Sequence record: LC727695.1
Strand: one strand, 5' to 3'
DNA length: 64,000 bases
In this document: piece after piece, positions 1 to 64,000 of the stretch
How the letters are laid out: every line of letters starts with the position of its first letter
Numbering within the stretch: position 1 is the first letter of the stretch
The notes under the pieces: generated by a model
The model's database searches: none
What the model was told of the DNA's origin: nothing
The model's input: the letters and a program-made list of their open reading frames with translations, nothing else
Translations under genes and position numbers: made by a program

Positions 1-117
1 CATACCAGAGCACCTCATGGCCCTCTGGATTAATAATAGAGATATATAGCTGACGTTCAGCGGGCAACCACAAGTTACGTGGATCATACTTTCCATTAAC
101 ATCAAAGAATTTAAATA

Positions 118-357
118 TCATAGAGTTGGAACCGGTTTTGATGGATCAGCAATTAGTGCAGATTCGTCTACATAAACCATTGCAAAGTTTTCACCTTCTT
201 TACGAATACCAGTAGAAGGTGTTTTCGATGGATCATAAACGATAATTTGGCACTGCTGTCCAGCTGTTAAATAAGTTGGGCCAGTTAATGCATTGGGTTT
301 TGGATGAGGAATATCAATTTTAGTAATACAATATTGACCAGTACGAAACTCACGCAT
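118..357 (-). CDS. hypothetical protein (79 aa)
   Basis: ORF co-oriented with neighbours, GAGG SD upstream. Confidence 0.7.
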   Translation of the reverse strand: MREFRTGQYCITKIDIPHPKPNALTGPTYLTAGQQCQIIVYDPSKTPSTGIRKEGENFAMVYVDESALIADPSKPVPTL

Positions 358-369
358 TATATTAACCTC

Positions 370-1056
370 TTAATGAATAACTGTTGCAGAAGGACGACAT
401 TTCATAGTTTTAAAAATGTCAGTAGGATAGATATTACCAGCTTGTCCGAAAGGTTTATCGGCTAGAAGAAACTGCGGACAAACTGTTTGTAGATAACCAC
501 TATCAGTGGGTAGGAATCCTTCAATATCACTGATGAGAATTTGCCAGATGGGCAATTGGTTATAATAGTCATCCATATTGTAGTATGCGTGGAGTTTACC
601 ACCAAAACCATATACAAATTGACGAGTATCAATTAGGCGAATACCAAATTTAGGTTGGCGTCCCATCCGTTGATCTTCTTCAAATGCACTCAGTAAATCT
701 GCAATCTCTACGCCACCCGTGATCTGTTTCACTTCTTTTAATTTTTCAAAAATGGCGTAAAAGGTATTTACTGCCGATTCCTTAGTAATGCAGGCAGTGA
801 TCACCAGTTCAGGAAAGAGTGGATCTTCTTTATTACATCCACACGTGTAATAAACAACATTGGAACCAATATCACCTTCTCGTTCAACCACGGCAAAAGG
901 TTTTTTGGATAGTTTCATTTGCTTTTCAATTAACTGTCTGCTATTCTCACGAATAGATTCATATTCGTGACTGGCCTTAAAAATAGGTGCTTTGTAATCT
1001 ATCTCTTTTGGTTCTACTAGATCACTTGCCGATTTGATAACTAATGGATTACTCAT
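370..1056 (-). CDS. DUF4262-like protein
   Basis: YYTCG..PELVI near the N-terminus and QILISDIEGFLPTDSGY..QFLL at the C-terminus resemble the DUF4262 pattern. Confidence 0.55.
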   Translation of the reverse strand: MSNPLVIKSASDLVEPKEIDYKAPIFKASHEYESIRENSRQLIEKQMKLSKKPFAVVEREGDIGSNVVYYTCGCNKEDPLFPELVITACITKESAVNTFYAIFEKLKEVKQITGGVEIADLLSAFEEDQRMGRQPKFGIRLIDTRQFVYGFGGKLHAYYNMDDYYNQLPIWQILISDIEGFLPTDSGYLQTVCPQFLLADKPFGQAGNIYPTDIFKTMKCRPSATVIH

Positions 1057-1084
1057 TGTATATTTCCTTTTCTTATATAAGAAA

Positions 1085-1104
1085 AGGGAGGTATTACCCT
1101 CCCT
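1085..1104 (-). terminator. intrinsic terminator
   Basis: AGGGAGG-N6-CCTCCCT stem followed by a U-tract on the minus strand. Confidence 0.7.
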
Positions 1105-1438
1105 AATTAAGCATTAAATATTTAGGTTCAGTAGTGGCTCGGATCTTAGCAATAAGTGCTTTTTGATCACTAACCTTACTAATGGGATATTCTAATAAAC
1201 GTAAATCCATGTCCCGATGTACTAAACCTAACATTGCCTTATTTTGATGACTATTATTACGTAATGCAGCGATATGTTTATCAACTTCATTACTAACAGT
1301 CTTTGAAAGCCCTACCAAATACTTCCCAGTTGCAATGTGTTCAATAACATAAACACCTGCTCCAACTATTTCGCTTCTTTTCCCACGACCGTGCGAAGTA
1401 CTTGACCAACTATAACACTTATCATCAACTATAAACAT
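1103..1438 (-). CDS. GIY-YIG-like domain protein (possibly degenerate)
   Basis: GVYVIEHIATGKYLVG and H..N motifs; no Arg at the usual catalytic position. Confidence 0.55.
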   Translation of the reverse strand: MFIVDDKCYSWSSTSHGRGKRSEIVGAGVYVIEHIATGKYLVGLSKTVSNEVDKHIAALRNNSHQNKAMLGLVHRDMDLRLLEYPISKVSDQKALIAKIRATTEPKYLMLN

Positions 1439-1481
1439 GGTTAATTCCCGTCCTATAACTATCTAATTGGACGGTCAAGTA

Positions 1482-1844
1482 TTAGCTACCAGTCCATGAA
1501 TACTTATCATAAACTAACCACATTGAATGGATCTTATTGATGATATTGAAAATAGGTTCTTGGACCTCTTCAAAATCACCTAGGTTAGCTGCCAGATTGG
1601 CCATGTATTGGAATAGCCACTCAATTGACACATCCACTAGATTGGTAAATGGGATACTGGCATATGGGATTTGCTTTGACATACCAAACTGATAAACCTT
1701 AGCAAACCATGCATCCAACATTGCAACATCTGCTTTAAGCATCCAATTAATTTCAGCAGGATGTGCGCCATAGGTGATGTTAAATAAATCACCAGTAACT
1801 GTTTTAACAAGCATTTCCACTTCAGTCGCATTAAATTCAATCAT
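1482..1844 (-). CDS. hypothetical protein
   Basis: 120-aa ORF in operon. Confidence 0.7.
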   Translation of the reverse strand: MIEFNATEVEMLVKTVTGDLFNITYGAHPAEINWMLKADVAMLDAWFAKVYQFGMSKQIPYASIPFTNLVDVSIEWLFQYMANLAANLGDFEEVQEPIFNIINKIHSMWLVYDKYSWTGS

Positions 1845-1845
1845 C

Positions 1846-2223
1846 TCAACCCACCTTTAGTTTACTGCAATATAGTCTAAACTTAAGAATATCCTCTACT
1901 AAGTTAGACCACAGGGTATACCTATTTCGTGATGCATTTACTTCTTCAATCTTAGCATTTATATTTTGGCGAAGAACTTTGTAATGCTGATACGCATTAG
2001 TCGCATGTTTAGAGAACATGATGATAATATCATCAGGACTTTTATTTAGCACATCAGCTAGTGAATCATCATCATATATTTCAATAAGTGTATTAACGAT
2101 ACGATGATGAAGATGGGTTAGTAATTGGTAAATATGATATTCGCTACCAATATAATCACCTTTTATAAAAGCTCTTTTACTGTAGAAGATCTGTGCAGTA
2201 TCTCTTATGCATTCAAGTTTCAT
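1846..2223 (-). CDS. hypothetical protein
   Basis: 125-aa ORF, ATGA overlap with upstream gene. Confidence 0.7.
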   Translation of the reverse strand: MKLECIRDTAQIFYSKRAFIKGDYIGSEYHIYQLLTHLHHRIVNTLIEIYDDDSLADVLNKSPDDIIIMFSKHATNAYQHYKVLRQNINAKIEEVNASRNRYTLWSNLVEDILKFRLYCSKLKVG

Positions 2224-2432
2224 TGTGCATTAACCTGATGTAGATGAACATAAAATCCATTACTAGGACCACTATTAGATGGATAAACTAACAGATGGTC
2301 TCCATTAACAGATTCGATTATAACTACAGTACCAGCTTTACATAGTGTAAGATCATAACCGCATTCACCGGTGCTATTAATAATATCTGTATTGACTACA
2401 ACTTTGTCACCGGCTTTAAATGAATTTGACAT
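2220..2432 (-). CDS. small SH3-like beta-barrel protein
   Basis: FKAGDKVVVNTDI...KAGTVVII pattern; similar to 2441-2743 and 35313-35645. Confidence 0.5.
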   Translation of the reverse strand: MSNSFKAGDKVVVNTDIINSTGECGYDLTLCKAGTVVIIESVNGDHLLVYPSNSGPSNGFYVHLHQVNAQ

Positions 2433-2440
2433 ATACCACC

Positions 2441-2743
2441 TCAGTTATATGCGTGAAGAATATCATCCATATCTGTACATTGTACAGTTTCAATTTGATT
2501 ATAATTGTCGGCATTTAAAACTCTAAAGCCGCCTTCGGGATTACCCTCATCAACGCCTAATACGGTTAGGTCATCTCCTTCATCGGCAAACTTCCATTCT
2601 AGATAACCATTCTTTTTACAAGTACGCATGATCCAAATATCCTGTGTTGCTTGTAGAATCATACCAACTTGAACTTTATTCTTAGCGATAAGACTAATAC
2701 CATTAGCTAGCGCGTTTGCTAGACAGCTCACTGTTGAACTCAT
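2441..2743 (-). CDS. small SH3-like beta-barrel protein
   Basis: VQVGMILQATQDI...ADEGDDLTVLGV pattern. Confidence 0.5.
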   Translation of the reverse strand: MSSTVSCLANALANGISLIAKNKVQVGMILQATQDIWIMRTCKKNGYLEWKFADEGDDLTVLGVDEGNPEGGFRVLNADNYNQIETVQCTDMDDILHAYN

Positions 2744-2799
2744 TTCTTTTTACCTCTTTACAACTCTTCTCTTCAGTCAGCCATGACTTGTTAAAGATG

Positions 2800-2952
2800 C
2801 TATTTATGATAGGATTGAATTTCGGTGATTCTTTCTTTTTCTGATCGGTATCCATCGATATCACCTATATTGATAATTTTATTAATACCAATTAGCGTAC
2901 TACCTAAAACCGCTATAACTAAAAACAATGCTACATATTTCATTCCTTCCAT
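2800..2952 (-). CDS. small membrane protein (50 aa, not in ORF track)
   Basis: MEGMKYVALFLVIAVLGSTLIGINK..., GAGG SD, fills an intergenic gap. Confidence 0.6.
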   Translation of the reverse strand: MEGMKYVALFLVIAVLGSTLIGINKIINIGDIDGYRSEKERITEIQSYHK

Positions 2953-3037
2953 TTGTGATACCTCAGATAATATTTATTTTATTTGGCATGGTTGTTATAT
3001 AACTTTAAATTTTATTATAATAAACTATTACCCCGTA

Positions 3038-3340
3038 TTAAGGTAATAGTTTATTATATTTATTATAGTTATCGATAACCCATTGGCATGACATATGTTT
3101 AGGAGTATCACCTAGTAATTTGGTGTACGTTAGAAAATATATTACTTGGGCTTTGTTAAAGTCCAATCCAGCTTCTTCCCAGATATAACGATACTGTTCA
3201 GTTTTATCCCCATGTGCAGCAACCAGACCAGCGCATGCATCAATGTATCGATCCTCACCAGAGAAAACAGCACTTATGAATTTATCAGTATTATCCAACA
3301 TATACTGAGTCGATTTGATTACCTTATCATTCATTTTCAT
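3038..3340 (-). CDS. hypothetical protein
   Basis: 100-aa ORF. Confidence 0.7.
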   Translation of the reverse strand: MKMNDKVIKSTQYMLDNTDKFISAVFSGEDRYIDACAGLVAAHGDKTEQYRYIWEEAGLDFNKAQVIYFLTYTKLLGDTPKHMSCQWVIDNYNKYNKLLP

Positions 3341-3374
3341 TTGAATATACCTGTTTATATAAAAGGATATAAAA

Positions 3375-3392
3375 GCCTCCCCGAAGGGAGGC
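3375..3392 (-). terminator. intrinsic terminator, UUCG loop
   Basis: minus strand GCCUCCC-UUCG-GGGAGGC-UUUUA. Confidence 0.9.
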
Positions 3393-3402
3393 CATTATGA
3401 CG

Positions 3403-3837
3403 TTACATTGTGAAACGAATTGACACACCACAAATAGGACTATTGTCATCTGTCCAAATTTTTGCAGTACCATCATTTTTAATAGTTAAACAATAACCCC
3501 AACGGAGATTATTTATTTTAGTGGTATAACCACTTTTGAATACAGCCATGTCTTTATAAAGCTGAGGGATAGTTGGCACTACCTTTGACTGCATTTTACC
3601 AGATAAATCACGATAGTAGAGTTTATCTACAATCACATTATCAAATTTTTTGTAATCACCAAAGACTTCAGATAGATTAAACTCTACCCCATCTGTTTTC
3701 AGTGGGGCTGTCATAAAACTACCTTGCTCAGTTGTAACCATACTGATAGCAACATCATGGTCTAATAGAAATCGAGTTTCACCAATAGTTTTCTTATATA
3801 CTGGGAAACTTCCTAGCGGTTGTAGAACACTCATCAT
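3403..3837 (-). CDS. hypothetical protein
   Basis: 144-aa ORF, GGAG SD. Confidence 0.7.
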   Translation of the reverse strand: MMSVLQPLGSFPVYKKTIGETRFLLDHDVAISMVTTEQGSFMTAPLKTDGVEFNLSEVFGDYKKFDNVIVDKLYYRDLSGKMQSKVVPTIPQLYKDMAVFKSGYTTKINNLRWGYCLTIKNDGTAKIWTDDNSPICGVSIRFTM

Positions 3838-3870
3838 TAACTCCTGATTGACGGTCTATAAAATTGACCA

Positions 3871-4317
3871 TTATAAACCTTTATAGCATTCTACGCTAAT
3901 TTTCTTTATGGTCATATCAAACTCACTATCAACATACTCATTGTCATGATAGTATTCATCTGAATAACCTATGAGTTTTTTCTGGTTATGATAATTTAAA
4001 AAGAAAATAACACGCATCACAATACAAGCATGTTCGGGATGATTAAGGTATAATTCTTTCTTATTTAGGTCTAAATAAAGTGTTTTTATTTGAACTGGTT
4101 CATTAGTGAAAACTAGTTTTACAGGGTTATCCAGCTGTATTACTTTGGGTTCACTATTAAAAAATGTATCACCGGATTCACCTAAGTAATATGTAATTGA
4201 TTTAACATAATAGGCTATATCTTCGGTTTTCTCTAACCGGGTTATACCATAGCCGGTTATGACTGAAAGAACAAACAATGATAAAATAACTAATATTATC
4301 TCAGTCACATTGACCAC
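3871..4317 (-). CDS. N-terminally membrane-anchored protein
   Basis: hydrophobic residues ~6-26; resembles 7014-7448. Confidence 0.65.
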   Translation of the reverse strand: MVNVTEIILVILSLFVLSVITGYGITRLEKTEDIAYYVKSITYYLGESGDTFFNSEPKVIQLDNPVKLVFTNEPVQIKTLYLDLNKKELYLNHPEHACIVMRVIFFLNYHNQKKLIGYSDEYYHDNEYVDSEFDMTIKKISVECYKGL

Positions 4318-4597
4318 CCATATAAAGTGTTGTTATATCGATACACTGTGAAACAGAATGTTTACATGGAATAAATATTTCATCGATGGTTAAATCATCA
4401 TCGATAGGTTGAATACTTTCTAATCTACCAAATCCATCACAGTTAAATTTAAGTGCTGGATAACCTTCAATACCCATGCTAACCCAGCTATTATTCTGTT
4501 TAGTTACATGGTTGAATTTAAAATTACGCATCTTTCCTAGAAATTCAATTGTCCATGTAGCATCCTTCTGTTTCTTCAAATGGTAATATTTATTCAT
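4301..4597 (-). CDS. hypothetical protein
   Basis: 98-aa ORF. Confidence 0.65.
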   Translation of the reverse strand: MNKYYHLKKQKDATWTIEFLGKMRNFKFNHVTKQNNSWVSMGIEGYPALKFNCDGFGRLESIQPIDDDLTIDEIFIPCKHSVSQCIDITTLYMGGQCD

Positions 4598-4643
4598 TAG
4601 TATTCACCATTATTAAGATTAGTTTCATTCTATTAAATAGATA

Positions 4644-4661
4644 GGGGGTCTTTAGACCCCC
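4644..4661 (-). terminator. intrinsic terminator
   Basis: GGGGGTC-N4-GACCCCC stem. Confidence 0.75.
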
Positions 4662-4675
4662 ATTTTCATAATTAA

Positions 4676-5095
4676 TTAGAATGCAGAAATGGTCAACTCA
4701 TTGCACTTAACGGCAGCGAGTTTTTCCCAATTTTCTTCATGTTCCATCAAGCATTCAATTACAACATGCATGGACCATGACTCGCCATCAATATTTGCAA
4801 ATACAAAGAAACCATCATCAAGCTCAGTAATGCCACTAATCAGATTATTTTTGATCAGGTAGACCAATTGATCATTAACGATTTTAACTTCATGATCAAT
4901 GAGATGGCTGGCATATTTGCTAGTGATATCAAACACTTCTTTTGATGAAAGTGATCCATCGCGTTTGACGGCAGTTAGGCTCCAATTAACCAAAGACGGT
5001 GAACACCAATGAAGACCATGCACATTCATCAAAACTGGATGTTTGTTATCCATAGCTTTTACAGAATGAGCCCAGTACTTTTCATCAATATACAT
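4676..5095 (-). CDS. hypothetical protein
   Basis: 139-aa ORF, GGA SD. Confidence 0.7.
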   Translation of the reverse strand: MYIDEKYWAHSVKAMDNKHPVLMNVHGLHWCSPSLVNWSLTAVKRDGSLSSKEVFDITSKYASHLIDHEVKIVNDQLVYLIKNNLISGITELDDGFFVFANIDGESWSMHVVIECLMEHEENWEKLAAVKCNELTISAF

Positions 5096-5121
5096 TTATA
5101 TTTCCTTTTTTTCCAGATTGA

Positions 5122-5400
5122 TTATTTTATTACAATGCCTTCAGCATTGCGTACTGCTTCTTTAGCAAATTGAACATCTCCAAATACATGTTCAATAAAC
5201 TTTGATGCATCTGACCCAGCTACATCGCTTGATAGTAGTTTCACAGTCTTGGTAATCTTACCAGGATAATAGAGGATGATATCCCATCCATCACTTTCTT
5301 TAACAGAGCGAATTTTTAGAATAGGCTCTTCTTTACCAAGGTGTTCAAGACTAACACCACTTTTGACAGCGGCTTCATATACTACATCAGAGATAGACAT
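5122..5400 (-). CDS. hypothetical protein
   Basis: 92-aa ORF. Confidence 0.7.
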   Translation of the reverse strand: MSISDVVYEAAVKSGVSLEHLGKEEPILKIRSVKESDGWDIILYYPGKITKTVKLLSSDVAGSDASKFIEHVFGDVQFAKEAVRNAEGIVIK

Positions 5401-5427
5401 ATTAGTTACCTTCTTAAAAGAAAGCGG

Positions 5428-5661
5428 TCATGCGACCGCATCTTTAATCAGCGAGATAATTCGCGCTGATGGTTCGCGCCAAAATTCAATACGTACATTA
5501 TTGAACTGGCTATCGTGATGCATAAAAGCTGACGATTGCTTTGCTGCATCGTGATTCATAATAGAACGTAGCTGGATAATATTTTTGTCTTTGAGTCGGA
5601 TACCATCCAGATCAATGACTTTCAGTCCAGAGTTCATAGTTTTTACAGTTACATGTTGCAT
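5428..5661 (-). CDS. hypothetical protein
   Basis: 77-aa ORF. Confidence 0.65.
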   Translation of the reverse strand: MQHVTVKTMNSGLKVIDLDGIRLKDKNIIQLRSIMNHDAAKQSSAFMHHDSQFNNVRIEFWREPSARIISLIKDAVA

Positions 5662-5712
5662 TTACAATTTCCTTTTAGTTGGATTAAAAATCTGTTAAAC
5701 TTCTTTTATAAG

Positions 5713-6135
5713 TTATTTCGGTTTTGCGATAGCTTTAATGAGTTCCTGTTCAAGTTGCACGAGTTCATCATCTGCGATGTCGCGTGAAACACACATACAC
5801 CGTCCTGGTCGTTTATACCAAGTAATGCAGACATCACGCCAAATAAGCGCACCTTCATCGATATCATTGAGCCTGAAAGTCTTTAGCTCGTCAGTGTTAA
5901 GAGAAGGACCACCAGGATAAGGATAAAATCTTTCGTAATCAATTCCACTATATTTCATCACTAGGGCATATAGTGGTGGTTGAACCATTTTCCAATATGA
6001 AGCTAATTTAATATCCTCACTTGGTACAGATGCCCAATACTCTTTTTCTGCTTCATCCATTTCTTCTGGTTTAGGAAGTCCACCAATCAGGCAATATGCA
6101 TGTTCAGCAACTTCAACTAAGCGTGTATTTTTCAT
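5713..6135 (-). CDS. conserved phage hypothetical protein
   Basis: C-terminal ITWYKRPGR motif of a type seen in phage hypotheticals. Confidence 0.65.
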   Translation of the reverse strand: MKNTRLVEVAEHAYCLIGGLPKPEEMDEAEKEYWASVPSEDIKLASYWKMVQPPLYALVMKYSGIDYERFYPYPGGPSLNTDELKTFRLNDIDEGALIWRDVCITWYKRPGRCMCVSRDIADDELVQLEQELIKAIAKPK

Positions 6136-6476
6136 AGCTTAATCCTAATCTTTGTAATACCGCAATCGTGCTCACCGAACTCGACTTTTCTCCAGCCCGC
6201 TTCACGCAATCGTGCTTTAACAACCTTCATTACAGATGGAGCAATTTCATCCTTATGTTCGACAACAATTTCATAACTGCGAATAAAATGGAAGTTGTTG
6301 AAACCAGGTAGGTCTTCAAGCATCTTTCTCCGAATACCCGCACAGACTTCATTGGCTTGCCGTTCAACCAACATTGCATGAATTTCATTTTTGGTCGGAA
6401 TAGAGCAATTGCCAGTTTCTATTTGAAGAGTTTTGATTGCATTTTCCAAAAGAGATTTTGAAATACCAAGAGTCAT
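6132..6476 (-). CDS. hypothetical protein (IPT..E...L...GW family)
   Basis: resembles 39293-39694 and 39859-40254. Confidence 0.65.
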   Translation of the reverse strand: MTLGISKSLLENAIKTLQIETGNCSIPTKNEIHAMLVERQANEVCAGIRRKMLEDLPGFNNFHFIRSYEIVVEHKDEIAPSVMKVVKARLREAGWRKVEFGEHDCGITKIRIKL

Positions 6477-6529
6477 CGTATCAGTTCCCCGTGAGTTAAA
6501 TAAATTTTAATACGCGTTTTGATGGTTTA

Positions 6530-6889
6530 TTATTTACCAATAGATACAATTACCTCTTTTAATTTACCATGGTCATTAATTGCCATCTGACAAGTGGGGC
6601 ACGGATACGCATCCAATGGCCTGCCATCAGCACCGACCCGCGCAACATAGATCCTATATCCTTTTCCTTTGGAGAGGATGATAGAACGCAACTCACTATG
6701 CATCTCACAACGTAGATCAGACAATCCTGCTTTTAGAGAATAACGTTTCTGAACAGGATGTGTTTTACCATACATATTTTGGCTTTCACTAATAATCCTG
6801 CCACGCTTATCAGTAATGACTGAATAAACACGTTGACGATGTTTTACATAAGGGATCTCGCGACACTTTTCCAAAGCATAATCCAACAT
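6530..6889 (-). CDS. zinc-dependent cytidine/CMP deaminase-like protein
   Basis: H-S-E (HxE) and PCPTC (PCxxC) motifs; start moved to MLDYALEK (AGGT SD) because the longer ORF runs through a promoter and terminator. Confidence 0.75.
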   Translation of the reverse strand: MLDYALEKCREIPYVKHRQRVYSVITDKRGRIISESQNMYGKTHPVQKRYSLKAGLSDLRCEMHSELRSIILSKGKGYRIYVARVGADGRPLDAYPCPTCQMAINDHGKLKEVIVSIGK

Positions 6890-6922
6890 AATTGATTTAC
6901 CTATTTGAAATTTAGATAGTTT

Positions 6923-6968
6923 TATCACATTTGTAATATACTGTTTAAAATGCTTTAAATACAAAAAA
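6923..6968 (-). promoter_or_regulatory. phiKZ-type early promoter (subtype B)
   Basis: minus strand ...TATTTAAAGCATTTTAAACAGTATATTAC; core at 6933-6940. Confidence 0.8.
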
Positions 6969-6979
6969 ATAAAATATAA

Positions 6980-7000
6980 GCCCTCCCGCAATGGGAGGGC
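6980..7000 (-). terminator. intrinsic terminator
   Basis: GCCCTCCC-N5-GGGAGGGC; 26-bp identical copy at 45163-45188. Confidence 0.9.
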
Positions 7001-7013
7001 AATATAATAACTA

Positions 7014-7448
7014 TTACAATTTATTCGCCATTTTACCTGGTACTATAACCCAGTGTAAATTACATTTAATGTGTTTATTTTTAAGAGACATTCCTGAGAT
7101 ACACACATCCTCTTTGGTTATGCTAATTTTAAATAAAGCTTCCCATTTATTAGCTGTGATGATTTCATCAACAGTGTGATGGAATTTAAGTGTGTTATCT
7201 AATACTGAAATATAAAAGTCTTTATTGGGTTGACCTTTAGTTAAATCAATTATTAACCTATTATTTAATTTAGGTGAAAAAGTTGTTAATGTACCATCTT
7301 CATTATTTTCAGATATATAAGAGCAACCAGTAACAATGAAGACATTATCATTTACACTATTGGCATAAATTATTTTTGGGTGTTTAAAAATATTAATTAG
7401 ATAAACAATAATTGCTGACAGGATTAGTGCAATTACTATATCAGCCAT
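7014..7448 (-). CDS. N-terminally membrane-anchored protein
   Basis: MADIVIALILSAIIVYLINIF hydrophobic helix. Confidence 0.7.
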   Translation of the reverse strand: MADIVIALILSAIIVYLINIFKHPKIIYANSVNDNVFIVTGCSYISENNEDGTLTTFSPKLNNRLIIDLTKGQPNKDFYISVLDNTLKFHHTVDEIITANKWEALFKISITKEDVCISGMSLKNKHIKCNLHWVIVPGKMANKL

Positions 7449-7450
7449 TA

Positions 7451-7825
7451 TTAACCCCTATTAACAAAGATAAAATAATCTCGTAGTTCACCAGCTAAAT
7501 CTAATGGTTGATAATTATCACTACCATCATCATAAGGGATATAATCAGCACCTGCTTCTACAGCCGCTAAATATTCTTCCTCACCAACTGCTGGAATTAA
7601 ATGAAACGCTGGGCAATCGTCATTATTGCCATCTAGTATATCTAGCATGCCTGTAATGACACTATCTGCTACAGCCCTGTCCCGATCAGCTGGCTCTGTA
7701 AATTGATCAAGTTTAGAGTTATTGATAGCATTATCACGCATATTGACAACACTACTAATAAATAGTTCTTTAACTTGTTCCTGTGTTACAGGTTTAACAT
7801 TACCATCGCCTTCAAAATAGATCAT
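7451..7825 (-). CDS. hypothetical protein, paralog of 7870-8556
   Basis: shared LDGN...P.F.LIP.V..E...G..Y.P...D..G.LR motif. Confidence 0.75.
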   Translation of the reverse strand: MIYFEGDGNVKPVTQEQVKELFISSVVNMRDNAINNSKLDQFTEPADRDRAVADSVITGMLDILDGNNDDCPAFHLIPAVGEEEYLAAVEAGADYIPYDDGSDNYQPLDLAGELRDYFIFVNRG

Positions 7826-7869
7826 AATTACATACCTTGTTATCAGTAGCTTATAAATTTATTAGTTCA

Positions 7870-8556
7870 TTAACGCATTATTCGACTGATATCATCAGCT
7901 ATTTGTGATTGTATCTTTTCCGCTTTTTCTTTAGCTTTTTCTACTAACATAGCAAGTTGCTCTTGCGTAAAATTACCCGAGTAATACTTAACAGGTTTCT
8001 CACCTGCTAAACTAAGGAAATGGTTCAATAGTGCATGTGGTCCTTTGAAAGGTTCCGTAAATGTCTTAGAAACTTGATAACGTAGATTACCAGAAATATC
8101 AACTGCATCACACTTTGCACGGATATTATCTTTTAAATTTTCAACTGGGTTTACTGGCCAATAATTCTCACCAATACTTATTAGGTAGTCAATATCCTCT
8201 TGAGTAACATTAGGTATAAGTTTGAATCCGGGTATATTTGGATCATTGCCATCTAGGCCAGCTGCGATGCTATATATAAATCCATCAAGCATATCTCTGA
8301 TAGATAGTGCCTTATCTGTATTTTGAGTATCGGTATACTGTTTATGCCAGTAATTACGTGTGCTTTGAAGCCAATTTACAAAGAGAGAAGTTTGTTCCTC
8401 TTTTGTATATTCTCTCGGATCATCTACTTTCTCCCATTCTTTTTGTTTATTTATCTTAGGAGTCTTAGTTTTCTTTACAGGTTGTTCAATCGGTGAATCT
8501 GAAACCTTTGTTTCAAATCCTATACCAACTATAGTTTTATCGGTTGTATTGATCAT
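7870..8556 (-). CDS. hypothetical protein, paralog of 7451-7825
   Basis: same motif with N- and C-terminal extensions. Confidence 0.75.
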   Translation of the reverse strand: MINTTDKTIVGIGFETKVSDSPIEQPVKKTKTPKINKQKEWEKVDDPREYTKEEQTSLFVNWLQSTRNYWHKQYTDTQNTDKALSIRDMLDGFIYSIAAGLDGNDPNIPGFKLIPNVTQEDIDYLISIGENYWPVNPVENLKDNIRAKCDAVDISGNLRYQVSKTFTEPFKGPHALLNHFLSLAGEKPVKYYSGNFTQEQLAMLVEKAKEKAEKIQSQIADDISRIMR

Positions 8557-8783
8557 AGAACATGAAACCTTTGTATATAGTTTGGTTTTATGCGTTTAGT
8601 AAATTGCGCTGAATGCTCAATGTAATAAATGCATTTATCATTAAGTGAATACACTGTATAATAGGTTTTAGCACATATATGTCGTATGCCAATAGTAACA
8701 CATATTTCCCAACCGATCTTTGTAAATACATAACCTAACTGATTAGGCTCTATTTCTAAACATCTTTTGTCGAAGTTAACCAT
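8553..8783 (-). CDS. hypothetical protein
   Basis: 76-aa ORF with coupled overlaps. Confidence 0.55.
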   Translation of the reverse strand: MVNFDKRCLEIEPNQLGYVFTKIGWEICVTIGIRHICAKTYYTVYSLNDKCIYYIEHSAQFTKRIKPNYIQRFHVL

Positions 8784-9223
8784 TGTGGCTTCCTCGGAAT
8801 AGTTCGCAAGTACTGAACAATAAGTCGCGCGAATTCATCCATATCGTCTTCAACTAGAATTAACTCATCCAATGTATACCAGCCATCATCAGTTGTTTCA
8901 ATTAGATTAGAATCATCTTTGATTTCTCTATCTAAGATGGCGTATAATCTAGTTGGTCCAAAATCAGGCTCTTCTATAACCCCAAGATGTATCAAAGAAT
9001 TTCTATTATTAGTATCATCTGTGATAGTTGGCTGAACACTAATATTGGAAGTTTCCTCTGGGAAGTTATAACTATCTAAAATAGCAAAATCAGTTAATTG
9101 TCTAATAGCCTTTCTAGTGAAATCATAAACCTTCACTATGGGATGAATCACATAGGTTAGTTTATCATTAACTAAACGTTGCCTTAAATTAATAAATGCG
9201 CAGTTATTCATCGACATACTCAT
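8756..9223 (-). CDS. hypothetical protein
   Basis: 155-aa ORF. Confidence 0.65.
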   Translation of the reverse strand: MSMSMNNCAFINLRQRLVNDKLTYVIHPIVKVYDFTRKAIRQLTDFAILDSYNFPEETSNISVQPTITDDTNNRNSLIHLGVIEEPDFGPTRLYAILDREIKDDSNLIETTDDGWYTLDELILVEDDMDEFARLIVQYLRTIPRKPQWLTSTKDV

Positions 9224-9578
9224 GTACCATTTTAATAGTTTTCAAAAATACTTCTTGATTATTACTATCATCTGCTTTTAGAATAACAGGATGACACATA
9301 AATTCATTTTCCAATGATACTCGATAATATTCATTAATTGTCTGAATGAAATCAAGCGGGGGATAAATAATAATATCCTTATCTGTTTCGGCGTAATTAA
9401 CTACATTTGGTTCATGTTTAAATTTGGATTTATTTAATTTATAAACAAAGTATTTTATATCATTTTTATCTACTTGTGATACAAATACAATTCGTTCATA
9501 CATTGATAAATCAATATCTTTACCAATATTGATAGACAGTGGCATACCAATAAATGAGCGTTTAATATTTTCATTCAT
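9204..9578 (-). CDS. hypothetical protein (first gene after early promoter)
   Basis: 124-aa ORF, AGGT SD. Confidence 0.7.
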   Translation of the reverse strand: MNENIKRSFIGMPLSINIGKDIDLSMYERIVFVSQVDKNDIKYFVYKLNKSKFKHEPNVVNYAETDKDIIIYPPLDFIQTINEYYRVSLENEFMCHPVILKADDSNNQEVFLKTIKMVHEYVDE

Positions 9579-9617
9579 TTTTTAATTACCTATTTAATAG
9601 TTTAATGTTGTATTAGT

Positions 9618-9646
9618 GTAATATAGATTTCAAAAAAAATTTAATG
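9618..9646 (-). promoter_or_regulatory. phiKZ-type early promoter (subtype A)
   Basis: minus strand CATTAAATTTTTTTTGAAATCTATATTAC. Confidence 0.8.
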
Positions 9647-9652
9647 TAAAAG

Positions 9653-9672
9653 CCCTCTCCTTTGGGAGAGGG
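9653..9672 (-). terminator. intrinsic terminator
   Basis: CCCTCTCC-N4-GGAGAGGG plus U-tract. Confidence 0.9.
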
Positions 9673-9681
9673 TTTATGACT

Positions 9682-9789
9682 TTATTTATATTTTTTCTTA
9701 TGAGTGTGATAAATATAGCTAAATAGCATACCGATTGACATTGATACAGCTACCATACCCACATAGAAAAGTTCATTACTAAGTTGCAT
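9682..9789 (-). CDS. 35-aa membrane microprotein (not in ORF track)
   Basis: [35 protein letters not shown]; GAGG SD; lies between two terminators. Confidence 0.6.
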
Positions 9790-9850
9790 TAGATTTCCTC
9801 AAATAGTTTAATTTATCCCACCTAGTTTTAACCGTCCAGTCGGTTAAAAA

Positions 9851-9868
9851 GAGGACCCGAAGGTCCTC
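9851..9868 (-). terminator. intrinsic terminator, UUCG loop
   Basis: GAGGACC-UUCG-GGUCCUC-UUUUU. Confidence 0.9.
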
Positions 9869-9871
9869 TAA

Positions 9872-10111
9872 TTATTTCTTATAACTCTCAGGGCATCCCA
9901 TTTTGAGTTTGCCATCCTTTGGGTCTTCAGCGAATAATACTTCATCTGGACACTTCTTAACAGGAGTGTCCTTCGCCTTATCTTCCCATTCTACAACAGG
10001 CATTTCTAATTTCTTACGAAATTGATACGTATCATAAAGAACATACGTAATCATTCCCATAAGAGAGATTACCCATACCCATGCAACAATTAGGATGATT
10101 CTAGTTATCAT
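9872..10111 (-). CDS. small membrane-anchored protein
   Basis: N-terminal TM helix, two C-terminal Cys. Confidence 0.7.
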   Translation of the reverse strand: MITRIILIVAWVWVISLMGMITYVLYDTYQFRKKLEMPVVEWEDKAKDTPVKKCPDEVLFAEDPKDGKLKMGCPESYKK

Positions 10112-10478
10112 ACAACTCCTCGCCGACTATATTGAAACACCCATTACTGAGTTTTTCAGTCAGCATCTCACCAAGATCACTTCCCTCGCTCTTTGCCAAA
10201 AGCTTAAGTGCGGGATCAGTGAGATTTTGGTATATTACATCGACATTATCCAATGCGATATTAATAGCGAGTGCCTTATCACTCTGGTTTTTATCTATGG
10301 CAATGGATAGTTCATCTTGCAGTATTGCATACATCTCCAATGGCTCACCGCCATTAGTGTAGAATTGAACCATATTCTTTGCCAAGCTGTGCAGCACGTA
10401 GCAAGATGACACGGTTACGGGTTGTGCATTAACCGACATTGCTACCATAGTGATAATGAGCGAGAAGACGTATTTCAT
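10101..10478 (-). CDS. exported two-Cys helical protein (family member 1)
   Basis: signal peptide ending VNA; VSSC...G and C-terminal NGCFNIVG. Confidence 0.75.
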   Translation of the reverse strand: MKYVFSLIITMVAMSVNAQPVTVSSCYVLHSLAKNMVQFYTNGGEPLEMYAILQDELSIAIDKNQSDKALAINIALDNVDVIYQNLTDPALKLLAKSEGSDLGEMLTEKLSNGCFNIVGEELYDN

Positions 10479-10510
10479 CCTATTTTCCTTTTGAAAGTAT
10501 TCGATATGAA

Positions 10511-10966
10511 TTAAATGAGTTCAACAATTACCATGTGAGTGAATTTCTCACCAATATGCTTCATGCAGTAATTGCCATAATACCCGCTGATAAAAGCTGC
10601 CAGATTAGGAGTAGTCACATTGTAACCTTGACTACGGATATAATCATGGATCTCTTTACTGTTAAGGTCATTATTGATTTTATTAAGACTATTGAATACG
10701 AATGTTAACGCAATCCAATTATTGGTATCCAACTCATCTTTGAGTTTAGCAGAGTTGTTGAGCATAAGCACACCAACTTCATCTGCGCTATGACCTTCAC
10801 TCATTCGAAATACAGCTTGTTTAGTAATGGTTTCAACCATTGCACACGACTGCACAGTGAGTTGAGCATCTTTTTTACCAATCTTGATTTCAGCCATTGC
10901 GGTATTGAACATGATACCGGTAATGGCAATGAGACCAGCGAAAGCTGCTGCAATTACATTTTTCAT
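10511..10966 (-). CDS. exported two-Cys helical protein (member 2)
   Basis: signal peptide ending AMA; VQSC...EG and NYCMKHIG. Confidence 0.75.
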   Translation of the reverse strand: MKNVIAAAFAGLIAITGIMFNTAMAEIKIGKKDAQLTVQSCAMVETITKQAVFRMSEGHSADEVGVLMLNNSAKLKDELDTNNWIALTFVFNSLNKINNDLNSKEIHDYIRSQGYNVTTPNLAAFISGYYGNYCMKHIGEKFTHMVIVELI

Positions 10967-10983
10967 TTTAAATCCTTCTTCAT

Positions 10984-11367
10984 TTATTTAATGGTAAGAA
11001 TAGTAATTTTTTCAGGATTTACTGGAACTTTAATTTTAGATTTATGTTGGAGAAACTCAACAACCACCATAGACTTATCCATTTTATACACTTCACATAC
11101 TTTGACAAGCCTATCTACTACGCAACCAATTTTACCGGCATTTTGAGAAAAGAAAGATTTTGCTTTTCTAATAGCCTCGCGTTTCTCAAGCATTTCCATA
11201 TGCATATTTTCAATATGTTTATCGCGTTGAACACGATTAAACTTACGCATATGTCGTTCGATCTTACTAATTTCAGAAGAGTGTAATGAATAAGCAGCAG
11301 CTTCTTTCAGTTTCTCATATACTTCCACTGCCATTACCACGTGATCATCTTCAAAATTTCTTTTCAT
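10984..11367 (-). CDS. basic hypothetical protein, paralog of 35773-36375
   Basis: M.RN...V.M..E.Y..L...I.RH.RK.N...IR.A..FF..N. Confidence 0.7.
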   Translation of the reverse strand: MKRNFEDDHVVMAVEVYEKLKEAAAYSLHSSEISKIERHMRKFNRVQRDKHIENMHMEMLEKREAIRKAKSFFSQNAGKIGCVVDRLVKVCEVYKMDKSMVVVEFLQHKSKIKVPVNPEKITILTIK

Positions 11368-11380
11368 ATCTATGCCTTTT

Positions 11381-12175
11381 TTACTGTTTGATTAAATTTG
11401 ACACTGCTTCTTGTTTACATTGAGTATTCATCCATAATGCAATGTCTTTGGGTTCTTGTCCAGTTTCCACCATATCGATAATGATACGGGTATTACGTTG
11501 TGCTTTCTCACGGGCATTTAACATATCAGGATCATTAATAATGAATTCCCTACCCATAACTGGATCTAATCCAATATAAGCTTTAGATGCAATAGTTCTC
11601 ACCATTGCTTCATATTGATCACATCCACGTTCAGTTAATACAAGGTTATCTGCATTGGCACTACCGCCAAATAGCAAACCTAGGAATCCATAGAAAAAAG
11701 TGTGACGTATTGTCTTCCAACAAATACGCATCTCTTCATTTTTTGTATAAAGCTTTTCCCAATCAAACATTAAATAGAAACTTTCTTTTTGGATAGAAGG
11801 GTGTAACCAAATAGGTTTAATACTTACTTCAAGAAGTTTACTATTTGGATTCTTACCGATAAAGATAACTTCAACAATGGCTCGTGCTAAAGCATCTTTT
11901 TCTTTACCATTCCATCCAAATTTTATTTCATCAGCCGTAATGTAAAGACGTATTCCATCACCCACGTATTTGGGTAACCAAACAGCTTTACCTAGTTGCA
12001 CTGGAACATCATTAGGGATTCCCCCAACCATCCAGGTGGCCTTGGTGAAATGAATAGCAACATCATCATTCAACCATTTTAGAATAGCTGGCCTTACCCA
12101 ACTATCTACCAAATTACCACATGTCAATGCAGCTAGCATAGCCATGAGCATAATGACAATATAGATACTAATCAT
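11381..12175 (-). CDS. membrane protein fused to exported two-Cys domain (member 3)
   Basis: N-terminal TM; internal hydrophobic segment ending ANA then ERGC...TQC. Confidence 0.7.
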   Translation of the reverse strand: MISIYIVIMLMAMLAALTCGNLVDSWVRPAILKWLNDDVAIHFTKATWMVGGIPNDVPVQLGKAVWLPKYVGDGIRLYITADEIKFGWNGKEKDALARAIVEVIFIGKNPNSKLLEVSIKPIWLHPSIQKESFYLMFDWEKLYTKNEEMRICWKTIRHTFFYGFLGLLFGGSANADNLVLTERGCDQYEAMVRTIASKAYIGLDPVMGREFIINDPDMLNAREKAQRNTRIIIDMVETGQEPKDIALWMNTQCKQEAVSNLIKQ

Positions 12176-12178
12176 AGT

Positions 12179-12538
12179 CTACTCCAAGTTAAATTTAGTA
12201 CCAATTGCTTCAACACAATTTTCAGCTAACCTATCTAGGATAGCTCCATTGGTAAATCCTTTTCGTTTATTTACTCGAATATCAACTAAGTTTAACTTGG
12301 CATATACCGCACCTGCATAGAACTCCAAGTCATCCATATCCTTACGAGAGATCATGTCTAACTGCATCATTATCTCAAATTGGGATAGGTTCTTATCATA
12401 AAGCTCAGTTGCTTTTTGTGAAAGATTTACTGCCACATTACATGATTTCTTAGTAATACCCACTTCTACAGCGTGGGCAGGCTGACATGCAATGGACAGG
12501 ATTGGCAGGAAAAGGAATAATAGCCAATTCTTAAGCAT
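12179..12538 (-). CDS. exported two-Cys helical protein (member 4)
   Basis: signal peptide ending AHA; KKSC and ENCVEAIG. Confidence 0.75.
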   Translation of the reverse strand: MLKNWLLFLFLPILSIACQPAHAVEVGITKKSCNVAVNLSQKATELYDKNLSQFEIMMQLDMISRKDMDDLEFYAGAVYAKLNLVDIRVNKRKGFTNGAILDRLAENCVEAIGTKFNLE

Positions 12539-12550
12539 GTTGTACCTCCA

Positions 12551-12958
12551 TTATTTTAGAGTAAGTGGTTTTGCTTCAAACGCACCTGCCGCTACACAAC
12601 GCTGGAAATAACCATCAATGATGAATTTCTCAGGAGTGGTCTTATAGACTTTAGCAGCATTTGTTGCACGTGGCAAACTTGCCTCAATTGCCATTTTATC
12701 TACCTTAGACCATAGGTAAAATAGACCAGTGAGTTCTTCAACTTTAGACTGGTTGGTCTTTAGATCTTTAGTGTTATTAAGGATATAATGAATCCTTTCA
12801 TAAGTCTTCATTTGCACTTCAGTTACAGATGCACCTTTTACAAACAATTCATCTGCCTGTTTTACAAACTCGATGCATGAATCACGATTAGTGTACATGA
12901 CAGCCGAGTTAGCAGTGATAGTTACAATAGACAACATAAATGCAATTACATATTTCAT
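12551..12958 (-). CDS. exported two-Cys helical protein (member 5)
   Basis: signal peptide ending ANS/A; RDSC...KG and QRCVAAG. Confidence 0.75.
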   Translation of the reverse strand: MKYVIAFMLSIVTITANSAVMYTNRDSCIEFVKQADELFVKGASVTEVQMKTYERIHYILNNTKDLKTNQSKVEELTGLFYLWSKVDKMAIEASLPRATNAAKVYKTTPEKFIIDGYFQRCVAAGAFEAKPLTLK

Positions 12959-12984
12959 AATGAATTACCTCAAAATTAATTTTA

Positions 12985-13248
12985 TTAACTATTGGTTTCA
13001 CCACGAGTATTGAATTCTAAATCCAATACAACTTTAGTAAATTCTTCCAGTGCACCACCCTCGTAGATGAGTGGGTCACTGTCACCCCGGTACATGCTAC
13101 CTACCGGTACTTGACCACGAAACACCATCAGCATATCGTTTTTTACTATGACATGATGTTCATCCCCGACAGCAATGTCTTGGATGTGTCTCCAGCGTTC
13201 ACGCAGTAAGCTGCAAGCGCACCATACGGATTTCAAACGTTCAGTCAT
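12985..13248 (-). CDS. hypothetical protein (first gene after early promoter)
   Basis: 87-aa ORF, GAGG SD. Confidence 0.7.
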   Translation of the reverse strand: MTERLKSVWCACSLLRERWRHIQDIAVGDEHHVIVKNDMLMVFRGQVPVGSMYRGDSDPLIYEGGALEEFTKVVLDLEFNTRGETNS

Positions 13249-13281
13249 TGTATTGCCCTCTTGGTTATTAAATTCATATTT

Positions 13282-13317
13282 GTAATATAGCTTTTTAAAT
13301 AGTTTAAATACAAAAAA
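13282..13317 (-). promoter_or_regulatory. phiKZ-type early promoter (subtype B)
   Basis: minus strand TTTGTATTTAAACTATTTAAAAAGCTATATTAC. Confidence 0.8.
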
Positions 13318-13329
13318 AGATAAATAAAA

Positions 13330-13347
13330 CCCTCCCCGAAGGGAGGG
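13330..13347 (-). terminator. intrinsic terminator, UUCG loop
   Basis: CCCUCCC-UUCG-GGGAGGG-UUUUA. Confidence 0.9.
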
Positions 13348-13366
13348 TGTATATTAAGTAATTATT

Positions 13367-14023
13367 TTAACATACAATTTCATTATCAGAAAATAGTTTA
13401 TTATATTCTTTTAGTGCATCCCCACCAACCATAGTACACCTGCCATAGAGAACAGATATAGCCAGATCTTTAATAGCGGGGTGACAATTATTTAACTTAC
13501 TGATTAGTTGAGCTTTCTCAGTCAGATACAGTTCAGCAAAATCAGGCTTATCATTAACAATCGACCACATGTTTGAAATGGAATCTAGTAACTTAAGAGA
13601 TTGACCACTCCATGAAATGCGAGAAAGTCTTTCATGTTGTAAACTAATCCTAGTTTTACGATTACCTTCGTAAGTTACATTTGTTAGTTCAGTTACTAAA
13701 TTAACAACAGGGATTGAGAATAGTTTAGTTAGATCAGAAGCAGTTACAGCAGTATCCTCAATTACATCATGTAACCATGCTGCTTTATAAGCAGCGTGAG
13801 ATAGGTCGAATAATTGCGCCATCTCAGCTACTTGTAATAAATGATGCCAGTAAGGTTTTCCTGAACCATCTCGCAATTGACCAACAGCAGTATGTGCCGC
13901 AATGGCATATGATGCAGCCATTGCATTACCCGCATTGGAATATTTGCCATTACCTAGATGGTTAGTTAAGAGAATATTCTCTTTCCCTCCTTCTAGAATA
14001 TCGATAATTTCATTCATTAGCAT
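13367..14023 (-). CDS. HD-domain (p)ppGpp hydrolase-like protein (RelA/SpoT HD, Mesh1/SAH type)
   Basis: AH..QLR.GSGKPY..H, AWLHDVIEDT and KLLD.I.N motifs. Confidence 0.85.
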   Translation of the reverse strand: MLMNEIIDILEGGKENILLTNHLGNGKYSNAGNAMAASYAIAAHTAVGQLRDGSGKPYWHHLLQVAEMAQLFDLSHAAYKAAWLHDVIEDTAVTASDLTKLFSIPVVNLVTELTNVTYEGNRKTRISLQHERLSRISWSGQSLKLLDSISNMWSIVNDKPDFAELYLTEKAQLISKLNNCHPAIKDLAISVLYGRCTMVGGDALKEYNKLFSDNEIVC

Positions 14024-14053
14024 AGCTATATTCCTATTTAAATTATTGGAAAC

Positions 14054-14488
14054 CTAATATAGGTCTTCACTAAATAAATATTTAGTTACTAATCTATTTT
14101 CTAATTCAGCTCGATATAACTGATTATTATTCTTAGCGATAATTACTGCTTCTTCCCTAGAGTGGAAGTTTTCATACTGATCAATAAAACCTTGTTCATG
14201 ATCATCTCCTGCATATTCATGCAATACCTTAAGACCACCATACATTAGCTGTTGTTGAGTCATTATGATTGATGAATGCCTCGCTGCAATGAAATAAACA
14301 TCCTTCCATCTATTGCAGGCGGCAACTATCCTTAATTTCACATCGGGATGTTGTTCCCACCACCATAGACCAGTTTCCTCATTCCAATACCTTTCTTTCA
14401 TTTGAGTTTTTCTAAACTCACCTTGTATGTCTAAAAGTCTAAATGCCTCTTCTTTAGACATAGCTTGTAGAATAGGATACTTATCCAT
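14054..14488 (-). CDS. conserved phage hypothetical protein
   Basis: IVAAC...RH...EQGFIDQ...SREEA..IA...LFSEDLY pattern typical of a widespread phage family. Confidence 0.7.
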   Translation of the reverse strand: MDKYPILQAMSKEEAFRLLDIQGEFRKTQMKERYWNEETGLWWWEQHPDVKLRIVAACNRWKDVYFIAARHSSIIMTQQQLMYGGLKVLHEYAGDDHEQGFIDQYENFHSREEAVIIAKNNNQLYRAELENRLVTKYLFSEDLY

Positions 14489-14519
14489 TTAATACAGATA
14501 CCTAATTGCGAAATAGAAA

Positions 14520-14535
14520 GAGCCCCGAAGGGCTC
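14520..14535 (-). terminator. intrinsic terminator, UUCG loop
   Basis: GAGCCC-UUCG-GGGCUC-UUUC. Confidence 0.85.
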
Positions 14536-14538
14536 TTA

Positions 14539-14895
14539 TTATACAAGTAGCTTTTCAATAGTGAAGCTTGTCCAGACCATTGCCCTATAACCAACACTCT
14601 CTTCAGTATAAGTGATATCATCAAACTTATTAGGTGGCATGAAACCACGTTGTGTACTAGCATCAGTCACAACAAGATTAGAATCTTTTAAAGTTTCATT
14701 TAGAGCCTTAAGTTTATCCTTACTAATTGATCCCTTAACATGGAACTTAAAATAAGCATAGCCTTTATGATTGATACGACAACTGTCAAGAACAGTTTGT
14801 TTATCATTCATTTGACTCATCAGATCACTAATAACTGCATCATCTACAGGAGTATCATCATTGACAATATTGATTAATTCAATATAAGTTGGCAT
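14539..14895 (-). CDS. hypothetical protein
   Basis: 118-aa ORF, AAGGA SD. Confidence 0.7.
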   Translation of the reverse strand: MPTYIELINIVNDDTPVDDAVISDLMSQMNDKQTVLDSCRINHKGYAYFKFHVKGSISKDKLKALNETLKDSNLVVTDASTQRGFMPPNKFDDITYTEESVGYRAMVWTSFTIEKLLV

Positions 14896-14952
14896 TCTTT
14901 TTGTTTCCTTAATTAGATAAACTACATAAGATAATTTTTAATTGATATTCTA

Positions 14953-15849
14953 TTAAATTTTCAATAGGAACCCATTGTGATTAAATGAGATAATACAGTT
15001 ATGCCCCATCATGACAGTATGATAAGATACTATATTGTCACGTGTATTATTTGAAATCTTGTTCACCTTAAATTCATTCATGATAGCATTATGAATGGCT
15101 AAGTCTTTTTCTCGATACTGATTTGAAAAAATAATAACAGCAGGGTTAATATTGATAGTATCCATTGCATTAAGAAAATATTCAACATCAAACTTTTTAA
15201 TAGTTTCAGATTTTCCAACACAACCCTTAGTTTCATCAATTAATGAAAAACCAATAGTTCTAATTGGTTCGTCCTCATTATGGAAGTCATAATTGGTAAT
15301 GCTCATACCTATCAATAGTCCATTTTTATCTACATTAACTACTTTAGAATCAGTGTACTTATAAATATCACTGATTGCATAACCAGCCGAATACAATACA
15401 TCTTTAAAATGACTAGTTACTTTATCAATAATAAAGTTTTGATAATCTGTTTGATATAGTTTATCACTATGTTCAAGCTTTTTGATAATATCACTTAGTT
15501 CATGATACACGTTGGTAAAACTATTCGAAAAATAATTATCTTTTATTCCTAACCTAGTTAACAGATCTAGCTGGATTTCTTTTTTAGATAGTTTCGTAGA
15601 ATTACTAAGTTTTTCAATGACGGATGTAATTGTACGTAGATCAATTGCTAGTGAAAGTGATTTAAAGATATTATTAATTGGTGTATCAGATAGCTTTGAA
15701 ATAGCTATTAGTAGATTATCTAATTCATCATTAGTAATTTTCAGTTCTTTCACAATATCATTATATTCAATTAGTTTACCATCAATAATATTACAGATTA
15801 AAAGTTTATGTAATTCTTTAATAGTGGTATTAACTTGTAGATTATTCAT
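14953..15849 (-). CDS. hypothetical protein (very AT-rich)
   Basis: 298-aa ORF. Confidence 0.7.
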
Positions 15850-15869
15850 TTTTTTACCTTTTAGTTAAT

Positions 15870-16307
15870 TTAAAATTTATTTACAGCTCTAAGAAAATAT
15901 TCAGATGGATCATCGAAGAAGACAATACTATCAACAACACTATTTTGTCGAGTACACCTTACTTTGATAAGATTATATTCTCTGAATTTATTAAGCCCCC
16001 AAGCTTCTTTAGCACGATGGCGTAACCCACTACCAACAATAGCCCCATACCTAGTTTGTTCAACAAATAAATAAACATCCCAGCCATGATGATTATCATG
16101 GTATTTTGCGTAGTATTTATTGTCTTTAGTTTTGTTTAAACTAAGACTATACCTTTCTGTCTGTAGTTGATTAATATTCGATTTAATCATTTCATTTAAT
16201 TTGGGTTCCACTGTATGAATGACATCGCCAGCAGTAGTGGCCATTACCTTTAGTTTGTGATGCACGTTCGTAAGAACGTCCTCCCAAATGTTAGTAACTA
16301 CGTCCAT
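15870..16307 (-). CDS. hypothetical protein (first gene after early promoter)
   Basis: 145-aa ORF, GAGG SD. Confidence 0.7.
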   Translation of the reverse strand: MDVVTNIWEDVLTNVHHKLKVMATTAGDVIHTVEPKLNEMIKSNINQLQTERYSLSLNKTKDNKYYAKYHDNHHGWDVYLFVEQTRYGAIVGSGLRHRAKEAWGLNKFREYNLIKVRCTRQNSVVDSIVFFDDPSEYFLRAVNKF

Positions 16308-16352
16308 CTATTAAAACCTCGACACATTAATTTGATTTTGTAATACACACAT

Positions 16353-16382
16353 GTAATATATATCTCAAATAAAATTTAGTGC
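16353..16382 (-). promoter_or_regulatory. phiKZ-type early promoter (subtype A)
   Basis: minus strand CACTAAATTTTATTTGAGATATATATTAC. Confidence 0.8.
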
Positions 16383-16406
16383 AATAGCCCTCCCCGAAGG
16401 GAGGGC
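16362..16406. repeat. 45-bp direct repeat (promoter upstream element + terminator), copy 1
   Basis: ATCTCAAATAAAATTTAGTGCAATAGCCCTCCCCGAAGGGAGGGC identical to 31527-31571. Confidence 0.9.
16387..16406 (-). terminator. intrinsic terminator, UUCG loop
   Basis: GCCCUCCC-UUCG-GGGAGGGC. Confidence 0.9.
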
Positions 16407-16418
16407 CATATGCTCTTA

Positions 16419-16748
16419 TTATCGATTAACTACACGATAATTATCAATAATAAACTCGATGTACTGTTCGACATCATGTAAGAAGCAGCTGTAGCTATAC
16501 CGATCAAGTTTATTTAAAGCTTCAGTTAGAACTGGTTCGATATAGATATTTATTTCAGCTATTGATGGAATCTCAACATACTTATTTTCATATTCGGTAA
16601 GCTGCTCCTTTACCTTAGCCATTTGCTTTTTGTAAATGTATTCCATAGACCATTCTTTGTAAATGGAGCGCGCCCCATCAAAGAGATGGTAACCAAATGC
16701 AATACCACCAAGCACCAGAACACCAGTGGAAATAGATGACATATTCAT
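16419..16748 (-). CDS. membrane-anchored protein, monocistronic early unit
   Basis: N-terminal TM; GGAG SD; flanked by promoter and terminator. Confidence 0.7.
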   Translation of the reverse strand: MNMSSISTGVLVLGGIAFGYHLFDGARSIYKEWSMEYIYKKQMAKVKEQLTEYENKYVEIPSIAEINIYIEPVLTEALNKLDRYSYSCFLHDVEQYIEFIIDNYRVVNR

Positions 16749-16784
16749 GACATATCTCCTTTTTTCAAGATTGAATTCATATGT

Positions 16785-16820
16785 GTAATATACTGTTTAA
16801 ATATGTTTGAATACAAAAAA
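16785..16820 (-). promoter_or_regulatory. phiKZ-type early promoter (subtype B)
   Basis: minus strand TTTGTATTCAAACATATTTAAACAGTATATTAC. Confidence 0.8.
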
Positions 16821-16832
16821 ACACAATATAAA

Positions 16833-16850
16833 ACCTCCCCGAAGGGAGGT
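16833..16850 (-). terminator. intrinsic terminator, UUCG loop
   Basis: ACCUCCC-UUCG-GGGAGGU-UUUA. Confidence 0.9.
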
Positions 16851-16877
16851 ATTTATGGTAACTTTGTAAAAGACTTA

Positions 16878-17360
16878 TTATAGTTGAAAGTCTTTATCTT
16901 CTTCAATGATTTCATAACCTGGTGAATTAACTATATTTTTATTTAAACGAACTCGTTCATCTACTAAGTGTTTAACTACTTTAAGTAATTGACTTATTGA
17001 CAGGTCATTATTTTCATCGGTATCTGATTTAAAAATACGACCACTGGTAGGTGAAGCATTTGTAAAACTAATACCTTCATTATCTTTATAAATATCATAA
17101 TACCATACGACATATGGACTATTGGTATTACTTATGACAAATACTAAAAATAGATCTTCATCATCACCTTGACCACACAGGATCCCGATATTTTTCCGAT
17201 GTGTTATACCACCTGTAATAATCAGGCCATCAGCATCACCACCGAATTTAAATATATCATAACCACCTTCAAGTTTACCATTTTCAAAATACTGTAATAG
17301 TGCACCACCTACCACAGCACCCCATGAAAAGAAGTTATCTTTGTTTAGAAACTCAATCAT
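16878..17360 (-). CDS. hypothetical protein
   Basis: 160-aa ORF. Confidence 0.7.
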   Translation of the reverse strand: MIEFLNKDNFFSWGAVVGGALLQYFENGKLEGGYDIFKFGGDADGLIITGGITHRKNIGILCGQGDDEDLFLVFVISNTNSPYVVWYYDIYKDNEGISFTNASPTSGRIFKSDTDENNDLSISQLLKVVKHLVDERVRLNKNIVNSPGYEIIEEDKDFQL

Positions 17361-17361
17361 C

Positions 17362-17544
17362 TTAAAAATCCTCTTTAGGTTCAGTGATTCGAGAATAAAG
17401 AATAAACATATCGGTTAGGATATTTCTATCTAGTTCATAATTATCTTTAATACTTAATTGAATAGTTCCATATTTAACATTGGCACGTGTAAATAAGATT
17501 CCATATTGAAATATACCTGTAGTACACAAATTATAAAACAACAT
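17362..17544 (-). CDS. hypothetical protein
   Basis: 60-aa ORF abutting a terminator; start uncertain. Confidence 0.4.
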   Translation of the reverse strand: MLFYNLCTTGIFQYGILFTRANVKYGTIQLSIKDNYELDRNILTDMFILYSRITEPKEDF

Positions 17545-17546
17545 AA

Positions 17547-17575
17547 AAAGAGAGAGGAATTTATCCTCTCTCTTT
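17547..17575 (-). terminator. intrinsic terminator
   Basis: AAAGAGAGAGGA-N5-TCCTCTCTCTTT. Confidence 0.85.
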
Positions 17576-17591
17576 ATGCAACTAAATAGTT

Positions 17592-17714
17592 TTATTCTTT
17601 TTGCTTTTCTTTAGCTTCACGTTTAGCTTTGAGTTCTGCATTATTAAGCCGCCAAGCAGCTTGCATAGTAGCTAGATTGACAAACTTAGGCTGTTGCTTA
17701 TTTTTAACTTTCAT
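17592..17714 (-). CDS. 40-aa basic microprotein (not in ORF track)
   Basis: MKVKNKQQPKFVNLATMQAAWRLNNAELKAKREAKEKQKE; ends just before a terminator. Confidence 0.55.
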   Translation of the reverse strand: MKVKNKQQPKFVNLATMQAAWRLNNAELKAKREAKEKQKE

Positions 17715-17785
17715 TTGCTAATTCCAAATTTATTTCGAATGGTTAATTTAAACTATTAAATTGCTTCATATTCTTCATGCATAAT

Positions 17786-18079
17786 TTAATCCTCAGTCAG
17801 CGTAGCATAATCTACATAAAGATCATTGAGTTGCTCTTTTAATGAAATATTTATTTTTAATTCATTAAGAGTAATCCTATTCCAATGTTTACGCGGATTA
17901 CCACATAGCATACAACGAGACCTACCGCAGTTAAACGGATTATGTTTACGCCATTTACCTTTAGCCTTTGCTGAAGGATTAGTGTCATTATAACGACTCT
18001 CGGCTAGTGAAACATAATAATTAACTATACGAGTATTGTGATGACGATTAAGTTGTGCAGATAGTTTGTTGCTTGACAT
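17786..18079 (-). CDS. basic Cys-motif phage protein
   Basis: CGRSRCMLCGNPRK motif, possible Zn site; GGAG SD. Confidence 0.7.
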   Translation of the reverse strand: MSSNKLSAQLNRHHNTRIVNYYVSLAESRYNDTNPSAKAKGKWRKHNPFNCGRSRCMLCGNPRKHWNRITLNELKINISLKEQLNDLYVDYATLTED

Positions 18080-18178
18080 ATTTATACTCCACCTTAATAC
18101 CCCTACCCCAATATGGAGTAGGGTAAAGTATGTAGTAGAGTAAATTTAATACATTAACTTTTAACATTCTAAACTTCA

Positions 18179-18679
18179 TTAATTTTCCACAATATCCTGG
18201 ATGGTACGTAGACTTTCTTGCATTGTCAGTAAGAAATTACGATAAGGTTCACTGGTGTCCAAAAAAGGTGGCATGTTTAACCTATTAGTAACCTCTTCTA
18301 GAAATTCTTTATACTTATAAAGATTAATAGTGAATTTATTACAATCTGGATCAGTAGTAGTTGGGATAATATAATTACGAATAATGTAGTAAATATGAAA
18401 ACTGCTACCATATTCAATTAAAGTATAAGGATTATCATCAATGAATTTCTGTGCTTCTTTTCCTTTTAAGGCGAAATCTTCTCGTTCAACGATTTCATGA
18501 AGTAGCGGCCCTAAGAATTGCATTGGAATCACACCATACATTTTAGCGAATTCCTTAATATCTTTATATGTTACTTTTGGATTAGGATATACCTCACGAT
18601 TCCTACCAATATTTCTAACTAGATATAGTTTTTCTTTTACTAAGATATTTTCGATGCATAGTTCATCTTTAAATAGCAT
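18179..18679 (-). CDS. hypothetical protein
   Basis: 166-aa ORF. Confidence 0.7.
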   Translation of the reverse strand: MLFKDELCIENILVKEKLYLVRNIGRNREVYPNPKVTYKDIKEFAKMYGVIPMQFLGPLLHEIVEREDFALKGKEAQKFIDDNPYTLIEYGSSFHIYYIIRNYIIPTTTDPDCNKFTINLYKYKEFLEEVTNRLNMPPFLDTSEPYRNFLLTMQESLRTIQDIVEN

Positions 18680-18728
18680 AAAATATTTTCCTTTTAATAA
18701 GATGGTATTAAACTTTTTTCTTTATTGA

Positions 18729-19562
18729 CTAATATTTTCTTCGTTCGATGCCCTGTAGTTTCGCGAATGTGTCGATCTTGTACTGGTCAACAAAATGCCA
18801 GGCTAGATCGGTAAGTGCATAGATGTCCGGACGTTCGTATTTACCGAAGTCTGGTTTCTCACGACTCAATTGAAAATCGATGAACTGATCTAATATAGGG
18901 CAACGATCTATCAGATCCTGTTCAGTAGCCCCAACCTTATCATTAACCAGTTCTTGGATACGTTTATAAAGGATAGGATCTGTTAGAAGAGGCAGTAGAT
19001 CATGGAATACCATCGGTGGATGTTCCAGACTTTCACGGACCCAAATTGCAGCCAACAGAGGACGAAGAGAATAGAAGTATTTCTTCATCCGGACTTTCTC
19101 ATCTGACAACCAACGCATTTTGGTTTGTTTGGCCATCGAGATATAATGCATGTAACTCGATTCAGGGATGAAGTGCTTTAGCGCAGCATCACGGATTAAC
19201 TTGTAGTCCCGATCAACCTTACGGTAAACGATTGGGGAGTTTAGCCATTCCAAGAGAGTGGGGTTAGACTTGTAAGCAAGCTGAAGAGTCTTAGTGATAC
19301 TCCAACCAGCTAGGTCTAGTTCTTTAGACACCATCTCTTCAATAGTATCACGTGCTTCATTATCCACACGAACATAATGACTCGGATGGTTAACGTAAAT
19401 GAAACGAACGTCATAGTCACTATTGGTTGAAGCAAAGCCCCATCCACGACTACCGGACTCACAAGCATAAATAATCTTTACACCATATTTCTTTTCGATA
19501 CGGTCTAGTTCTACATTAATCGTTACCCGCATCTCATCGTTAACTGGATGACGTTGATCCAT
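18729..19562 (-). CDS. DNA polymerase beta-superfamily nucleotidyltransferase (YcgL/RlaP-like)
   Basis: YACESGSRGWGFASTNSDYDVRFIY, ELDLAGW, SNPTLLEWL.SP, KKYFY.LRP. Confidence 0.9.
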   Translation of the reverse strand: MDQRHPVNDEMRVTINVELDRIEKKYGVKIIYACESGSRGWGFASTNSDYDVRFIYVNHPSHYVRVDNEARDTIEEMVSKELDLAGWSITKTLQLAYKSNPTLLEWLNSPIVYRKVDRDYKLIRDAALKHFIPESSYMHYISMAKQTKMRWLSDEKVRMKKYFYSLRPLLAAIWVRESLEHPPMVFHDLLPLLTDPILYKRIQELVNDKVGATEQDLIDRCPILDQFIDFQLSREKPDFGKYERPDIYALTDLAWHFVDQYKIDTFAKLQGIERRKY

Positions 19563-19969
19563 TATCCACCAACCTTTTCAAATTTGAGTTTTTCTTCTTT
19601 ACCTGTGTCCAGATACATGAACATCGATGTACCCAGCAAGTTGTATACAAACCAACCTTTGCTCACAAGTTCCTCTTCGAATTTCAGTGGTGCCGATAGT
19701 TCGCATATAGCCTCGTACGGGATGACAATAGGCTCTTTCTCGGGCTTAGTAAGAATCAGTGCATGATCTGCAAGCTTCAACCATTGCTTGCGACTACTGA
19801 TACCAAGACCAATACTAAACTCTTCACCTGGATCTTTTCCGTTAAAAAGGCTACAGCGAGTTTCTTTGGTTACTCTATTACCGGCGATACCGATCGTGAG
19901 AGGATCAGGAAAGACCCCCATCAGTTCAATAACCATTTCAAGTTGACGCTTCAGTTCAGTGTTGTTCAT
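19562..19969 (-). CDS. hypothetical protein
   Basis: 135-aa ORF, stop/start coupled. Confidence 0.7.
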   Translation of the reverse strand: MNNTELKRQLEMVIELMGVFPDPLTIGIAGNRVTKETRCSLFNGKDPGEEFSIGLGISSRKQWLKLADHALILTKPEKEPIVIPYEAICELSAPLKFEEELVSKGWFVYNLLGTSMFMYLDTGKEEKLKFEKVGG

Positions 19970-20077
19970 AGGACAAATTCCTTTGTATTGTATTTACGTA
20001 CTACATCGGTCCACTAGGCAGGAGTCTGTGCATAGTAGTATTCGCTGAATATCCCAAATGAACCATAGGGAAATAAA

Positions 20078-20095
20078 GCCTCCCCAAAGGGAGGC
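20078..20095 (-). terminator. intrinsic terminator after thyA
   Basis: GCCUCCC-UUUG-GGGAGGC-UUUA. Confidence 0.9.
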
Positions 20096-20102
20096 ATTTA
20101 TG

Positions 20103-21569
20103 TTAGACAGCAACTTTACCAGCAATGTGTGAATGATATTCGTAGTTTTCGATAACAAAATCATCTACACCAATTTCCCGAATATCTTTACCAATAGCTT
20201 CTTGTTTGAAACGAATAGTTGGTAGAACCTTCGGTTCACGAGTTAATTGAAGATCAGTCTGTTCTTGGTGATTAGAGTAAATATGTACATCACCACCAGT
20301 CCAGATAAACTCTTCAGCAATCATATTCATTTGGTTAGCTAACATGTGAGTCAGCAGACTATAGAACGTGATGTTAAAGGGTTTTCCTAAGAAAGTATCA
20401 CAAGATCTTTGATAGAGTTGACAACTGATGGCTCGTTTCGGAACACCATGTTGATCCAGCCATTCTACTACTGCTTCATCTGTAGCCTTTTCATAACCAC
20501 GACAGACACGCAGAAGTGCTTTAACCTGCTCAGCACTATCGAATGGAGGTTGACCACGAGTAATCTCACCACTAATCTTATCATGATAAGCATCAGCTTC
20601 GAACTGGGTTTGGTCTAGAGCTTGCACTCGTTCATCTACGGTCAGTTCACGGGTCCAGAACTGAATAAATGCGTGGCAAGGTGGGAGTGCCTGCTCATCA
20701 ATAAGATGTGGCGCCCATGCACAAACAATGATCCGACGAGAATCCGGGTTGGTGCGAAGTTGATCGATGATGTCTTGGATTTGGTCGATACGTCGAGTAA
20801 CCACGCATCTATCGGTTTCCATGGTTGTACCTGGGATATCCGCCACGAAGTCAAAACCACGCTTCTCATAATCAAACCACTCATATTTAGGGATTACACG
20901 AGTGTCTTCAAGATTACGCCATGTCTTACCGTAAACAGCACCTAGATCGCCGCCGACCAGACGCTCTGGTTCTTTATGCATCAAAGCACGATACAGTCGC
21001 TTGTTATATTCAGCACGAATACCTTCAGGATTTTTGGCTTCATCGAACCCTTCAGTAGCGAACCTATTCCACGACGTTACGCTAACTCCAATGATGTATT
21101 GGATTTCCTCACGGTTAACTGGATATTCATCCCAGAAGGCCTGAATAGTCTCTGGAGTCATACCCGACTCGAATTCCGCTACAGTCTCAATGAATGGAGT
21201 AGAGTCATCGTTCATACAATGTAAGTACATTACGAATGGGGCACCAATGAGGGCAGTTACTGCTTTAAGAACGGCCTCATCGGTCATCGGCTCATATACT
21301 GCGGTTTCAGGTTTAACCCACTCGTTCCAGATGCGTACACCATTAGCGATCAGGTAATCCACCTTAGTATCACCTGACAGCATCCAGAACAATTCATGAA
21401 TTACAGAAGCTAGATGAATCTTCTTGGTGGTTACAACTGGTAGCCGATTATTACGCAGACTATAACGTTCTTGTTGACCAAACATGCTCTGAGTACCAGT
21501 ACCAGTACGGTCACCTTTATGTACACCGTGTTCTTTAACTAAACGGATTGAATTAAGATATTGTTCCAT
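20103..21569 (-). CDS. thyA: thymidylate synthase with large insertions
   Basis: DRTGTGT, LPPCH, YQRSCD.FLG.PFNI, GDVHIY.NH. Confidence 0.97.
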   Translation of the reverse strand: MEQYLNSIRLVKEHGVHKGDRTGTGTQSMFGQQERYSLRNNRLPVVTTKKIHLASVIHELFWMLSGDTKVDYLIANGVRIWNEWVKPETAVYEPMTDEAVLKAVTALIGAPFVMYLHCMNDDSTPFIETVAEFESGMTPETIQAFWDEYPVNREEIQYIIGVSVTSWNRFATEGFDEAKNPEGIRAEYNKRLYRALMHKEPERLVGGDLGAVYGKTWRNLEDTRVIPKYEWFDYEKRGFDFVADIPGTTMETDRCVVTRRIDQIQDIIDQLRTNPDSRRIIVCAWAPHLIDEQALPPCHAFIQFWTRELTVDERVQALDQTQFEADAYHDKISGEITRGQPPFDSAEQVKALLRVCRGYEKATDEAVVEWLDQHGVPKRAISCQLYQRSCDTFLGKPFNITFYSLLTHMLANQMNMIAEEFIWTGGDVHIYSNHQEQTDLQLTREPKVLPTIRFKQEAIGKDIREIGVDDFVIENYEYHSHIAGKVAV

Positions 21570-21769
21570 TACTTGATCCTCGGATTGTCTACTAGTCCAC
21601 AGTTGAACCAGAGATGTTTATCATGGCGGCGATCATCACTAATAGATACGATCGTACCCTTACCATCTTTAAAGTTAATAATCAATGCCCGAACTCGGCC
21701 ATGGGAGAGAGCATTGAAAATTTTGTACGACTTTACACTGAATGCGATTCTTTCATCAAGACGATCCAT
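21569..21769 (-). CDS. hypothetical protein
   Basis: 66-aa ORF coupled to the thyA start. Confidence 0.6.
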   Translation of the reverse strand: MDRLDERIAFSVKSYKIFNALSHGRVRALIINFKDGKGTIVSISDDRRHDKHLWFNCGLVDNPRIK

Positions 21770-21796
21770 ACTTCATTCCTCTAACCTTACTGGTAA

Positions 21797-22090
21797 TCAT
21801 AGATCAACCTCTATCCGTTTGTATTTGATATTAACTGGAATACCTAATTCATTTTTTACAAGATTAAATGAGTTTTTCGATGGAGTGTATGTAGCAACTA
21901 TAACGGCTTGACTATCAACTACAGCTACATCTCGCCATTCCATGTGCATGTTATCGAAATCATCTTTACCCATGATCAAGTAATAAGACGTATCATTATG
22001 CGTAATGGTATTTTCAAACGGTCTAATTACAAAAGCACTTAAACTAGACGGTATACGGTGTCCTACTTGTTCAAGTGTAACTGTATACAT
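21797..22090 (-). CDS. hypothetical protein
   Basis: 97-aa ORF, GGAGG SD. Confidence 0.7.
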   Translation of the reverse strand: MYTVTLEQVGHRIPSSLSAFVIRPFENTITHNDTSYYLIMGKDDFDNMHMEWRDVAVVDSQAVIVATYTPSKNSFNLVKNELGIPVNIKYKRIEVDL

Positions 22091-22111
22091 AAAACCTCCT
22101 AGACGATATAC

Positions 22112-22131
22112 GGGAGTCCCGAAGGACTCCC
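22112..22131 (-). terminator. intrinsic terminator, UUCG loop
   Basis: GGGAGUCC-UUCG-GGACUCCC. Confidence 0.8.
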
Positions 22132-22195
22132 TAAGCGCAACTAACCAATCGGCTAGTATCTTACCTATATTATTAGTCTATAAGAAGTATTTTTA

Positions 22196-22903
22196 TTACA
22201 GACCAATACGAGTCAAAATTTCAGCCCAACCTTTCTCTTTAGCATATCGCAATAGGCTATTTTCAATATGGGTCTCACTATAGACAATAGGCTCATGACC
22301 ACCTTGCACATGATACATTGTTAATGGTTCCACCACATGTTGACTAGACCAAGCATCGTATAAACGATCATTGATTTTAATCACCACATATACCATCAAT
22401 TTATCGTCGATGTCAAGATCAATACCTGCTACAAATGCATTAACATTGGAACGCACTTGGTCAGCAGTTAGTTGCACTTGCAGCCCGCCATGTACTTCAA
22501 ATTCGATATCACAGATATTCTTATTTAACCAAGTATACACTGCCTGATTAGCATATGTCTCAATTGGATCACTACTACGTAAATCTATTAATGGACCATA
22601 TGTTTCTAATGATGAGACACTGGTATCAACTAAGTCATTCAATGAGTATTCGGTACTAGAACAACTATCTAAAACACAGATAGTGTTATCCTCGATATGG
22701 ATAGGTAATACCTTGAATACCACATTAGCAACATTAGGTAATGAGGTACCTGGTTCAGAACTATTGAATGGAGTATAAAATAATCGATCAGCCACTTCAT
22801 TATCAATAGTTGATACATCCATTGGAACGAATCCATTAAGATCTTGTTTGATTACGTCATTGTGTCCAATTCCAGAAAAAGATAAATACATTTTCTCAGA
22901 CAT
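22196..22903 (-). CDS. hypothetical protein
   Basis: 235-aa acidic ORF. Confidence 0.75.
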   Translation of the reverse strand: MSEKMYLSFSGIGHNDVIKQDLNGFVPMDVSTIDNEVADRLFYTPFNSSEPGTSLPNVANVVFKVLPIHIEDNTICVLDSCSSTEYSLNDLVDTSVSSLETYGPLIDLRSSDPIETYANQAVYTWLNKNICDIEFEVHGGLQVQLTADQVRSNVNAFVAGIDLDIDDKLMVYVVIKINDRLYDAWSSQHVVEPLTMYHVQGGHEPIVYSETHIENSLLRYAKEKGWAEILTRIGL

Positions 22904-22911
22904 ATCCGTAC

Positions 22912-23169
22912 CTATTTATTTACACAGATTAGAGTATGTTCTACTTTACTAGTACTAGAAGAAAAATAACGTAATAGAACACCATCACTGATTTTTACAG
23001 TCTCTACATTATTACGAATAGCACTTGCTTTAGCTAGTTTTTGAATGCGCTCAATCGCGCTAAAACAAGTAGCCATGTCAGAGAACTCAGCGGTTGACTG
23101 CGATGCACCATTGGCTTGATAACCAGCGATACTGATACTACTAAAAAGAATTGCTAAAGTTGCATTCAT
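22912..23169 (-). CDS. small exported two-Cys protein
   Basis: hydrophobic N-terminus, EFSDMATC...LIC. Confidence 0.65.
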   Translation of the reverse strand: MNATLAILFSSISIAGYQANGASQSTAEFSDMATCFSAIERIQKLAKASAIRNNVETVKISDGVLLRYFSSSTSKVEHTLICVNK

Positions 23170-24074
23170 TTCTTACCACCTTTAATAACAGTGAGTTTTG
23201 GTGTACCGGTAGGACGAGAAGGTTTATTAATAATAACCTGCGAATTGGAAGAATTATTGAAATCCTCAACCATCTTATTTACATCATTGTCAAATGAATT
23301 AGATGTATTATCACCCGAGTCCACAGTTGATTCACTAACCACATTTGAAATAGGGTAACTGAGGAGTTCCATCATAAGTACATTGATGTTATCCTGATAG
23401 TTTTCATTACGTGTACTATTAATAACCCGCTCACACCAATCCATAATTAATTCTGGTGCATTCTGTTTAATTACAGTTACCGCTACTCTAATATGTGCAT
23501 CTAATTCTGGATTACTAAATTCAGTTACTCTGTTAATGGCGCTTTCAATCATCTGATCATGCTCATTCTCAGATGTATTCCTTACAACTAACTTACCATT
23601 AGTGGTATCGGCTTTATTTTTAAAATTAACCTCAGTGACATTACCTACGGTAGTTAATACTGGGTTTTTGTCAACTACATTATTAACAGTTCCTTCTAAT
23701 GTTGCACGAATAGTATCTGCATTGAGATATCTATCTACTAGTGGCATTTCAAAGAATGCGTTAGAATTATCATCAATAGGTGTAACTACACCCAATACTG
23801 CATAAAGAGGAAGTTTAATACTGACCCCAACTCCATTTACTGTTACATTGAAAGAGATATATTCGTCACTGATATAAAAATTCTTTGCACAGCGTGGATG
23901 GATATTGAAAGTGATAGTGTGATCTTCTTTCGCATGCTTTAGAGCTACCTCAGATAAATCAGGTACTAATTGAGTATGTGCTACAATTAGAATATCTCTG
24001 AAGTTATTCTCAAGAAACCAATCATAGGTAGCTCGAAGAATATGGCCAGTGAGTAATGATTTTACCTTTAGCAT
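23166..24074 (-). CDS. sspB: SspB-like ClpXP adaptor with C-terminal extension
   Basis: LRATYDW, ITFNI.P.., ISFN....GV...I..P..AV; C-terminal PKLTVIK like the SspB ClpX-binding tail. Confidence 0.8.
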   Translation of the reverse strand: MLKVKSLLTGHILRATYDWFLENNFRDILIVAHTQLVPDLSEVALKHAKEDHTITFNIHPRCAKNFYISDEYISFNVTVNGVGVSIKLPLYAVLGVVTPIDDNSNAFFEMPLVDRYLNADTIRATLEGTVNNVVDKNPVLTTVGNVTEVNFKNKADTTNGKLVVRNTSENEHDQMIESAINRVTEFSNPELDAHIRVAVTVIKQNAPELIMDWCERVINSTRNENYQDNINVLMMELLSYPISNVVSESTVDSGDNTSNSFDNDVNKMVEDFNNSSNSQVIINKPSRPTGTPKLTVIKGGKK

Positions 24075-24096
24075 ATTTGTATTACCTTTAAATAAA

Positions 24097-24564
24097 TTAT
24101 AGGAAGATATCTTCTACTGAGGGCACTATATTCTTTTCTTTTACAAGTTCAGTAGATTTGGTATAATGTGCATTAAATAGTTTCTTTAAATCTGCTTTTT
24201 CATATTTTACAGTATCTGCTAATTTCCAAATAGTAAGACCTAGATGAATACTAACTGAATTAACATGTTTTACGCATAGATCAATTAATTTGTTAAACTC
24301 TTCTAATTCATTTTTAATCAACGTTGCATCTAAAGCTTGGTGCAAACGATTAGATAATTTAACTTTATCTTTGTCAATTGTAAAGTTATTTTCAATATCC
24401 TTAGCACTCATCGGTGGTTCAACTTTATACCACACATTGGTTAGTTTACCGTCCACACGCGTCGTGATGGGATGTTTATAATCAGTCCAACTTCTATGTA
24501 GATTATGTTTATCATCAAGAACATCTACAGTAACTTTCTCATTACCTGTAAAGAATGGATACAT
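24097..24564 (-). CDS. hypothetical protein
   Basis: 155-aa ORF. Confidence 0.7.
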   Translation of the reverse strand: MYPFFTGNEKVTVDVLDDKHNLHRSWTDYKHPITTRVDGKLTNVWYKVEPPMSAKDIENNFTIDKDKVKLSNRLHQALDATLIKNELEEFNKLIDLCVKHVNSVSIHLGLTIWKLADTVKYEKADLKKLFNAHYTKSTELVKEKNIVPSVEDIFL

Positions 24565-24737
24565 TAGGTTGCCTTTATTTTATCAATGAGTAATTTTAAT
24601 AGTTCATCATTAGTTAAATTGTCTTTATTTTTAATAATGTCTTTTAGTTTAAACATATTGAAAGTATACCACAACCACTTATGAATTATATAACAAATCA
24701 CTATAACTAATAATAGTAGTGAATGTAATGCTAGCAT
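24564..24737 (-). CDS. 57-aa membrane protein (not in ORF track)
   Basis: MLALHSLLLLVIVICYIIHKWLW...; AGGT SD; first gene after promoter; stop overlaps next start. Confidence 0.6.
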   Translation of the reverse strand: MLALHSLLLLVIVICYIIHKWLWYTFNMFKLKDIIKNKDNLTNDELLKLLIDKIKAT

Positions 24738-24773
24738 TATAACTACCTATTTTGATATGACTTGACCAAATAT

Positions 24774-24803
24774 GTAATATAGATTTCAAAAAAAATTTAA
24801 TGC
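24774..24803 (-). promoter_or_regulatory. phiKZ-type early promoter (subtype A)
   Basis: near-identical to 9618-9646. Confidence 0.8.
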
Positions 24804-24808
24804 AATAA

Positions 24809-24830
24809 AGGAGAGCTAAATAGCTCTCCT
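24809..24830 (-). terminator. intrinsic terminator
   Basis: AGGAGAGCTA stem inverted repeat plus U-tract. Confidence 0.85.
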
Positions 24831-24838
24831 ATTTATGC

Positions 24839-25129
24839 TTATTTATTTTTCTTTCTTGACTTATCTTTAATAACTAAGTCTAATGCTTCAAACATTTTAA
24901 CAGCAGTTAAATGGTCGATAGAGTATGCCTTTTTACGTAAACGTCCAATAGCTACTGTATACTGGTATTCAGATAAACCATCACTCATATTGTCAATAAT
25001 TGATAGTGCTTCTTTATAAAGCCTGTTACACTTTATCGTGTGTTTGATGGCATAATAACCCCAGTTAATTAAAGCCATCATTATAATCAGAAACAAAATA
25101 CCTATAATTACTGTCATGATATCATTCAT
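24839..25129 (-). CDS. membrane-anchored protein, paralog of 25122-25439
   Basis: TM then IIDNMSDGLSEYQY. Confidence 0.7.
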   Translation of the reverse strand: MNDIMTVIIGILFLIIMMALINWGYYAIKHTIKCNRLYKEALSIIDNMSDGLSEYQYTVAIGRLRKKAYSIDHLTAVKMFEALDLVIKDKSRKKNK

Positions 25130-25439
25130 TTGCTGTTTCCCTATTATTACATTTTAATATAATCAATGAGTTGATATCGTAAATAAAAGATGTAAAAATA
25201 TGTTGATTTGTTATTTTAGATGATTCTTTATCTATAATGTCTTGGACAGCATTTTGATAGAAAAAATAACTTATGCCATTGGGCATTTTATCTAATACAT
25301 ATCTAACCTTATAAACACCCATCCAGTGAATATAATGATTTTTTATATTAATAATGAAAGTTACACATGTTGATATAGCCGTTAGTGTTATCATTGATAT
25401 AACAAATACTTTATACATTTGCAACCCACAGATTCTCAT
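25122..25439 (-). CDS. membrane-anchored protein, paralog of 24839-25129
   Basis: TM then VLDKMPNGISYFFY. Confidence 0.7.
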   Translation of the reverse strand: MRICGLQMYKVFVISMITLTAISTCVTFIINIKNHYIHWMGVYKVRYVLDKMPNGISYFFYQNAVQDIIDKESSKITNQHIFTSFIYDINSLIILKCNNRETANE

Positions 25440-25452
25440 CTAGATGAAATAA

Positions 25453-25472
25453 ACCAGCCCCGAAGGGCTGGT
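25453..25472 (-). terminator. intrinsic terminator, UUCG loop
   Basis: ACCAGCCC-UUCG-GGGCUGGU-UU. Confidence 0.9.
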
Positions 25473-25474
25473 AT

Positions 25475-25843
25475 TTATTTTACAACCACAGCTTTACCGT
25501 AGTTGTTATCCATACAGGTTTTAAATGATGTAACGTATGCATCACGTGGGCTTTGTCTACGTGAATACACAACGTGCACCTCTTTAATTGCTGCTGGGAG
25601 AACATTGTAAAGAACGTTATCTTTGTTCTTCACGCCGTACCCTTTTAGGGATCGTAGGTTTTCTTCCCATTGTAAAATGGGTGTTTTACGCTGACGTGCT
25701 TCTGCTGTGGCATGTGCTATAAGTGCAACACCATTACAGTAATTCTCGTCAACTACCAACGATGCAGCTAGTGGGTTTGATACGTATAACAACGTACTTA
25801 ATACGGCCACTAACTTCATTACGTGTGTTAAACATTGCATCAC
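25475..25843 (-). CDS. exported two-Cys helical protein (distant member 6)
   Basis: signal peptide ending LAA; ENYC...ARQ and KTCM. Confidence 0.7.
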   Translation of the reverse strand: MMQCLTHVMKLVAVLSTLLYVSNPLAASLVVDENYCNGVALIAHATAEARQRKTPILQWEENLRSLKGYGVKNKDNVLYNVLPAAIKEVHVVYSRRQSPRDAYVTSFKTCMDNNYGKAVVVK

Positions 25844-25896
25844 GTTGTACCTAGGTTGCTAAGATCAGAATATAAAGCTACTAAAATAGCCTTAAA

Positions 25897-26496
25897 TCAT
25901 TCTACAACCTTAACGTTACCATCTTCAATAACTAGATCTTTACCTACAACATCGGCAAGATCTAACTTATCTTTTACTTCCAGTTTCTTGATACTGTGTA
26001 CAAAACGGAATACAGATAGACGAAGAATTAGTTCTTCTGGTACATCAACAACATCAATAAAGTATTCTGATGGGTTGATATCACAATTGACATATTCCCA
26101 ACTTTGTCTTAGTTCAGTTTCATTCTCAGTTACTTGTGCATCAAGAACTTCTTCAAAGTTAATATTGGCAATATTAGTATCATTATCATTCAGATAAGTA
26201 AATTGAAGACTAGCATTATTAATGAATTCTTCTTCAACTACAGTTAGTGCACGTTGAGCGTGAATGGGTAGATGATATCGAATACACCCATTAATAATAA
26301 CCTCATTTGCCTTTTCAATATAACGTTCTTCTTTGAATTTTACATTAGATACGACGTAATCTAGGATTGCCTTGTAATATTCTTTATGATCTGGGTGGCT
26401 CTTTTCAATCCACTGTCGGCTACTTACGCTAATTTTTTTCTCGGCTAGAAAATCTCGGAATTTAGCACGATCGATATAAGCGGTACGTTTTTTCAT
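25897..26496 (-). CDS. hypothetical protein
   Basis: 199-aa ORF, AGGA SD. Confidence 0.75.
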   Translation of the reverse strand: MKKRTAYIDRAKFRDFLAEKKISVSSRQWIEKSHPDHKEYYKAILDYVVSNVKFKEERYIEKANEVIINGCIRYHLPIHAQRALTVVEEEFINNASLQFTYLNDNDTNIANINFEEVLDAQVTENETELRQSWEYVNCDINPSEYFIDVVDVPEELILRLSVFRFVHSIKKLEVKDKLDLADVVGKDLVIEDGNVKVVE

Positions 26497-26508
26497 CAGT
26501 AGTTCCTA

Positions 26509-27024
26509 TTATTTAACATTTCTAGGTGTTAGTTCGATATGTGAACAGATCACATAAGATGCACATGCCAGTACATCTAAACCATAATACTCATCATAAT
26601 GGAAATATCCTCTGAGATTACCTTGTTTAGTAAAGGTGTATTCATCAGCTAAATCTAACTCGTTACTTGTCTCTAGCACATTGATTAATTTATCATATTC
26701 AACTTTTAGTGCTATATCAGTACAGATTATTTGCTTGATATATTTATCAGAGTTTGGATCATTTTTATAATCTAAAGTATCAGTTAATACAGTGGTTAAT
26801 GCTAGAATAACATAGTCATGGTAACTTTCCGGTTGTTTAATCTCACCTTCAGGTATTTCAATCCATTCCCAACCATGTCGTAATATATTTAGCATTACAT
26901 GCCACTTACTGGTTTCATTACTAACCACAGCTATTGGTGAATCATTATAAGGTTTATACAAACCTGTTGTTTTTAAAAGATCTTTTTTAATAGCAGCTAT
27001 ATATAACGGGCGGTTTTCTGACAT
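26509..27024 (-). CDS. hypothetical protein
   Basis: 171-aa ORF. Confidence 0.7.
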   Translation of the reverse strand: MSENRPLYIAAIKKDLLKTTGLYKPYNDSPIAVVSNETSKWHVMLNILRHGWEWIEIPEGEIKQPESYHDYVILALTTVLTDTLDYKNDPNSDKYIKQIICTDIALKVEYDKLINVLETSNELDLADEYTFTKQGNLRGYFHYDEYYGLDVLACASYVICSHIELTPRNVK

Positions 27025-27033
27025 TTTTATAAC

Positions 27034-27363
27034 TCACATATATTTCAAATGTTTGCCAATTGGTCTGTTAGGGTTATACATATAACCACGACCTGCTGCT
27101 GCCCTAATTACTAATTTCTGCATATCTGTTAATTTTCTATAATTATCACCAATTAATTTAAGTATAATACTTTCTATAGAATCATTAGTTAATTCAGAAG
27201 GATCTGTTACTTTGAAATAATTATATACTAATTCTCTTTTAACTAGAAAATCAACTCTTCGTTTTTCTTTAATTCGTTTATAACGTTGCGATACATGGAT
27301 AAATGAAAATAAAACAACTATCCAGAATAAGGTCAAAAGTAGGTACTCATCAACTACATTCAT
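27034..27363 (-). CDS. membrane-anchored protein
   Basis: N-terminal TM followed by a basic patch. Confidence 0.7.
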   Translation of the reverse strand: MNVVDEYLLLTLFWIVVLFSFIHVSQRYKRIKEKRRVDFLVKRELVYNYFKVTDPSELTNDSIESIILKLIGDNYRKLTDMQKLVIRAAAGRGYMYNPNRPIGKHLKYM

Positions 27364-27365
27364 TT

Positions 27366-27689
27366 TTAATCCCTATCTTTTTTTTTCAAATTATCTTGTA
27401 ACTCAACTAGTGTTCTGTTTAATAAACTAATTTGTTTCTGTTGTTCACATACAAGTTCACTTAACGTATTAATCTGTGCCTGTAGTTCTTTAGTATTAGT
27501 ATCAATAACATCAAGAATATATTCTTTATTTTTCTTAGGCATTCTTTGCTTCCTCAACGTTAATTCACCAAACGGCAGAAAAGATGACTGGGCAGCCAAC
27601 ACTCTTTTAGAATGTCTTTTGCCCAGTCTTTTAAATGTCTTACGAAGTTTAATTGGTATAAGCATTAAATAATATCTCTTGATGCCCAT
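27366..27689 (-). CDS. basic coiled-coil protein
   Basis: K/R-rich N-terminus, heptad-like C-terminus. Confidence 0.6.
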   Translation of the reverse strand: MGIKRYYLMLIPIKLRKTFKRLGKRHSKRVLAAQSSFLPFGELTLRKQRMPKKNKEYILDVIDTNTKELQAQINTLSELVCEQQKQISLLNRTLVELQDNLKKKDRD

Positions 27690-28099
27690 GTACCATCTAC
27701 AGAGTCATTTACAAATGGTGCACGGTCACCAGGTATTACTTGAGCCCATAAATCCACTTCAAGTAATATCCGACGACATGCATAAAAAGGCTCTACTTCT
27801 ACCCTGTATGAATTATCTTTAGGATCAATATACACAGTAGCAACTAGCTTAGGCTGGGCTCTTCGCCATTTATCCCATACTTTAAGAATTACTTCGCCTT
27901 CCATTCTGGCTATACGTGGAGTTATCTTTACCTCACTAATGATTAGCCCATCTGGACCTACCACTCGTTTAGGGGATAGCCATTTATGATAACCAATATC
28001 ATTAATCCCATTCTTTGAAAATACCGAGTCTTCAAGATATCCTCTCACACCAGGGTATAACGGAACCATTGTAAGCATATGACACCTATAGTGATCCAT
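27665..28099 (-). CDS. hypothetical protein
   Basis: 144-aa ORF. Confidence 0.65.
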   Translation of the reverse strand: MDHYRCHMLTMVPLYPGVRGYLEDSVFSKNGINDIGYHKWLSPKRVVGPDGLIISEVKITPRIARMEGEVILKVWDKWRRAQPKLVATVYIDPKDNSYRVEVEPFYACRRILLEVDLWAQVIPGDRAPFVNDSVDGTWASRDII

Positions 28100-28484
28100 T
28101 GGATGCCCATAAAACTGAATAAGGATTTTGAGTTAATTGGAATCTAATTGCAAAGTTTTCGATTTCCCAAAAACGATCAGTCTTATTCCACTCTAATTCC
28201 TTTTTCGCCAGATCAACATTAATTGTTGATATAATACGATTACGCTCTTCTTCAAATACAGTAAACCTGACGATTGCTGGAAATAAGCAATCTCTTTCTT
28301 TATAAAAGTTTAGAGTATTCTTATCGATATAACCTGGTCCTGGAATAATTTCAAGGATATTAAAATCAGTCCATCCTAAGTCTGGTGTACCTAGATCAGG
28401 TAAATGTTTTAAAACCCCATTGCGTATAAAGGGTTTTCCATATTCTAGTGTGACCTCATGAAAAGAAGAACCATAGATTTTCAT
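28086..28484 (-). CDS. hypothetical protein
   Basis: 132-aa ORF. Confidence 0.7.
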   Translation of the reverse strand: MKIYGSSFHEVTLEYGKPFIRNGVLKHLPDLGTPDLGWTDFNILEIIPGPGYIDKNTLNFYKERDCLFPAIVRFTVFEEERNRIISTINVDLAKKELEWNKTDRFWEIENFAIRFQLTQNPYSVLWASNGSL

Positions 28485-28644
28485 ACAACCACCGTGCGTT
28501 TTAATTCATAGGGTTAGTATGTTTAGTACCGTTTGAATTTTATTTCATTACAGATGATCGCTTTGTTATATTTGGTGTTTGAATATTTTAGACTAGTTTC
28601 AATAAATGCTTTCTTTTTCATATATACACTTACGCAAAATAAAT

Positions 28645-28667
28645 AGGGACTCTCATTAAGAGTCCCT
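28645..28667 (-). terminator. intrinsic terminator
   Basis: AGGGACTCT-N5-AGAGTCCCT. Confidence 0.85.
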
Positions 28668-28672
28668 TAATA

Positions 28673-29005
28673 TTAAACGAATAATAACTCCAGTACTAAT
28701 ACTGGAAATTTATGCCGATATTGTGGATGTACATACGTATGAAATTTATGTGTGCCTAAATGGAATTCAACGTACAGTACAATAAAATCTTTAGCTACAT
28801 TTCGATCATGTACGTAAATAGTGAGTATTTCACCATCATCATCTTTCTTACGTCCATAATCAAAATAGTAATTTTTGTTATCAGCTATCCCTTCAGCATT
28901 TAATTGAATGCCCCTTACATCAACAACATTTAAACTAGAATCTTCATTAAATAAAGATCTAGTGCTACCATGGTAAACCATTAATGGATCTAATTGAATC
29001 TGCAT
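28673..29005 (-). CDS. hypothetical protein
   Basis: 110-aa ORF, GAGGA SD. Confidence 0.7.
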   Translation of the reverse strand: MQIQLDPLMVYHGSTRSLFNEDSSLNVVDVRGIQLNAEGIADNKNYYFDYGRKKDDDGEILTIYVHDRNVAKDFIVLYVEFHLGTHKFHTYVHPQYRHKFPVLVLELLFV

Positions 29006-29073
29006 GTGTTAGTCCTCTACTATGTAGTGAGGCACATGCCTCACTTATATTGTTTTAATTTTCATATTAATGA

Positions 29074-29421
29074 TCAATTAAAGTTAACAGTGCTATAAGC
29101 TTTGCCTAAAGCTGTAAATAGTTCTTCATTAAGTTCATCAAATTCTAACCAACCATTCATTTCACCTAAGATAGTTTTAACAATCGTAAGATTAACAATC
29201 TCAGAGCTAGGAATGATATCTCGAATTCGCTCATGGAAATTAACTACTTGTTGAATACTTACTTTAGTATCATTGACTGAGATATCATCATCAGTTAACT
29301 TATTAATAGCCATCATCGCTATACGTGAGAATAGATCAGTATGTTCTTCCTTAACAATTTCCCATGCTGCATTAAAGGAGTCAAGAACATCTAGATCATC
29401 AGAATTTAGTTGCTTTTGCAT
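29074..29421 (-). CDS. acidic hypothetical protein
   Basis: 115-aa ORF, GAGG SD. Confidence 0.7.
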   Translation of the reverse strand: MQKQLNSDDLDVLDSFNAAWEIVKEEHTDLFSRIAMMAINKLTDDDISVNDTKVSIQQVVNFHERIRDIIPSSEIVNLTIVKTILGEMNGWLEFDELNEELFTALGKAYSTVNFN

Positions 29422-29523
29422 TTTAACCTCTTAAACATTATAACACATATACCCCACAACATAAGTCATGGAGTATATGCCTCGAAAGGTACGTAATAGA
29501 AATACTACTACATAGTATTGTAT

Positions 29524-29994
29524 TTACTCATTAATAACAGATACTTTGTTATTCTCAGCTTTATTTTTAGCCGATAGGGCTAAATAGAGACAACTATACC
29601 AAGTGAAGTAGTCTCTTGGGAAATAACCCTTTAAAAAAGTAGCCATATTTTTAGCACACGCTTTATTAATATTCTTATTAATGATTTTCCTCTCATTCAT
29701 TATTTTACAAGCTAACAATGAATAATGTAGTTGATTATTAGTACTTAGGTCTTCAAGGAATAGTTCTTTCACTGCTTGTGGCTTAGAACTTAGACACATT
29801 ATAATTTCTTGAACAATATAGTCATTCGTCACTGAATGAATGAGTTCAAGATAGAGTGAAAGATTAATCGAATACAGATCTTGTTTATTATTGAAAATGT
29901 ATCCATTTCTATCTAATGTAACTAATTTCTTATATGTGGGAGACATCTTTTCATTAACTATTTTATAAAAAAGACTAATCACTAATTTAATCAT
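29524..29994 (-). CDS. hypothetical protein
   Basis: 156-aa ORF. Confidence 0.65.
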   Translation of the reverse strand: MIKLVISLFYKIVNEKMSPTYKKLVTLDRNGYIFNNKQDLYSINLSLYLELIHSVTNDYIVQEIIMCLSSKPQAVKELFLEDLSTNNQLHYSLLACKIMNERKIINKNINKACAKNMATFLKGYFPRDYFTWYSCLYLALSAKNKAENNKVSVINE

Positions 29995-31124
29995 TTTAAT
30001 AAACTTCCATCTACTCTATAAAAACCATGGACATCACGTTTACCATTTAGACTAGGTATCTCATATGGATCAGTTGATGGATTTATCAGTTTGATTTTGC
30101 ATTTATCTAAACGATCACGCAAGCTGATATTACCAGATAATGTTAAACCACGATACTGAATATCGATATTATCTAAATCAACAATGAGCGTACTAAGCTC
30201 CCCATTTGTTAAGTATGGTACCACAACCGAGTCAATTACTTTTGCAATTGTCTTAGCTTCAATATGTATCCAGTTTTCAATATGATTAGCAATCTCTGGA
30301 AACTTATCTAGATCTAATATGATACTATAGTCACACCTAATTTTGATAATTCCATTACTTGACCAATAATGCATTGCACTATTTATACCACCTAAATGAT
30401 TCTCCATAGGTGTGAACTTTAGCCGTCCATTGAAATCTATAAGCACTTTTGAGTTATTACATGTATCAACTATTCTTGACTGATACATAAACATATTAAG
30501 TAGTTTTCTATTGATGGCCACAGTTGTACCATTAGTTAGTTCAACTACGACGATATCACCATCTGCTTCATAAGACTCTACAATTAGAGTTATTGGGTTA
30601 CTATCAAATTTGGAATTATCAGATAACCCATCCATCACAATCTTGTAATTACTATTAACTGATTTAACTTGATCTATTAAAGATGGATCAATGAAATCCT
30701 TAGTGAGTGATTTTGATGTGAAAATTACAGCCACATTTAGATCACTATTGATTGGTGTATTTAAAGGTAAGTATTGTTCATTAGAAAAATAGAATAATTT
30801 AAGATCTTCTATATCAGTTAGATTAATAATATCTAATGAATTATTAGTTACTTTATACATGAATGAATCAAAATTTTGTTCAACAAAATAAATCATCCAT
30901 GTCTTAGTTTCTTTGGTATAATAACCCCATGCTAAACTTCGATCATGTAATTTACCAGATAGCATTCCTGTGAAGTAACCTGACAAAATATCAATTTTAT
31001 CAACATCTACATTTTCTCTGATGTATTTATCATTTAGATCAGCTATCTTTTGTTCTAATGTATCTACCTTTTTTGGTTTGTTAAAACTATCAATAACATT
31101 TTTTAAGTACTTAAACATAATCAT
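29991..31124 (-). CDS. hypothetical protein (377 aa, AT-rich)
   Basis: long ORF, AGGT SD. Confidence 0.75.
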   Translation of the reverse strand: MIMFKYLKNVIDSFNKPKKVDTLEQKIADLNDKYIRENVDVDKIDILSGYFTGMLSGKLHDRSLAWGYYTKETKTWMIYFVEQNFDSFMYKVTNNSLDIINLTDIEDLKLFYFSNEQYLPLNTPINSDLNVAVIFTSKSLTKDFIDPSLIDQVKSVNSNYKIVMDGLSDNSKFDSNPITLIVESYEADGDIVVVELTNGTTVAINRKLLNMFMYQSRIVDTCNNSKVLIDFNGRLKFTPMENHLGGINSAMHYWSSNGIIKIRCDYSIILDLDKFPEIANHIENWIHIEAKTIAKVIDSVVVPYLTNGELSTLIVDLDNIDIQYRGLTLSGNISLRDRLDKCKIKLINPSTDPYEIPSLNGKRDVHGFYRVDGSLLK

Positions 31125-31155
31125 AAATTACCTTTTGAGTATAAACACGGAATAA

Positions 31156-31175
31156 AAGCGGTGTACACACCGCTT
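31156..31175 (-). terminator. intrinsic terminator
   Basis: AAGCGGTG-N4-CACCGCTT. Confidence 0.75.
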
Positions 31176-31473
31176 ATTGTTCAAATTTGATTTTGATATA
31201 TCCACCACCAACATTAGGCTGCTTAGGTCTTAGCCATCCTAGATTAAGATCCATATTCAAAACAAACGTATACGCTGTTACTCCATTTTCATCATCAACA
31301 CTAATGGAGTGCCATCCATCATGATTTTGATCTTTAAGAGAATGGATTTTGGGATATAGTTGATTATGATTCAAATCAAATACTGTAACATCTCCAATTG
31401 ATCTAATTGGATAACCGCGAGATCCTAAATGATGGGCTCCTCTGCGGTCCAGTGAAATAATAGCTTCGTTCAC
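31174..31473 (-). CDS. hypothetical protein
   Basis: 99-aa ORF, GTG start, GAGGT SD. Confidence 0.65.
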   Translation of the reverse strand: MNEAIISLDRRGAHHLGSRGYPIRSIGDVTVFDLNHNQLYPKIHSLKDQNHDGWHSISVDDENGVTAYTFVLNMDLNLGWLRPKQPNVGGGYIKIKFEQ

Positions 31474-31517
31474 GATAATTACCTCATGTAGATGTTTCCA
31501 TTAGTATATGCTAATCT

Positions 31518-31547
31518 ATAATGTAGATCTCAAATAAAATTTAGTGC
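31518..31547 (-). promoter_or_regulatory. variant early promoter (subtype A)
   Basis: upstream element identical to the 16362 copy; core diverged. Confidence 0.5.
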
Positions 31548-31571
31548 AATAGCCCTCCCCGAAGGGAGGGC
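31527..31571. repeat. 45-bp direct repeat, copy 2
   Basis: identical to 16362-16406; contains a UUCG terminator at 31552-31571. Confidence 0.9.
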
Positions 31572-31583
31572 TTTATGACAACA

Positions 31584-31814
31584 TTACCGCTTACTCATTA
31601 TCGCAACTAGTTCAACTTTAAATAATGCTTCTTCGACTTTACGAGAAATAGCATTTATTTGAACACGTTTATTATTTTCACGATCTAATGCAATTGTATT
31701 TTTTCGTGTACAATAATCGTGTAAACCCAGTTGTCGCCTAACATAGAAAATAACAATTAATTTCAAAACACGAATATATCTCATAACGCGCTTGAACATT
31801 TTATAAATCCTCAA
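31584..31814 (-). CDS. basic hypothetical protein
   Basis: 76-aa ORF. Confidence 0.6.
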   Translation of the reverse strand: MRIYKMFKRVMRYIRVLKLIVIFYVRRQLGLHDYCTRKNTIALDRENNKRVQINAISRKVEEALFKVELVAIMSKR

Positions 31815-31818
31815 TAAT

Positions 31819-32010
31819 TTAAGGAATTGCTTTTAAAGCTTCTTCGCGTTCAGCTAAAAGCTTATCATATTGTATTTGTAATCGGTTAATTTCCGCACGA
31901 GTTAATTTTGTCTTAGCATTAGGTTTCAACTTATGGTTAATATCAACGGTAATACCATGGTACCTAAATAGAGCTTCCATTTTGGCTATTTTCTTTTCAA
32001 TATCATCCAT
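31819..32010 (-). CDS. hypothetical protein
   Basis: 63-aa ORF. Confidence 0.6.
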   Translation of the reverse strand: MDDIEKKIAKMEALFRYHGITVDINHKLKPNAKTKLTRAEINRLQIQYDKLLAEREEALKAIP

Positions 32011-32041
32011 AGCTAAAATCCAAAAAAAATAATAATGACTA

Positions 32042-32061
32042 AGGGGACCAGAAGGTCCCCT
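32042..32061 (-). terminator. intrinsic terminator
   Basis: AGGGGACC-N4-GGTCCCCT. Confidence 0.85.
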
Positions 32062-32067
32062 ATATCG

Positions 32068-32544
32068 TTAGGCAGTAATAGCGCGGCGGAAGACTGAATC
32101 AAACTCTTCCTGGTATGCTTTAATCAGCTTTGCAGTTTCTTCACAAATGGTATTATTACCATAAAATGCATCTGCAAAAGATTCTTGCTTACGTACTTCA
32201 CAACCGAATAGCTCAAGACCATTTTTTGCTAGCTCAACTTTGAACTTAGCTAATTCGGTCATACCAATTGGTTTGGCCCGCCCTTCTTCGATACCATTTT
32301 CTTTTAGTTTAATATTATCACATACACTGCAATGACGAACATCTTTTTGTTTGTTCTTACGGAAGTTAGGACTTGATTTAGTTTGTTTTGCAGCAATGTC
32401 CATAAAGGTTTCCCTAGAATTTTTACGAACCGCAGCTTCATGATTCTTTTTAGCTCGATTTTTCTGTTTCTTCTGAACCGGCTTCGGCTGTACACCCAGC
32501 ATTGAACCAAGTTCACTCCAGGAAGAAATAGTATTGCGTGACAT
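32068..32544 (-). CDS. basic Cys-containing early protein, monocistronic
   Basis: K/R-rich, CSVC; GGAG SD; own promoter and terminator. Confidence 0.75.
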   Translation of the reverse strand: MSRNTISSWSELGSMLGVQPKPVQKKQKNRAKKNHEAAVRKNSRETFMDIAAKQTKSSPNFRKNKQKDVRHCSVCDNIKLKENGIEEGRAKPIGMTELAKFKVELAKNGLELFGCEVRKQESFADAFYGNNTICEETAKLIKAYQEEFDSVFRRAITA

Positions 32545-32573
32545 GTATTAGAATCTCCTATATATGTTGATTA

Positions 32574-32611
32574 TATCACATTTGTGATATACTGTTTAAA
32601 ATGCTTTAAAT
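32574..32611 (-). promoter_or_regulatory. early promoter (subtype B, TATATCAC core)
   Basis: 37/38 identical to 6923-6960. Confidence 0.75.
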
Positions 32612-32634
32612 GTATAAACCACTATGTTGGTCAA

Positions 32635-32871
32635 TCATAGATAGAATGGTTCATGAATAACAACCCGATAACGAGTGTTATATTGGTTAATTGGAAACAT
32701 ATGAACAATCTTAAAATGCAGTTCAGCAACCAAATTAAAGAATTCAGCATGCATGTTATCAGTTGAAATATCAAATGAGATTGTATCATTAACTGCACAA
32801 AGTTCTGAATCAGATGCCTTTGTAATTTCAGTTAGCCGACTGACAAACTTTTCTTGGTTAGGACTAAGCAT
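32635..32871 (-). CDS. hypothetical protein
   Basis: 78-aa ORF downstream of dcd. Confidence 0.65.
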   Translation of the reverse strand: MLSPNQEKFVSRLTEITKASDSELCAVNDTISFDISTDNMHAEFFNLVAELHFKIVHMFPINQYNTRYRVVIHEPFYL

Positions 32872-32873
32872 TA

Positions 32874-33443
32874 TTAAAGTCTCGCTGTTGTGATACCAAT
32901 TTGATTTTGATATTTACCATTACGTTTTGCATAACTAACTTCACATGGGGCATCACCTCTAAAGAACATAAACTGAGCAATACCCATATCAGCATAAATT
33001 TTTAGAGGTAGTGTAGTGCAGTTTGCAATCTCAATAACGACTTGTCCTTTGAAACCTGGTTCAATAGGAGTGACATTAACAATTGCACCTAGTCGTGCAT
33101 AGGTTGATTTACCTGTGCAAATAGCTAGGACATCATCTGGAATATTAAACGATTCTACAGTATGACCAAGAATATAACTGTTAGGTGGAATAATACAATA
33201 ATCACCAGTCCAATCTACTAAGAATCCATCACTAGGGTCTAATGGGTCAATAACTGCACTTGTTACATTAGAAAAGATCTTAAAATTACGGGCTAGCCTT
33301 ACATCGTACCCATATGAACTAAGCCCATAACTAATAATCTTTTTACCATCTTTTTCACGGACCTGGTGACCAATGAAATCCGTAATCATTGGTTCACGAC
33401 CTTTAGATAAGTCAGTGATTGTTTTATCAGATAGAATAGCCAT
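32874..33443 (-). CDS. dcd: dCTP deaminase
   Basis: ISYGLSSYGYDVRL, GKSTYARLG, TPIEPGF.GQ, QF.F, Y.G.YQ.Q.G. Confidence 0.97.
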   Translation of the reverse strand: MAILSDKTITDLSKGREPMITDFIGHQVREKDGKKIISYGLSSYGYDVRLARNFKIFSNVTSAVIDPLDPSDGFLVDWTGDYCIIPPNSYILGHTVESFNIPDDVLAICTGKSTYARLGAIVNVTPIEPGFKGQVVIEIANCTTLPLKIYADMGIAQFMFFRGDAPCEVSYAKRNGKYQNQIGITTARL

Positions 33444-33466
33444 TTTTAACTTTTCCTGTTAAGTAA

Positions 33467-34015
33467 TCATCCCCAGAATCGGGCGATGAAGTGAACACAC
33501 TCCATCTTTTTAGTTTCTTCCAGGAACTTGAAATAACCATCATCCACACCATTGCTCAAAAATAGCTGGCGATAGGTTTTTTCCGAAATGACTTCACCAT
33601 TAACATCTTGATCGAACATCGTTGGCTTCTGATCATAATCGAAGTTCCAGAGGTCTTCCATATTGAAGATCATTGTAAGTGGGTACCAACCATCTTCACT
33701 ATAATAGGCGTACGGTGTTAGATTGTCCTGTTTGGAATTGACAATTTGTGAAAGGCGACCTTCAAAGTTGTTCCATACTGGATGCGAGTCATCACTGACG
33801 AGTGTACCAAATCCACAGCCTTTAAGAGTCGGTCGACAGAATCGGTTGGTATACTCATTATTATCGGTTAACCAATCCCAAAGATAATAGCAACGGCTAA
33901 AGTTAAGAGCCTCGCATGTATGCATGTCAATGAATTTAAGTACACGTGCACCATCTGAAGAACGTGTGGAACGTTTGGTAACTACAGGGAAAACATCAAT
34001 ACCCATTTTAATCAT
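33467..34015 (-). CDS. conserved phage hypothetical protein
   Basis: MG.D...R.Y.L..WL pattern; loosely like 38340-39050. Confidence 0.7.
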   Translation of the reverse strand: MIKMGIDVFPVVTKRSTRSSDGARVLKFIDMHTCEALNFSRCYYLWDWLTDNNEYTNRFCRPTLKGCGFGTLVSDDSHPVWNNFEGRLSQIVNSKQDNLTPYAYYSEDGWYPLTMIFNMEDLWNFDYDQKPTMFDQDVNGEVISEKTYRQLFLSNGVDDGYFKFLEETKKMECVHFIARFWG

Positions 34016-34019
34016 CCAT

Positions 34020-34364
34020 TTAACAGAATTTTTCTTGACCAGGGATTTTACCGTCCATAACCTCTAGTACCCAACGACCAGTCATCAACTCACGTGCAAC
34101 CTCACATGCCACCCCGCCAATCTTCTCAGCTACTTTGTCCAGCAGAATTGGATGATAGTTGTGATCACCCATTACTGAGAACTTGCTTTCCCGTTCTATT
34201 TCAGCAAGTAAATCAGTGTCAACCCATTCAACACGCCCATCTGGATAGACAATATTAAGACCATACCACTTACAATAGTTTTCGATGGTTACAACTGGAA
34301 TGTCATAAACACCTTTAAAACACAGCGGTAACTTACGATCTGAGTAATGAATACGTTCAGTCAT
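34020..34364 (-). CDS. hypothetical protein
   Basis: 114-aa ORF. Confidence 0.7.
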   Translation of the reverse strand: MTERIHYSDRKLPLCFKGVYDIPVVTIENYCKWYGLNIVYPDGRVEWVDTDLLAEIERESKFSVMGDHNYHPILLDKVAEKIGGVACEVARELMTGRWVLEVMDGKIPGQEKFC

Positions 34365-34780
34365 TTGCCATTCACCAATTCAAAATAATTTTTTAGTAGA
34401 TCTTCAGTTATTGGACGAGTATGTTCTTTAATCGATAATTCCTTACTGTCCATTTCAATTTCATATTCAGAAATTTGAAATTGCTTATGTGGCACTGAAC
34501 CATCTAACATAATGATCACATCTGCTAAGACTTGATCCACTGCACATTGCAACAAATTATTAACTTGTTGATTATCAGTAAGTGAGTAATCATTGATGGC
34601 TTTATTACGAATGTCATATAGCCTTTTACTTAAAGGAGTATTACGTTCAATATGTTCTGTTCGCCACTCTTCTAAAATCTGTTCTGTACTTAGTTTGGAT
34701 AATGACGATCCGCCAAGTTTCTTCCTAACTTCATTTTCTGAAAATGGTTTATCATGCCAGAATTGATGATCTTGTTTCAT
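34361..34780 (-). CDS. hypothetical protein
   Basis: IRNKAIN...VDQV...MLDG resembles 7451-7825. Confidence 0.7.
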   Translation of the reverse strand: MKQDHQFWHDKPFSENEVRKKLGGSSLSKLSTEQILEEWRTEHIERNTPLSKRLYDIRNKAINDYSLTDNQQVNNLLQCAVDQVLADVIIMLDGSVPHKQFQISEYEIEMDSKELSIKEHTRPITEDLLKNYFELVNGK

Positions 34781-34792
34781 AGTAAATCCTTT

Positions 34793-35050
34793 TTATAATT
34801 TAGAAATAGGTTTTAATACCGTATCTTTTTCATTGAATGGATTATAAACTTTATGCGGATTAATCATCTTTAGTTGCTCATTCTTTCTTTCTAAATAAGC
34901 ATCTGATGGTTTAATTGTTTTAGTTTTCCAAAAGTCATCGATTGGTTTTAACTTATCCATTTCTGACTGTTCGTTATCAAAAGGAGTTTCCCGATTTCTT
35001 AGTCGGGTCGAATTGAATAGGAGTCGTAAACTCCCGTCGTAATTCCTCAT
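34793..35050 (-). CDS. hypothetical protein (start uncertain)
   Basis: 85-aa ORF; a 54-aa ORF in another frame overlaps its 5' part. Confidence 0.5.
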   Translation of the reverse strand: MRNYDGSLRLLFNSTRLRNRETPFDNEQSEMDKLKPIDDFWKTKTIKPSDAYLERKNEQLKMINPHKVYNPFNEKDTVLKPISKL

Positions 35051-35166
35051 CTAAATTCTTCTCTTGAATTAATTTAGGAAAATGTTTTCTAACTGTTTTA
35101 ATTGAAGCTATTAAATTGGAATAGGCTTTTTCTATGGACATTTTTATAACTCAAAATACATTATAA

Positions 35167-35190
35167 AGACAGTGGCTAAAACCACTGTCT
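35167..35190 (-). terminator. intrinsic terminator
   Basis: AGACAGTGG-N6-CCACTGTCT plus U-tract. Confidence 0.75.
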
Positions 35191-35312
35191 AATTATTTCC
35201 CATAATGATCCACCTATAACTGCACTTAGAAAAAGCATCTTGAATATGGGTGGTTCTTCTTGTTCATGTTGTATGTCTGATTTATTATTTTCGCTAGTCA
35301 TTTTCTTTTACT

Positions 35313-35645
35313 CTAATACCCACCATATTCTCTAATTTTCTCACCATCCCAAAACTCATAACCAGTCATATTGTGATTAAATGGCTTTGTTTTAGTAAAC
35401 CCACTACGATAAATCCAGAAATGACCAGTGCCTCTTTTTAAGCGGCACTTATACATTGCTTTTTTCTCATATTCCGTGGGAGGGCTAATTTCTAGAACTT
35501 CAAGTTCATCACCCCGTATACAGAATAGCGCTGGTGGATGCTCACAGGATGCTTTCATACCGAGAACACCTGTTGACCAAACTGTATCACCTGGCTTAAT
35601 AACAGTGATGTCATTTGATACAGGTATTACAGGAATTGCACACAT
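35313..35645 (-). CDS. SH3-like beta-barrel protein
   Basis: IKPGDTVW...CIRGDELEVLEI; start moved to ATG with GGAG SD. Confidence 0.6.
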   Translation of the reverse strand: MCAIPVIPVSNDITVIKPGDTVWSTGVLGMKASCEHPPALFCIRGDELEVLEISPPTEYEKKAMYKCRLKRGTGHFWIYRSGFTKTKPFNHNMTGYEFWDGEKIREYGGY

Positions 35646-35772
35646 ATTAGATGCTCCAGAGTAATTACCTCCAAAGAGCAAACACTGATATATTCATAGT
35701 CTGCTCTTTAGTAATATTTAAGAAGTTGGAATACTCATACTGGAGATAAACTAATGTCCATTTATACTAATC

Positions 35773-36375
35773 TCATTGTGTATAATAATTCTTTTTGAGA
35801 TTATCCATATCGTAAGAATCATGTTTGAACTCAAACTTCTTAGCTATCTCACTCGAAAAAGCTTGTTTACGTTTTTCTTCTTGTTCACGGATATCGTAAG
35901 GACCATTCTCTTTAACAAGATATTTTTTATACGGCCCAGTTCCTTGGATATATCCATCAGGAATAATGGTTGTGAGATATTTAGCCTCTACCAACCGGAT
36001 GCACCGTCCATAACCAACTTCATTGGCATGACGAACTTGGATTAGTTGTCTATTCTTGGCAATACGTTCAGATATGCATGGGAAGTAAACCGGATCATCT
36101 CCTTTTTTACAGTTACCCATATCAACCTTTGCGTACAGAATTTTTCTATGATTGGCTTCGAAGAAAGTCCGAGCTTCACGAATACGTTGGGACCGAATAG
36201 CTTCCTTAGTTCTGACATTCTTTAGATGTGCAGGTTGTAAAAAAGGATTCATCTTTCGCACGTGACGTTGGATAAGTTTTGTCGTGTAATGAGGTGAATC
36301 ATTAGCCATAGCCAGTAGGCTATTGTACATCTCAATCGACATGATTACTTGCTGCGGGTCATTATTGCGCTGCAT
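35773..36375 (-). CDS. basic hypothetical protein, paralog of 10984-11367
   Basis: shared N-terminal ~80 aa; GGAG SD. Confidence 0.75.
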   Translation of the reverse strand: MQRNNDPQQVIMSIEMYNSLLAMANDSPHYTTKLIQRHVRKMNPFLQPAHLKNVRTKEAIRSQRIREARTFFEANHRKILYAKVDMGNCKKGDDPVYFPCISERIAKNRQLIQVRHANEVGYGRCIRLVEAKYLTTIIPDGYIQGTGPYKKYLVKENGPYDIREQEEKRKQAFSSEIAKKFEFKHDSYDMDNLKKNYYTQ

Positions 36376-36482
36376 GCTGATCTCCGTATGTGAAATAATG
36401 CTTTACTTTAAGGTCATCAGGATTATAAACAACACGTTGGAATTCATGTTTCTTCGCTAGTTTAAAAGCAGCTTACTTTTCC

Positions 36483-37583
36483 TTAGAAACCTACACGACT
36501 TGCTTTGCGTGGGCTACTGCAAGAACTAGTATTCAATGCTTCAGCTAAAGTAAGATTATTACCGACAAACTCAACTGGATCTAGACCATTAGCTAAACGA
36601 GCTGCAATCGCTTGTTCAGCAGTAAGTGTTTTGAAGGTAAGAATATCGAAAGCACGGCCAGGTCGAACTAAAGCTTCATCAACATCACGAAGAGTCGGAA
36701 GATTAGTAGAAATGATAATCTTGGTCTTAGTAGATACTAGACCAGCTGTAGCATTTAATAGCCCTGACATATTACTATTACCATCTACACGTTTAGCCAC
36801 CATTTTATCAGAGTCTTCTGTAATAATGAGTGAATTATCCTCAACACCACGAATAAAATTAGTCAAACCGGCGTGGCCAAGTACATCATCTTGATCAGCT
36901 AGATACACATTACGATCATTATAACCACGAGCCCGAATAATCTCATTGATATAATTAGACTTACCAGTACCAGGAGGACCAATCAATAGTAGAACATTAG
37001 ATTCAGATGCAGCGAATTCAGTCCAGATTTCAGCTGGAGATCGATCTAGGAATGGATACATTTCCATCATATTTGGATTGTAGTTACGAACAGAAATAAC
37101 TTCACTAAAGCTATATAGTTCATTATTTTGATAGTTAACCCGAATTCTTTTAATACTAGGTGGACGAGTCTGATCAAATACTTCTTCAAAACGTAATTTA
37201 AATACTTTGATCAGTTCTTCATTGGAGTATAATCTAAAGTTCTGACTAGTGGTACCTTCCATTCCATTCATTAGGAAACCAATGATTCCTTCATCATCTA
37301 GTAATGCAAAACCACCACTAATTCTGAATGCTTTCAGATTTAAAGGGCTTATAACTTCATCACATAGTTTGTAAATTTGTTCTTTGATGAATTCTTTTCT
37401 ATCAACTCCAAAAGGATAGTGAATACGTAGATCTTCACTATCTGAACTAATTCCCTGTTCATTAAGAGTATAGCGATATGCATTGGAAATTGCACGGCCA
37501 TTATCAACCTCCATAGCAATGGAGATAAAACGATCAATCCACTTCTGCTGGACTAACGTAAGTTTGCTATTACGATAATTCAT
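36483..37583 (-). CDS. AAA+ ATPase
   Basis: Walker A GPPGTGKS, Walker B IITED, STN sensor, D.AL.RPGR. Confidence 0.9.
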   Translation of the reverse strand: MNYRNSKLTLVQQKWIDRFISIAMEVDNGRAISNAYRYTLNEQGISSDSEDLRIHYPFGVDRKEFIKEQIYKLCDEVISPLNLKAFRISGGFALLDDEGIIGFLMNGMEGTTSQNFRLYSNEELIKVFKLRFEEVFDQTRPPSIKRIRVNYQNNELYSFSEVISVRNYNPNMMEMYPFLDRSPAEIWTEFAASESNVLLLIGPPGTGKSNYINEIIRARGYNDRNVYLADQDDVLGHAGLTNFIRGVEDNSLIITEDSDKMVAKRVDGNSNMSGLLNATAGLVSTKTKIIISTNLPTLRDVDEALVRPGRAFDILTFKTLTAEQAIAARLANGLDPVEFVGNNLTLAEALNTSSCSSPRKASRVGF

Positions 37584-37626
37584 TTGATGTTCCTTTTCTA
37601 ATTGATAATCTAATTTGAGACGATAT

Positions 37627-37652
37627 AAACCCTCCTACTAAGAGGAGGGTTT
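37627..37652 (-). terminator. intrinsic terminator
   Basis: AAACCCTCCT-N6-AGGAGGGTTT. Confidence 0.85.
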
Positions 37653-37686
37653 ATTTTGGCTATTATAACTAATTCATTTGAGAAAA

Positions 37687-38340
37687 TTAATTATTATATT
37701 CATCCATCAATTCAGGTAGACGGCTATCTCTAGGATCTAAGATTTCAGACCAATCAATTGGCATATATGGCTCATCAGATTCATTTTTATTTAACCATTC
37801 TTCTAGTCTCTTTACATCATCGGACCAGTATAGGTTATACATAGTTGGCACATTTGCATCTAATGCCAACTGCCACGCTGTATTAGTACCACCACTAATT
37901 ACAGAGGTTGGTGTCTTTTGTTCACCGTATGCAATAATAGTTGAAACAGGTTCACGTAAAGTATGGCCATGAATTTGAAATACATTACGAGTATGTAGTT
38001 CAATACCTGTTCTACCTAAACCATTGAAACTTCCCCGAGCTGCACAGGCCATTGCCATAGCTGTGGGAATGGTATCAGTATATACGGAGGCATCATGAAA
38101 CCACGCTAGATTCTCAATTCGTCTTCCAAGAAATCCATTTCGAATAATGTAAATACGACTTTCTACTGTATCCCATTTATCAGACTGAATTGCACCATAC
38201 CAACCAGCTCTATCTGATCCATATGCATCGCCTGATGAAATACCTATACCTAGATCAACAAATGTTCTTCCTGCGCGTATCATCAATTCTAGGGCCCATG
38301 TAGGGGCATAGCGACTACCGACAATAGCTGTCATTGCCAT
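37687..38340 (-). CDS. DprA/Smf-like (SLOG superfamily) protein
   Basis: AIVGSR, SSGDAYGSD.A, R.V.QI.G, SGGT..A. Confidence 0.8.
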   Translation of the reverse strand: MAMTAIVGSRYAPTWALELMIRAGRTFVDLGIGISSGDAYGSDRAGWYGAIQSDKWDTVESRIYIIRNGFLGRRIENLAWFHDASVYTDTIPTAMAMACAARGSFNGLGRTGIELHTRNVFQIHGHTLREPVSTIIAYGEQKTPTSVISGGTNTAWQLALDANVPTMYNLYWSDDVKRLEEWLNKNESDEPYMPIDWSEILDPRDSRLPELMDEYNN

Positions 38341-39050
38341 TATCTAACCCTCATTAGAAGACGGATATCACCGTACTTAAGAACGGCATTTCGGACTTGA
38401 TAAATAAAAGGTTTAAATTCTTTTCGCTGTTGATCAGCCGTGAGTGTATAAGTTACTTTGATAGGTTCATTAGGAACATTGCAGAAAGATAGATAACGCG
38501 ATACTCGACGTAGATTACGTAGGTGATTCTTACCACATTTAGGCCCGACTCGTTGTAACCGACCGTCGATAACCTTCCAATCATAATTAGCTTTAAGGTT
38601 TAGAGAATAAAAACTTTCAGTTAAATTCTTATAATACTGTAATTGTTTTTGAGAGATTTTATTAATTTTTGGTTCATCTGTTACAAGACGTGGGCTATAC
38701 CGTGAATAGCAATCTGGTTCTGACATACGATCCCAGGACATATAAGTATATAGACTCATATATACTGTTTTAGTAACTGGTTTAAGCTCACTCATACCTT
38801 TTAGAATAGCTTCACCACTAATCCATGCATCACAGCGTGGATCATCATCATAACTACTCCACCATTCTGGTTTCTTTTTCAGATCATCAGGAACACCATT
38901 ATGGTAAGCAAATGGTTTTACATCCCAATAATTGCGAATATCAAGTAGATATGCATAAAGATCATAATTCTGTGTTAGTTCAATATCTTCGATACCAATC
39001 CATTCATTATTTACTTTAGCTTGAGTTTCTAAATATACATAATCACCCAT
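38340..39050 (-). CDS. conserved phage hypothetical protein
   Basis: MGD...NY.L.A.L.DIRN...G.P.D pattern. Confidence 0.75.
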   Translation of the reverse strand: MGDYVYLETQAKVNNEWIGIEDIELTQNYDLYAYLLDIRNYWDVKPFAYHNGVPDDLKKKPEWWSSYDDDPRCDAWISGEAILKGMSELKPVTKTVYMSLYTYMSWDRMSEPDCYSRYSPRLVTDEPKINKISQKQLQYYKNLTESFYSLNLKANYDWKVIDGRLQRVGPKCGKNHLRNLRRVSRYLSFCNVPNEPIKVTYTLTADQQRKEFKPFIYQVRNAVLKYGDIRLLMRVR

Positions 39051-39254
39051 TTTCTTTATTTCCTGTATTAGATTAATATAAATGTTTTATAACAACTATT
39101 TCAATATTGAATAACGTATTATTGGTTGTTTTAATTTACTACTCAACCTGATAATGTGTAATACGTCTATCTATATATCTCTTTTCTCTGGTGAAGAGCA
39201 TTAGCATTATTCCAAGGTAGAGTCCTTATTCTATTAAACATATAAGTAAATAAT

Positions 39255-39276
39255 CCCTCCCCAATAAAGGGGAGGG
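39255..39276 (-). terminator. intrinsic terminator
   Basis: CCCTCCCC-N6-GGGGAGGG. Confidence 0.85.
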
Positions 39277-39292
39277 TATATGTTATCTTAAT

Positions 39293-39694
39293 TCATGCTT
39301 TTGAAAGATCATATTTAATAGCTTCATCTTTCATAGGAGTTAATACAATAGTCACTTTTTCAAAACCATGTATATCCCTACCATTATAAGAAATATCAAT
39401 ACTCTCCCAATCCTGGTTAACTACTTCAGCATGAAGAATATTTTTAATATTGATAGCATCTGTTTTATCAAACCATTTAAAAACCTTTGGGTTAAATACA
39501 AGTTCGAAAGTAGTTTGATATGGATAGCTTTTCTGTTTAACAAGCCTACTAGATGCTAGTGATGTATTCTCAATGTTTCGAATAACATCAATCATTGCTT
39601 TACGGATAGTAAGTAATTTACTTTTCAGAACCAAATCAATAAATGCTGGATCAGTTGTCATTACTTCTTTTACAGATGGAAATGTGATTTCCAT
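39293..39694 (-). CDS. hypothetical protein (FPS family)
   Basis: resembles 39859-40254 and 6132-6476. Confidence 0.7.
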   Translation of the reverse strand: MEITFPSVKEVMTTDPAFIDLVLKSKLLTIRKAMIDVIRNIENTSLASSRLVKQKSYPYQTTFELVFNPKVFKWFDKTDAINIKNILHAEVVNQDWESIDISYNGRDIHGFEKVTIVLTPMKDEAIKYDLSKA

Positions 39695-39710
39695 AGCATC
39701 CTCTTATAGG

Positions 39711-39887
39711 TTAATTATTAAAAGATAAATCATAATCACTTTGTCTGCGATTCGGATTAACAGGATCAGGATATTTTCCAGTTTTGATAACTTCTTTTAT
39801 AGCTCTAAAATCACGTTCTAGAAAATCTAGTTTTTTAACTAACTCTTTTTCTAATTCTTTATTGAGTAGTCTTCTTAATTTGCTCAT
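39711..39887 (-). CDS. 58-aa protein (not in ORF track)
   Basis: MSKLRRLLNKELEKELVKKLDFLERDFRAIKEVIKTGKYPD...; fills the gap, 29-nt overlap with upstream gene. Confidence 0.55.
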   Translation of the reverse strand: MSKLRRLLNKELEKELVKKLDFLERDFRAIKEVIKTGKYPDPVNPNRRQSDYDLSFNN

Positions 39888-40254
39888 CTACGTATACTCT
39901 TACAATGAACCAATTGATTAGGCCAAAACCTTTTGGTGTGATGGTAATGTCATCTTTATATCCATTTTTAGTGATTACATTACGTAATACTTTAATTGCT
40001 TCAGGTGGAATAAGATTAGCATTACCAGTAACACTATACTCGAAATAATAACCTACACCTGGTAAATAACCTGATGCAATCTGGTTAGTACCTGTGATAT
40101 TACTAACGTGTTGGAAGTCACTAAAAGCATTCTTGTAGAATAACAAAATATTAGGAATTACTTCATCCCTAATAGTAGAACTAGTAATGGCATCCGCCGA
40201 TGGAAAATAAGGTACTAATTCATCTGTTACATTGGTGCTATTAATATCGGACAT
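39859..40254 (-). CDS. hypothetical protein (FPS family), first gene after early promoter
   Basis: GAGGA SD. Confidence 0.7.
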   Translation of the reverse strand: MSDINSTNVTDELVPYFPSADAITSSTIRDEVIPNILLFYKNAFSDFQHVSNITGTNQIASGYLPGVGYYFEYSVTGNANLIPPEAIKVLRNVITKNGYKDDITITPKGFGLINWFIVRVYVDEQIKKTTQ

Positions 40255-40300
40255 AATCTTTTCCTCATTATAAAAGGATAAATATCTTTATGGTAATCCT

Positions 40301-40325
40301 GTAATATAGATTTAAATTAATTTAT
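40301..40325 (-). promoter_or_regulatory. phiKZ-type early promoter
   Basis: minus strand TTTAAATCTATATTAC. Confidence 0.75.
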
Positions 40326-40337
40326 AATGAATGGCAT

Positions 40338-40362
40338 AAAGGAGCCCCTGGTGGGCTCCTTT
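40338..40362. terminator. intrinsic terminator (possibly bidirectional)
   Basis: AAAGGAGCCC-N5-GGGCTCCTTT. Confidence 0.9.
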
Positions 40363-40525
40363 AATGTAATAGGTCCGACCCCTATCTAGAGGTCGGTGAG
40401 TAGCAAGGCACCGTAGTTGGGGTTCGTGTCGTTCCTGACGATACTTTAGTACCCCGGTTTATTTACGACTGGATCACCCCCTTAAAGTGCAGTGCGTTTT
40501 ACGCAAACTGCCTTGCTCTATATCA
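40363..40525 (-). ncRNA. candidate structured non-coding RNA of unknown class
   Basis: no ORF; 77/150 GC over 40371-40520 in an AT-rich genome; several nested helices; G-U pairs favour the minus strand; terminator directly downstream. Confidence 0.6.
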
Positions 40526-40604
40526 TTGCACTGTGCGTATTTTTATTCGTTAGCTAATCTTATGACTTAGAGTTATATTTACATACCCCTTAAGGAAAAA
40601 TGCA

Positions 40605-42716
40605 ATGATAGACTCATTTAGGAAGCTAATGGGCTCGCTATCAATTACTGAAACTGATCAAGAAATTATCATCAGTGGTTTTGATGGTGCTGCATTCATT
40701 AGAGATATTAACAAGTATTGGCGAACCACTAAATTAGCTACGCAGTTATTTAACACGGTTAGTCGTCGTAGTATTTCATTTTATAAATTCTTTGCTCCTG
40801 AAATATATTACATGCTAGAAGCAGTAAAGAATTATAGAAGTAGATACATCTCTATTAAAACTGTTAATGCCATCCGTGAAGCAATGCTTCAATATACCTG
40901 GTTAAAAAATACTCGTCCTGTAGATACCAACTCTGTACCAGGTAGACTCAATTTCAAGATGTTAGACAAATTGACATTTACACCAGATGAGTCTCAAAAA
41001 GCTTATTTTGAAAATTATAATTATCGAATTGACCAGTATGGTTTACGTGGTGATATTGTTGCAGGTAAACCTGGTACTGGTAAGACATTCATGACGATGG
41101 CTATTGCTGAAATGGTTGAGTCGGATATCATTATAGTTGTTTGTGAAAAGAAGTCTATTGATCTAATATGGAAGCCATCTATTATTGAGATGTATAAGGA
41201 AAGACAAAAAGTATGGTCGACCATTGATGATAAAGCCTACAACGGTCAAAGAATACTTATATCCCATTACCAGGCGCAAGATAAAATAATTGATCTATTA
41301 AGAAGCGGTATATTCAAAGGTAAGAACATTACGGTGATTCTGGATGAATCACACAATATGAACGATCCTAATTCTGCACAATCTCTTAAGTTCCAGCAAA
41401 TATGTTTTATGTCTAACTCTAATAACAGATTATTAGCGTCAGGTACCCCTGTTAAAGCACTTGGTTCTGAATTAGTAAGTGCATTAAGAGTATTAGACGA
41501 TCTCTTCACCAATGAGGTTGAAGAACGTTTTAAGAAAGCATTTGGAAAAGAGACACAGAAAGGATTAGATATTGTCCAACATCGCTTTGGGTTAATTGCG
41601 TACGTCATTGAAAAGAAAGATACTGAGGTTTTACCACCGAGGATAAAAGCGTATCGTATCAAGATACCAAATGGATCACAGTATACTCTTAATGCCATTA
41701 AACGTGATTGTGAAGCTTTTATTAGAGAACGTGTAAAGTTCTATGCTGCGCGCCGACCAGAAGATGAGAAGTATTGGGCTAAACTAATGGCGATACACGA
41801 GAACTCTCTTAAGACCCAGGCGCAGAAAGATGGTTTCGCTCGCTATAAGAATTTGATTAAAATAATTCAGAAGAATCAAGACCCGCGATACATTGGTGAA
41901 GAAATTAAAGAATCTAACCAATATGAAAAAATGTTTATAGAGCCAACTTTACCTCGTAATGAAATAGCTGCTTTTAGAGATATTAAATCAGTTATAAAAT
42001 ACGTTATGCTAAAGATACAAGGTGAATGTTTGGGAAGGGTTTTAGGTGCTAAACGCATTCAGTGCCATGTGGACATGGTACCGTATATTGACTGGGTTGG
42101 TATCACTGAATCAACTATGAAGAAAACGATTGCATTTACATCGTTTGTTGAGGTTGTTGATACTGTTGATAAGTACACCAATAAATTAGGTATGCATCCG
42201 GCGGTGGTGTATGGTAAAACCAATGACAATTTACCTCAAATAATCAGTAGATTTGAGAAAGACCCTAAATTAAATCCATTGGTAGCTACATATGCTTCCC
42301 TTTCAACAGCGGTCCGTATGACGATGGCTGATACTATGGTGACAATTAATTCACCGTTTAGGCATTACATTCTAGAACAAGCTATTGCTCGAATTTACCG
42401 TAAAGGTCAGGATTCACAAACAGTCGTATATCAATGTACTCTCGATACAGAAGATGAACCGAATATCTCAACAAGGTCAGATGACATTCTAAAATGGAGT
42501 CAGGCAATGGTTGAAGCTATTATGGGTATTAAATCTCCATTTGAGATCACAGAGTCATTAGAAAGTTATGTTGATAAAAATAATAATTTTGATGAAAATA
42601 AAATCATTTATCAGATGCTAAAAGAATCATTTGAGAAGTATGATATCGCAATTGATTTTAATGACTTTGATACACGTATGTATAAACCATATCAGCCCGC
42701 ATATATGCGGTTTTAA
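40605..42716 (+). CDS. SF2 (SNF2/DEAD-like) helicase
   Basis: GKPGTGKT, ILDESH, SGTP, QAIARIYRKGQ. Confidence 0.9.
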   Translation: MIDSFRKLMGSLSITETDQEIIISGFDGAAFIRDINKYWRTTKLATQLFNTVSRRSISFYKFFAPEIYYMLEAVKNYRSRYISIKTVNAIREAMLQYTWLKNTRPVDTNSVPGRLNFKMLDKLTFTPDESQKAYFENYNYRIDQYGLRGDIVAGKPGTGKTFMTMAIAEMVESDIIIVVCEKKSIDLIWKPSIIEMYKERQKVWSTIDDKAYNGQRILISHYQAQDKIIDLLRSGIFKGKNITVILDESHNMNDPNSAQSLKFQQICFMSNSNNRLLASGTPVKALGSELVSALRVLDDLFTNEVEERFKKAFGKETQKGLDIVQHRFGLIAYVIEKKDTEVLPPRIKAYRIKIPNGSQYTLNAIKRDCEAFIRERVKFYAARRPEDEKYWAKLMAIHENSLKTQAQKDGFARYKNLIKIIQKNQDPRYIGEEIKESNQYEKMFIEPTLPRNEIAAFRDIKSVIKYVMLKIQGECLGRVLGAKRIQCHVDMVPYIDWVGITESTMKKTIAFTSFVEVVDTVDKYTNKLGMHPAVVYGKTNDNLPQIISRFEKDPKLNPLVATYASLSTAVRMTMADTMVTINSPFRHYILEQAIARIYRKGQDSQTVVYQCTLDTEDEPNISTRSDDILKWSQAMVEAIMGIKSPFEITESLESYVDKNNNFDENKIIYQMLKESFEKYDIAIDFNDFDTRMYKPYQPAYMRF

Positions 42717-42727
42717 AGGAGACAGAA

Positions 42728-43198
42728 ATGTCTGATCCACATTCATCTAATACTGGTGAAGATCTTATTCTTGGGCCTGAAGCCACCAGTGAAGAAATGT
42801 ATAATGCGATTTTAAGGTGGGTTGACAAAGTAACAACCATCCTAGAATCTGGTGGTGGCCCTGGTCCAGGTCCTAGTACTGGTTTAAAACCAATTCTATT
42901 TCAAACTGGTACATTAAACCCAGGAGATGTAGTTACTTATGATCTTTCCAAAGTTATTACTTCTATGGGTGATTATACTCTGGCTACAGCCATCGTTGAT
43001 CTCAAGATTATCGACCCTGAAACTACTAGTCCTACTAGTGGTAAGCTTATTAGCGCTTCTGCTAGTATTGGTTGGGATCTCGATTCATCTACAGGGATTT
43101 TAAATATCCGTGGGTATAGCCTGTCTGTACCAATCACTTATTATATTCGAGTTGACTCACCTATTAAGACGGCTGATATTCCCGTGTATACCCCGTAA
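42728..43198 (+). CDS. putative virion structural protein
   Basis: Gly/Pro linker plus beta-rich domain; precedes a large structural-like gene. Confidence 0.55.
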   Translation: MSDPHSSNTGEDLILGPEATSEEMYNAILRWVDKVTTILESGGGPGPGPSTGLKPILFQTGTLNPGDVVTYDLSKVITSMGDYTLATAIVDLKIIDPETTSPTSGKLISASASIGWDLDSSTGILNIRGYSLSVPITYYIRVDSPIKTADIPVYTP

Positions 43199-43208
43199 GG
43201 AGTGAGAA

Positions 43209-45158
43209 ATGCCTTCTATTGTCCCGTCGCAAGTGCCGGGTCCTGTGGCACTAAACTCTAAAGTTAAATTTAACTTTAGTTCAGATATTCAGAAGGTGTA
43301 TTATACAGTGAGCCCGGAGTTACCTCCGGTGCTCTCTGAATACATTGCTTATGATGGTGACCCTGCAACAGGTGGTAGTCCATTTATTGCTGTTGTGCAA
43401 GATGGCACTGGTAATGTTCTTTATGATTGTAGTTTTCCAAAATTCTATAATTTAAACTATGATACTTACCAAATTCCGGCTAATACAACAAACCCTCAAG
43501 ATCTATGGGGATGGGTAAGATATTTTTATAATGCTATTGGGTTTATTAGGAATGGTAGTAAGTACGAATCAACTGGAAAGAAATTCTTAGTAATCACAGA
43601 TAGTAATCCTAGTGAACCTTATTCAGTCCTCAATACGTCAGGTAATGGTTTTAAAAAGATACTAGATACGGCTGCTCGTGTACAAGATTCTACCTATGAT
43701 GTTTATTACCCAGAAATGATGGGTGGCACAGTAGACCTTACTTTAACAGATCTTAATAAGTATTATGCATGTATTCTATTCTCTACTAAAGATCATAATA
43801 CTGGTGCATTAACTCCTGAAAGAGTGAGTCAGGCGACTATTGATAATCTAGCTACTTGGCGTAAATCGGGTAATGGTATCTTTGTTATAACTGATTCTGC
43901 TTCAAGAGATTACACTAATATTGAAGATGCTAAAGAAAATAATGGTAGTTTTGCATTTACCGCTAATAGACTAGCCTTTAATTTTGGTTCTTATTTCTCT
44001 GGTGTTGTTGATAGGTCAGATGTTCAATATACTGTAAATCAGATGCTAAGCTGGTCACCAAAAGCTGCATCATCTGGTTTGTTTACAGGTATGAATAAAT
44101 CTATTGGTAATGGTCAAGTAACTGACTTTGTTATCAAAGGTGATTCAAGTGAAAGTGAGATTAAGCTTGTTACTTTCCCAGCGTATAACAAAGAAGATAT
44201 TCCTGAATTTACCTTCGATCATACTGGCGAGTACATTTACAATTTTCTTTGTACGACATCTGAAAATCCTAATAAACCGTATGCTATTTCATTTAGATTC
44301 CAAGTTGGTGTAGATGATGGTATCTTTGTTGCACGTGATAATGGCCAAGCTATTGATACTACTCAGATACTAACAGCTAAGCGTTATTTTGATCTTAATC
44401 TAGGTTACTCAAATGGTACTGACCATCAGGATTATCTAGGCGATATTCAAATAAATGGCTATTTAGTTGGATCATTCTTATTTAGTCAGGGCATTACTCA
44501 GTGGGATCTGATAACTCATGGATCAACTCTTTTAATCCATGATAATGATCAGATACGTATTAACGTACGCGTACCTTATACTTACACAATGCAGCATCAA
44601 GTGGTACTTAGTTCAAAACCTGCTTCTCTTTATAATGAAGCATCCCTTATAGGTACAATGGCATGGGATGATTATAAAGGGATAAGTAAAGCTAAAATTT
44701 ATGAATATATTAATCTTAGCATGACCAAGTATATGTATCGTGTAGCGAATGCATATAAGAATAGCATTAATATAAAACCAATAGTATTGACTGCATTACG
44801 CCGTACATTCCTTGGTGAGACATTAAATACAGCTAATGTATATGTTTATGATAATAACTCCACATGGGGTAAACTATCACAACGTGTCCAGAACGGACGA
44901 CATGGTGATATTGTTATCTTTGCAGATACTTCTAAAGTTGTCCAGTATGATGAACTGGCTTCAACGCCTGGCTGGTATGTAATGAAAGATCCAGGATTAG
45001 CCGATGTAACAGTAGCTAAACTAGTTCCATTCTTTGGAAATAACCGAGCTATTAAAAATAGGTTAAAGACTGGTGACATTCTTGATGAGACCACTGGTCA
45101 ACCAATTTCTTTCCATGCTAATTGGAAAATAGAAAATGATAAACTTGTAAAAGTTTAA
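43209..45158 (+). CDS. putative virion (tail/baseplate-associated) protein
   Basis: PFIAVVQDG.GNV.YD..FPKFYN motif of the kind seen in jumbo-phage virion proteins. Confidence 0.6.
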   Translation: MPSIVPSQVPGPVALNSKVKFNFSSDIQKVYYTVSPELPPVLSEYIAYDGDPATGGSPFIAVVQDGTGNVLYDCSFPKFYNLNYDTYQIPANTTNPQDLWGWVRYFYNAIGFIRNGSKYESTGKKFLVITDSNPSEPYSVLNTSGNGFKKILDTAARVQDSTYDVYYPEMMGGTVDLTLTDLNKYYACILFSTKDHNTGALTPERVSQATIDNLATWRKSGNGIFVITDSASRDYTNIEDAKENNGSFAFTANRLAFNFGSYFSGVVDRSDVQYTVNQMLSWSPKAASSGLFTGMNKSIGNGQVTDFVIKGDSSESEIKLVTFPAYNKEDIPEFTFDHTGEYIYNFLCTTSENPNKPYAISFRFQVGVDDGIFVARDNGQAIDTTQILTAKRYFDLNLGYSNGTDHQDYLGDIQINGYLVGSFLFSQGITQWDLITHGSTLLIHDNDQIRINVRVPYTYTMQHQVVLSSKPASLYNEASLIGTMAWDDYKGISKAKIYEYINLSMTKYMYRVANAYKNSINIKPIVLTALRRTFLGETLNTANVYVYDNNSTWGKLSQRVQNGRHGDIVIFADTSKVVQYDELASTPGWYVMKDPGLADVTVAKLVPFFGNNRAIKNRLKTGDILDETTGQPISFHANWKIENDKLVKV

Positions 45159-45166
45159 CGGCATAA

Positions 45167-45187
45167 GCCCTCCCGCAATGGGAGGGC
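45167..45187. terminator. terminator between convergent genes
   Basis: identical to 6980-7000. Confidence 0.85.
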
Positions 45188-45198
45188 ATTATGTTGTT

Positions 45199-45858
45199 TT
45201 AACCACGCGTTATATTAAATAACCGTCTTTTCTGATCAAGTAATAAAATAGCGCTTGTGGTAACTTTAATGTTAAACCTACGTTTAGCTAAACTCTGAGC
45301 TACTAGTTCAATAGCATCAACTAGATCGATTGATTCTATATCACCTGTATTTTTAGATTTACTAATTGGTTTACTAAGAATTTTCCATCCCTTAGTAAAA
45401 TTACTAGCTGATGGCTTTTGACCTATCTTGCTACGAAAAAATAGTCCAACTAATTTACTAGCCAGTTCACGTGGATCATTAAAATCTGCTTCTGGTGAAT
45501 GTAAGGTAATATTACTGTTTGCCAGGAATTCATGGTTCTCCGCACGATCCTCGATAGTTTTAGCACGTGGATCAAAATCCCAACAATTAACAGTTATATT
45601 TACGTCATTACCATTACGACGTAGATCAATACATCTAACGAAATCAGTCATGTCAAACTTACGTTCAACATCACGCATGTCATTAGCAATCTTCTCTAAT
45701 TCATCGTTATCAGTAATACCAACTTGCTTAGTAATATCAAAAGTCAAATCGGCTAAAACGGATTGAGGAAAACTGGTTGCGATCAGCAAACGCAGTACGA
45801 TTTCTGGACGACTTTTTCTATATTTGTCGCCTGACATCTTCTCAAAGGTGTTAGTCAT
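45199..45858 (-). CDS. putative virion structural protein
   Basis: 219-aa ORF; resemblance to phiKZ-like structural proteins is an impression only. Confidence 0.5.
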   Translation of the reverse strand: MTNTFEKMSGDKYRKSRPEIVLRLLIATSFPQSVLADLTFDITKQVGITDNDELEKIANDMRDVERKFDMTDFVRCIDLRRNGNDVNITVNCWDFDPRAKTIEDRAENHEFLANSNITLHSPEADFNDPRELASKLVGLFFRSKIGQKPSASNFTKGWKILSKPISKSKNTGDIESIDLVDAIELVAQSLAKRRFNIKVTTSAILLLDQKRRLFNITRG

Positions 45859-45877
45859 GATGGCTATCCCAAAAAGG

Positions 45878-46309
45878 TTAGTTCACACCATTTAAACGCT
45901 CCCAGTCATCTAGAGTTGCACGAGCATCAAATAGTGCGTTGTGAAGCATTTTAGAACCTTTTCCACTTAGCTCATGATTTAATTCAAATATAGTTGGTAA
46001 CTCAACAACTTGTTTACCTTTACCCATATCCATAGCTTTACCAGTGTAAACCATATCGTTAACATGATTAGCTATAAAATGTAATCGAGCAAACTGACCA
46101 AGAAACTTGGCTAGTCTATCATGGAATTCTTCTAAAGAGATTGGTTCTTTTTGAAGAATAGGAATAACGTTTTCTTTAACCCATTCATCTTCAATATTGT
46201 CATATGGTAGAACTTCGTAGAATTCACAACGTCGATCTTCACTAACAATACCGAGTGAAATAAGAGTACCAGTAGGCGTATCAAATTCTGTATCAACAAA
46301 AAGTAACAT
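45878..46309 (-). CDS. DEDDh 3'-5' exoribonuclease (Rv2179c/DUF5051-like)
   Basis: FVDTEF, LISLG, WVKENV.P.L, HNAL.DA. Confidence 0.85.
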   Translation of the reverse strand: MLLFVDTEFDTPTGTLISLGIVSEDRRCEFYEVLPYDNIEDEWVKENVIPILQKEPISLEEFHDRLAKFLGQFARLHFIANHVNDMVYTGKAMDMGKGKQVVELPTIFELNHELSGKGSKMLHNALFDARATLDDWERLNGVN

Positions 46310-46365
46310 AGTAGTTTTCCTTGTACGAAAGTCTTATCATAACAATAATGCACTTACGTCAAAAA

Positions 46366-46388
46366 GAGAGAACCATCATGGTTCTCTC
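46366..46388 (-). terminator. intrinsic terminator
   Basis: GAGAGAACCA-N3-TGGTTCTCTC plus U-tract. Confidence 0.8.
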
Positions 46389-46399
46389 CTATAAAAGTA

Positions 46400-46888
46400 T
46401 TAGACTTTTAGTCCACGAATATTGAAGATTATTTGACAAGCTGCAATTATTCTATTTCTAGAAATCTTTACAGGAATTTTATAGTGATTGAGTACAGCTT
46501 TAGGATTCTCAACACTCATCAATTCTTTAAGTAATTCGTCGCTAATTTTATTATGTGTTAGGACAAAGGTTGCGACATCGTGGTCCCAGCATCGTTTTAT
46601 TGCACTACAAGCACGAATATACTTCTCGGCTAATTCGGGGCTAAAATCTAATGCTTCTAGCCATTTCTTACGACCAGCAGTGTAAATCACTCGTGTACGA
46701 GTATTCGATGGGACAGCTACAATATAACCTGTACCTAGTGTCCTACGCTCTTCAATGGGTCTGATGTTCCAATCACCAATCATCCTAATTAATGTAGATA
46801 GATCATCATTAGCACCATAGTAACCAATAGGTAAACCTAAACTCACTTGTGTATCTATCTGGTCTACAGTTTGATGTGTAATAACCAT
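46400..46888 (-). CDS. hypothetical protein
   Basis: 162-aa ORF. Confidence 0.7.
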   Translation of the reverse strand: MVITHQTVDQIDTQVSLGLPIGYYGANDDLSTLIRMIGDWNIRPIEERRTLGTGYIVAVPSNTRTRVIYTAGRKKWLEALDFSPELAEKYIRACSAIKRCWDHDVATFVLTHNKISDELLKELMSVENPKAVLNHYKIPVKISRNRIIAACQIIFNIRGLKV

Positions 46889-46996
46889 TGTAGTTCTCTT
46901 CCCAATAGGGTTTTATAAACTTCCACAAGACTAAACTCCATTATAGCCCTATCAGATTGGGTAATAAAACTTAACAAAAAAAATATTAAACATAAA

Positions 46997-47018
46997 ACCC
47001 TCTCCCGAAGGAGAGGGT
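46997..47018 (-). terminator. intrinsic terminator, UUCG loop
   Basis: ACCCUCUCC-UUCG-GGAGAGGGU-UUUA. Confidence 0.9.
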
Positions 47019-47029
47019 AATATATAACT

Positions 47030-47392
47030 TTATCCATACATTACGAAAGGTACTTCGTAAACAATTAGATAAGTATACATCAGTTTAAAACCAATGTGTA
47101 ACCACTGATCTTGATTAAATGTAATTTTATTATCACATTTTAAATAATCAATAATGCAATGAGCAATTGCTTCAATAAGTCCTAAAACTAATGAACCAGT
47201 GATGAAATAAACTGCACCGCCATGCATAAAACTATGCGCGGGTAATACCCATTTCCAGTATAGCGAACCTAGTTCAGTAGTATGATTTTTAGCCTTTGCA
47301 ATGAAATCATTTTGCAATGAAAAATCAAAGATGAAGTGTGCCACAATTAAACCAAAGAATAATGCCATTGAGCTGACACTGATTAATTCCAT
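47030..47392 (-). CDS. DUF3307 membrane protein
   Basis: AHF..DF.LQ...AK.K, H...H, H..ID..K, DQ.LH. Confidence 0.85.
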   Translation of the reverse strand: MELISVSSMALFFGLIVAHFIFDFSLQNDFIAKAKNHTTELGSLYWKWVLPAHSFMHGGAVYFITGSLVLGLIEAIAHCIIDYLKCDNKITFNQDQWLHIGFKLMYTYLIVYEVPFVMYG

Positions 47393-47403
47393 TTTATTTC
47401 CGC

Positions 47404-47805
47404 CTAGAAAGGTATCTCATCTTCAACAATGTGTGAATAGTCGATATTATGTTTTTCACATAATTCTTTAAATTTATCTATTTTGGTTATAGCCTCTAAT
47501 AGATCAGAATGTAATTTATTTTTATAATTCTTACCAAAATCAGCAGGGTCAAATACAGATTTATAGTAGGTATATATTTCAGAATATTCTTTCTTTAAAA
47601 GATCGATAACTACTGGATCATTGCCATCACCAAGATAACTAATCAGATGACATAAATCATAGTTTTGACGGCGAGCTGCTTTTAAGATAAGTTCATTAAT
47701 TTCAATTAATTCAGACTTATTACATCGCCTTCTTTTTATATATCGAATGATTTTATTAAATATCATATTAAGTGATTCCCAACCATTGTAGATAACCACT
47801 ATCAC
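47404..47805 (-). CDS. hypothetical protein (likely start ~47766)
   Basis: ORF; internal MIFNK start avoids the overlap. Confidence 0.65.
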   Translation of the reverse strand: MIVVIYNGWESLNMIFNKIIRYIKRRRCNKSELIEINELILKAARRQNYDLCHLISYLGDGNDPVVIDLLKKEYSEIYTYYKSVFDPADFGKNYKNKLHSDLLEAITKIDKFKELCEKHNIDYSHIVEDEIPF

Positions 47806-48142
47806 TTAATCCACGATAATAATCATCTTTATTTTTACGTAAATAACAATAAACTATTTTACCCATTAATTGATAGTTAGCTTCATTATCAAAGGTAAAT
47901 TCTTTTTCTAATCTATTATTACTATCCACTAATGAGATTACTACATTACCGTAACGTACTGTTAATTTAACTGTACGAGTAGAGTCGGTATCATGAAAGA
48001 TATAAGTCAACCCATAATTCAACTCATTATTTAATACTTGAATACTAGTAGATCTATTAGATTTAATCTGAAGTGGATGCTCAACAATCGCCTTGAATGC
48101 TTTATTGCATAAGAGAATATTTTGTATTTTTAATGAATCCAT
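47768..48142 (-). CDS. hypothetical protein
   Basis: ends GYLQWLGI; similar to 48667-49029. Confidence 0.7.
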   Translation of the reverse strand: MDSLKIQNILLCNKAFKAIVEHPLQIKSNRSTSIQVLNNELNYGLTYIFHDTDSTRTVKLTVRYGNVVISLVDSNNRLEKEFTFDNEANYQLMGKIVYCYLRKNKDDYYRGLSDSGYLQWLGIT

Positions 48143-48218
48143 GACATTACCTGACTTTGTATTTATAATTTACCTATATCAAATTAGAAGTAGGCAATAA
48201 TGAGCTGACCCAGTAGTC

Positions 48219-48262
48219 TTCAATCTCAGCCTAATTGGATCAGTGTTTAGACTGAGATTGAA
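48219..48262 (-). other. long intergenic hairpin (16-bp stem), no U-tract
   Basis: minus strand TTCAATCTCAGTCTAA-N12-TTAGGCTGAGATTGAA. Confidence 0.7.
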
Positions 48263-48297
48263 TATTAAGCTGTAGTGGTACTTTAATCAATGATGTA

Positions 48298-48654
48298 TTA
48301 TGGATTTCCGGCAAGCCAGCTTACTGCACATATTGCTGCCTCATCAAATTGATTCAATGAGAATTTGGTTATCCGAACAGCCTGTGCCATATTAAGAACT
48401 TTAAATTCACTATCACCAGACTCAATATGAGATATCATGCCAAGATGATCATTGCTGGTATCATAAACTGCAATGTGGATATCCTTGCCTCTCTCAACCA
48501 CATATGCAATAGATCGTTTTGTTACAGGGTTATCGATGACATTAACTGTTTCACGCAATGTAGCGTCAATCCGGGATGCATTAATATGAATGCTAATTGC
48601 ATTCAGCAAATGATGCTCAATCTGTCGCCCTGTTTCAAGAGTTAGAGAACCCAT
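48298..48654 (-). CDS. hypothetical protein
   Basis: 118-aa ORF, GGAG SD. Confidence 0.7.
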   Translation of the reverse strand: MGSLTLETGRQIEHHLLNAISIHINASRIDATLRETVNVIDNPVTKRSIAYVVERGKDIHIAVYDTSNDHLGMISHIESGDSEFKVLNMAQAVRITKFSLNQFDEAAICAVSWLAGNP

Positions 48655-48666
48655 TATAATCTCCTT

Positions 48667-49029
48667 TTAGAATCCAAGATAATCAAAGAATCCATGGTAA
48701 TCGAATGTGCGTGTTGGGATACTTGTATCCGAAAAGAACGTATTTATTTGTTTGGCTAATTCAGTGTAGTAATGTGAATTATATTTGTTGATCTTAGTAA
48801 CCATCTTCTCATCAAAGAGATAGGTTACACGCATATTCAGTGGTTTAACTACATTGATCTCAATAACTACCTTACGAACCATATCCTCAGATAAGAGTAT
48901 ACACTTAGCGTCACATGGTGAAACCTCTATTTTAATACCTACACAAGGCTTGAGGTTATCGTGATATTTCGTGAGTTCCTCTAATACAGCATCCATAGTT
49001 TGGATGAGCTTTATATTGGTGATGTTCAT
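48667..49029 (-). CDS. hypothetical protein
   Basis: ends GFFDYLGF; similar to 47768-48142. Confidence 0.7.
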   Translation of the reverse strand: MNITNIKLIQTMDAVLEELTKYHDNLKPCVGIKIEVSPCDAKCILLSEDMVRKVVIEINVVKPLNMRVTYLFDEKMVTKINKYNSHYYTELAKQINTFFSDTSIPTRTFDYHGFFDYLGF

Positions 49030-49766
49030 TACAGCCCCTCGTAAATATCCTTTCGTTTTGGATTGATGCCTGCAACCTTACCTTTATCATTATTGATGTA
49101 ACAAAGGAATTCATCGCAAGTGGTGGTCTTTACAAATGGGATAATTTGAATGAGTTCTAGTAAAGTATATTCTTTACCAAAGTATTTACACATTTGTGTA
49201 AGTTGACTACACACTACATTATAAAAGCCCCTAGTATTTTGTAGTGTAAGATACTCACCATCAATCACTCTATCATTATTTACCATGTATACATCACGAA
49301 TAGGATAAGTGTCTTTTAAGGGACCATTGCCAAATTTGACACCATGTACCCCATTAGGTCCATTTAGTAAATAGTATCCAGTTGGTACTGACCAATAAGT
49401 AGTTCCTTTAAATCCCAATAGATGTCCATATGGTTCATGATAATCGGATGTATAGCACTGATCATCCTCACAGATAACCTCCTGGTACATCGAGTATTCA
49501 ACAGGTAGTTGTTTAGTTGGATCACTAGGGTGAACCACCAATATTATTGAATTTTCTGGATAACTGGTCCAACCGCAACTACCCAGTTTGGATTGCTTAT
49601 TGAAATTACATGGAGCAATTCGCGGAGTATGATTAGAGTAGAATAATGGTACTCCATAAAAAGCAAGTGGTTCGTAATTAACACTAGCTTTAGTATACAT
49701 GCCAATACTAATCAGAAATACTGCACAGAATATACGCATCGATAATTTAAACATCAGTGCATCCAC
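49029..49766 (-). CDS. Cys-rich exported protein
   Basis: signal-like N-terminus, several Cys pairs (C-N10-C, C-N4-C). Confidence 0.7.
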   Translation of the reverse strand: MDALMFKLSMRIFCAVFLISIGMYTKASVNYEPLAFYGVPLFYSNHTPRIAPCNFNKQSKLGSCGWTSYPENSIILVVHPSDPTKQLPVEYSMYQEVICEDDQCYTSDYHEPYGHLLGFKGTTYWSVPTGYYLLNGPNGVHGVKFGNGPLKDTYPIRDVYMVNNDRVIDGEYLTLQNTRGFYNVVCSQLTQMCKYFGKEYTLLELIQIIPFVKTTTCDEFLCYINNDKGKVAGINPKRKDIYEGL

Positions 49767-50538
49767 CCTCGGTTTCCTTAATTGCTAATTTTACTAATAC
49801 ACTTACCCATACGCCTTCATCGAGTAGCCAACCAGCTGCACCCGTGCCATGCTCGGCAAATCCAAGACTATCTAAATAATGTAGCATGAATGTAGTCGGA
49901 CCAAATCCATATTTCTTATCACATTCATTACGTTTAGAAATATTCCACCCTTGGCGATATATATCCAATACATCATCAATATACTGCAATTCTGCTTCTG
50001 GATGACCACAACCACACAGGTTTAATAATTTGCGTGTAATGGTATTGCATGTATCACTATATTCTTTTTCATTATAATCAATGAAAGTGCCTTCCCGTTT
50101 GAATAGTTGCTTATCGGATGTTAAATCATTAAAATGACCAGGGTAATCTTGAGATGGAAGTGCACCTAGTGCCATTAGTATAATAACACGCGGATCTTTA
50201 CGCTCAACTGATTCAATGAGTACTTTAAAGTTGAGTTCTCGTTGTACCACATTGTTATCAATGTTGATATTATTCAGAAGAATGTCCATAGCTTCTTGAC
50301 CATGCCAACTACGGAGGTTAGGTTGATTATTAGTATAACCAGTGATGGTCAATTGGTTAGCTGTGTTTGATTTACCAACAGTAACATGTAAGTAATAAGG
50401 GCATTGTTCTAATTTATCAGCAATACCAGTTGAAGATTTGTTACCCTCAAGTAGTCCAACATCGCCATGACCGATATACAAACAGATACCTTCTGTAGAA
50501 GGTTGAGTAGTATAGTTAAAGTTCAAGGATTTAAACAT
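49747..50538 (-). CDS. two-domain phage protein
   Basis: C-terminal LCGCGHPE...LD...EHG...WL motif. Confidence 0.7.
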   Translation of the reverse strand: MFKSLNFNYTTQPSTEGICLYIGHGDVGLLEGNKSSTGIADKLEQCPYYLHVTVGKSNTANQLTITGYTNNQPNLRSWHGQEAMDILLNNINIDNNVVQRELNFKVLIESVERKDPRVIILMALGALPSQDYPGHFNDLTSDKQLFKREGTFIDYNEKEYSDTCNTITRKLLNLCGCGHPEAELQYIDDVLDIYRQGWNISKRNECDKKYGFGPTTFMLHYLDSLGFAEHGTGAAGWLLDEGVWVSVLVKLAIKETEGGCTDV

Positions 50539-50565
50539 ACTCTTTCCTCTATTATAAATGATTAG

Positions 50566-51006
50566 TTATTTACCGTTTATATAAAGATTAAATGGACATT
50601 GACACATGAATTCCGCATTTAGAATACTTTCAATATTGTAACTAATTGATTTATCAGTGATGATGTTGATATCTAAATACCACGTTTTAGTATTTTGAGT
50701 AACTAGTCTGTATTCAATGTCAATACTAAAGCCAGGTGCATCGACTGGGTCATTATCACCTTCATGCTGATAAATAAAGTGTGAACATAAAGTATACCTA
50801 GCTTTAATATATTCATCTGGTTTTATAACTTTTAAAGGGGCATTGATACGTGACATAAAACCATGATAATTAAATTCTTTATCCCTAATGTCGATAATTT
50901 TAGGAGTAACCGATACATAGGCTGGCCATTGTGGTAAATCTAGTTCACCATGTTTAGATTGGTCTTTATCAACGATATGAAAAGCCCTAACAATTCTATT
51001 AAACAT
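50566..51006 (-). CDS. hypothetical protein
   Basis: 146-aa ORF. Confidence 0.7.
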   Translation of the reverse strand: MFNRIVRAFHIVDKDQSKHGELDLPQWPAYVSVTPKIIDIRDKEFNYHGFMSRINAPLKVIKPDEYIKARYTLCSHFIYQHEGDNDPVDAPGFSIDIEYRLVTQNTKTWYLDINIITDKSISYNIESILNAEFMCQCPFNLYINGK

Positions 51007-51039
51007 TTGATATACCTTTTAACAAAAAAATTATAAAGA

Positions 51040-51062
51040 AGAGTCCCCGTAATGGGGACTCT
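51040..51062 (-). terminator. intrinsic terminator
   Basis: AGAGTCCCC-N5-GGGGACTCT. Confidence 0.85.
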
Positions 51063-51075
51063 ATTATATCGTGTT

Positions 51076-51327
51076 TTATTTTTTATCGCGACTAGATGGA
51101 GCTAGCTTATAGAACTTCCGAAACTTATTAATAGACAATGTAAATGAATCTTCCCTACCATCTGGATAACCGAGATAAACATCACGTCGAGATAGTTTAA
51201 TTAGCTTATGTGCAGTTGATACGCCATTTCGCTCAACTAAAAAAGTGCGACCAATATAAGCTTCTAGATTATCAAGCTCAGTTGCAGGAATATATTTAGA
51301 TTCTTTCAGAGTCAGGGTAGTGCTCAT
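51076..51327 (-). CDS. hypothetical protein
   Basis: 83-aa ORF. Confidence 0.65.
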   Translation of the reverse strand: MSTTLTLKESKYIPATELDNLEAYIGRTFLVERNGVSTAHKLIKLSRRDVYLGYPDGREDSFTLSINKFRKFYKLAPSSRDKK

Positions 51328-51364
51328 TTAATTTCTTCACCAGTTACGAAGTAATAAATTAATT

Positions 51365-52426
51365 TTATTTCCAGAGTGTTTTACCAATTAGATCATTTTC
51401 CGCAATGAATGCATCTAATTGATGTCCATAGTAAAGTAAACTATGAATTTGTTGATTTAGTCGTTCTTTATTTGAACCTAAGAACATCTTGTGCTTCTCA
51501 CCATCAGGTAGTTGATCGTAAACTCGTTGGCAGTACTTCTGTGCCACAACCTTACCAGATGCAAGGAAACGCTCATCACCTTCGAATAACTGAGGGATAA
51601 TATTTTCATCAAGATACTTACTGATTTCAGTATCTAGATCAAAATGTAAATCACAGTCAGATACTTCTACAGGATTTTCCTGCTGTGCATCATTCCATGG
51701 GATGTCCGAACTTTCACTATTGCTATCATATTCACTATTACTTGAGGATGTGTCAGATAGCTGCTCATCAAAAGATGATTGTTTATTCTTTTGTTTTTCA
51801 CGCAAGAAGATAATCGATTCAACAATTTCATTAACAATGACATCTAGACCACGATTAGCATCGACCGTAATAGAACTAGGTTGATTGATGAGTCGTTCAA
51901 AACCTTTATCAACCTTATCGAAGTAATCAGATCCTTTAGATTCATAATAATCAAGACGCCTATTACTTCTCTTAATTCGTTCTTCACGTACCTCTTTAGG
52001 TGCAGTCAGGAAGAAGGTAGCTGGCTCTGGGATAGAGTGTAAGGTTCCTTGAAGGATATCCATAAACAATTTTGATAGATATGGATTAGTTTCTTCGAAA
52101 GGATACACATTTAGAGCATATGTCGATGCAATGAATCGCTCGGTAATAACAATCTTATCTTCTTTAAGAGCAGGTAAGATGATATTCTCTACATTCATCA
52201 CTCTATATGCACTATGCATCAGTACATCAAATTCCGGTGGTCGAACATCATTGTGTTTAGGCCAAATCAGCATTTGTCGGATTTCTTCTGATGTATTTGT
52301 ACCGCCAGGTTCACGTAGTGTTACGACATCATATCCACGTTTAAGAAGCTCCGCAACAACCATTTTTGTAACGGTCGTTTTACCGACACCTTCATTCCCT
52401 TCAATACTTACAAATAAACCATTCAT
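51365..52426 (-). CDS. tmk: thymidylate kinase with C-terminal extension
   Basis: SIEGNEGVGKTT, REPGGT, ERFIAST.A. Confidence 0.9.
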   Translation of the reverse strand: MNGLFVSIEGNEGVGKTTVTKMVVAELLKRGYDVVTLREPGGTNTSEEIRQMLIWPKHNDVRPPEFDVLMHSAYRVMNVENIILPALKEDKIVITERFIASTYALNVYPFEETNPYLSKLFMDILQGTLHSIPEPATFFLTAPKEVREERIKRSNRRLDYYESKGSDYFDKVDKGFERLINQPSSITVDANRGLDVIVNEIVESIIFLREKQKNKQSSFDEQLSDTSSSNSEYDSNSESSDIPWNDAQQENPVEVSDCDLHFDLDTEISKYLDENIIPQLFEGDERFLASGKVVAQKYCQRVYDQLPDGEKHKMFLGSNKERLNQQIHSLLYYGHQLDAFIAENDLIGKTLWK

Positions 52427-52758
52427 TACTGATCCTTCATCTTAAATTCAATTACTGCTTCAACGTTATCTTTTAAATCTTGTTGCGATAATTTTAATGA
52501 AGCCCTATAACCTAAGCTATATAGAACGTCAACTAATGCATCAATGCTTAGAGCTGGTAAATTACACATTTTAATATTTTCACTAAGTTCATCAGAGATA
52601 CCTAGTTTAGTGAAAACATCGTCAATCAATACTTTTTGAGAAATGGCTTTTTGTCGAACAGTTTGTACAATTACAATAACTAGATTAGATTTGATATCGT
52701 TAGAATGTGATTTTTTATTATCACCATAAACTTCTTTAAATAAATTCTGATCCGCCAT
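52426..52758 (-). CDS. XRE-type HTH-like protein
   Basis: LGIS...I......LSIDALVDVL.SLGY pattern. Confidence 0.55.
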   Translation of the reverse strand: MADQNLFKEVYGDNKKSHSNDIKSNLVIVIVQTVRQKAISQKVLIDDVFTKLGISDELSENIKMCNLPALSIDALVDVLYSLGYRASLKLSQQDLKDNVEAVIEFKMKDQ

Positions 52759-52824
52759 GATACCTAATTCCTTAAATTATTAAAATGTATTATTTAACCA
52801 TTAAACTTTTTAATATAAAATGAC

Positions 52825-52845
52825 CAGTGGGTACATTACCCACTG
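52825..52845 (-). terminator. intrinsic terminator
   Basis: CAGTGGGTA-N3-TACCCACTG. Confidence 0.75.
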
Positions 52846-52875
52846 ATCTTATTATATTGACATAGCTAGTATATA

Positions 52876-53280
52876 TTAGCTATTGACATCTTCAAAGAAG
52901 CTGGCTACACTTTCAACAACATCATTCATAGCGCTGCTCTTATATTTGGTATCTACCACCGTAACAAGCTCGCCTTTACGATCGATAATACCAGAAACAG
53001 TTGCACCACCTGCATTATAGGAATAACCCAGTTCAGCAATGTTTTCATTTTCTTTCATGTACGGTGCAGCTTTTTCAGCAAATACATAACTTACAGCTGC
53101 TGCCAGTTGCCCTGCACCTTCATGTACCTGAGCATACTGCTCGGCGGTCACGCCTGCCGGTTGTAGAACAACTTCTTCAAATAGACCATCCGGGATTTCG
53201 AATACCCCGGCATCGGACATGCTTACTTTTTCATTTAGGTTGTGAGTTTCGATAAACTTCTTGGTGGTTTCGATGGACAT
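52876..53280 (-). CDS. acidic hypothetical protein
   Basis: 134-aa ORF. Confidence 0.75.
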   Translation of the reverse strand: MSIETTKKFIETHNLNEKVSMSDAGVFEIPDGLFEEVVLQPAGVTAEQYAQVHEGAGQLAAAVSYVFAEKAAPYMKENENIAELGYSYNAGGATVSGIIDRKGELVTVVDTKYKSSAMNDVVESVASFFEDVNS

Positions 53281-53310
53281 TTTAGTACTCTCTCTATTTA
53301 GGGTGGTGGT

Positions 53311-53607
53311 TTAATTTACATCTTTCATTACAAAGCAACTACCATCATTAAAGACAATCTTAATTAGATTGTCAGTTAATGGTCGTTTATATACAACACA
53401 TTTTACATCGGGGAGTTTAACTACTTCTTTTAAAGCATCTGGCATACCAATTAGATTAATGGTAGCTGCTACTTTATTTAGTGTGTCAAGATGTGAAATC
53501 AGCTCATGTGCTGACTTAACCAAATCTACCATTGTTTTGTCTTTATCTACCATGCTAGTTACTCGATTTGATATATGAGGTACATACATCGCCAAAGTCT
53601 TCACCAC
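53311..53607 (-). CDS. hypothetical protein (start uncertain)
   Basis: 98-aa ORF overlapping the next gene. Confidence 0.6.
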   Translation of the reverse strand: MVKTLAMYVPHISNRVTSMVDKDKTMVDLVKSAHELISHLDTLNKVAATINLIGMPDALKEVVKLPDVKCVVYKRPLTDNLIKIVFNDGSCFVMKDVN

Positions 53608-54049
53608 TAGTATCAGCTACAATTGCAACTGGCGACCATCGAGCGGCAACAGCCTCACATACACCGATCGAATTCACTCGACGAATCGCATGAGCACCAG
53701 TATCAATTACACTGAAACTGAGTTCACTAATGATTTCCACTCCTTTTAGTTCAGCGCTACTATCAATAACCTGGGTACTAATTAGATAGTTAGCTGTATC
53801 ATTATTATACGCAAGTACTAGTCTAAAAACCATGAGGGAGTTATCATTATCGGTGATGCCAGCGACTAGCTCATGATTCGAAGTGAGTGTATAGATACAA
53901 CTACTTTCTTGAGTGGTAATTGGTAATCCTGGTGAAGAACTATATACACTAGGTGCATTAGCTGTATGTAGTTCAAACTTATTTACAGCGGAGTTAGGAC
54001 CAGGAACTTTATAACCAATAGGTCGGGCAGTGAAGATTACAACGTTCAT
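53555..54049 (-). CDS. conserved phiKZ-like hypothetical (possible virion) protein
   Basis: 164-aa ORF, GAGGA SD. Confidence 0.7.
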   Translation of the reverse strand: MNVVIFTARPIGYKVPGPNSAVNKFELHTANAPSVYSSSPGLPITTQESSCIYTLTSNHELVAGITDNDNSLMVFRLVLAYNNDTANYLISTQVIDSSAELKGVEIISELSFSVIDTGAHAIRRVNSIGVCEAVAARWSPVAIVADTSGEDFGDVCTSYIKSSN

Positions 54050-54094
54050 TATGATTCCTCTTTACTAGATAGTTATTTTCCTAATTGCGTATTA

Positions 54095-54122
54095 GTAATA
54101 TAAATCTCAAATTTTTTTCATT
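54095..54122 (-). promoter_or_regulatory. phiKZ-type early promoter (subtype A)
   Basis: minus strand AATTTGAGATTTATATTAC. Confidence 0.75.
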
Positions 54123-54132
54123 ACGATATAAA

Positions 54133-54150
54133 GCCTCCCCGAAGGGAGGC
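54133..54150 (-). terminator. intrinsic terminator, UUCG loop
   Basis: GCCUCCC-UUCG-GGGAGGC-UUUA. Confidence 0.9.
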
Positions 54151-54156
54151 AATATG

Positions 54157-54849
54157 TTAATTACCACTATAAGTACCTTCAGTACCCTGTTCTTTACGTC
54201 GTACGAAGCGTTGATGAATTGCACTAAGAGCACGGTCCATTGAATTAATCACTACCTGATTCTCTTCACATGCAAATGGGCCTGCTTGGTAACCTTCAAA
54301 TAAATCTTTAACGATTTTAATTAGACAGTCAGCAGTTAGGCCATTTACACCAACTTCTGGAACAAGTCCATTCTGCATTAGGATAACGCATTCAGTCAGG
54401 TTATCACCAGGCATAGCAGCTGGGTTAGTCTGAGCATTATAACCAGTTACCACATAACGTTTAGTTGCACCTGATTTCTGGTCAATGCCACTTGCTTCAA
54501 TATTTAGACCATTTTCATCAAAATGTTCATGGCCATAAATACCTTGCATAGTTACCCATCCACCATCTTCTTGATAAATCCAATCTACCCCATTTACATG
54601 ATAAGTATCGCCTGGTTCAGGGTCAGCTGGAAGATCTTTAGTAGTGGTTAATGCACGGATACGCGCATATTCTTCAATTGCAATTTGTACATCAGTTGCA
54701 GTAATTTTCTTCTCAGGTTCAGTAGCTTCATCTTGTTGAGACTTATCGCTACCTTCCTTTTGATCATTATCCATATCGGAAGAATCTACTGTACTCTTAG
54801 CTTCTTTACTTTCTAAGGAAGCTAACCACTCAAGATTAGGTTTAGACAT
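54157..54849 (-). CDS. tad1: Tad1-like cyclic-nucleotide/gcADPR sponge with N-terminal extension
   Basis: C-terminal QNG...GVNG....LI.IV.D....YQAGPF.C.EN......R...R....EGT matches the Tad1 pattern; start set at MSKPNLEW (GAGGT SD). Confidence 0.8.
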   Translation of the reverse strand: MSKPNLEWLASLESKEAKSTVDSSDMDNDQKEGSDKSQQDEATEPEKKITATDVQIAIEEYARIRALTTTKDLPADPEPGDTYHVNGVDWIYQEDGGWVTMQGIYGHEHFDENGLNIEASGIDQKSGATKRYVVTGYNAQTNPAAMPGDNLTECVILMQNGLVPEVGVNGLTADCLIKIVKDLFEGYQAGPFACEENQVVINSMDRALSAIHQRFVRRKEQGTEGTYSGN

Positions 54850-54856
54850 ACTTACC

Positions 54857-55162
54857 TCAATAAATGAAACCACCAATGTAAAGTGACACTACTACATCGG
54901 CAACCCGAGGGTCTTGTGAATATTTAGATTTGACTAGTTTAATAAGTTCGGCTCGATTTTTAATGAAGCCTAGTTTCTTATTATCAATTTCTTCAGCTTT
55001 AATTAGGAAGTCATCTAACTTCTTCTTACTACCCAGTAAATTAATCACCATTTGATCAATAACTGCATTAGAATTTGATAGTTTAGTTAATTCTTGTTCA
55101 AAAACTTCCTTACGTCCTTCTGATCCAATTAAAGCTAGACCGATCTTTTTAAGTAGAGACAT
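54857..55162 (-). CDS. hypothetical protein
   Basis: 101-aa ORF, AGGT SD. Confidence 0.7.
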   Translation of the reverse strand: MSLLKKIGLALIGSEGRKEVFEQELTKLSNSNAVIDQMVINLLGSKKKLDDFLIKAEEIDNKKLGFIKNRAELIKLVKSKYSQDPRVADVVVSLYIGGFIY

Positions 55163-55220
55163 GTTAATTACCTATTACATTGGTTTAAGAATGGTTACAA
55201 TAAATAACTATTCCAAGTAT

Positions 55221-63984
<8,764 letters not shown>

Positions 63985-64000
63985 ATTAAACTCCATTGAC

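Follow-up and report, generated by a model that had tools for sequence, protein, structure and literature searches.

Why would a nucleus-forming phage carry a run of small, highly diverged genes whose products all seem to be bound for the bacterial envelope? Research on phiKZ, which serves as the model for nucleus-forming phages and is related to candidates for phage therapy, has mainly dealt with cytoplasmic subjects: the nucleus, polymerases and ribosome binders. The question is raised by a stretch of 64,000 nucleotides (record LC727695.1; hereafter the window), which is DNA of Pseudomonas phage PA7 and is 99% identical to phiKZ. The original prediction described five neighbouring genes and a distant sixth as sharing one exported, two-cysteine architecture of no described function. 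All six ORFs were present, all on the minus strand, and correspond to phiKZ gp252, gp251, gp249, gp248 and gp247 (types A to E, in this order) and to the distant gp229 (type F). In agreement with the prediction, we found no published function for the family in the literature.

The shared architecture was found in all six genes. Signal peptides were called with a rule-based script and by direct reading, which revealed a hydrophobic, signal-like segment at the N-terminus of every member except gp249, where it is internal (residues 158-175). The elements of a Sec (signal peptidase I) signal, namely a charged N-terminus, then a hydrophobic core (8-16 residues) and small residues at -3/-1, were recognized in gp252, gp251, gp247 and gp229, and also within gp249 in its internal segment. 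The small-residue sites read VNA/Q in gp252, AMA/E in gp251, ANA/D in gp249, AHA/V in gp248, ANS/A in gp247 and LAA/S in gp229. The expected Sec-type signal was confirmed as a signal-like segment in all six, with the reservation that gp248 has a lipobox and that the segment of gp249 is not terminal. Each mature part contains exactly two Cys, the first located 8-16 residues into it, as predicted, and the second 8-18 residues before its end; a short alternating hydrophobic stretch precedes the first Cys in all six members. The two-Cys pattern is present in each of the 23 family sequences gathered from seven phages. Judging from these sequence features, the members are most likely exported into the bacterial envelope.

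We then asked whether a signal peptide and two Cys could simply coincide among unrelated small exported proteins. Pairwise identity among members is as low as predicted (15-20%), and BLASTP alone gave no significant member-to-member similarity. Searches of Pfam, NCBIfam and PHROGs returned no named family for any member, a PDB sequence search with the family members found nothing, and PHROGs places each gene in a separate family of unknown function, with a single weak cross-match from gp251 to the gp248 family. These results would suit a coincidence, as would the lack of significant sequence similarity of gp247, the gp249 C-terminal domain and gp229 to gp252, gp251 or gp248 (hhalign E 0.016 to 0.7). 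However, when a profile of the mature gp248 family was run against 494 ORFs, the best non-self matches were gp251 (E 2.5e-4) and gp252 (E 5e-4), both with the first Cys in register. Comparison of mature parts with hhalign linked gp248 to gp251 (E 7e-6, 95 columns) and gp251 to gp252 (E 1.6e-4, 100 columns), and the gp248 family matched the gp251 family with both Cys aligned (E 2.8e-5). Among nine aligned sequences of the gp252, gp251 and gp248 types, five columns are invariant, including both Cys, and the Gly at +5 from the second Cys is invariant in all nine. Coincidence is refuted for gp248, gp251 and gp252 by these full-length profile and profile-profile matches (E 1e-4 to 1e-5), and these three proteins are homologous. 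Structural matches (TMq 0.63-0.78) and gene clustering also speak against it, as four of the approximately six signal-peptide genes lie within six consecutive genes of 107 (permutation P ~0.003). We consider the absence of any family very improbable: a diverged paralogous family with a single conserved Cys pair is real. The proposed extent of this family was borne out by profile for gp248, gp251 and gp252 and not by sequence for the other three; predicted fold alone joins the gp249 C-terminal domain and gp229 to it, and a PS119XW gene weakly joins gp247.

Predicted location and fold of the members

The core member is gp248 (12179..12538, minus strand; 119 aa), which has a lipobox Cys18 followed by Cys33 and Cys108. 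It is the member retained in all related Pseudomonas jumbo phages examined, with orthologues in PhiPA3, PS119XW, Phabio, Psa21, D6 and 201phi2-1. The lipobox Cys is conserved in six of eight gp248 orthologues, with Ala or Gly at -1 (gp248 and five of the seven others); the exceptions are Psa21, with Met at -1, and P0013, which has no lipobox Cys. gp248 is thus probably a lipoprotein, and since it lacks the Pseudomonas inner-membrane retention residues, its predicted location is most likely the outer membrane. An alternative signal peptidase I site lies five residues beyond the lipobox Cys.

The AF2 model of gp248 is confident (pLDDT 86.9) and shows a bundle of helices, closed off where the N- and C-terminal strands pair. 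In this model, Cys15 opens helix 1 and Cys90 ends the last helix, so that both adjoin the terminal strands, which pair with each other; this is the geometry expected of a disulfide staple. Each domain of the family is read as such a bundle, probably stapled by a single disulfide that connects its first and last helices. The predicted disulfide-stapled bundle is thereby supported in its Cys geometry and corrected in its composition, as the fold is not purely helical.

Models of other members point to the same fold. gp251 (10511..10966, minus strand; 151 aa, signal peptide, Cys41 and Cys134) has relatives in PS119XW (gp301) and Psa21 (gp333), and a 151-residue BFVD entry of this type matches the gp248 model (TMq 0.71). 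gp252 (10101..10478, minus strand; 125 aa) has a signal peptide, Cys26 and Cys114, and an acidic mature part (pI 4.2). gp229 (25475..25843, minus strand), with Cys at 36 and 110 of the listed ORF, likely starts at the ATG at 25840 (121 aa) and is followed by a terminator at 25459-25467. Its orthologues in PS119XW, Phabio, 201phi2-1 and other phages share 39-55% identity, and the BFVD model of the PS119XW orthologue, gp264, matches that of gp248 (TMq 0.78, TMt 0.66, rmsd 2.7, prob 1.0), making gp229 a distant member by fold. gp247 (12551..12958, minus strand; 135 aa, signal peptide, Cys28 and Cys121) is a probable but unproven member. It matches PS119XW gp302 (hhalign E 1.2e-4), whose BFVD model in turn matches that of gp248 (TMq 0.64, prob 0.96). 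The AF2 model of gp247 itself is weak (pLDDT 60), with five helices in the same order as in gp248; a structure search with it was uninformative, and the BFVD model of gp247 reaches a TMq of only 0.42 against the gp248 model.

gp249 (11381..12175, minus strand; 264 aa) comprises an N-terminal membrane segment, a 135-aa middle domain, the hydrophobic segment 158-175 and a family-type domain (11384..11650; residues 176-264, Cys185 and Cys253). Its sequence predicts a protein that crosses the membrane twice and ends in the family domain. The gene is continuous and conserved in L007, a relative with roughly 80% identity, and no homologue was found outside phiKZ-type genomes. The sequence link of its C-terminal domain is weak (hhalign E 0.016); a 264-residue BFVD entry, taken to be gp249 from its length, aligns with the gp248 model over 92 columns (TMq 0.69, prob 0.99), and the gp249 type probably has the same fold. 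Met149, inside gp249 and before a canonical signal peptide, is a possible start of a separate secreted protein, with a poor ribosome-binding site. Overall, the expectation of a common fold was upheld for the gp251 and gp229 types, probably for the gp249 type, and for the gp247-like PS119XW protein, and not by the weak model of gp247 itself; the reading of the set as exported periplasmic proteins has to be amended for gp248, a probable lipoprotein, and for gp249, which is predicted to be membrane-anchored.

Signal peptides are cut off in several database records, and several carry unsupported names. In the U5 record, gp249, gp248 and gp247 are named methyltransferase, DNA methylase and MazF, respectively, none of which was supported by any search.

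Operon, distribution and dispensability

The array is predicted to form one early operon. The octamer of the early promoter was recovered de novo as an over-represented 9-mer and occurs 10 times on the minus strand, mostly in intergenic positions just past terminators; the same octamer has been given as the phiKZ promoter (Table 2 of PMC7058600). Upstream of the array, an intrinsic terminator (13329..13348, minus strand; hairpin of 8 pairs, then a T run) ends the preceding unit after gp246, and a phiKZ-type early (virion RNA polymerase) promoter octamer follows at 13282..13289 (minus strand), with a conserved AT-rich sequence upstream of it. No internal terminator was found in the unit spanning 13282-9850, which has hairpins at both flanks. 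The downstream hairpin, followed by a T run immediately after gp253 (9850..9869, minus strand), is the probable operon end; the scan scored it on the plus strand, as its T run on the minus strand is one T below the scan threshold. Matches to host sigma-70 promoters within the block were not above chance.

Besides the members, the operon contains gp246.1, its first gene (12985..13248, minus strand; 87 aa), and gp250, which lies inside the array (10984..11367, minus strand; 127 aa), neither of which has a signal peptide or belongs to the family. The last gene, gp253 (9872..10111, minus strand; 79 aa), has an N-terminal membrane segment and two Cys in its tail and is 96% identical in L007; it is an envelope protein outside the family. 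Altogether, six of the eight operon genes have products predicted to be envelope-directed.

Published data bear on when these genes act and whether the phage needs them. At 15 min post infection, the Churi counterpart of gp248 had been detected in both infection models, and the counterpart of gp252 (gp055) in one of the two proteomes (PMC11849849). PHIKZ247-253 and PHIKZ229 tolerate transposon insertions at 10-33 sites per gene, compared with only 13 transposon reads in the essential neighbour PHIKZ228 (PMC12676376 supplement), and a viable insertion in gp252 was sequenced. The array genes are accessory rather than core, and the phage grows in the laboratory without them. The block lies within a large non-essential region, which the authors of the transposon study suggest to be host-interaction or anti-defence DNA. 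Early expression and dispensability fit the functions suggested in the original prediction (superinfection exclusion, receptor masking, inhibition of envelope enzymes and blocking of defences) without favouring any one of them.

Members of the family occur only in Pseudomonas jumbo phages that form a nucleus. A whole-library HMMER profile search returned only 8 matches among 1.84 billion representative proteins, one of them long and probably spurious; a scan of IMG/VR with the gp248-family alignment recovered PA7 and Phabio only, and a word-based protein search found close relatives only. Lineages share one conserved member and differ in copy number: five clustered genes plus one in phiKZ (counted in the 64,000-nucleotide window), three plus one in PS119XW, two in Psa21 and one in PhiPA3. 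dN/dS was 0.08-0.16 against a relative of approximately 80% identity, indicating that the genes are maintained by purifying selection, with no overall sign of diversifying selection between the two lineages.

Candidate functions

It is well supported that a single early operon in this phiKZ-type phage codes for a family of small domains restricted to its lineage. For its function, we propose that Sec would send the members to different sites of the envelope, as their signal sequences suggest: gp248 would become a lipoprotein, most likely of the outer membrane; gp247, gp251, gp252 and the unlinked gp229 would be soluble in the periplasm; and gp249 would be tethered to the inner membrane, the family domain on the periplasmic side and the separate domain in the cytoplasm. 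The members would act as non-toxic binding modules with a distinct surface each (pI 4.2 to 9.4), and within minutes of infection would bind to components of the envelope, leaving the cell resistant to any further attack by that route. Superinfection exclusion would be the most likely form of this protection, either by masking a receptor or entry route, in the manner of the T5 Llp and Cor lipoproteins, or by disabling the enzyme with which incoming tails cut the cell wall, as does T4 Spackle. We favour this combination of a family, its deployment in the envelope and binding modules guarding the infected cell as a plausible but tentative account, in which exclusion is our best guess. Purifying selection without an excess of amino-acid changes is not the obvious pattern of an arms-race surface and counts against exclusion. 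Furthermore, exclusion cannot be absolute, because co-infection of one cell by phiKZ-type phages has been reported (discussed in the review PMC12908238).

Several other functions have to be weighed against protection by exclusion. The proteins could instead be periplasmic, immunity-like inhibitors of envelope enzymes of the host or of neighbours, or of envelope-associated anti-phage defences, and would thereby preserve the infected cell until progeny have formed. Such a role would be consistent with the early expression of the block, its dispensability on the laboratory host, the varied charge of its products and its position within putative host-interaction or anti-defence DNA, whereas Pfam, NCBIfam, PDB sequences and the structure search gave no similarity to a known immunity or inhibitor family. 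We regard these inhibitors as rather unlikely, although on present data they are indistinguishable from exclusion. A sensory role in lysis timing was also considered, in which the family domain of gp249 would detect a secondary infection and signal to the cytoplasmic domain, with the soluble paralogues as co-sensors, and feed a delay resembling lysis inhibition at high multiplicity. The predicted topology of gp249, with the 135-aa domain inside and the family domain outside, would allow this, and a study of the phiKZ lysis cassette reports that lysis is delayed when multiplicity is high and that a regulator of the holin, with an as yet unidentified input, resides in the cytoplasm (PMC12894885). 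Nevertheless, nothing links the array to gp142 or gp143, and the proposal is pure inference; gp249 is limited to phiKZ-type genomes while the lysis cassette is conserved more widely, and gp141-144 already account for spanin, holin and endolysin (PMC12894885). Such a sensor appears improbable.

The fold itself suggests lipid handling, in which saposin-like binders would extract, shuttle or reorganise envelope lipids early in infection, for example in membrane remodelling; candidate lipids are phospholipid, lipid A and lipoprotein acyl chains. The best solved-structure matches to the gp248 model were all saposin-fold, led by saposin A (4uex_A; TMq 0.54, TMt 0.64, prob 0.80) and including Na-SLP-1, saposin C and the prophytepsin insert. 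As in these compact four- or five-helix bundles, the predicted disulfide would tie the first to the last helix, and one member, gp248, is predicted to be lipid-anchored. However, the matches were not significant (E about 1; TMq 0.50-0.54, TMt 0.55-0.64, prob up to 0.80), saposins have six Cys forming three disulfides compared with two Cys per domain here, no member matches a Pfam saposin family, and the terminal strands are foreign to saposins. Moreover, over-expression of a gp248 orthologue did not slow the growth of PAO1, which speaks against a membrane-lytic activity of saposin type. Lipid handling is accordingly unlikely in our view. We give slightly less credence still to a broader possibility, that a new periplasmic fold class forms an early envelope programme in which one lipid-anchored, several soluble and one transmembrane member would work jointly and gp249 would relay a periplasmic event, such as attack by a second phage, to the cytoplasm, or else that the domains would act on envelope lipids much as saposins do; if true, either would be the first envelope-directed system described for nucleus-forming phages.

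Whichever function applies, a phiKZ-type phage also devotes an early operon mostly to proteins that are predicted to be envelope-directed and share a single domain not described before. Should they prove to regulate secondary infection or to shield the envelope, this would matter for competition between phages, for the lysis delay observed at high multiplicity and for the behaviour of mixtures of such phages. No solved structure matches the domain significantly, so determining its structure would add a fold variant. In annotation, six proteins so far listed as hypothetical can be grouped as a single family with predicted locations.

Comparison with known systems

The array recalls spanins (Rz/Rz1) in that a lipoprotein gene adjoins one whose inner-membrane product has a helical domain in the periplasm. 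A spanin or lysis role was rejected, as the phiKZ lysis cassette is gp141-144 and the function of its spanins, gp141 and gp141.1, has been demonstrated (PMC12894885). The array also differs from spanins in its early promoter and dispensability, and the size of gp248 far exceeds that of a typical o-spanin.

T5 Llp and the Cor family are outer-membrane lipoproteins that block the phage receptor. gp248 resembles them in its small size, early expression, predicted lipid anchor, Cys pair and dispensability for growth, and differs in being helical; no match to Llp or Cor was obtained in Pfam, PHROGs or NCBIfam. Relation to T4 Spackle was not supported either, with no PDB sequence match at E up to 10 and no occurrence among the best 50 of 315 structural matches to the gp248 model. 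Spackle (Sp, gp61.3) is a small, early, dispensable, signal-peptide-bearing and largely helical periplasmic superinfection-exclusion protein of a large lytic myovirus. In contrast, the array described here is a multi-copy family that includes predicted lipid-anchored and membrane-anchored versions.

Gene identity, architecture and topology

Bases 9800-13300 of the window match Pseudomonas phage PA7 at 100% identity and phiKZ at 99.1%. The five array genes and the distant sixth, all on the minus strand, correspond to phiKZ gp252 (10101-10478), gp251 (10511-10966), gp249 (11381-12175), gp248 (12179-12538), gp247 (12551-12958) and gp229 (25475-25843). gp250 (10984-11367), located between gp249 and gp251, has no signal sequence and falls outside the family. 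Translation of the six proteins bore out the originally predicted architecture of a signal segment and two cysteines. gp252, gp251, gp247 and gp229 begin with a charged stretch, followed by a hydrophobic core and then by a cleavage site with small residues, and the signal-like segment of gp249 is internal (residues 158-175). Exactly two cysteines, one near each end, were found in the mature part of all 23 sequences gathered from phiKZ/PA7, the metagenomic relative L007 (~80% identical), PhiPA3, PS119XW, Phabio, Psa21 and 201phi2-1. Furthermore, a strand-like stretch of alternating hydrophobic residues stops 3-4 residues ahead of the first cysteine in all six window proteins. A rule-based scan revealed canonical signal peptides in about 6 of the 107 window genes, 4 of which are packed into a run of six consecutive genes (P about 0.003 by permutation). 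We infer that the family members are exported to the envelope.

For gp248, the originally predicted AHA cleavage site is retained as an alternative. However, since gp248 and five of the other seven orthologues share a lipobox whose conserved cysteine closes the hydrophobic core, a lipoprotein is the likelier reading. By the rules of Pseudomonas lipoprotein sorting, the residues past this cysteine carry no inner-membrane retention signal, so that the putative lipoprotein would probably be sorted to the outer membrane. In gp249, two hydrophobic segments, positive charges just ahead of the second, and the resemblance of the C-domain to the exported paralogues suggest that the middle domain lies in the cytoplasm and the C-domain in the periplasm. 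An in-frame Met149 (window position 11731), kept in the ~80%-identical relative, immediately precedes a canonical signal peptide inside gp249; initiation there, from a poor ribosome-binding site, might produce a secreted protein of 116 residues in its own right.

The window holds two more candidates for export: an 85-aa product (22912-23169) that has two cysteines (positions 35 and 82) and whose signal-like N-terminus is uncharged, and a 245-aa product (49029-49766) with a signal peptide and eight cysteines in its mature part. Three genes for small single-pass membrane proteins (24564-25439) lie directly downstream of gp229, past its terminator. The PA7 RefSeq record starts gp252 (10373), gp253 (10060), gp229 (25819) and gp246.1 (13128) at internal codons, removing the gp252 signal peptide and part of the gp253 membrane segment; the phiKZ record uses the longer starts. 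The names methyltransferase, DNA methylase and MazF-family given to gp249, gp248 and gp247 in the phage U5 record (L002, MT995928) were supported by no search. Many fragments among 'Klebsiella pneumoniae' partial proteins (P0003-P0006, P0009, P0029 and others) from contigs of 200-600 bases are identical to phiKZ proteins and look like phage DNA carry-over in those assemblies.

A divergent protein family and its predicted fold

Pairwise BLASTP between members gave no significant match. A profile of mature gp248 orthologues searched against 494 ORFs returned gp251 (E 2.5e-4), gp252 (E 5e-4) and Psa21 gp333 (E 2.5e-3) as best non-self matches, all in register at the first cysteine, and PS119XW gp301 joined after one iteration. 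hhalign of mature parts linked gp248 to gp251 (E 7e-6, 95 columns), gp251 to gp252 (E 1.6e-4, 100 columns) and gp248 to gp252 (E 5.5e-4), and a separate run aligned both cysteines of the gp248 and gp251 families (probability 74%, E 2.8e-5). The five invariant columns of a nine-row alignment are both cysteines, a Thr and a Ser just ahead of the first, and a Gly five residues past the second. Since these profile and hhalign matches are significant, gp252, gp251 and gp248 are homologous by sequence. The wider family originally proposed was not recovered by sequence: gp247 did not match the profile of these three and resembled only PS119XW gp302 (hhalign E 1.2e-4, BLASTP alone 0.39), and hhalign of mature parts gave no significant signal for the gp249 C-domain or gp229.

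The AlphaFold2 model of mature gp248 (nine sequences; pLDDT 86.9, pTM 0.77) comprises a strand (6-9), four helices (12-30, 35-48, 53-74, kinked, and 79-92) and a strand (97-100). Cys15 starts the first helix and Cys90 ends the last, both adjoining the terminal strands, as expected of cysteines that form a stapling disulfide. The model agrees with the helical, putatively disulfide-stapled bundle predicted originally, to which it adds the strands. Among predicted viral structures (BFVD), the model matched gp248 orthologues (TMq 0.75-0.92), a 151-residue gp251-type entry (0.71), Psa21 gp333 (0.63), PS119XW gp264 (0.78, rmsd 2.7, prob 1.0; accession confirmed, 54% identity to gp229), the gp247-like PS119XW gp302 (0.64, prob 0.96) and a 264-residue entry taken as gp249 from its length (0.69, 92 columns). 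For gp247 itself, the BFVD model was a poor match (TMq 0.42); the AlphaFold2 model was weak (pLDDT 60), with helices in the same order as gp248, and a structure search with it was uninformative. Sequence and models together establish that the family exists.

Pseudomonas nucleus-forming phages generally retain the gp248 and gp229 types, and the copy-number survey called for originally revealed that the remaining members vary by lineage, with three adjacent genes in PS119XW, two in Psa21 and one in PhiPA3. Searching 1.84 billion representative proteins with a profile returned eight matches, and an IMG/VR scan only PA7 and Phabio. The dN/dS survey, run against L007 only, gave 0.08-0.16 for gp247, gp249 and gp252, which indicates purifying selection on these genes; dS was saturated for gp248 and gp251.

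A predicted early operon

Scanning for over-represented 9-mers brought out an AT-rich octamer with 10 copies on the minus strand of the window, typically intergenic, just past a terminator and preceded by conserved AT-rich sequence. The identical octamer is tabulated as the phiKZ promoter (PMC7058600), and a review treats such motifs as the early promoters that the virion RNA polymerase reads (PMC7598289). One copy (13282-13289, minus strand) lies between the gp246 terminator (13329-13348, minus strand) and gp246.1 (12985-13248). Because no minus-strand terminator follows until a hairpin just past gp253 (9850-9869), gp246.1, gp247, gp248, gp249, gp250, gp251, gp252 and gp253 are predicted to form one early operon, six of whose eight products are predicted to be envelope-directed.

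Minus-strand octamers at 6933, 9618, 13282, 16353, 16785, 24774, 40301, 54095 and other positions recur about every 3-10 kb, usually right behind a hairpin whose loop region reads alike in eight places; this pattern makes the early operons of the window mappable from sequence alone. gp253 (9872-10111), better conserved than any other gene of the operon (96% identity to L007), encodes a very small protein whose N-terminus holds a single membrane segment and whose tail carries two cysteines, and a similar layout follows family genes in PS119XW (gp303, L004:7348-7518) and Phabio (gp363, L005:6351-6506). Just upstream of the operon, gp246 (13367-14023) encodes an HD-domain protein, named a RelA/SpoT-family (p)ppGpp enzyme in some records, and also neighbors a gp248-type gene in PhiPA3 and PS119XW.

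Expression, dispensability and possible role

In phage Churi, 99% identical in this region, both infection models yielded the gp248 orthologue 15 min post infection and one of them also the gp252 orthologue; over-expression of the gp248 orthologue did not inhibit PAO1 growth (PMC11849849). A viable insertion in orf252 was isolated in a transposon study of phiKZ, which described orf184-304 as largely non-essential; in its supplementary tables, PHIKZ247-253 and PHIKZ229 each have 10-33 insertion sites with 2,600-10,900 reads, compared to 13 reads in the essential PHIKZ228. Members of the family lie in a predicted early operon, two of them are made early, and the family is dispensable on the laboratory host. 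Our literature search found no paper treating these genes as a family.

These observations would best fit a group of non-toxic binding proteins that change the envelope early in infection, with exclusion or blunting of secondary infection as their most plausible effect. The proteins may instead inhibit envelope-acting enzymes or defences, or the family domains may handle lipids. Searched against solved structures, the gp248 model gave nothing significant; T4 Spackle is absent from the top 50 matches, which are headed by saposin-fold proteins (TMt at most 0.64, E about 1). As a further alternative, gp249 may convey a signal that times lysis. The gp246.1-gp253 block as a lysis cassette is ruled out, because the holin, endolysin and spanins of phiKZ are assigned to gp141-144 (PMC12894885).

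Follow-up and report, generated by a model that had tools for sequence, protein, structure and literature searches.

A conserved family of structured RNAs in phiKZ-like jumbo phages carries a box antisense to the 3' end of 16S rRNA

The DNA analysed here, a stretch of 64,000 nucleotides (hereafter the window), is 100% identical to Pseudomonas phage phiKZ (NC_004629) and likewise matches ~45 near-identical isolates. It is the reverse complement of the phiKZ record (record position = 253372 - window position), and the minus strand of the window is the plus strand of phiKZ. The element at 40363-40525 lies inside a 350-nt gap between PHIKZ204 and PHIKZ203, and the features placed in and around it are collected in Table 1. 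An earlier note on this DNA had described the stretch as ORF-free, 51% GC and folded, and all three points were borne out, the folding being strong. No ORF of at least 40 aa was found in the 40255-40604 gap, the GC content peaks at 0.507 against ~0.30-0.35 in the surroundings, and a 201-nt stretch folds at -72 kcal/mol (z = -4.3), a stability reached by 0 of 200 shuffled sequences. The fold of this stretch is equally stable on both strands, therefore the strand is not decidable from energy alone. Concerning known classes, Rfam 15 gave no gathering-score match anywhere in the window and, at E <=10, noise only, at or outside the edges of the core, while ARAGORN reported 0 tRNA/tmRNA genes in the window. 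These results agree with the note, which had not recognised the element as a tRNA, a tmRNA, a riboswitch or a known ribozyme. The RNA family is present in a single copy in the window.

Table 1. Features of the intergenic RNA locus and its flanks, in window coordinates
Feature	Position	Strand	Remarks
PHIKZ204 (gp204)	39859-40254	minus	gene flanking the element
Early-promoter-like motif AAATCTATATTAC for PHIKZ204	40301..40313	minus	downstream of the terminator; context, outside the RNA
Terminator: GC-rich hairpin (stem 40359-40341), then UUUAU	40337..40363	minus	predicts a ~182-nt primary transcript
RNA 3' end T095	40371 (record position 213001, record plus strand)	minus	ONT-cappable-seq (PMC10914365)
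P6 accessory hairpin CCGACCUCU-AGAU-AGGGGUCGG, 9 bp	40375..40396	minus	includes one U-G pair (C-A if read on the plus strand)
Second 16S-like segment: junction AACUACGG + P1 3' arm + ACUCACC	40395..40418	minus	local alignment
P1-closed RNA core	40402..40517	minus	P1 = 40517-40509 with 40410-40402
P3 GGGG 40455-40452 with CCCC 40422-40419, enclosing P4	40419..40455	minus	comparative
P4 UCGU-CAGGA-ACGA	40441-40429	minus	GNRA loop in relatives
16S-antisense box UAAGGGGGUGAUCCAGUCGUA	40464..40484	minus	core AGGRGGUGAUCCAG = 40482-40469
P2 hairpin UGCGU-AAA-ACGCA (40505-40493) + CAG/CUG extension	40490..40508	minus	recovered by RNAalifold
Box AATGATATAG, TAT(A)G start-site motif of the phage non-virion RNA polymerase	40518..40527	minus	conserved
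A-rich/TAC upstream promoter element AAAAATAC	40537..40544	minus	putative; 19 nt 5' of the predicted start
Start site of helicase late promoter P107	40564 (record position 212808, record minus strand)	plus	context; Putzeys et al., PMC10914365
PHIKZ203 (gp203), virion-packaged SNF2 helicase	40605-42716	plus	gene flanking the element

BLASTN with the element led to partial matches in PA1C-like phages, PhiPA3 and Phabio, and on the equivalent strand the matched loci share a common architecture with a closing helix that carries compensatory changes. The set was widened by pattern scans and by the helicase-gene neighbourhoods of named phages, and further members were sought in 80 IMG/VR helicase neighbourhoods and with two covariance models, R1 and R2. 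Altogether 25 homologues with 22 distinct box sequences were gathered, all of them within the subclade of chimalliviruses (nucleus-forming phages) nearest phiKZ: Phikzvirus, the PA1C-like phages, PhiPA3, 201phi2-1, Phabio, Psa21/D6/RVTF4, Noxifer and uncultivated relatives. A helicase search with a single protein found phiKZ only, and an alignment query was required for the relatives. In the helicase survey, members occur at loci whose helicase is closest to phiKZ gp203 (roughly >=40% identity). Some 55 relatives at greater distance, among them phages of Xanthomonas, Ralstonia, Erwinia and E. coli, yielded no member in the 10 kb around the helicase. An exact-pattern scan of viral contigs returned 31 loci, only four of which were genuine; the others were chance matches, as expected from the information content of the pattern. 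Additionally, one member came from a metagenome pattern scan. BLASTN of the antisense 16S tail against the phage collection mostly retrieved rRNA contamination in records labelled as phage and was too insensitive for recovering the family, and BLASTN with the RNA of locus L016 matched only a generic module of a terminator plus TATGCCGT. As far as searched, the family is new, having neither an Rfam entry nor a description in the searchable literature.

The fold was derived comparatively. MAFFT alignments were replaced by covariance-model alignments because of register shifts in P1, P2 and P4, and covariation was counted on 16 aligned members, in an alignment that is fitted to the structure of the model and favours that structure. 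Standard pairs occupy 97.0% of the cells and 19 of the 23 pairs are changed on both sides. The covariation score was 0.554, against 0.193 ± 0.019 for shuffles (none of 500 as high) and a maximum of 0.12 for slid controls. RNAalifold, run on the same alignment, independently returned P1, P2, P3 and P4, and compensatory changes are also visible in the raw sequences. Specifically, the arms of P1 read AGCAAGGCA/UGCCUUGCU, GUCAAGG/CCUUGAC, GUACAGGC/GCCUGUAC and GUGUUGGUAG/CUACCAACAC across members. P2 is found in 16/16 aligned members with compensatory changes in two of its four pairs, while P3 and P4 are changed on both sides in 5/5 pairs each. Inner P1 pairs (GGCA/UGCC) and an extended P2 (GCAG/CUGC) are both compatible with the data. 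A hairpin at the position of P6 is restricted to the phiKZ/PA1C/PhiPA3/201phi2-1/Phabio subclade. A helix-45-like P5 (YCG with CGR) closing P3/P4 was considered and left out, since it has 3-4 bp only and inconsistent registers. Compared with the fold drawn from the phiKZ letters in the earlier note, the closing helix, the UGCGU-AAA-ACGCA hairpin, the 9-bp hairpin and the terminator are all present where they had been placed. Its inner domain held up in part: the helices can be drawn in phiKZ, but GUCGU/ACGAC and GGUAC-UAAA-GUAUC are not conserved, and the GGGG chosen there is one within the box described below, which is unpaired in the consensus, the comparatively supported GGGG being that of P3.

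The most informative feature of the family, which that note had missed, is an invariant box complementary to the 3' end of 16S rRNA. In phiKZ the whole box can pair without a break, with three G-U pairs among the 21, to the terminal 21 nt of Pseudomonas 16S rRNA; fetched Pseudomonas 16S 3' ends (...GUAGCCGUAGGGGAACCUGCGGCUGGAUCACCUCCUUA-3') served as the comparison sequence. A contiguous run of 14-21 nt is present in 25/25 members and starts at a distance of 0-3 nt from the 3' end of 16S (0-1 nt for ten members measured separately), and the next-best run against the 16S tail on both strands of the window is 12 nt. The complementary region, ~16S nt 1522-1542, includes the anti-Shine-Dalgarno sequence as well as the 3' strand of helix 45. 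The box is the only invariant single-stranded segment of the RNA and sits in an unpaired junction of the consensus structure. Among the 22 distinct boxes the core is invariant but for three columns: the first is A or G (12 to 10) and faces U1537, the second has a single A-to-G change facing U1528, and in the third the final G is U in Phabio. The two columns 3' of the core hold C or U, facing G1526 and G1525, the column on its 5' side is mostly A or G and faces U1541, and beyond these flanking columns the sequence is random. All variants inside the duplex keep pairing by being wobble-neutral, and breaks occur only at the duplex ends. This wobble-only variation is evidence in favour of pairing of a suggestive, not decisive kind, as transitions are the commonest substitutions anyway. 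Moreover, all known hosts are Pseudomonas with one common 16S tail, and the conservation of the box is seen against that tail only. The predicted duplex amounts to -29 to -40 kcal/mol versus a cost of 4-8 kcal/mol for opening the box. As in trans-acting sRNAs, a conserved seed varies in ways that preserve pairing, and its accessibility is predicted to be only moderate (unpaired probability ~0.4 by thermodynamic folding).

Similarity to 16S rRNA is not limited to the box. A second segment follows antisense 16S collinearly at ~nt 1490-1515; in local alignments to the 16S reverse complement, set against 500 shuffles, p was 0.006 in phiKZ and 0.004-0.044 in four further members. The similarity thus comes in two segments, split by the inserted and covarying P3/P4 domain, and the P1 5' arm and P2 have no 16S counterpart. 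Judged from these alignments, the gene resembles a captured 16S 3' end in inverted orientation, with P3/P4 in place of the helix-45 loop, and descent from a captured rRNA fragment is likely. A plain captured rRNA gene fragment was rejected as a description of the present gene, on account of the split similarity, the covariation of P3/P4 and the lack of a counterpart for the P1 5' arm and P2. Such a capture is seen in another phage: in the T4-like Aeromonas phage AP1, a 16S 3' end in sense orientation (25/27 nt; locus L164, 2501-2527) is directly followed by tRNA-Ile and tRNA-Ala. The captured rRNA-operon spacer of AP1 indicates a route by which such sequence enters phage genomes.

The same ancestry gives rise to the strongest competing explanation, that the RNA is functional and structured but is an exapted piece of an inverted rRNA-operon fragment, in which the complementarity was inherited and is not used. 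The box would then be kept for another purpose, such as binding of a phage or host protein, a tertiary contact or a mini-hairpin. The two collinear antisense segments and the capture of 16S 3' ends by phages like AP1 speak for this explanation, and RNAalifold places an invariant 3-bp GGR/UCC mini-hairpin inside the box, which also fits the A/G column. However, the surroundings of the box have diverged to a mean column identity of 59% (7-member alignment), while the 14-nt core stayed near-invariant in 22 distinct sequences, with one A/G column and two single-sequence changes. Neither a protein site nor a 3-bp hairpin predicts the mainly wobble-compatible variation of the flanking C/U columns, and the complementarity begins within 3 nt of the 16S terminus in every member. 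We therefore consider unused complementarity rather unlikely, while taking it as the foremost rival of pairing with the 16S tail.

Concerning orientation and transcription, the RNA gene is on the minus strand (phiKZ plus strand ~212854-213035). This assignment relies on the excess of G-U over A-C, the conserved promoter box and terminator, an orphan mapped 3' end (T095) and the start site of the helicase transcript, which lies outside the element. G-U pairs outnumber A-C cells 15 to 5 on the minus strand, two A-C cells being an artefact of alignment register. Directly 5' of P1, the members examined have TATAG, or TATG in Noxifer-type members, which sets the predicted 5' end at G40518, the first base of P1. 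The late and middle promoters of phiKZ end in TATG, a hallmark of the start sites of the non-virion RNA polymerase (PMC10914365). Most members present an AAA..TAC-N19-TAT(A)G layout, as do the phiKZ middle promoters P005 and P014 (Putzeys et al., Table S3). These motifs make the phage non-virion RNA polymerase the probable transcribing enzyme, acting from a middle or late promoter of the TAT(A)G type. At the other end, all members examined are closed by a GC hairpin with UUUAUGYC, or a sequence very close to it, on its 3' side; this hairpin-plus-TATGCCGT module is generic and recurs elsewhere in these genomes. T095 was reported as an orphan TTS without assignment to a transcription unit (Putzeys et al., bioRxiv 10.1101/2023.10.13.562163; PMC10914365) and falls 4 nt 3' of P6, predicting a ~148-nt species. 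It is the single item of experimental support for the RNA, and an indirect one. The ONT-cappable-seq tables call no TSS for this RNA, which is also absent among the 17 phiKZ ncRNA candidates of Table S7 (Putzeys et al., PMC10914365). The dRNA-seq and Grad-seq studies, with data from 10 min into infection, do not report it, a transposon-mutagenesis preprint is silent on intergenic regions, and we found no description of this RNA in the searchable literature. Taken with the covariation among 16 homologues, the G-U excess, the promoter-like box, the terminator and the mapped 3' end support what the earlier note had proposed for this strand, a stand-alone, structured, non-coding RNA ending at its own terminator; its predicted length is ~150-180 nt.

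The same evidence bears on a second alternative, in which the plus strand would be the functional one and would mimic the 16S 3' minor domain (...CUGGAUCACCYCCUUA), so that mRNAs would be decoyed by its anti-SD sequence, or enzymes or toxins acting on the 16S 3' end would be diverted to it. Equal fold stability on the two strands would allow it, the phiKZ terminator hairpin has A/T runs on both sides, and sense 16S fragments do exist in phages (AP1). Nevertheless, we regard a plus-strand mimic as improbable. The mapped 3' end is on the minus strand, as are the promoter box and the U-tracts, and PA1C-type terminators have no plus-strand U-tract. With P107 starting at 40564, the plus strand of the element is outside the helicase mRNA, and no known plus-strand transcript covers it. 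Apart from the 15-to-5 ratio of G-U to A-C on the minus strand, the CCCCC variant that 10/22 boxes would present on the plus strand would mismatch GGAGG Shine-Dalgarno sites, and the helix-45 loop recognised by 16S-directed enzymes has been replaced.

Control of PHIKZ204 and downstream genes by conditional termination, with the RNA as a cis-acting 5' leader, attenuator or riboswitch, is less probable still. In phiKZ the RNA, the terminator and gp204 do follow one another on one strand, and premature termination in 5' UTRs yields many short phiKZ RNAs. This order is not shared by the family, as in PA1C and phiHQ both neighbours are on the opposite strand and no adjacent co-directional gene lies downstream, while in PhiPA3 the helicase lies downstream, and other members have yet another gene there. 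The early-promoter-like motif between the terminator and gp204, AAATCTATATTAC, resembles the phiKZ early promoter P012 and is also found 3' of the terminator in Phabio, Psa21, D6 and others. A conserved alternative antiterminator pairing was not found. The leader class was rejected on the varying or opposite-strand downstream gene and on this separate promoter motif.

There is only the slightest chance that the RNA is a very short mRNA, with the box as the strong ribosome-binding site of a micro-ORF, or an Rsm/CsrA-titrating RNA: the box does hold a perfect extended Shine-Dalgarno sequence and the Noxifer-type boxes (CAGGAGG) come near an Rsm site, but neither a start codon at the required spacing of 4-12 nt from the SD core nor a conserved frame was found 3' of the box, the sole conserved start-like codon being a GUG inside it (spacing -1) and the conceptual peptides ranging from 4 to >57 aa and being unrelated after MIQ (MIH in Phabio), and, where RsmY/RsmZ-type RNAs expose several GGA in hairpin loops, here there is one motif per RNA, in a junction, with 10/22 boxes reading GGGGG and lacking the GGA core.

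The reading that we favour, and to which we give an even chance of being right, is that the RNA acts in trans, base-pairing with the 3' tail of 16S rRNA and thereby docking on, or masking, host 30S subunits. P1 would close a multi-branch core, made of P2 and P3/P4, that presents the unpaired invariant 14-nt box. After export from the phage nucleus, the box would pair with the 3' tail of 16S rRNA, either in host 30S subunits or in its immature form. The RNA would then behave as a 'super Shine-Dalgarno' without a start codon, either masking the anti-SD sequence or being docked on the subunit, and as a consequence initiation might be modulated or the 16S 3' end shielded. Candidate consequences include competition with host initiation, marking or tethering of ribosomes, and defence of the 16S 3' end against nucleases or toxins. 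Pairing of the RNA with 16S rRNA in infected cells, together with its effect, is what we infer from the box and its variation. Two difficulties accompany the proposal. The genes of phiKZ use Shine-Dalgarno sites themselves (for instance AAGGA before gp203 and GAGGA before gp204), so a stoichiometric block of the anti-SD sequence would hurt the phage too. Moreover, pairing past 16S nt 1530 in the mature subunit would need the base of helix 45 to open. As for the roles that the earlier note had suggested, namely a decoy against host defence, a protein scaffold, a ribozyme or a replication/packaging RNA, nothing specific was found in their favour.

Phages like phiKZ carry out transcription within a protein 'nucleus' and have to compete for ribosomes in the cytoplasm. 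If the proposed pairing is true, host takeover would have a further, new layer in which RNA acts against rRNA at the anti-SD tail, it would be a natural precedent for the antisense inhibition or tagging of ribosomes, and a host rRNA fragment would have been converted to a viral weapon or tool. Leaving the pairing aside, the locus represents an undescribed, well-supported structured RNA family of 25 members with 19 covarying pairs, in a medically relevant group of therapeutic phages.

Among known systems, Shine-Dalgarno/anti-SD pairing shares the 16S 3' tail as partner and a GGAGG-type core. It differs in length, as Shine-Dalgarno pairing extends over 4-9 nt and the complementarity described here over 14-21 nt, reaching into the helix 45 3' strand, and the ribosome-binding sites of genes in the 64-kb window do not exceed ~10-12 nt. 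It also differs in context, since here no start codon or ORF follows and the box belongs to the junction of a terminator-ended ncRNA. Trans-acting sRNAs, including those of phages, have a promoter of their own, which is predicted for the present RNA, and likewise an intrinsic terminator and a single-stranded seed set in a scaffold, while in the present RNA the proposed target would be rRNA and not mRNA and the seed is much longer. The ncRNA candidates of phiKZ and 201phi2-1, namely 5'UTR_gp40, 3'UTR_PHIKZ298 and sRNA005 (upstream of gp182/gp277), are similarly short, structured and delimited by terminators, but they occupy different loci with different sequences, none is reported with 16S complementarity, the present RNA is missing from those lists, and the conserved sRNA of 201phi2-1 is elsewhere too. 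Aeromonas phage AP1 has in common a phage-borne copy of the 16S 3' end; its copy is in sense orientation and contiguous with tRNA-Ile and tRNA-Ala as in the host spacer, and the P1-P4 scaffold was not found in AP1.

Base-pairing with small-subunit rRNA is known from other settings. Eukaryotic viral RNAs pair with it, for example through the loop of HCV-type IRES elements and expansion segment 7 of 18S rRNA, and synthetic antisense oligomers and PNAs target 16S rRNA. Both resemble the present proposal in docking on the small subunit through rRNA base-pairing, but the viral IRES elements act in cis on viral mRNA and the oligomers are artificial. In the searchable literature we found no natural bacterial or phage precedent for a trans-acting RNA that pairs with rRNA, nor for a long antisense match to the anti-SD end of 16S rRNA that is both invariant and tolerant of wobble pairs.

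A parallel comes from an unrelated group of phages. PAK_P3 makes an 80-nt RNA (85937-86017, plus strand) that heads its tRNA cluster and was detected by ONT-cappable-seq (Table S7; Putzeys et al., PMC10914365). This RNA contains GAGGAGGUGAUCCAGC, 16 nt of complementarity to the 16S tail, and Pakpunaviruses conserve UAGGAGGUGAUCCAGU at the same place with a C/U wobble. The box of this group, (U/G)AGGAGGUGAUCCAG(C/U), thus shares with the phiKZ family the match to the 16S tail and the C/U wobble column, and with phiKZ P. aeruginosa as host. The PAK_P3 phages are ~90 kb myoviruses with a sigma-70-like promoter, in which the RNA precedes tRNA genes. A GGAG...CUCC hairpin can be read in the box of the PAK_P3 group and is absent from the minimum-free-energy fold. 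Model R2 does not detect the PAK_P3/Pakpunavirus RNA, which makes any relation convergent or very distant. On a wider reading, which we hold with somewhat less than even confidence, two phage groups, the nucleus-forming jumbo phages of Pseudomonas and, independently, PAK_P3 and the Pakpunaviruses, would make RNAs that hybridise to the last 14-21 nt of the host 16S rRNA and reprogram, mark or protect small subunits, the gene having been built from an inverted captured piece of the host's own rRNA operon; such RNAs would be the first natural trans-acting RNAs directed at the anti-SD tail.

Within the 16S-antisense box of the structured RNA gene, RNAalifold places a GGR-UCC pairing, three base pairs that close a GGUGA loop. 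The sequence of this mini-hairpin is invariant among the family members and covariation therefore says nothing for or against it; the hairpin might control how accessible the box is. Concerning the promoter region, transcription of the conserved box AAUGAUAUAG would give AUG-AUA-UAG (Met-Ile-stop), which is probably a coincidence, since Psa21 does not have the AUG. The predicted promoter of the RNA gene is also overlapped on the opposite strand by the 50-nt upstream region of P107, the late promoter of the helicase gene (Putzeys et al., bioRxiv 10.1101/2023.10.13.562163), so that the two promoters are divergent, back-to-back and have ~30 bp in common.

At the other end, a GC terminator hairpin is followed directly by TTATGCCGT. 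This module is found in several copies per phiKZ-like genome (2-5 places per record), and it looks like a terminator joined to a TATG start site, namely a compact stop-and-restart signal. In IMGVR_UViG_3300009194_000010, TTAAGTATTTGTTTGTGTA is present on both flanks of the RNA gene, and a second small unit may exist downstream, because the promoter-like ATTATATAG comes after the terminator. Ralstonia phage RP12 harbors AATAGTGATCCAG and then a terminator and CTTTATGCCGT; neither covariance model of the family (R1, R2) matched this stretch, which may be chance or a reduced relic of the RNA unit that lacks the GGAGG core.

The neighboring helicase gene (gp203) has homologues in SL2, PA1C, PS119XW and PhiPA3 whose match is split in two pieces, covering about 2.9-3.2 kb versus 2.1 kb; in PA1C it is annotated as two CDS. 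In these four phages, some 0.8-1 kb of extra sequence, which could be an intron or a homing element, seems to interrupt the gene.

Positions of the features in the phiKZ window and in other phage records
Feature	Record	Position	Remark
Terminator hairpin and TTATGCCGT	window	40334-40363	
GGR/UCC mini-hairpin	window	40472-40482	minus strand
Promoter box AAUGAUAUAG	window	40518-40527	minus strand
P107 upstream region	window	40515-40564	
Flanked RNA gene, IMGVR_UViG_3300009194_000010	L016/L185	2725-2990 (L016)	
RP12 stretch	L041	about 7478-7530	
Split helicase gene, SL2	MF805716	74235-77165	
16S 3' end with tRNA-Ile and tRNA-Ala, Aeromonas phage AP1	L164 (MT713136)	2265-2527	sense orientation
16S-antisense match GGTGATCCAGCCGCAGGTTCC	NC_010326 (example)	23906-23926	within coding region, head scaffolding gene
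Antisense box, PAK_P3	L168 (NC_022970)	about 938-1018	tRNA cluster head
Antisense box, Pakpunavirus C2-10_Ab1	L169	about 300-360	tRNA cluster head

Other 16S-like sequences were also detected in phages. In LUZ19-like phages, GGTGATCCAGCCGCAGGTTCC matches the antisense of 16S nt 1516-1536 at 20/21 nt and is kept in many Phikmvviruses; with E = 4, the match may be due to chance. The 16S 3' end in AP1 (25/27 nt), with tRNA-Ile and tRNA-Ala directly after it, looks like a piece of host rRNA-operon spacer captured within a T4-like phage. Finally, the tRNA clusters of PAK_P3 and Pakpunavirus, unrelated P. aeruginosa myoviruses, are headed by (G/U)AGGAGGUGAUCCAG(C/U)AUCUCC, the same 16S-tail antisense box, for which a GGAG...CUCC hairpin is possible, and the box-bearing RNA of PAK_P3 is an 80-nt species found by ONT-cappable-seq (Putzeys et al., PMC10914365).

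Follow-up and report, generated by a model that had tools for sequence, protein, structure and literature searches.

A phiKZ-type Tad1 immune-signal sponge with a capsid anchor, very probably delivered by the virion, in a phiKZ-like Pseudomonas phage

A 230-aa gene in sequence record LC727695.1, of which a stretch of 64,000 nucleotides (the window) was analysed, very probably encodes the phiKZ-type, virion-delivered form of the immune-signal sponge Tad1. The window belongs to a phiKZ-like Pseudomonas phage, and the protein is the ortholog of phiKZ gp184. The idea that this protein is delivered with the virion is already in the literature for phiKZ gp184, and the window contributes another isolate, not a new idea. 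The capsid location, proteolysis, injection and Tad1 assignment of phiKZ gp184 have been shown elsewhere; the orthology, the Tad1 fold, the conservation of the ligand pocket, the boundaries of the modules, and the positions and conservation of the cleavage motifs come from the present analysis. Our additions to the published picture are modest, namely an anchor that ends in a conserved G-x-E motif and may carry interchangeable cargo, a shared leader ending at SLE-13, and a missing cA3 pocket. A sponge that arrives together with the DNA can act ahead of phage gene expression, and would thereby close the interval in which Thoeris or CBASS could fire, with the head protease and the capsid lattice of a jumbo phage serving as the delivery system of an anti-defence protein. 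The comparative details should also be useful for annotating other Chimalliviridae genomes, in which such genes are still labelled 'hypothetical protein'.

The coding frame lies on the minus strand and runs from an ATG at 54849 to a TAA at 54157-54159, giving 230 aa. The list of open reading frames also holds a longer version that starts with a TTG at 54876; the ATG is favoured because it agrees both with the phiKZ annotation and with the 230-aa deposited sequence of chain I of PDB entry 8y6v. The GAGG in front of the ATG shares bases with the stop codon that closes the gp183-like gene, and the full length of the protein matches PHROG 22140. The features of the gene and its surroundings are as follows.

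54133..54150, minus strand: terminator-like GC-rich hairpin with a T-rich tail, 7 nt past the stop codon (-16.7 kcal/mol, z -4.0)
54157..54849, minus strand: gene of 230 aa, stop codon included, ortholog of phiKZ gp184 (Tad1 plus capsid anchor), from the open reading frame and sequence comparison
54160..54525, minus strand: Tad1 sponge domain, residues 109-230 (122 residues), from PDB Tad1 matches, Foldseek and pocket residues
54526..54660, minus strand: beta module (capsid anchor), residues 64-108, ending in G-H-E, from AF2 strands with pLDDT of about 70
54661..54810, minus strand: acidic linker, predicted to be disordered, residues 14-63, with the [SAG]-x-E motifs SKE16, ATE44 and AIE59
54811..54849, minus strand: leader ending in S-L-E, putative prohead-targeting propeptide, residues 1-13, from N-terminal alignment
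54855..54858, minus strand: Shine-Dalgarno GAGG, read from the sequence, 5 nt 5' of the ATG
54857..55162, minus strand: gp183-like gene, 101 aa, directly upstream of the gp184 ortholog, by comparison with the phiKZ annotation
55221..57215, minus strand: gp182-like gene, 664 aa, by comparison with the phiKZ annotation
57236..57263, minus strand: terminator-like hairpin after the gp181-like gene, upstream limit of a putative gp182-183-184 unit

The identity of the protein is clear from its match to chain I ('gp184') of 8y6v in a phmmer search of the PDB (E 3.4e-154), in which 227 of the 230 residues are identical and the three substitutions relative to phiKZ gp184 fall at positions 75, 177 and 215. 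At the DNA level, the surrounding 3-kb region is 100% identical to that of 'Pseudomonas phage sp. Brmt' and 96.4% identical to that of phiKZ, and 47 phiKZ-type records match it. The protein is 100% identical to its counterpart in phage Brmt, so that the phage of the window is a sister isolate of the phiKZ type, indistinguishable from Brmt over the 3 kb searched. Compared with phiKZ gp184, we found the same gene, with the same length of 230 aa, the same order of domains and the same neighbours from gp181 to gp186, and no substantive difference.

The original prediction, made from the letters of the window, had described a Tad1-like C-terminal part preceded by an N-terminal extension, and this observation is confirmed. 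The sequence elements that it quoted are all present, i.e. LPADPEPGDTYHVNG at residues 73-87, followed by WIYQ and then by GGW, the F-x-C-x-EN segment as F192-A-C194-E-E196-N197, and the RxxxR pair as R214/R218. Its assignment of the C-terminal part to the Tad1-type sponges is borne out by sequence, by fold and by the retention of the residues of the gcADPR/CDN pocket, and the literature likewise names phiKZ gp184 Tad1. In phmmer searches the protein matched five Tad1 sequences of the PDB with E values from 1.5e-6 to 1.3e-5, and a profile built from 21 relatives matched the PDB Tad1 sequences at 8e-13 to 1e-10, spanning residues 8-123 of the 125-aa chain. Furthermore, the annotated 'Tad1' of Bacillus phage SBSphiJ7 was reached by tblastn. 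Scans of the whole protein and of its C-terminal half with Pfam and NCBIfam gave nothing useful, the Pfam family Acb2_Tad1_hairpin (PF24729) having no match in either, and among the relatives PF24729 appears only in precomputed matches marked 'weak'.

Foldseek against the PDB returned Tad1 structures at all of ranks 1-20, with a probability of 1.00, E values of 3e-6 to 7e-5 and a TM-score on the target of 0.59-0.70. The AF2 model places strands at residues 116-122, 129-135 and 153-159 and helices at 173-189 and 195-220, and is of moderate quality, with a mean pLDDT of 58.5 and values of 57-84 over the Tad1 domain. The assignment of residues ~109-230 to Tad1 holds by sequence and by fold. The stand-alone Tad1 proteins, i.e. 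CbTad1 (7uav, 7uaw, 8smd and 8kbe-h), which comes from a Clostridium botulinum prophage, CmTad1 (8kbb-d) and the SBSphiJ7 protein, share with this domain a common fold of a beta sheet and two long helices, at an identity of ~20-25%. On the other hand, the solved Tad1 proteins are just 123-138 aa long, and the present protein carries ~108 additional N-terminal residues, so the extension that had been called unusual is indeed so.

The residues that bind the signal molecule are kept. According to the Tad1 preprint, binding of 1''-2' gcADPR is severely reduced in the CbTad1 double mutants R109A/R113A and F82A/N92A. In the phmmer alignment, F82, N92, R109 and R113 of CbTad1 correspond to Y187, N197, R214 and R218 here; N197, R214 and R218 are invariant in 21 of 21 relatives, and position 187 is Y in nine and F in twelve of them. 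A homodimer of residues 109-230 was predicted with a score of 0.93 against 0.02 for the best control, a score that may reflect memory of the solved Tad1 dimers; among proteins of solved structure, 21 of 30 pairs and none of 23 single chains attained this mark. The predicted interface takes in residues 187, 197 and 214. The gcADPR/CDN pocket residues of the stand-alone proteins are thus found here as well, in what is predicted to be a similarly intertwined dimer.

The second pocket is different. In CbTad1, R90 and T97 (R88 and T95 in CmTad1) hold cA3 and build the hexamer, whereas the corresponding residues here are E195 and N202. Of the 21 jumbo-phage relatives, 18 have E at position 195, two have D, one has P and none has arginine, and at position 202 none has T. 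Indeed, in the present protein CmTad1 R88, T95, K96, Q98, E99, M102, W103 and K106 are replaced by E195, N202, S203, D205, R206, S209, A210 and Q213, respectively. Judged at the level of residues, the cyclic-trinucleotide pocket and the hexamer interface of the Clostridium Tad1 proteins do not appear to be kept in the jumbo-phage clade. It has also been reported that a phiKZ nlp1 mutant facing cA3-dependent CBASS could be rescued by providing the cA3-sponging protein Acb2 in trans, which suggests that the phage's own Tad1 may not cover the cA3 signal. If this is true, the cyclic-trinucleotide pocket would have been lost from the jumbo-phage clade of Tad1, whose sponging would be limited to gcADPR and cyclic dinucleotides.

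The N-terminal 108 residues consist of three parts. Residues 1-13 align with the N-termini of phiKZ gp93, gp94, gp95 and gp97, and with those of phiPA3 gp217 and 201phi2-1 gp280. In phiKZ, gp93 is cut at SLE-13 and gp86 at SQE-122, and S-x-E is the motif of the phiKZ protease (PMC5694885); a cleavage of gp184 at its own SLE-13 would be expected by analogy. The leader is followed by the acidic linker, and residues 1-63 as a whole are predicted to be disordered, with pLDDT below 50 in the AF2 model.

The third part, residues 64-108, had been taken for a fibre-like beta module, and here the original prediction has to be revised, as the module is an inner-capsid anchor. Its AF2 model superposes on the 34 residues of gp184 that were modelled inside the capsid (8y6v_I) with an rmsd of 1.6 A and a TM-score of 0.77 on the target, which identifies it as a capsid anchor and not a fibre module. 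In the phiKZ capsid paper, gp184 is described as the only component of the inner vertex-binding complex to consist mainly of beta strands, located between gp86 and hexameric capsomer 1, with five such complexes at each vertex. A tail-fibre or DUF2793-like module was also considered and was rejected, given the lack of a Pfam match, the result of a search with the module and the match to the 8y6v_I capsid piece: in Pfam, no family matches the beta module or the protein, and a phmmer search of 1.84 billion proteins with the module yielded five convincing, single-stretch matches, namely a gp184 fragment, a Tad1 fusion, the phiPA3 gene 096 protein and two internal head proteins. A further 15 matches were weak and multi-stretch, and the eight of them that were scanned contain unrelated domains (TPR, flagellar, collagen and others), one of them carrying a DUF2793.

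Between anchor and sponge lies a candidate cleavage site. Motifs of the form [SAG]-x-E end at E13, E16, E44, E59 and E108, and those at E13 and E108 are conserved in the relatives. The protein contains seven such motifs against 4.7 +/- 1.8 in shuffled sequences, the motif being short and common in acidic sequence, so that the weight of the motif lies in its conserved position and not in its presence. A [SAG]-x-E is found 3-19 residues ahead of the Tad1 domain in 21 of 21 relatives, and a G-x-E directly follows the module in every aligned module protein with downstream cargo. The phiKZ capsid paper lists gp184 among the minor capsid proteins that are cleaved by the head protease gp175, at sites verified earlier. 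From the position of the motif we infer that a cut may be made exactly at E108. In the same paper, however, the part of gp184 that was modelled falls short of the full product of proteolysis, the remainder being invisible and likely flexible, and the verified cut may consequently lie elsewhere, e.g. on the N-terminal side.

The suggestion that the sponge is packaged in the virion and gives protection at the moment of injection is well supported, and for phiKZ gp184 it has already been published. The phiKZ protein sits in the inner vertex-binding complex and is cleaved by gp175, and its injection was validated by western blot on translation-blocked cells (PMC10449902). In a transposon study of phiKZ, orf184 was named 'tad1' and found to be dispensable for growth, and a model was put forward in which the capsid keeps hold of the wedged N-terminus, and cleavage by the head protease frees the C-terminus for injection in the following round. 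AntiDefenseFinder reports Tad1 as the only known anti-defence gene in phiKZ. In papers citing Li et al. (Nature 2024), phiKZ Tad1 is reported to block both CBASS and Thoeris; in the 2023 preprint of that work, phiKZ goes unmentioned.

With the present results, the process can be pictured as follows. [quoted passage not shown] After injection, the conserved pocket at the dimer interface would bind Thoeris gcADPR and CBASS cyclic dinucleotides ahead of phage gene expression. Given five complexes per vertex, the dose may amount to ~55-60 copies per head, i.e. a small early dose that would buffer only the earliest signal molecules.

This small dose is one reason to consider that packaging might be incidental and that the sponge matters mainly as a newly made protein later in infection. 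About 55-60 copies would offer about as many gcADPR/CDN sites per head; in addition, the gene sits in a unit of virion genes, and transcripts of the gene in close relatives are found in 14 public RNA-seq runs. We nevertheless consider this unlikely, as the anchor, the cleavage motif and Tad1 are kept together in metagenomic jumbo phages at 41-46% identity (P0003-P0005 and P0032), relatives without the module still retain the leader and a [SAG]-x-E before the domain, and gp280, the homologue in 201phi2-1, is annotated 'identified using mass spectrometry', all of which argues that delivery has been selected. The two modes, virion delivery and later synthesis, are not exclusive. Less probable still is that Tad1 stays covalently joined to the beta module and is tethered to the capsid wall as a filler, in which case no sponge would be delivered. 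Such a tether would fit the modelled part of gp184 being shorter than the proteolytic product, with a rest that is invisible and likely flexible, and the placement of the cut at E108 by a short motif; but it is hard to reconcile with the injection of gp184 seen by western blot in translation-blocked cells, with the later paper in which the head protease sets the C-terminus free, and with the G-x-E that is conserved directly behind the module in proteins that carry cargo, at which very point a naturally occurring protein made up of the module alone comes to its end.

It could also be argued that the C-terminal domain is a relic of Tad1 that binds no nucleotide and serves capsid assembly only, since the residues of the cyclic-trinucleotide pocket and the hexamer interface of the Clostridium proteins are all replaced and Pfam gives no match. 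We regard this as highly improbable. The invariance of N197, R214 and R218 and the constantly aromatic position 187 in the 21 relatives speak for a functional pocket; the gene is dispensable in the phiKZ transposon screen, unlike the core proteins of the vertex complex; and phiKZ Tad1 is reported in the literature to block CBASS and Thoeris.

A Tad1 sponge released from a capsid anchor has parallels among other head proteins. T4 IPI* is an anti-defence protein that is loaded into the prohead by a short N-terminal targeting sequence, which the prohead protease removes after a glutamate, and that is injected with the DNA. It inhibits a restriction enzyme by protein binding and is not a signal sponge, and it is not known to have a shell-anchoring module. 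Another parallel is offered by phiKZ gp93-gp97 (PF12699, phiKZ_IP), which have in common with the present protein a leader ending in S-L-E at about residue 13 and are likewise processed by gp175, with the N-terminal part kept in the shell and the C-terminal part ejected. They differ in that their cargo is a helical internal-head domain and their capsid-bound part is fibre-like and not a small beta module.

The neighbourhood of the gene is that of phiKZ, with synteny across gp181-186. The order of the genes in phiKZ is PHIKZ181 (tail-associated endolysin), 182, 183, 184 ('structural protein') and 185, and gp182 is the baseplate spacer protein (PMC13250141). In the window, a gene of 2241 aa similar to gp181 precedes the hairpin at 57263-57236, and the genes of 664, 101 and 230 aa are enclosed between this hairpin and the one at 54150-54133. 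The location of the latter just past the stop codon is consistent with the earlier proposal that the gene ends a transcript. A scan for sigma-70 promoters found 7 sites against 11.8 in shuffled sequences, i.e. fewer than in the shuffles, and is uninformative because the phage uses its own RNA polymerases.

Across phiKZ-like phages, the syntenic site, which follows the genes similar to gp181 and gp182 and precedes thymidylate kinase, holds Tad1 in two architectures. In the first, that of phiKZ, the beta module is present; the second, of ~200 aa, is without the module and keeps the leader and the acidic linker, as in phiPA3 gp217, 201phi2-1 gp280 and many metagenomic contigs. The beta module is in turn conserved with other cargo or with none, in phiPA3 gene 096, HHBS36_1 CDS0319, Psa21 gp249, P0022 and P0023. 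Psa21 gp249 is a protein of 91 aa at the syntenic site, and its end, ...YGH, coincides with the position of G-H-E108. In phiPA3, gene 096 belongs to the inner-body cluster and codes for a virion structural protein of 321 aa, whose module occupies residues ~181-232, and in phages of the HHBS36_1/PS119XW type the module heads internal head proteins of ~880-900 aa (PF12699). Each record with a match has a single place that matches the N-terminal part, and in Psa21 and RVTF4 tblastn matched the module and did not find the Tad1 domain.

These comparisons raise the idea that the ~45-residue module with its G-x-E is a portable, protease-released anchor for a fixed slot in the vertex complex of phiKZ-like phages, to which each lineage has attached a cargo of its own; we see the chances of this being right as evenly balanced. 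If it is true, Tad1 proteins like those of phiPA3 and 201phi2-1 would depend for their loading on the leader alone. Read in this way, phages of the phiKZ type and several metagenomic jumbo phages would have Tad1 as their cargo, those of the PS119XW/HHBS36_1 type an internal head protein of PF12699, and phiPA3 gene 096 a tail of ~90 residues, with the module standing without cargo in Psa21, RVTF4 and D6.

A short N-terminal leader, ending in [S/G]-L-E at approximately residue 13, is common to gp184 and the ejected head proteins gp93, gp94, gp95 and gp97 of phiKZ in the alignment of leaders (A3), and the same [S/G]-L-E leader is carried by phiPA3 and 201phi2-1 Tad1, which lack the beta module (A3). 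The reported cut site of phiKZ gp93 is SLE-13 (PMC5694885).

Window 54811-54849, minus strand: leader of the gp184 ortholog
L010 14981-21002: phiKZ gp93-gp97
L006 3773-3892 and L009 3264-3383: leader regions of the module-less Tad1 proteins (phiPA3, 201phi2-1)

The gp184 beta module is also found without Tad1, in three forms.

L005 2357-2632: Psa21 gp249, beta module alone
L007 2461-3426: phiPA3 gene 096, beta module within a 321-aa virion protein
L008 2351-5041: HHBS36_1 CDS0319, beta module heading an internal head protein of ~896 aa

In the published virion structure of phage Goslar, the vertex-binding complex, the inner capsid complex that contains gp184 in phiKZ, was reported without a homologue of gp184 or gp162; therefore, the anchor slot appears to be confined to the Pseudomonas phiKZ-like branch. 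Tblastn matched residues 86-225 of the gp184 ortholog at 36-38% identity in LG08 and OLIVR5, two ~150-kb Rhizobium/Agrobacterium phages, with the match extending over two annotated genes.

PP429226.1 86283-86702: match to residues 86-225 (H47)
NC_055841.1 39977-40396: match to residues 86-225 (H48)

One of the matched genes is annotated as 'ABC transporter ATPase', a misnomer shared by the CbTad1 structure (PDB 7uav), and the match may represent another extended Tad1.

At the upstream gene junction, the GAGG that serves the gp184-like gene as ribosome-binding site (54855-54858) shares bases with the gp183-like stop codon (54857-54859), which suggests that the two genes are translationally coupled. 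The gp185 product differs in length between the window and the phiKZ annotation.

Window 53555-54049, minus strand: gp185 ortholog, 164 aa
L001 3556-4110: phiKZ gp185, 184 aa as annotated

The DNA of phiKZ, 'LC' and PhiPizzaParty matches the window in two pieces, with ~61 additional bases in those phages; this looks like a length polymorphism within or adjoining gp185.

Window 51365-52426, minus strand: thymidylate kinase gene, 353 aa

This kinase has a long C-terminal extension past the kinase part, rich in serine and acidic residues; its counterparts in phiKZ (PHIKZ188) and the related loci are about as long.
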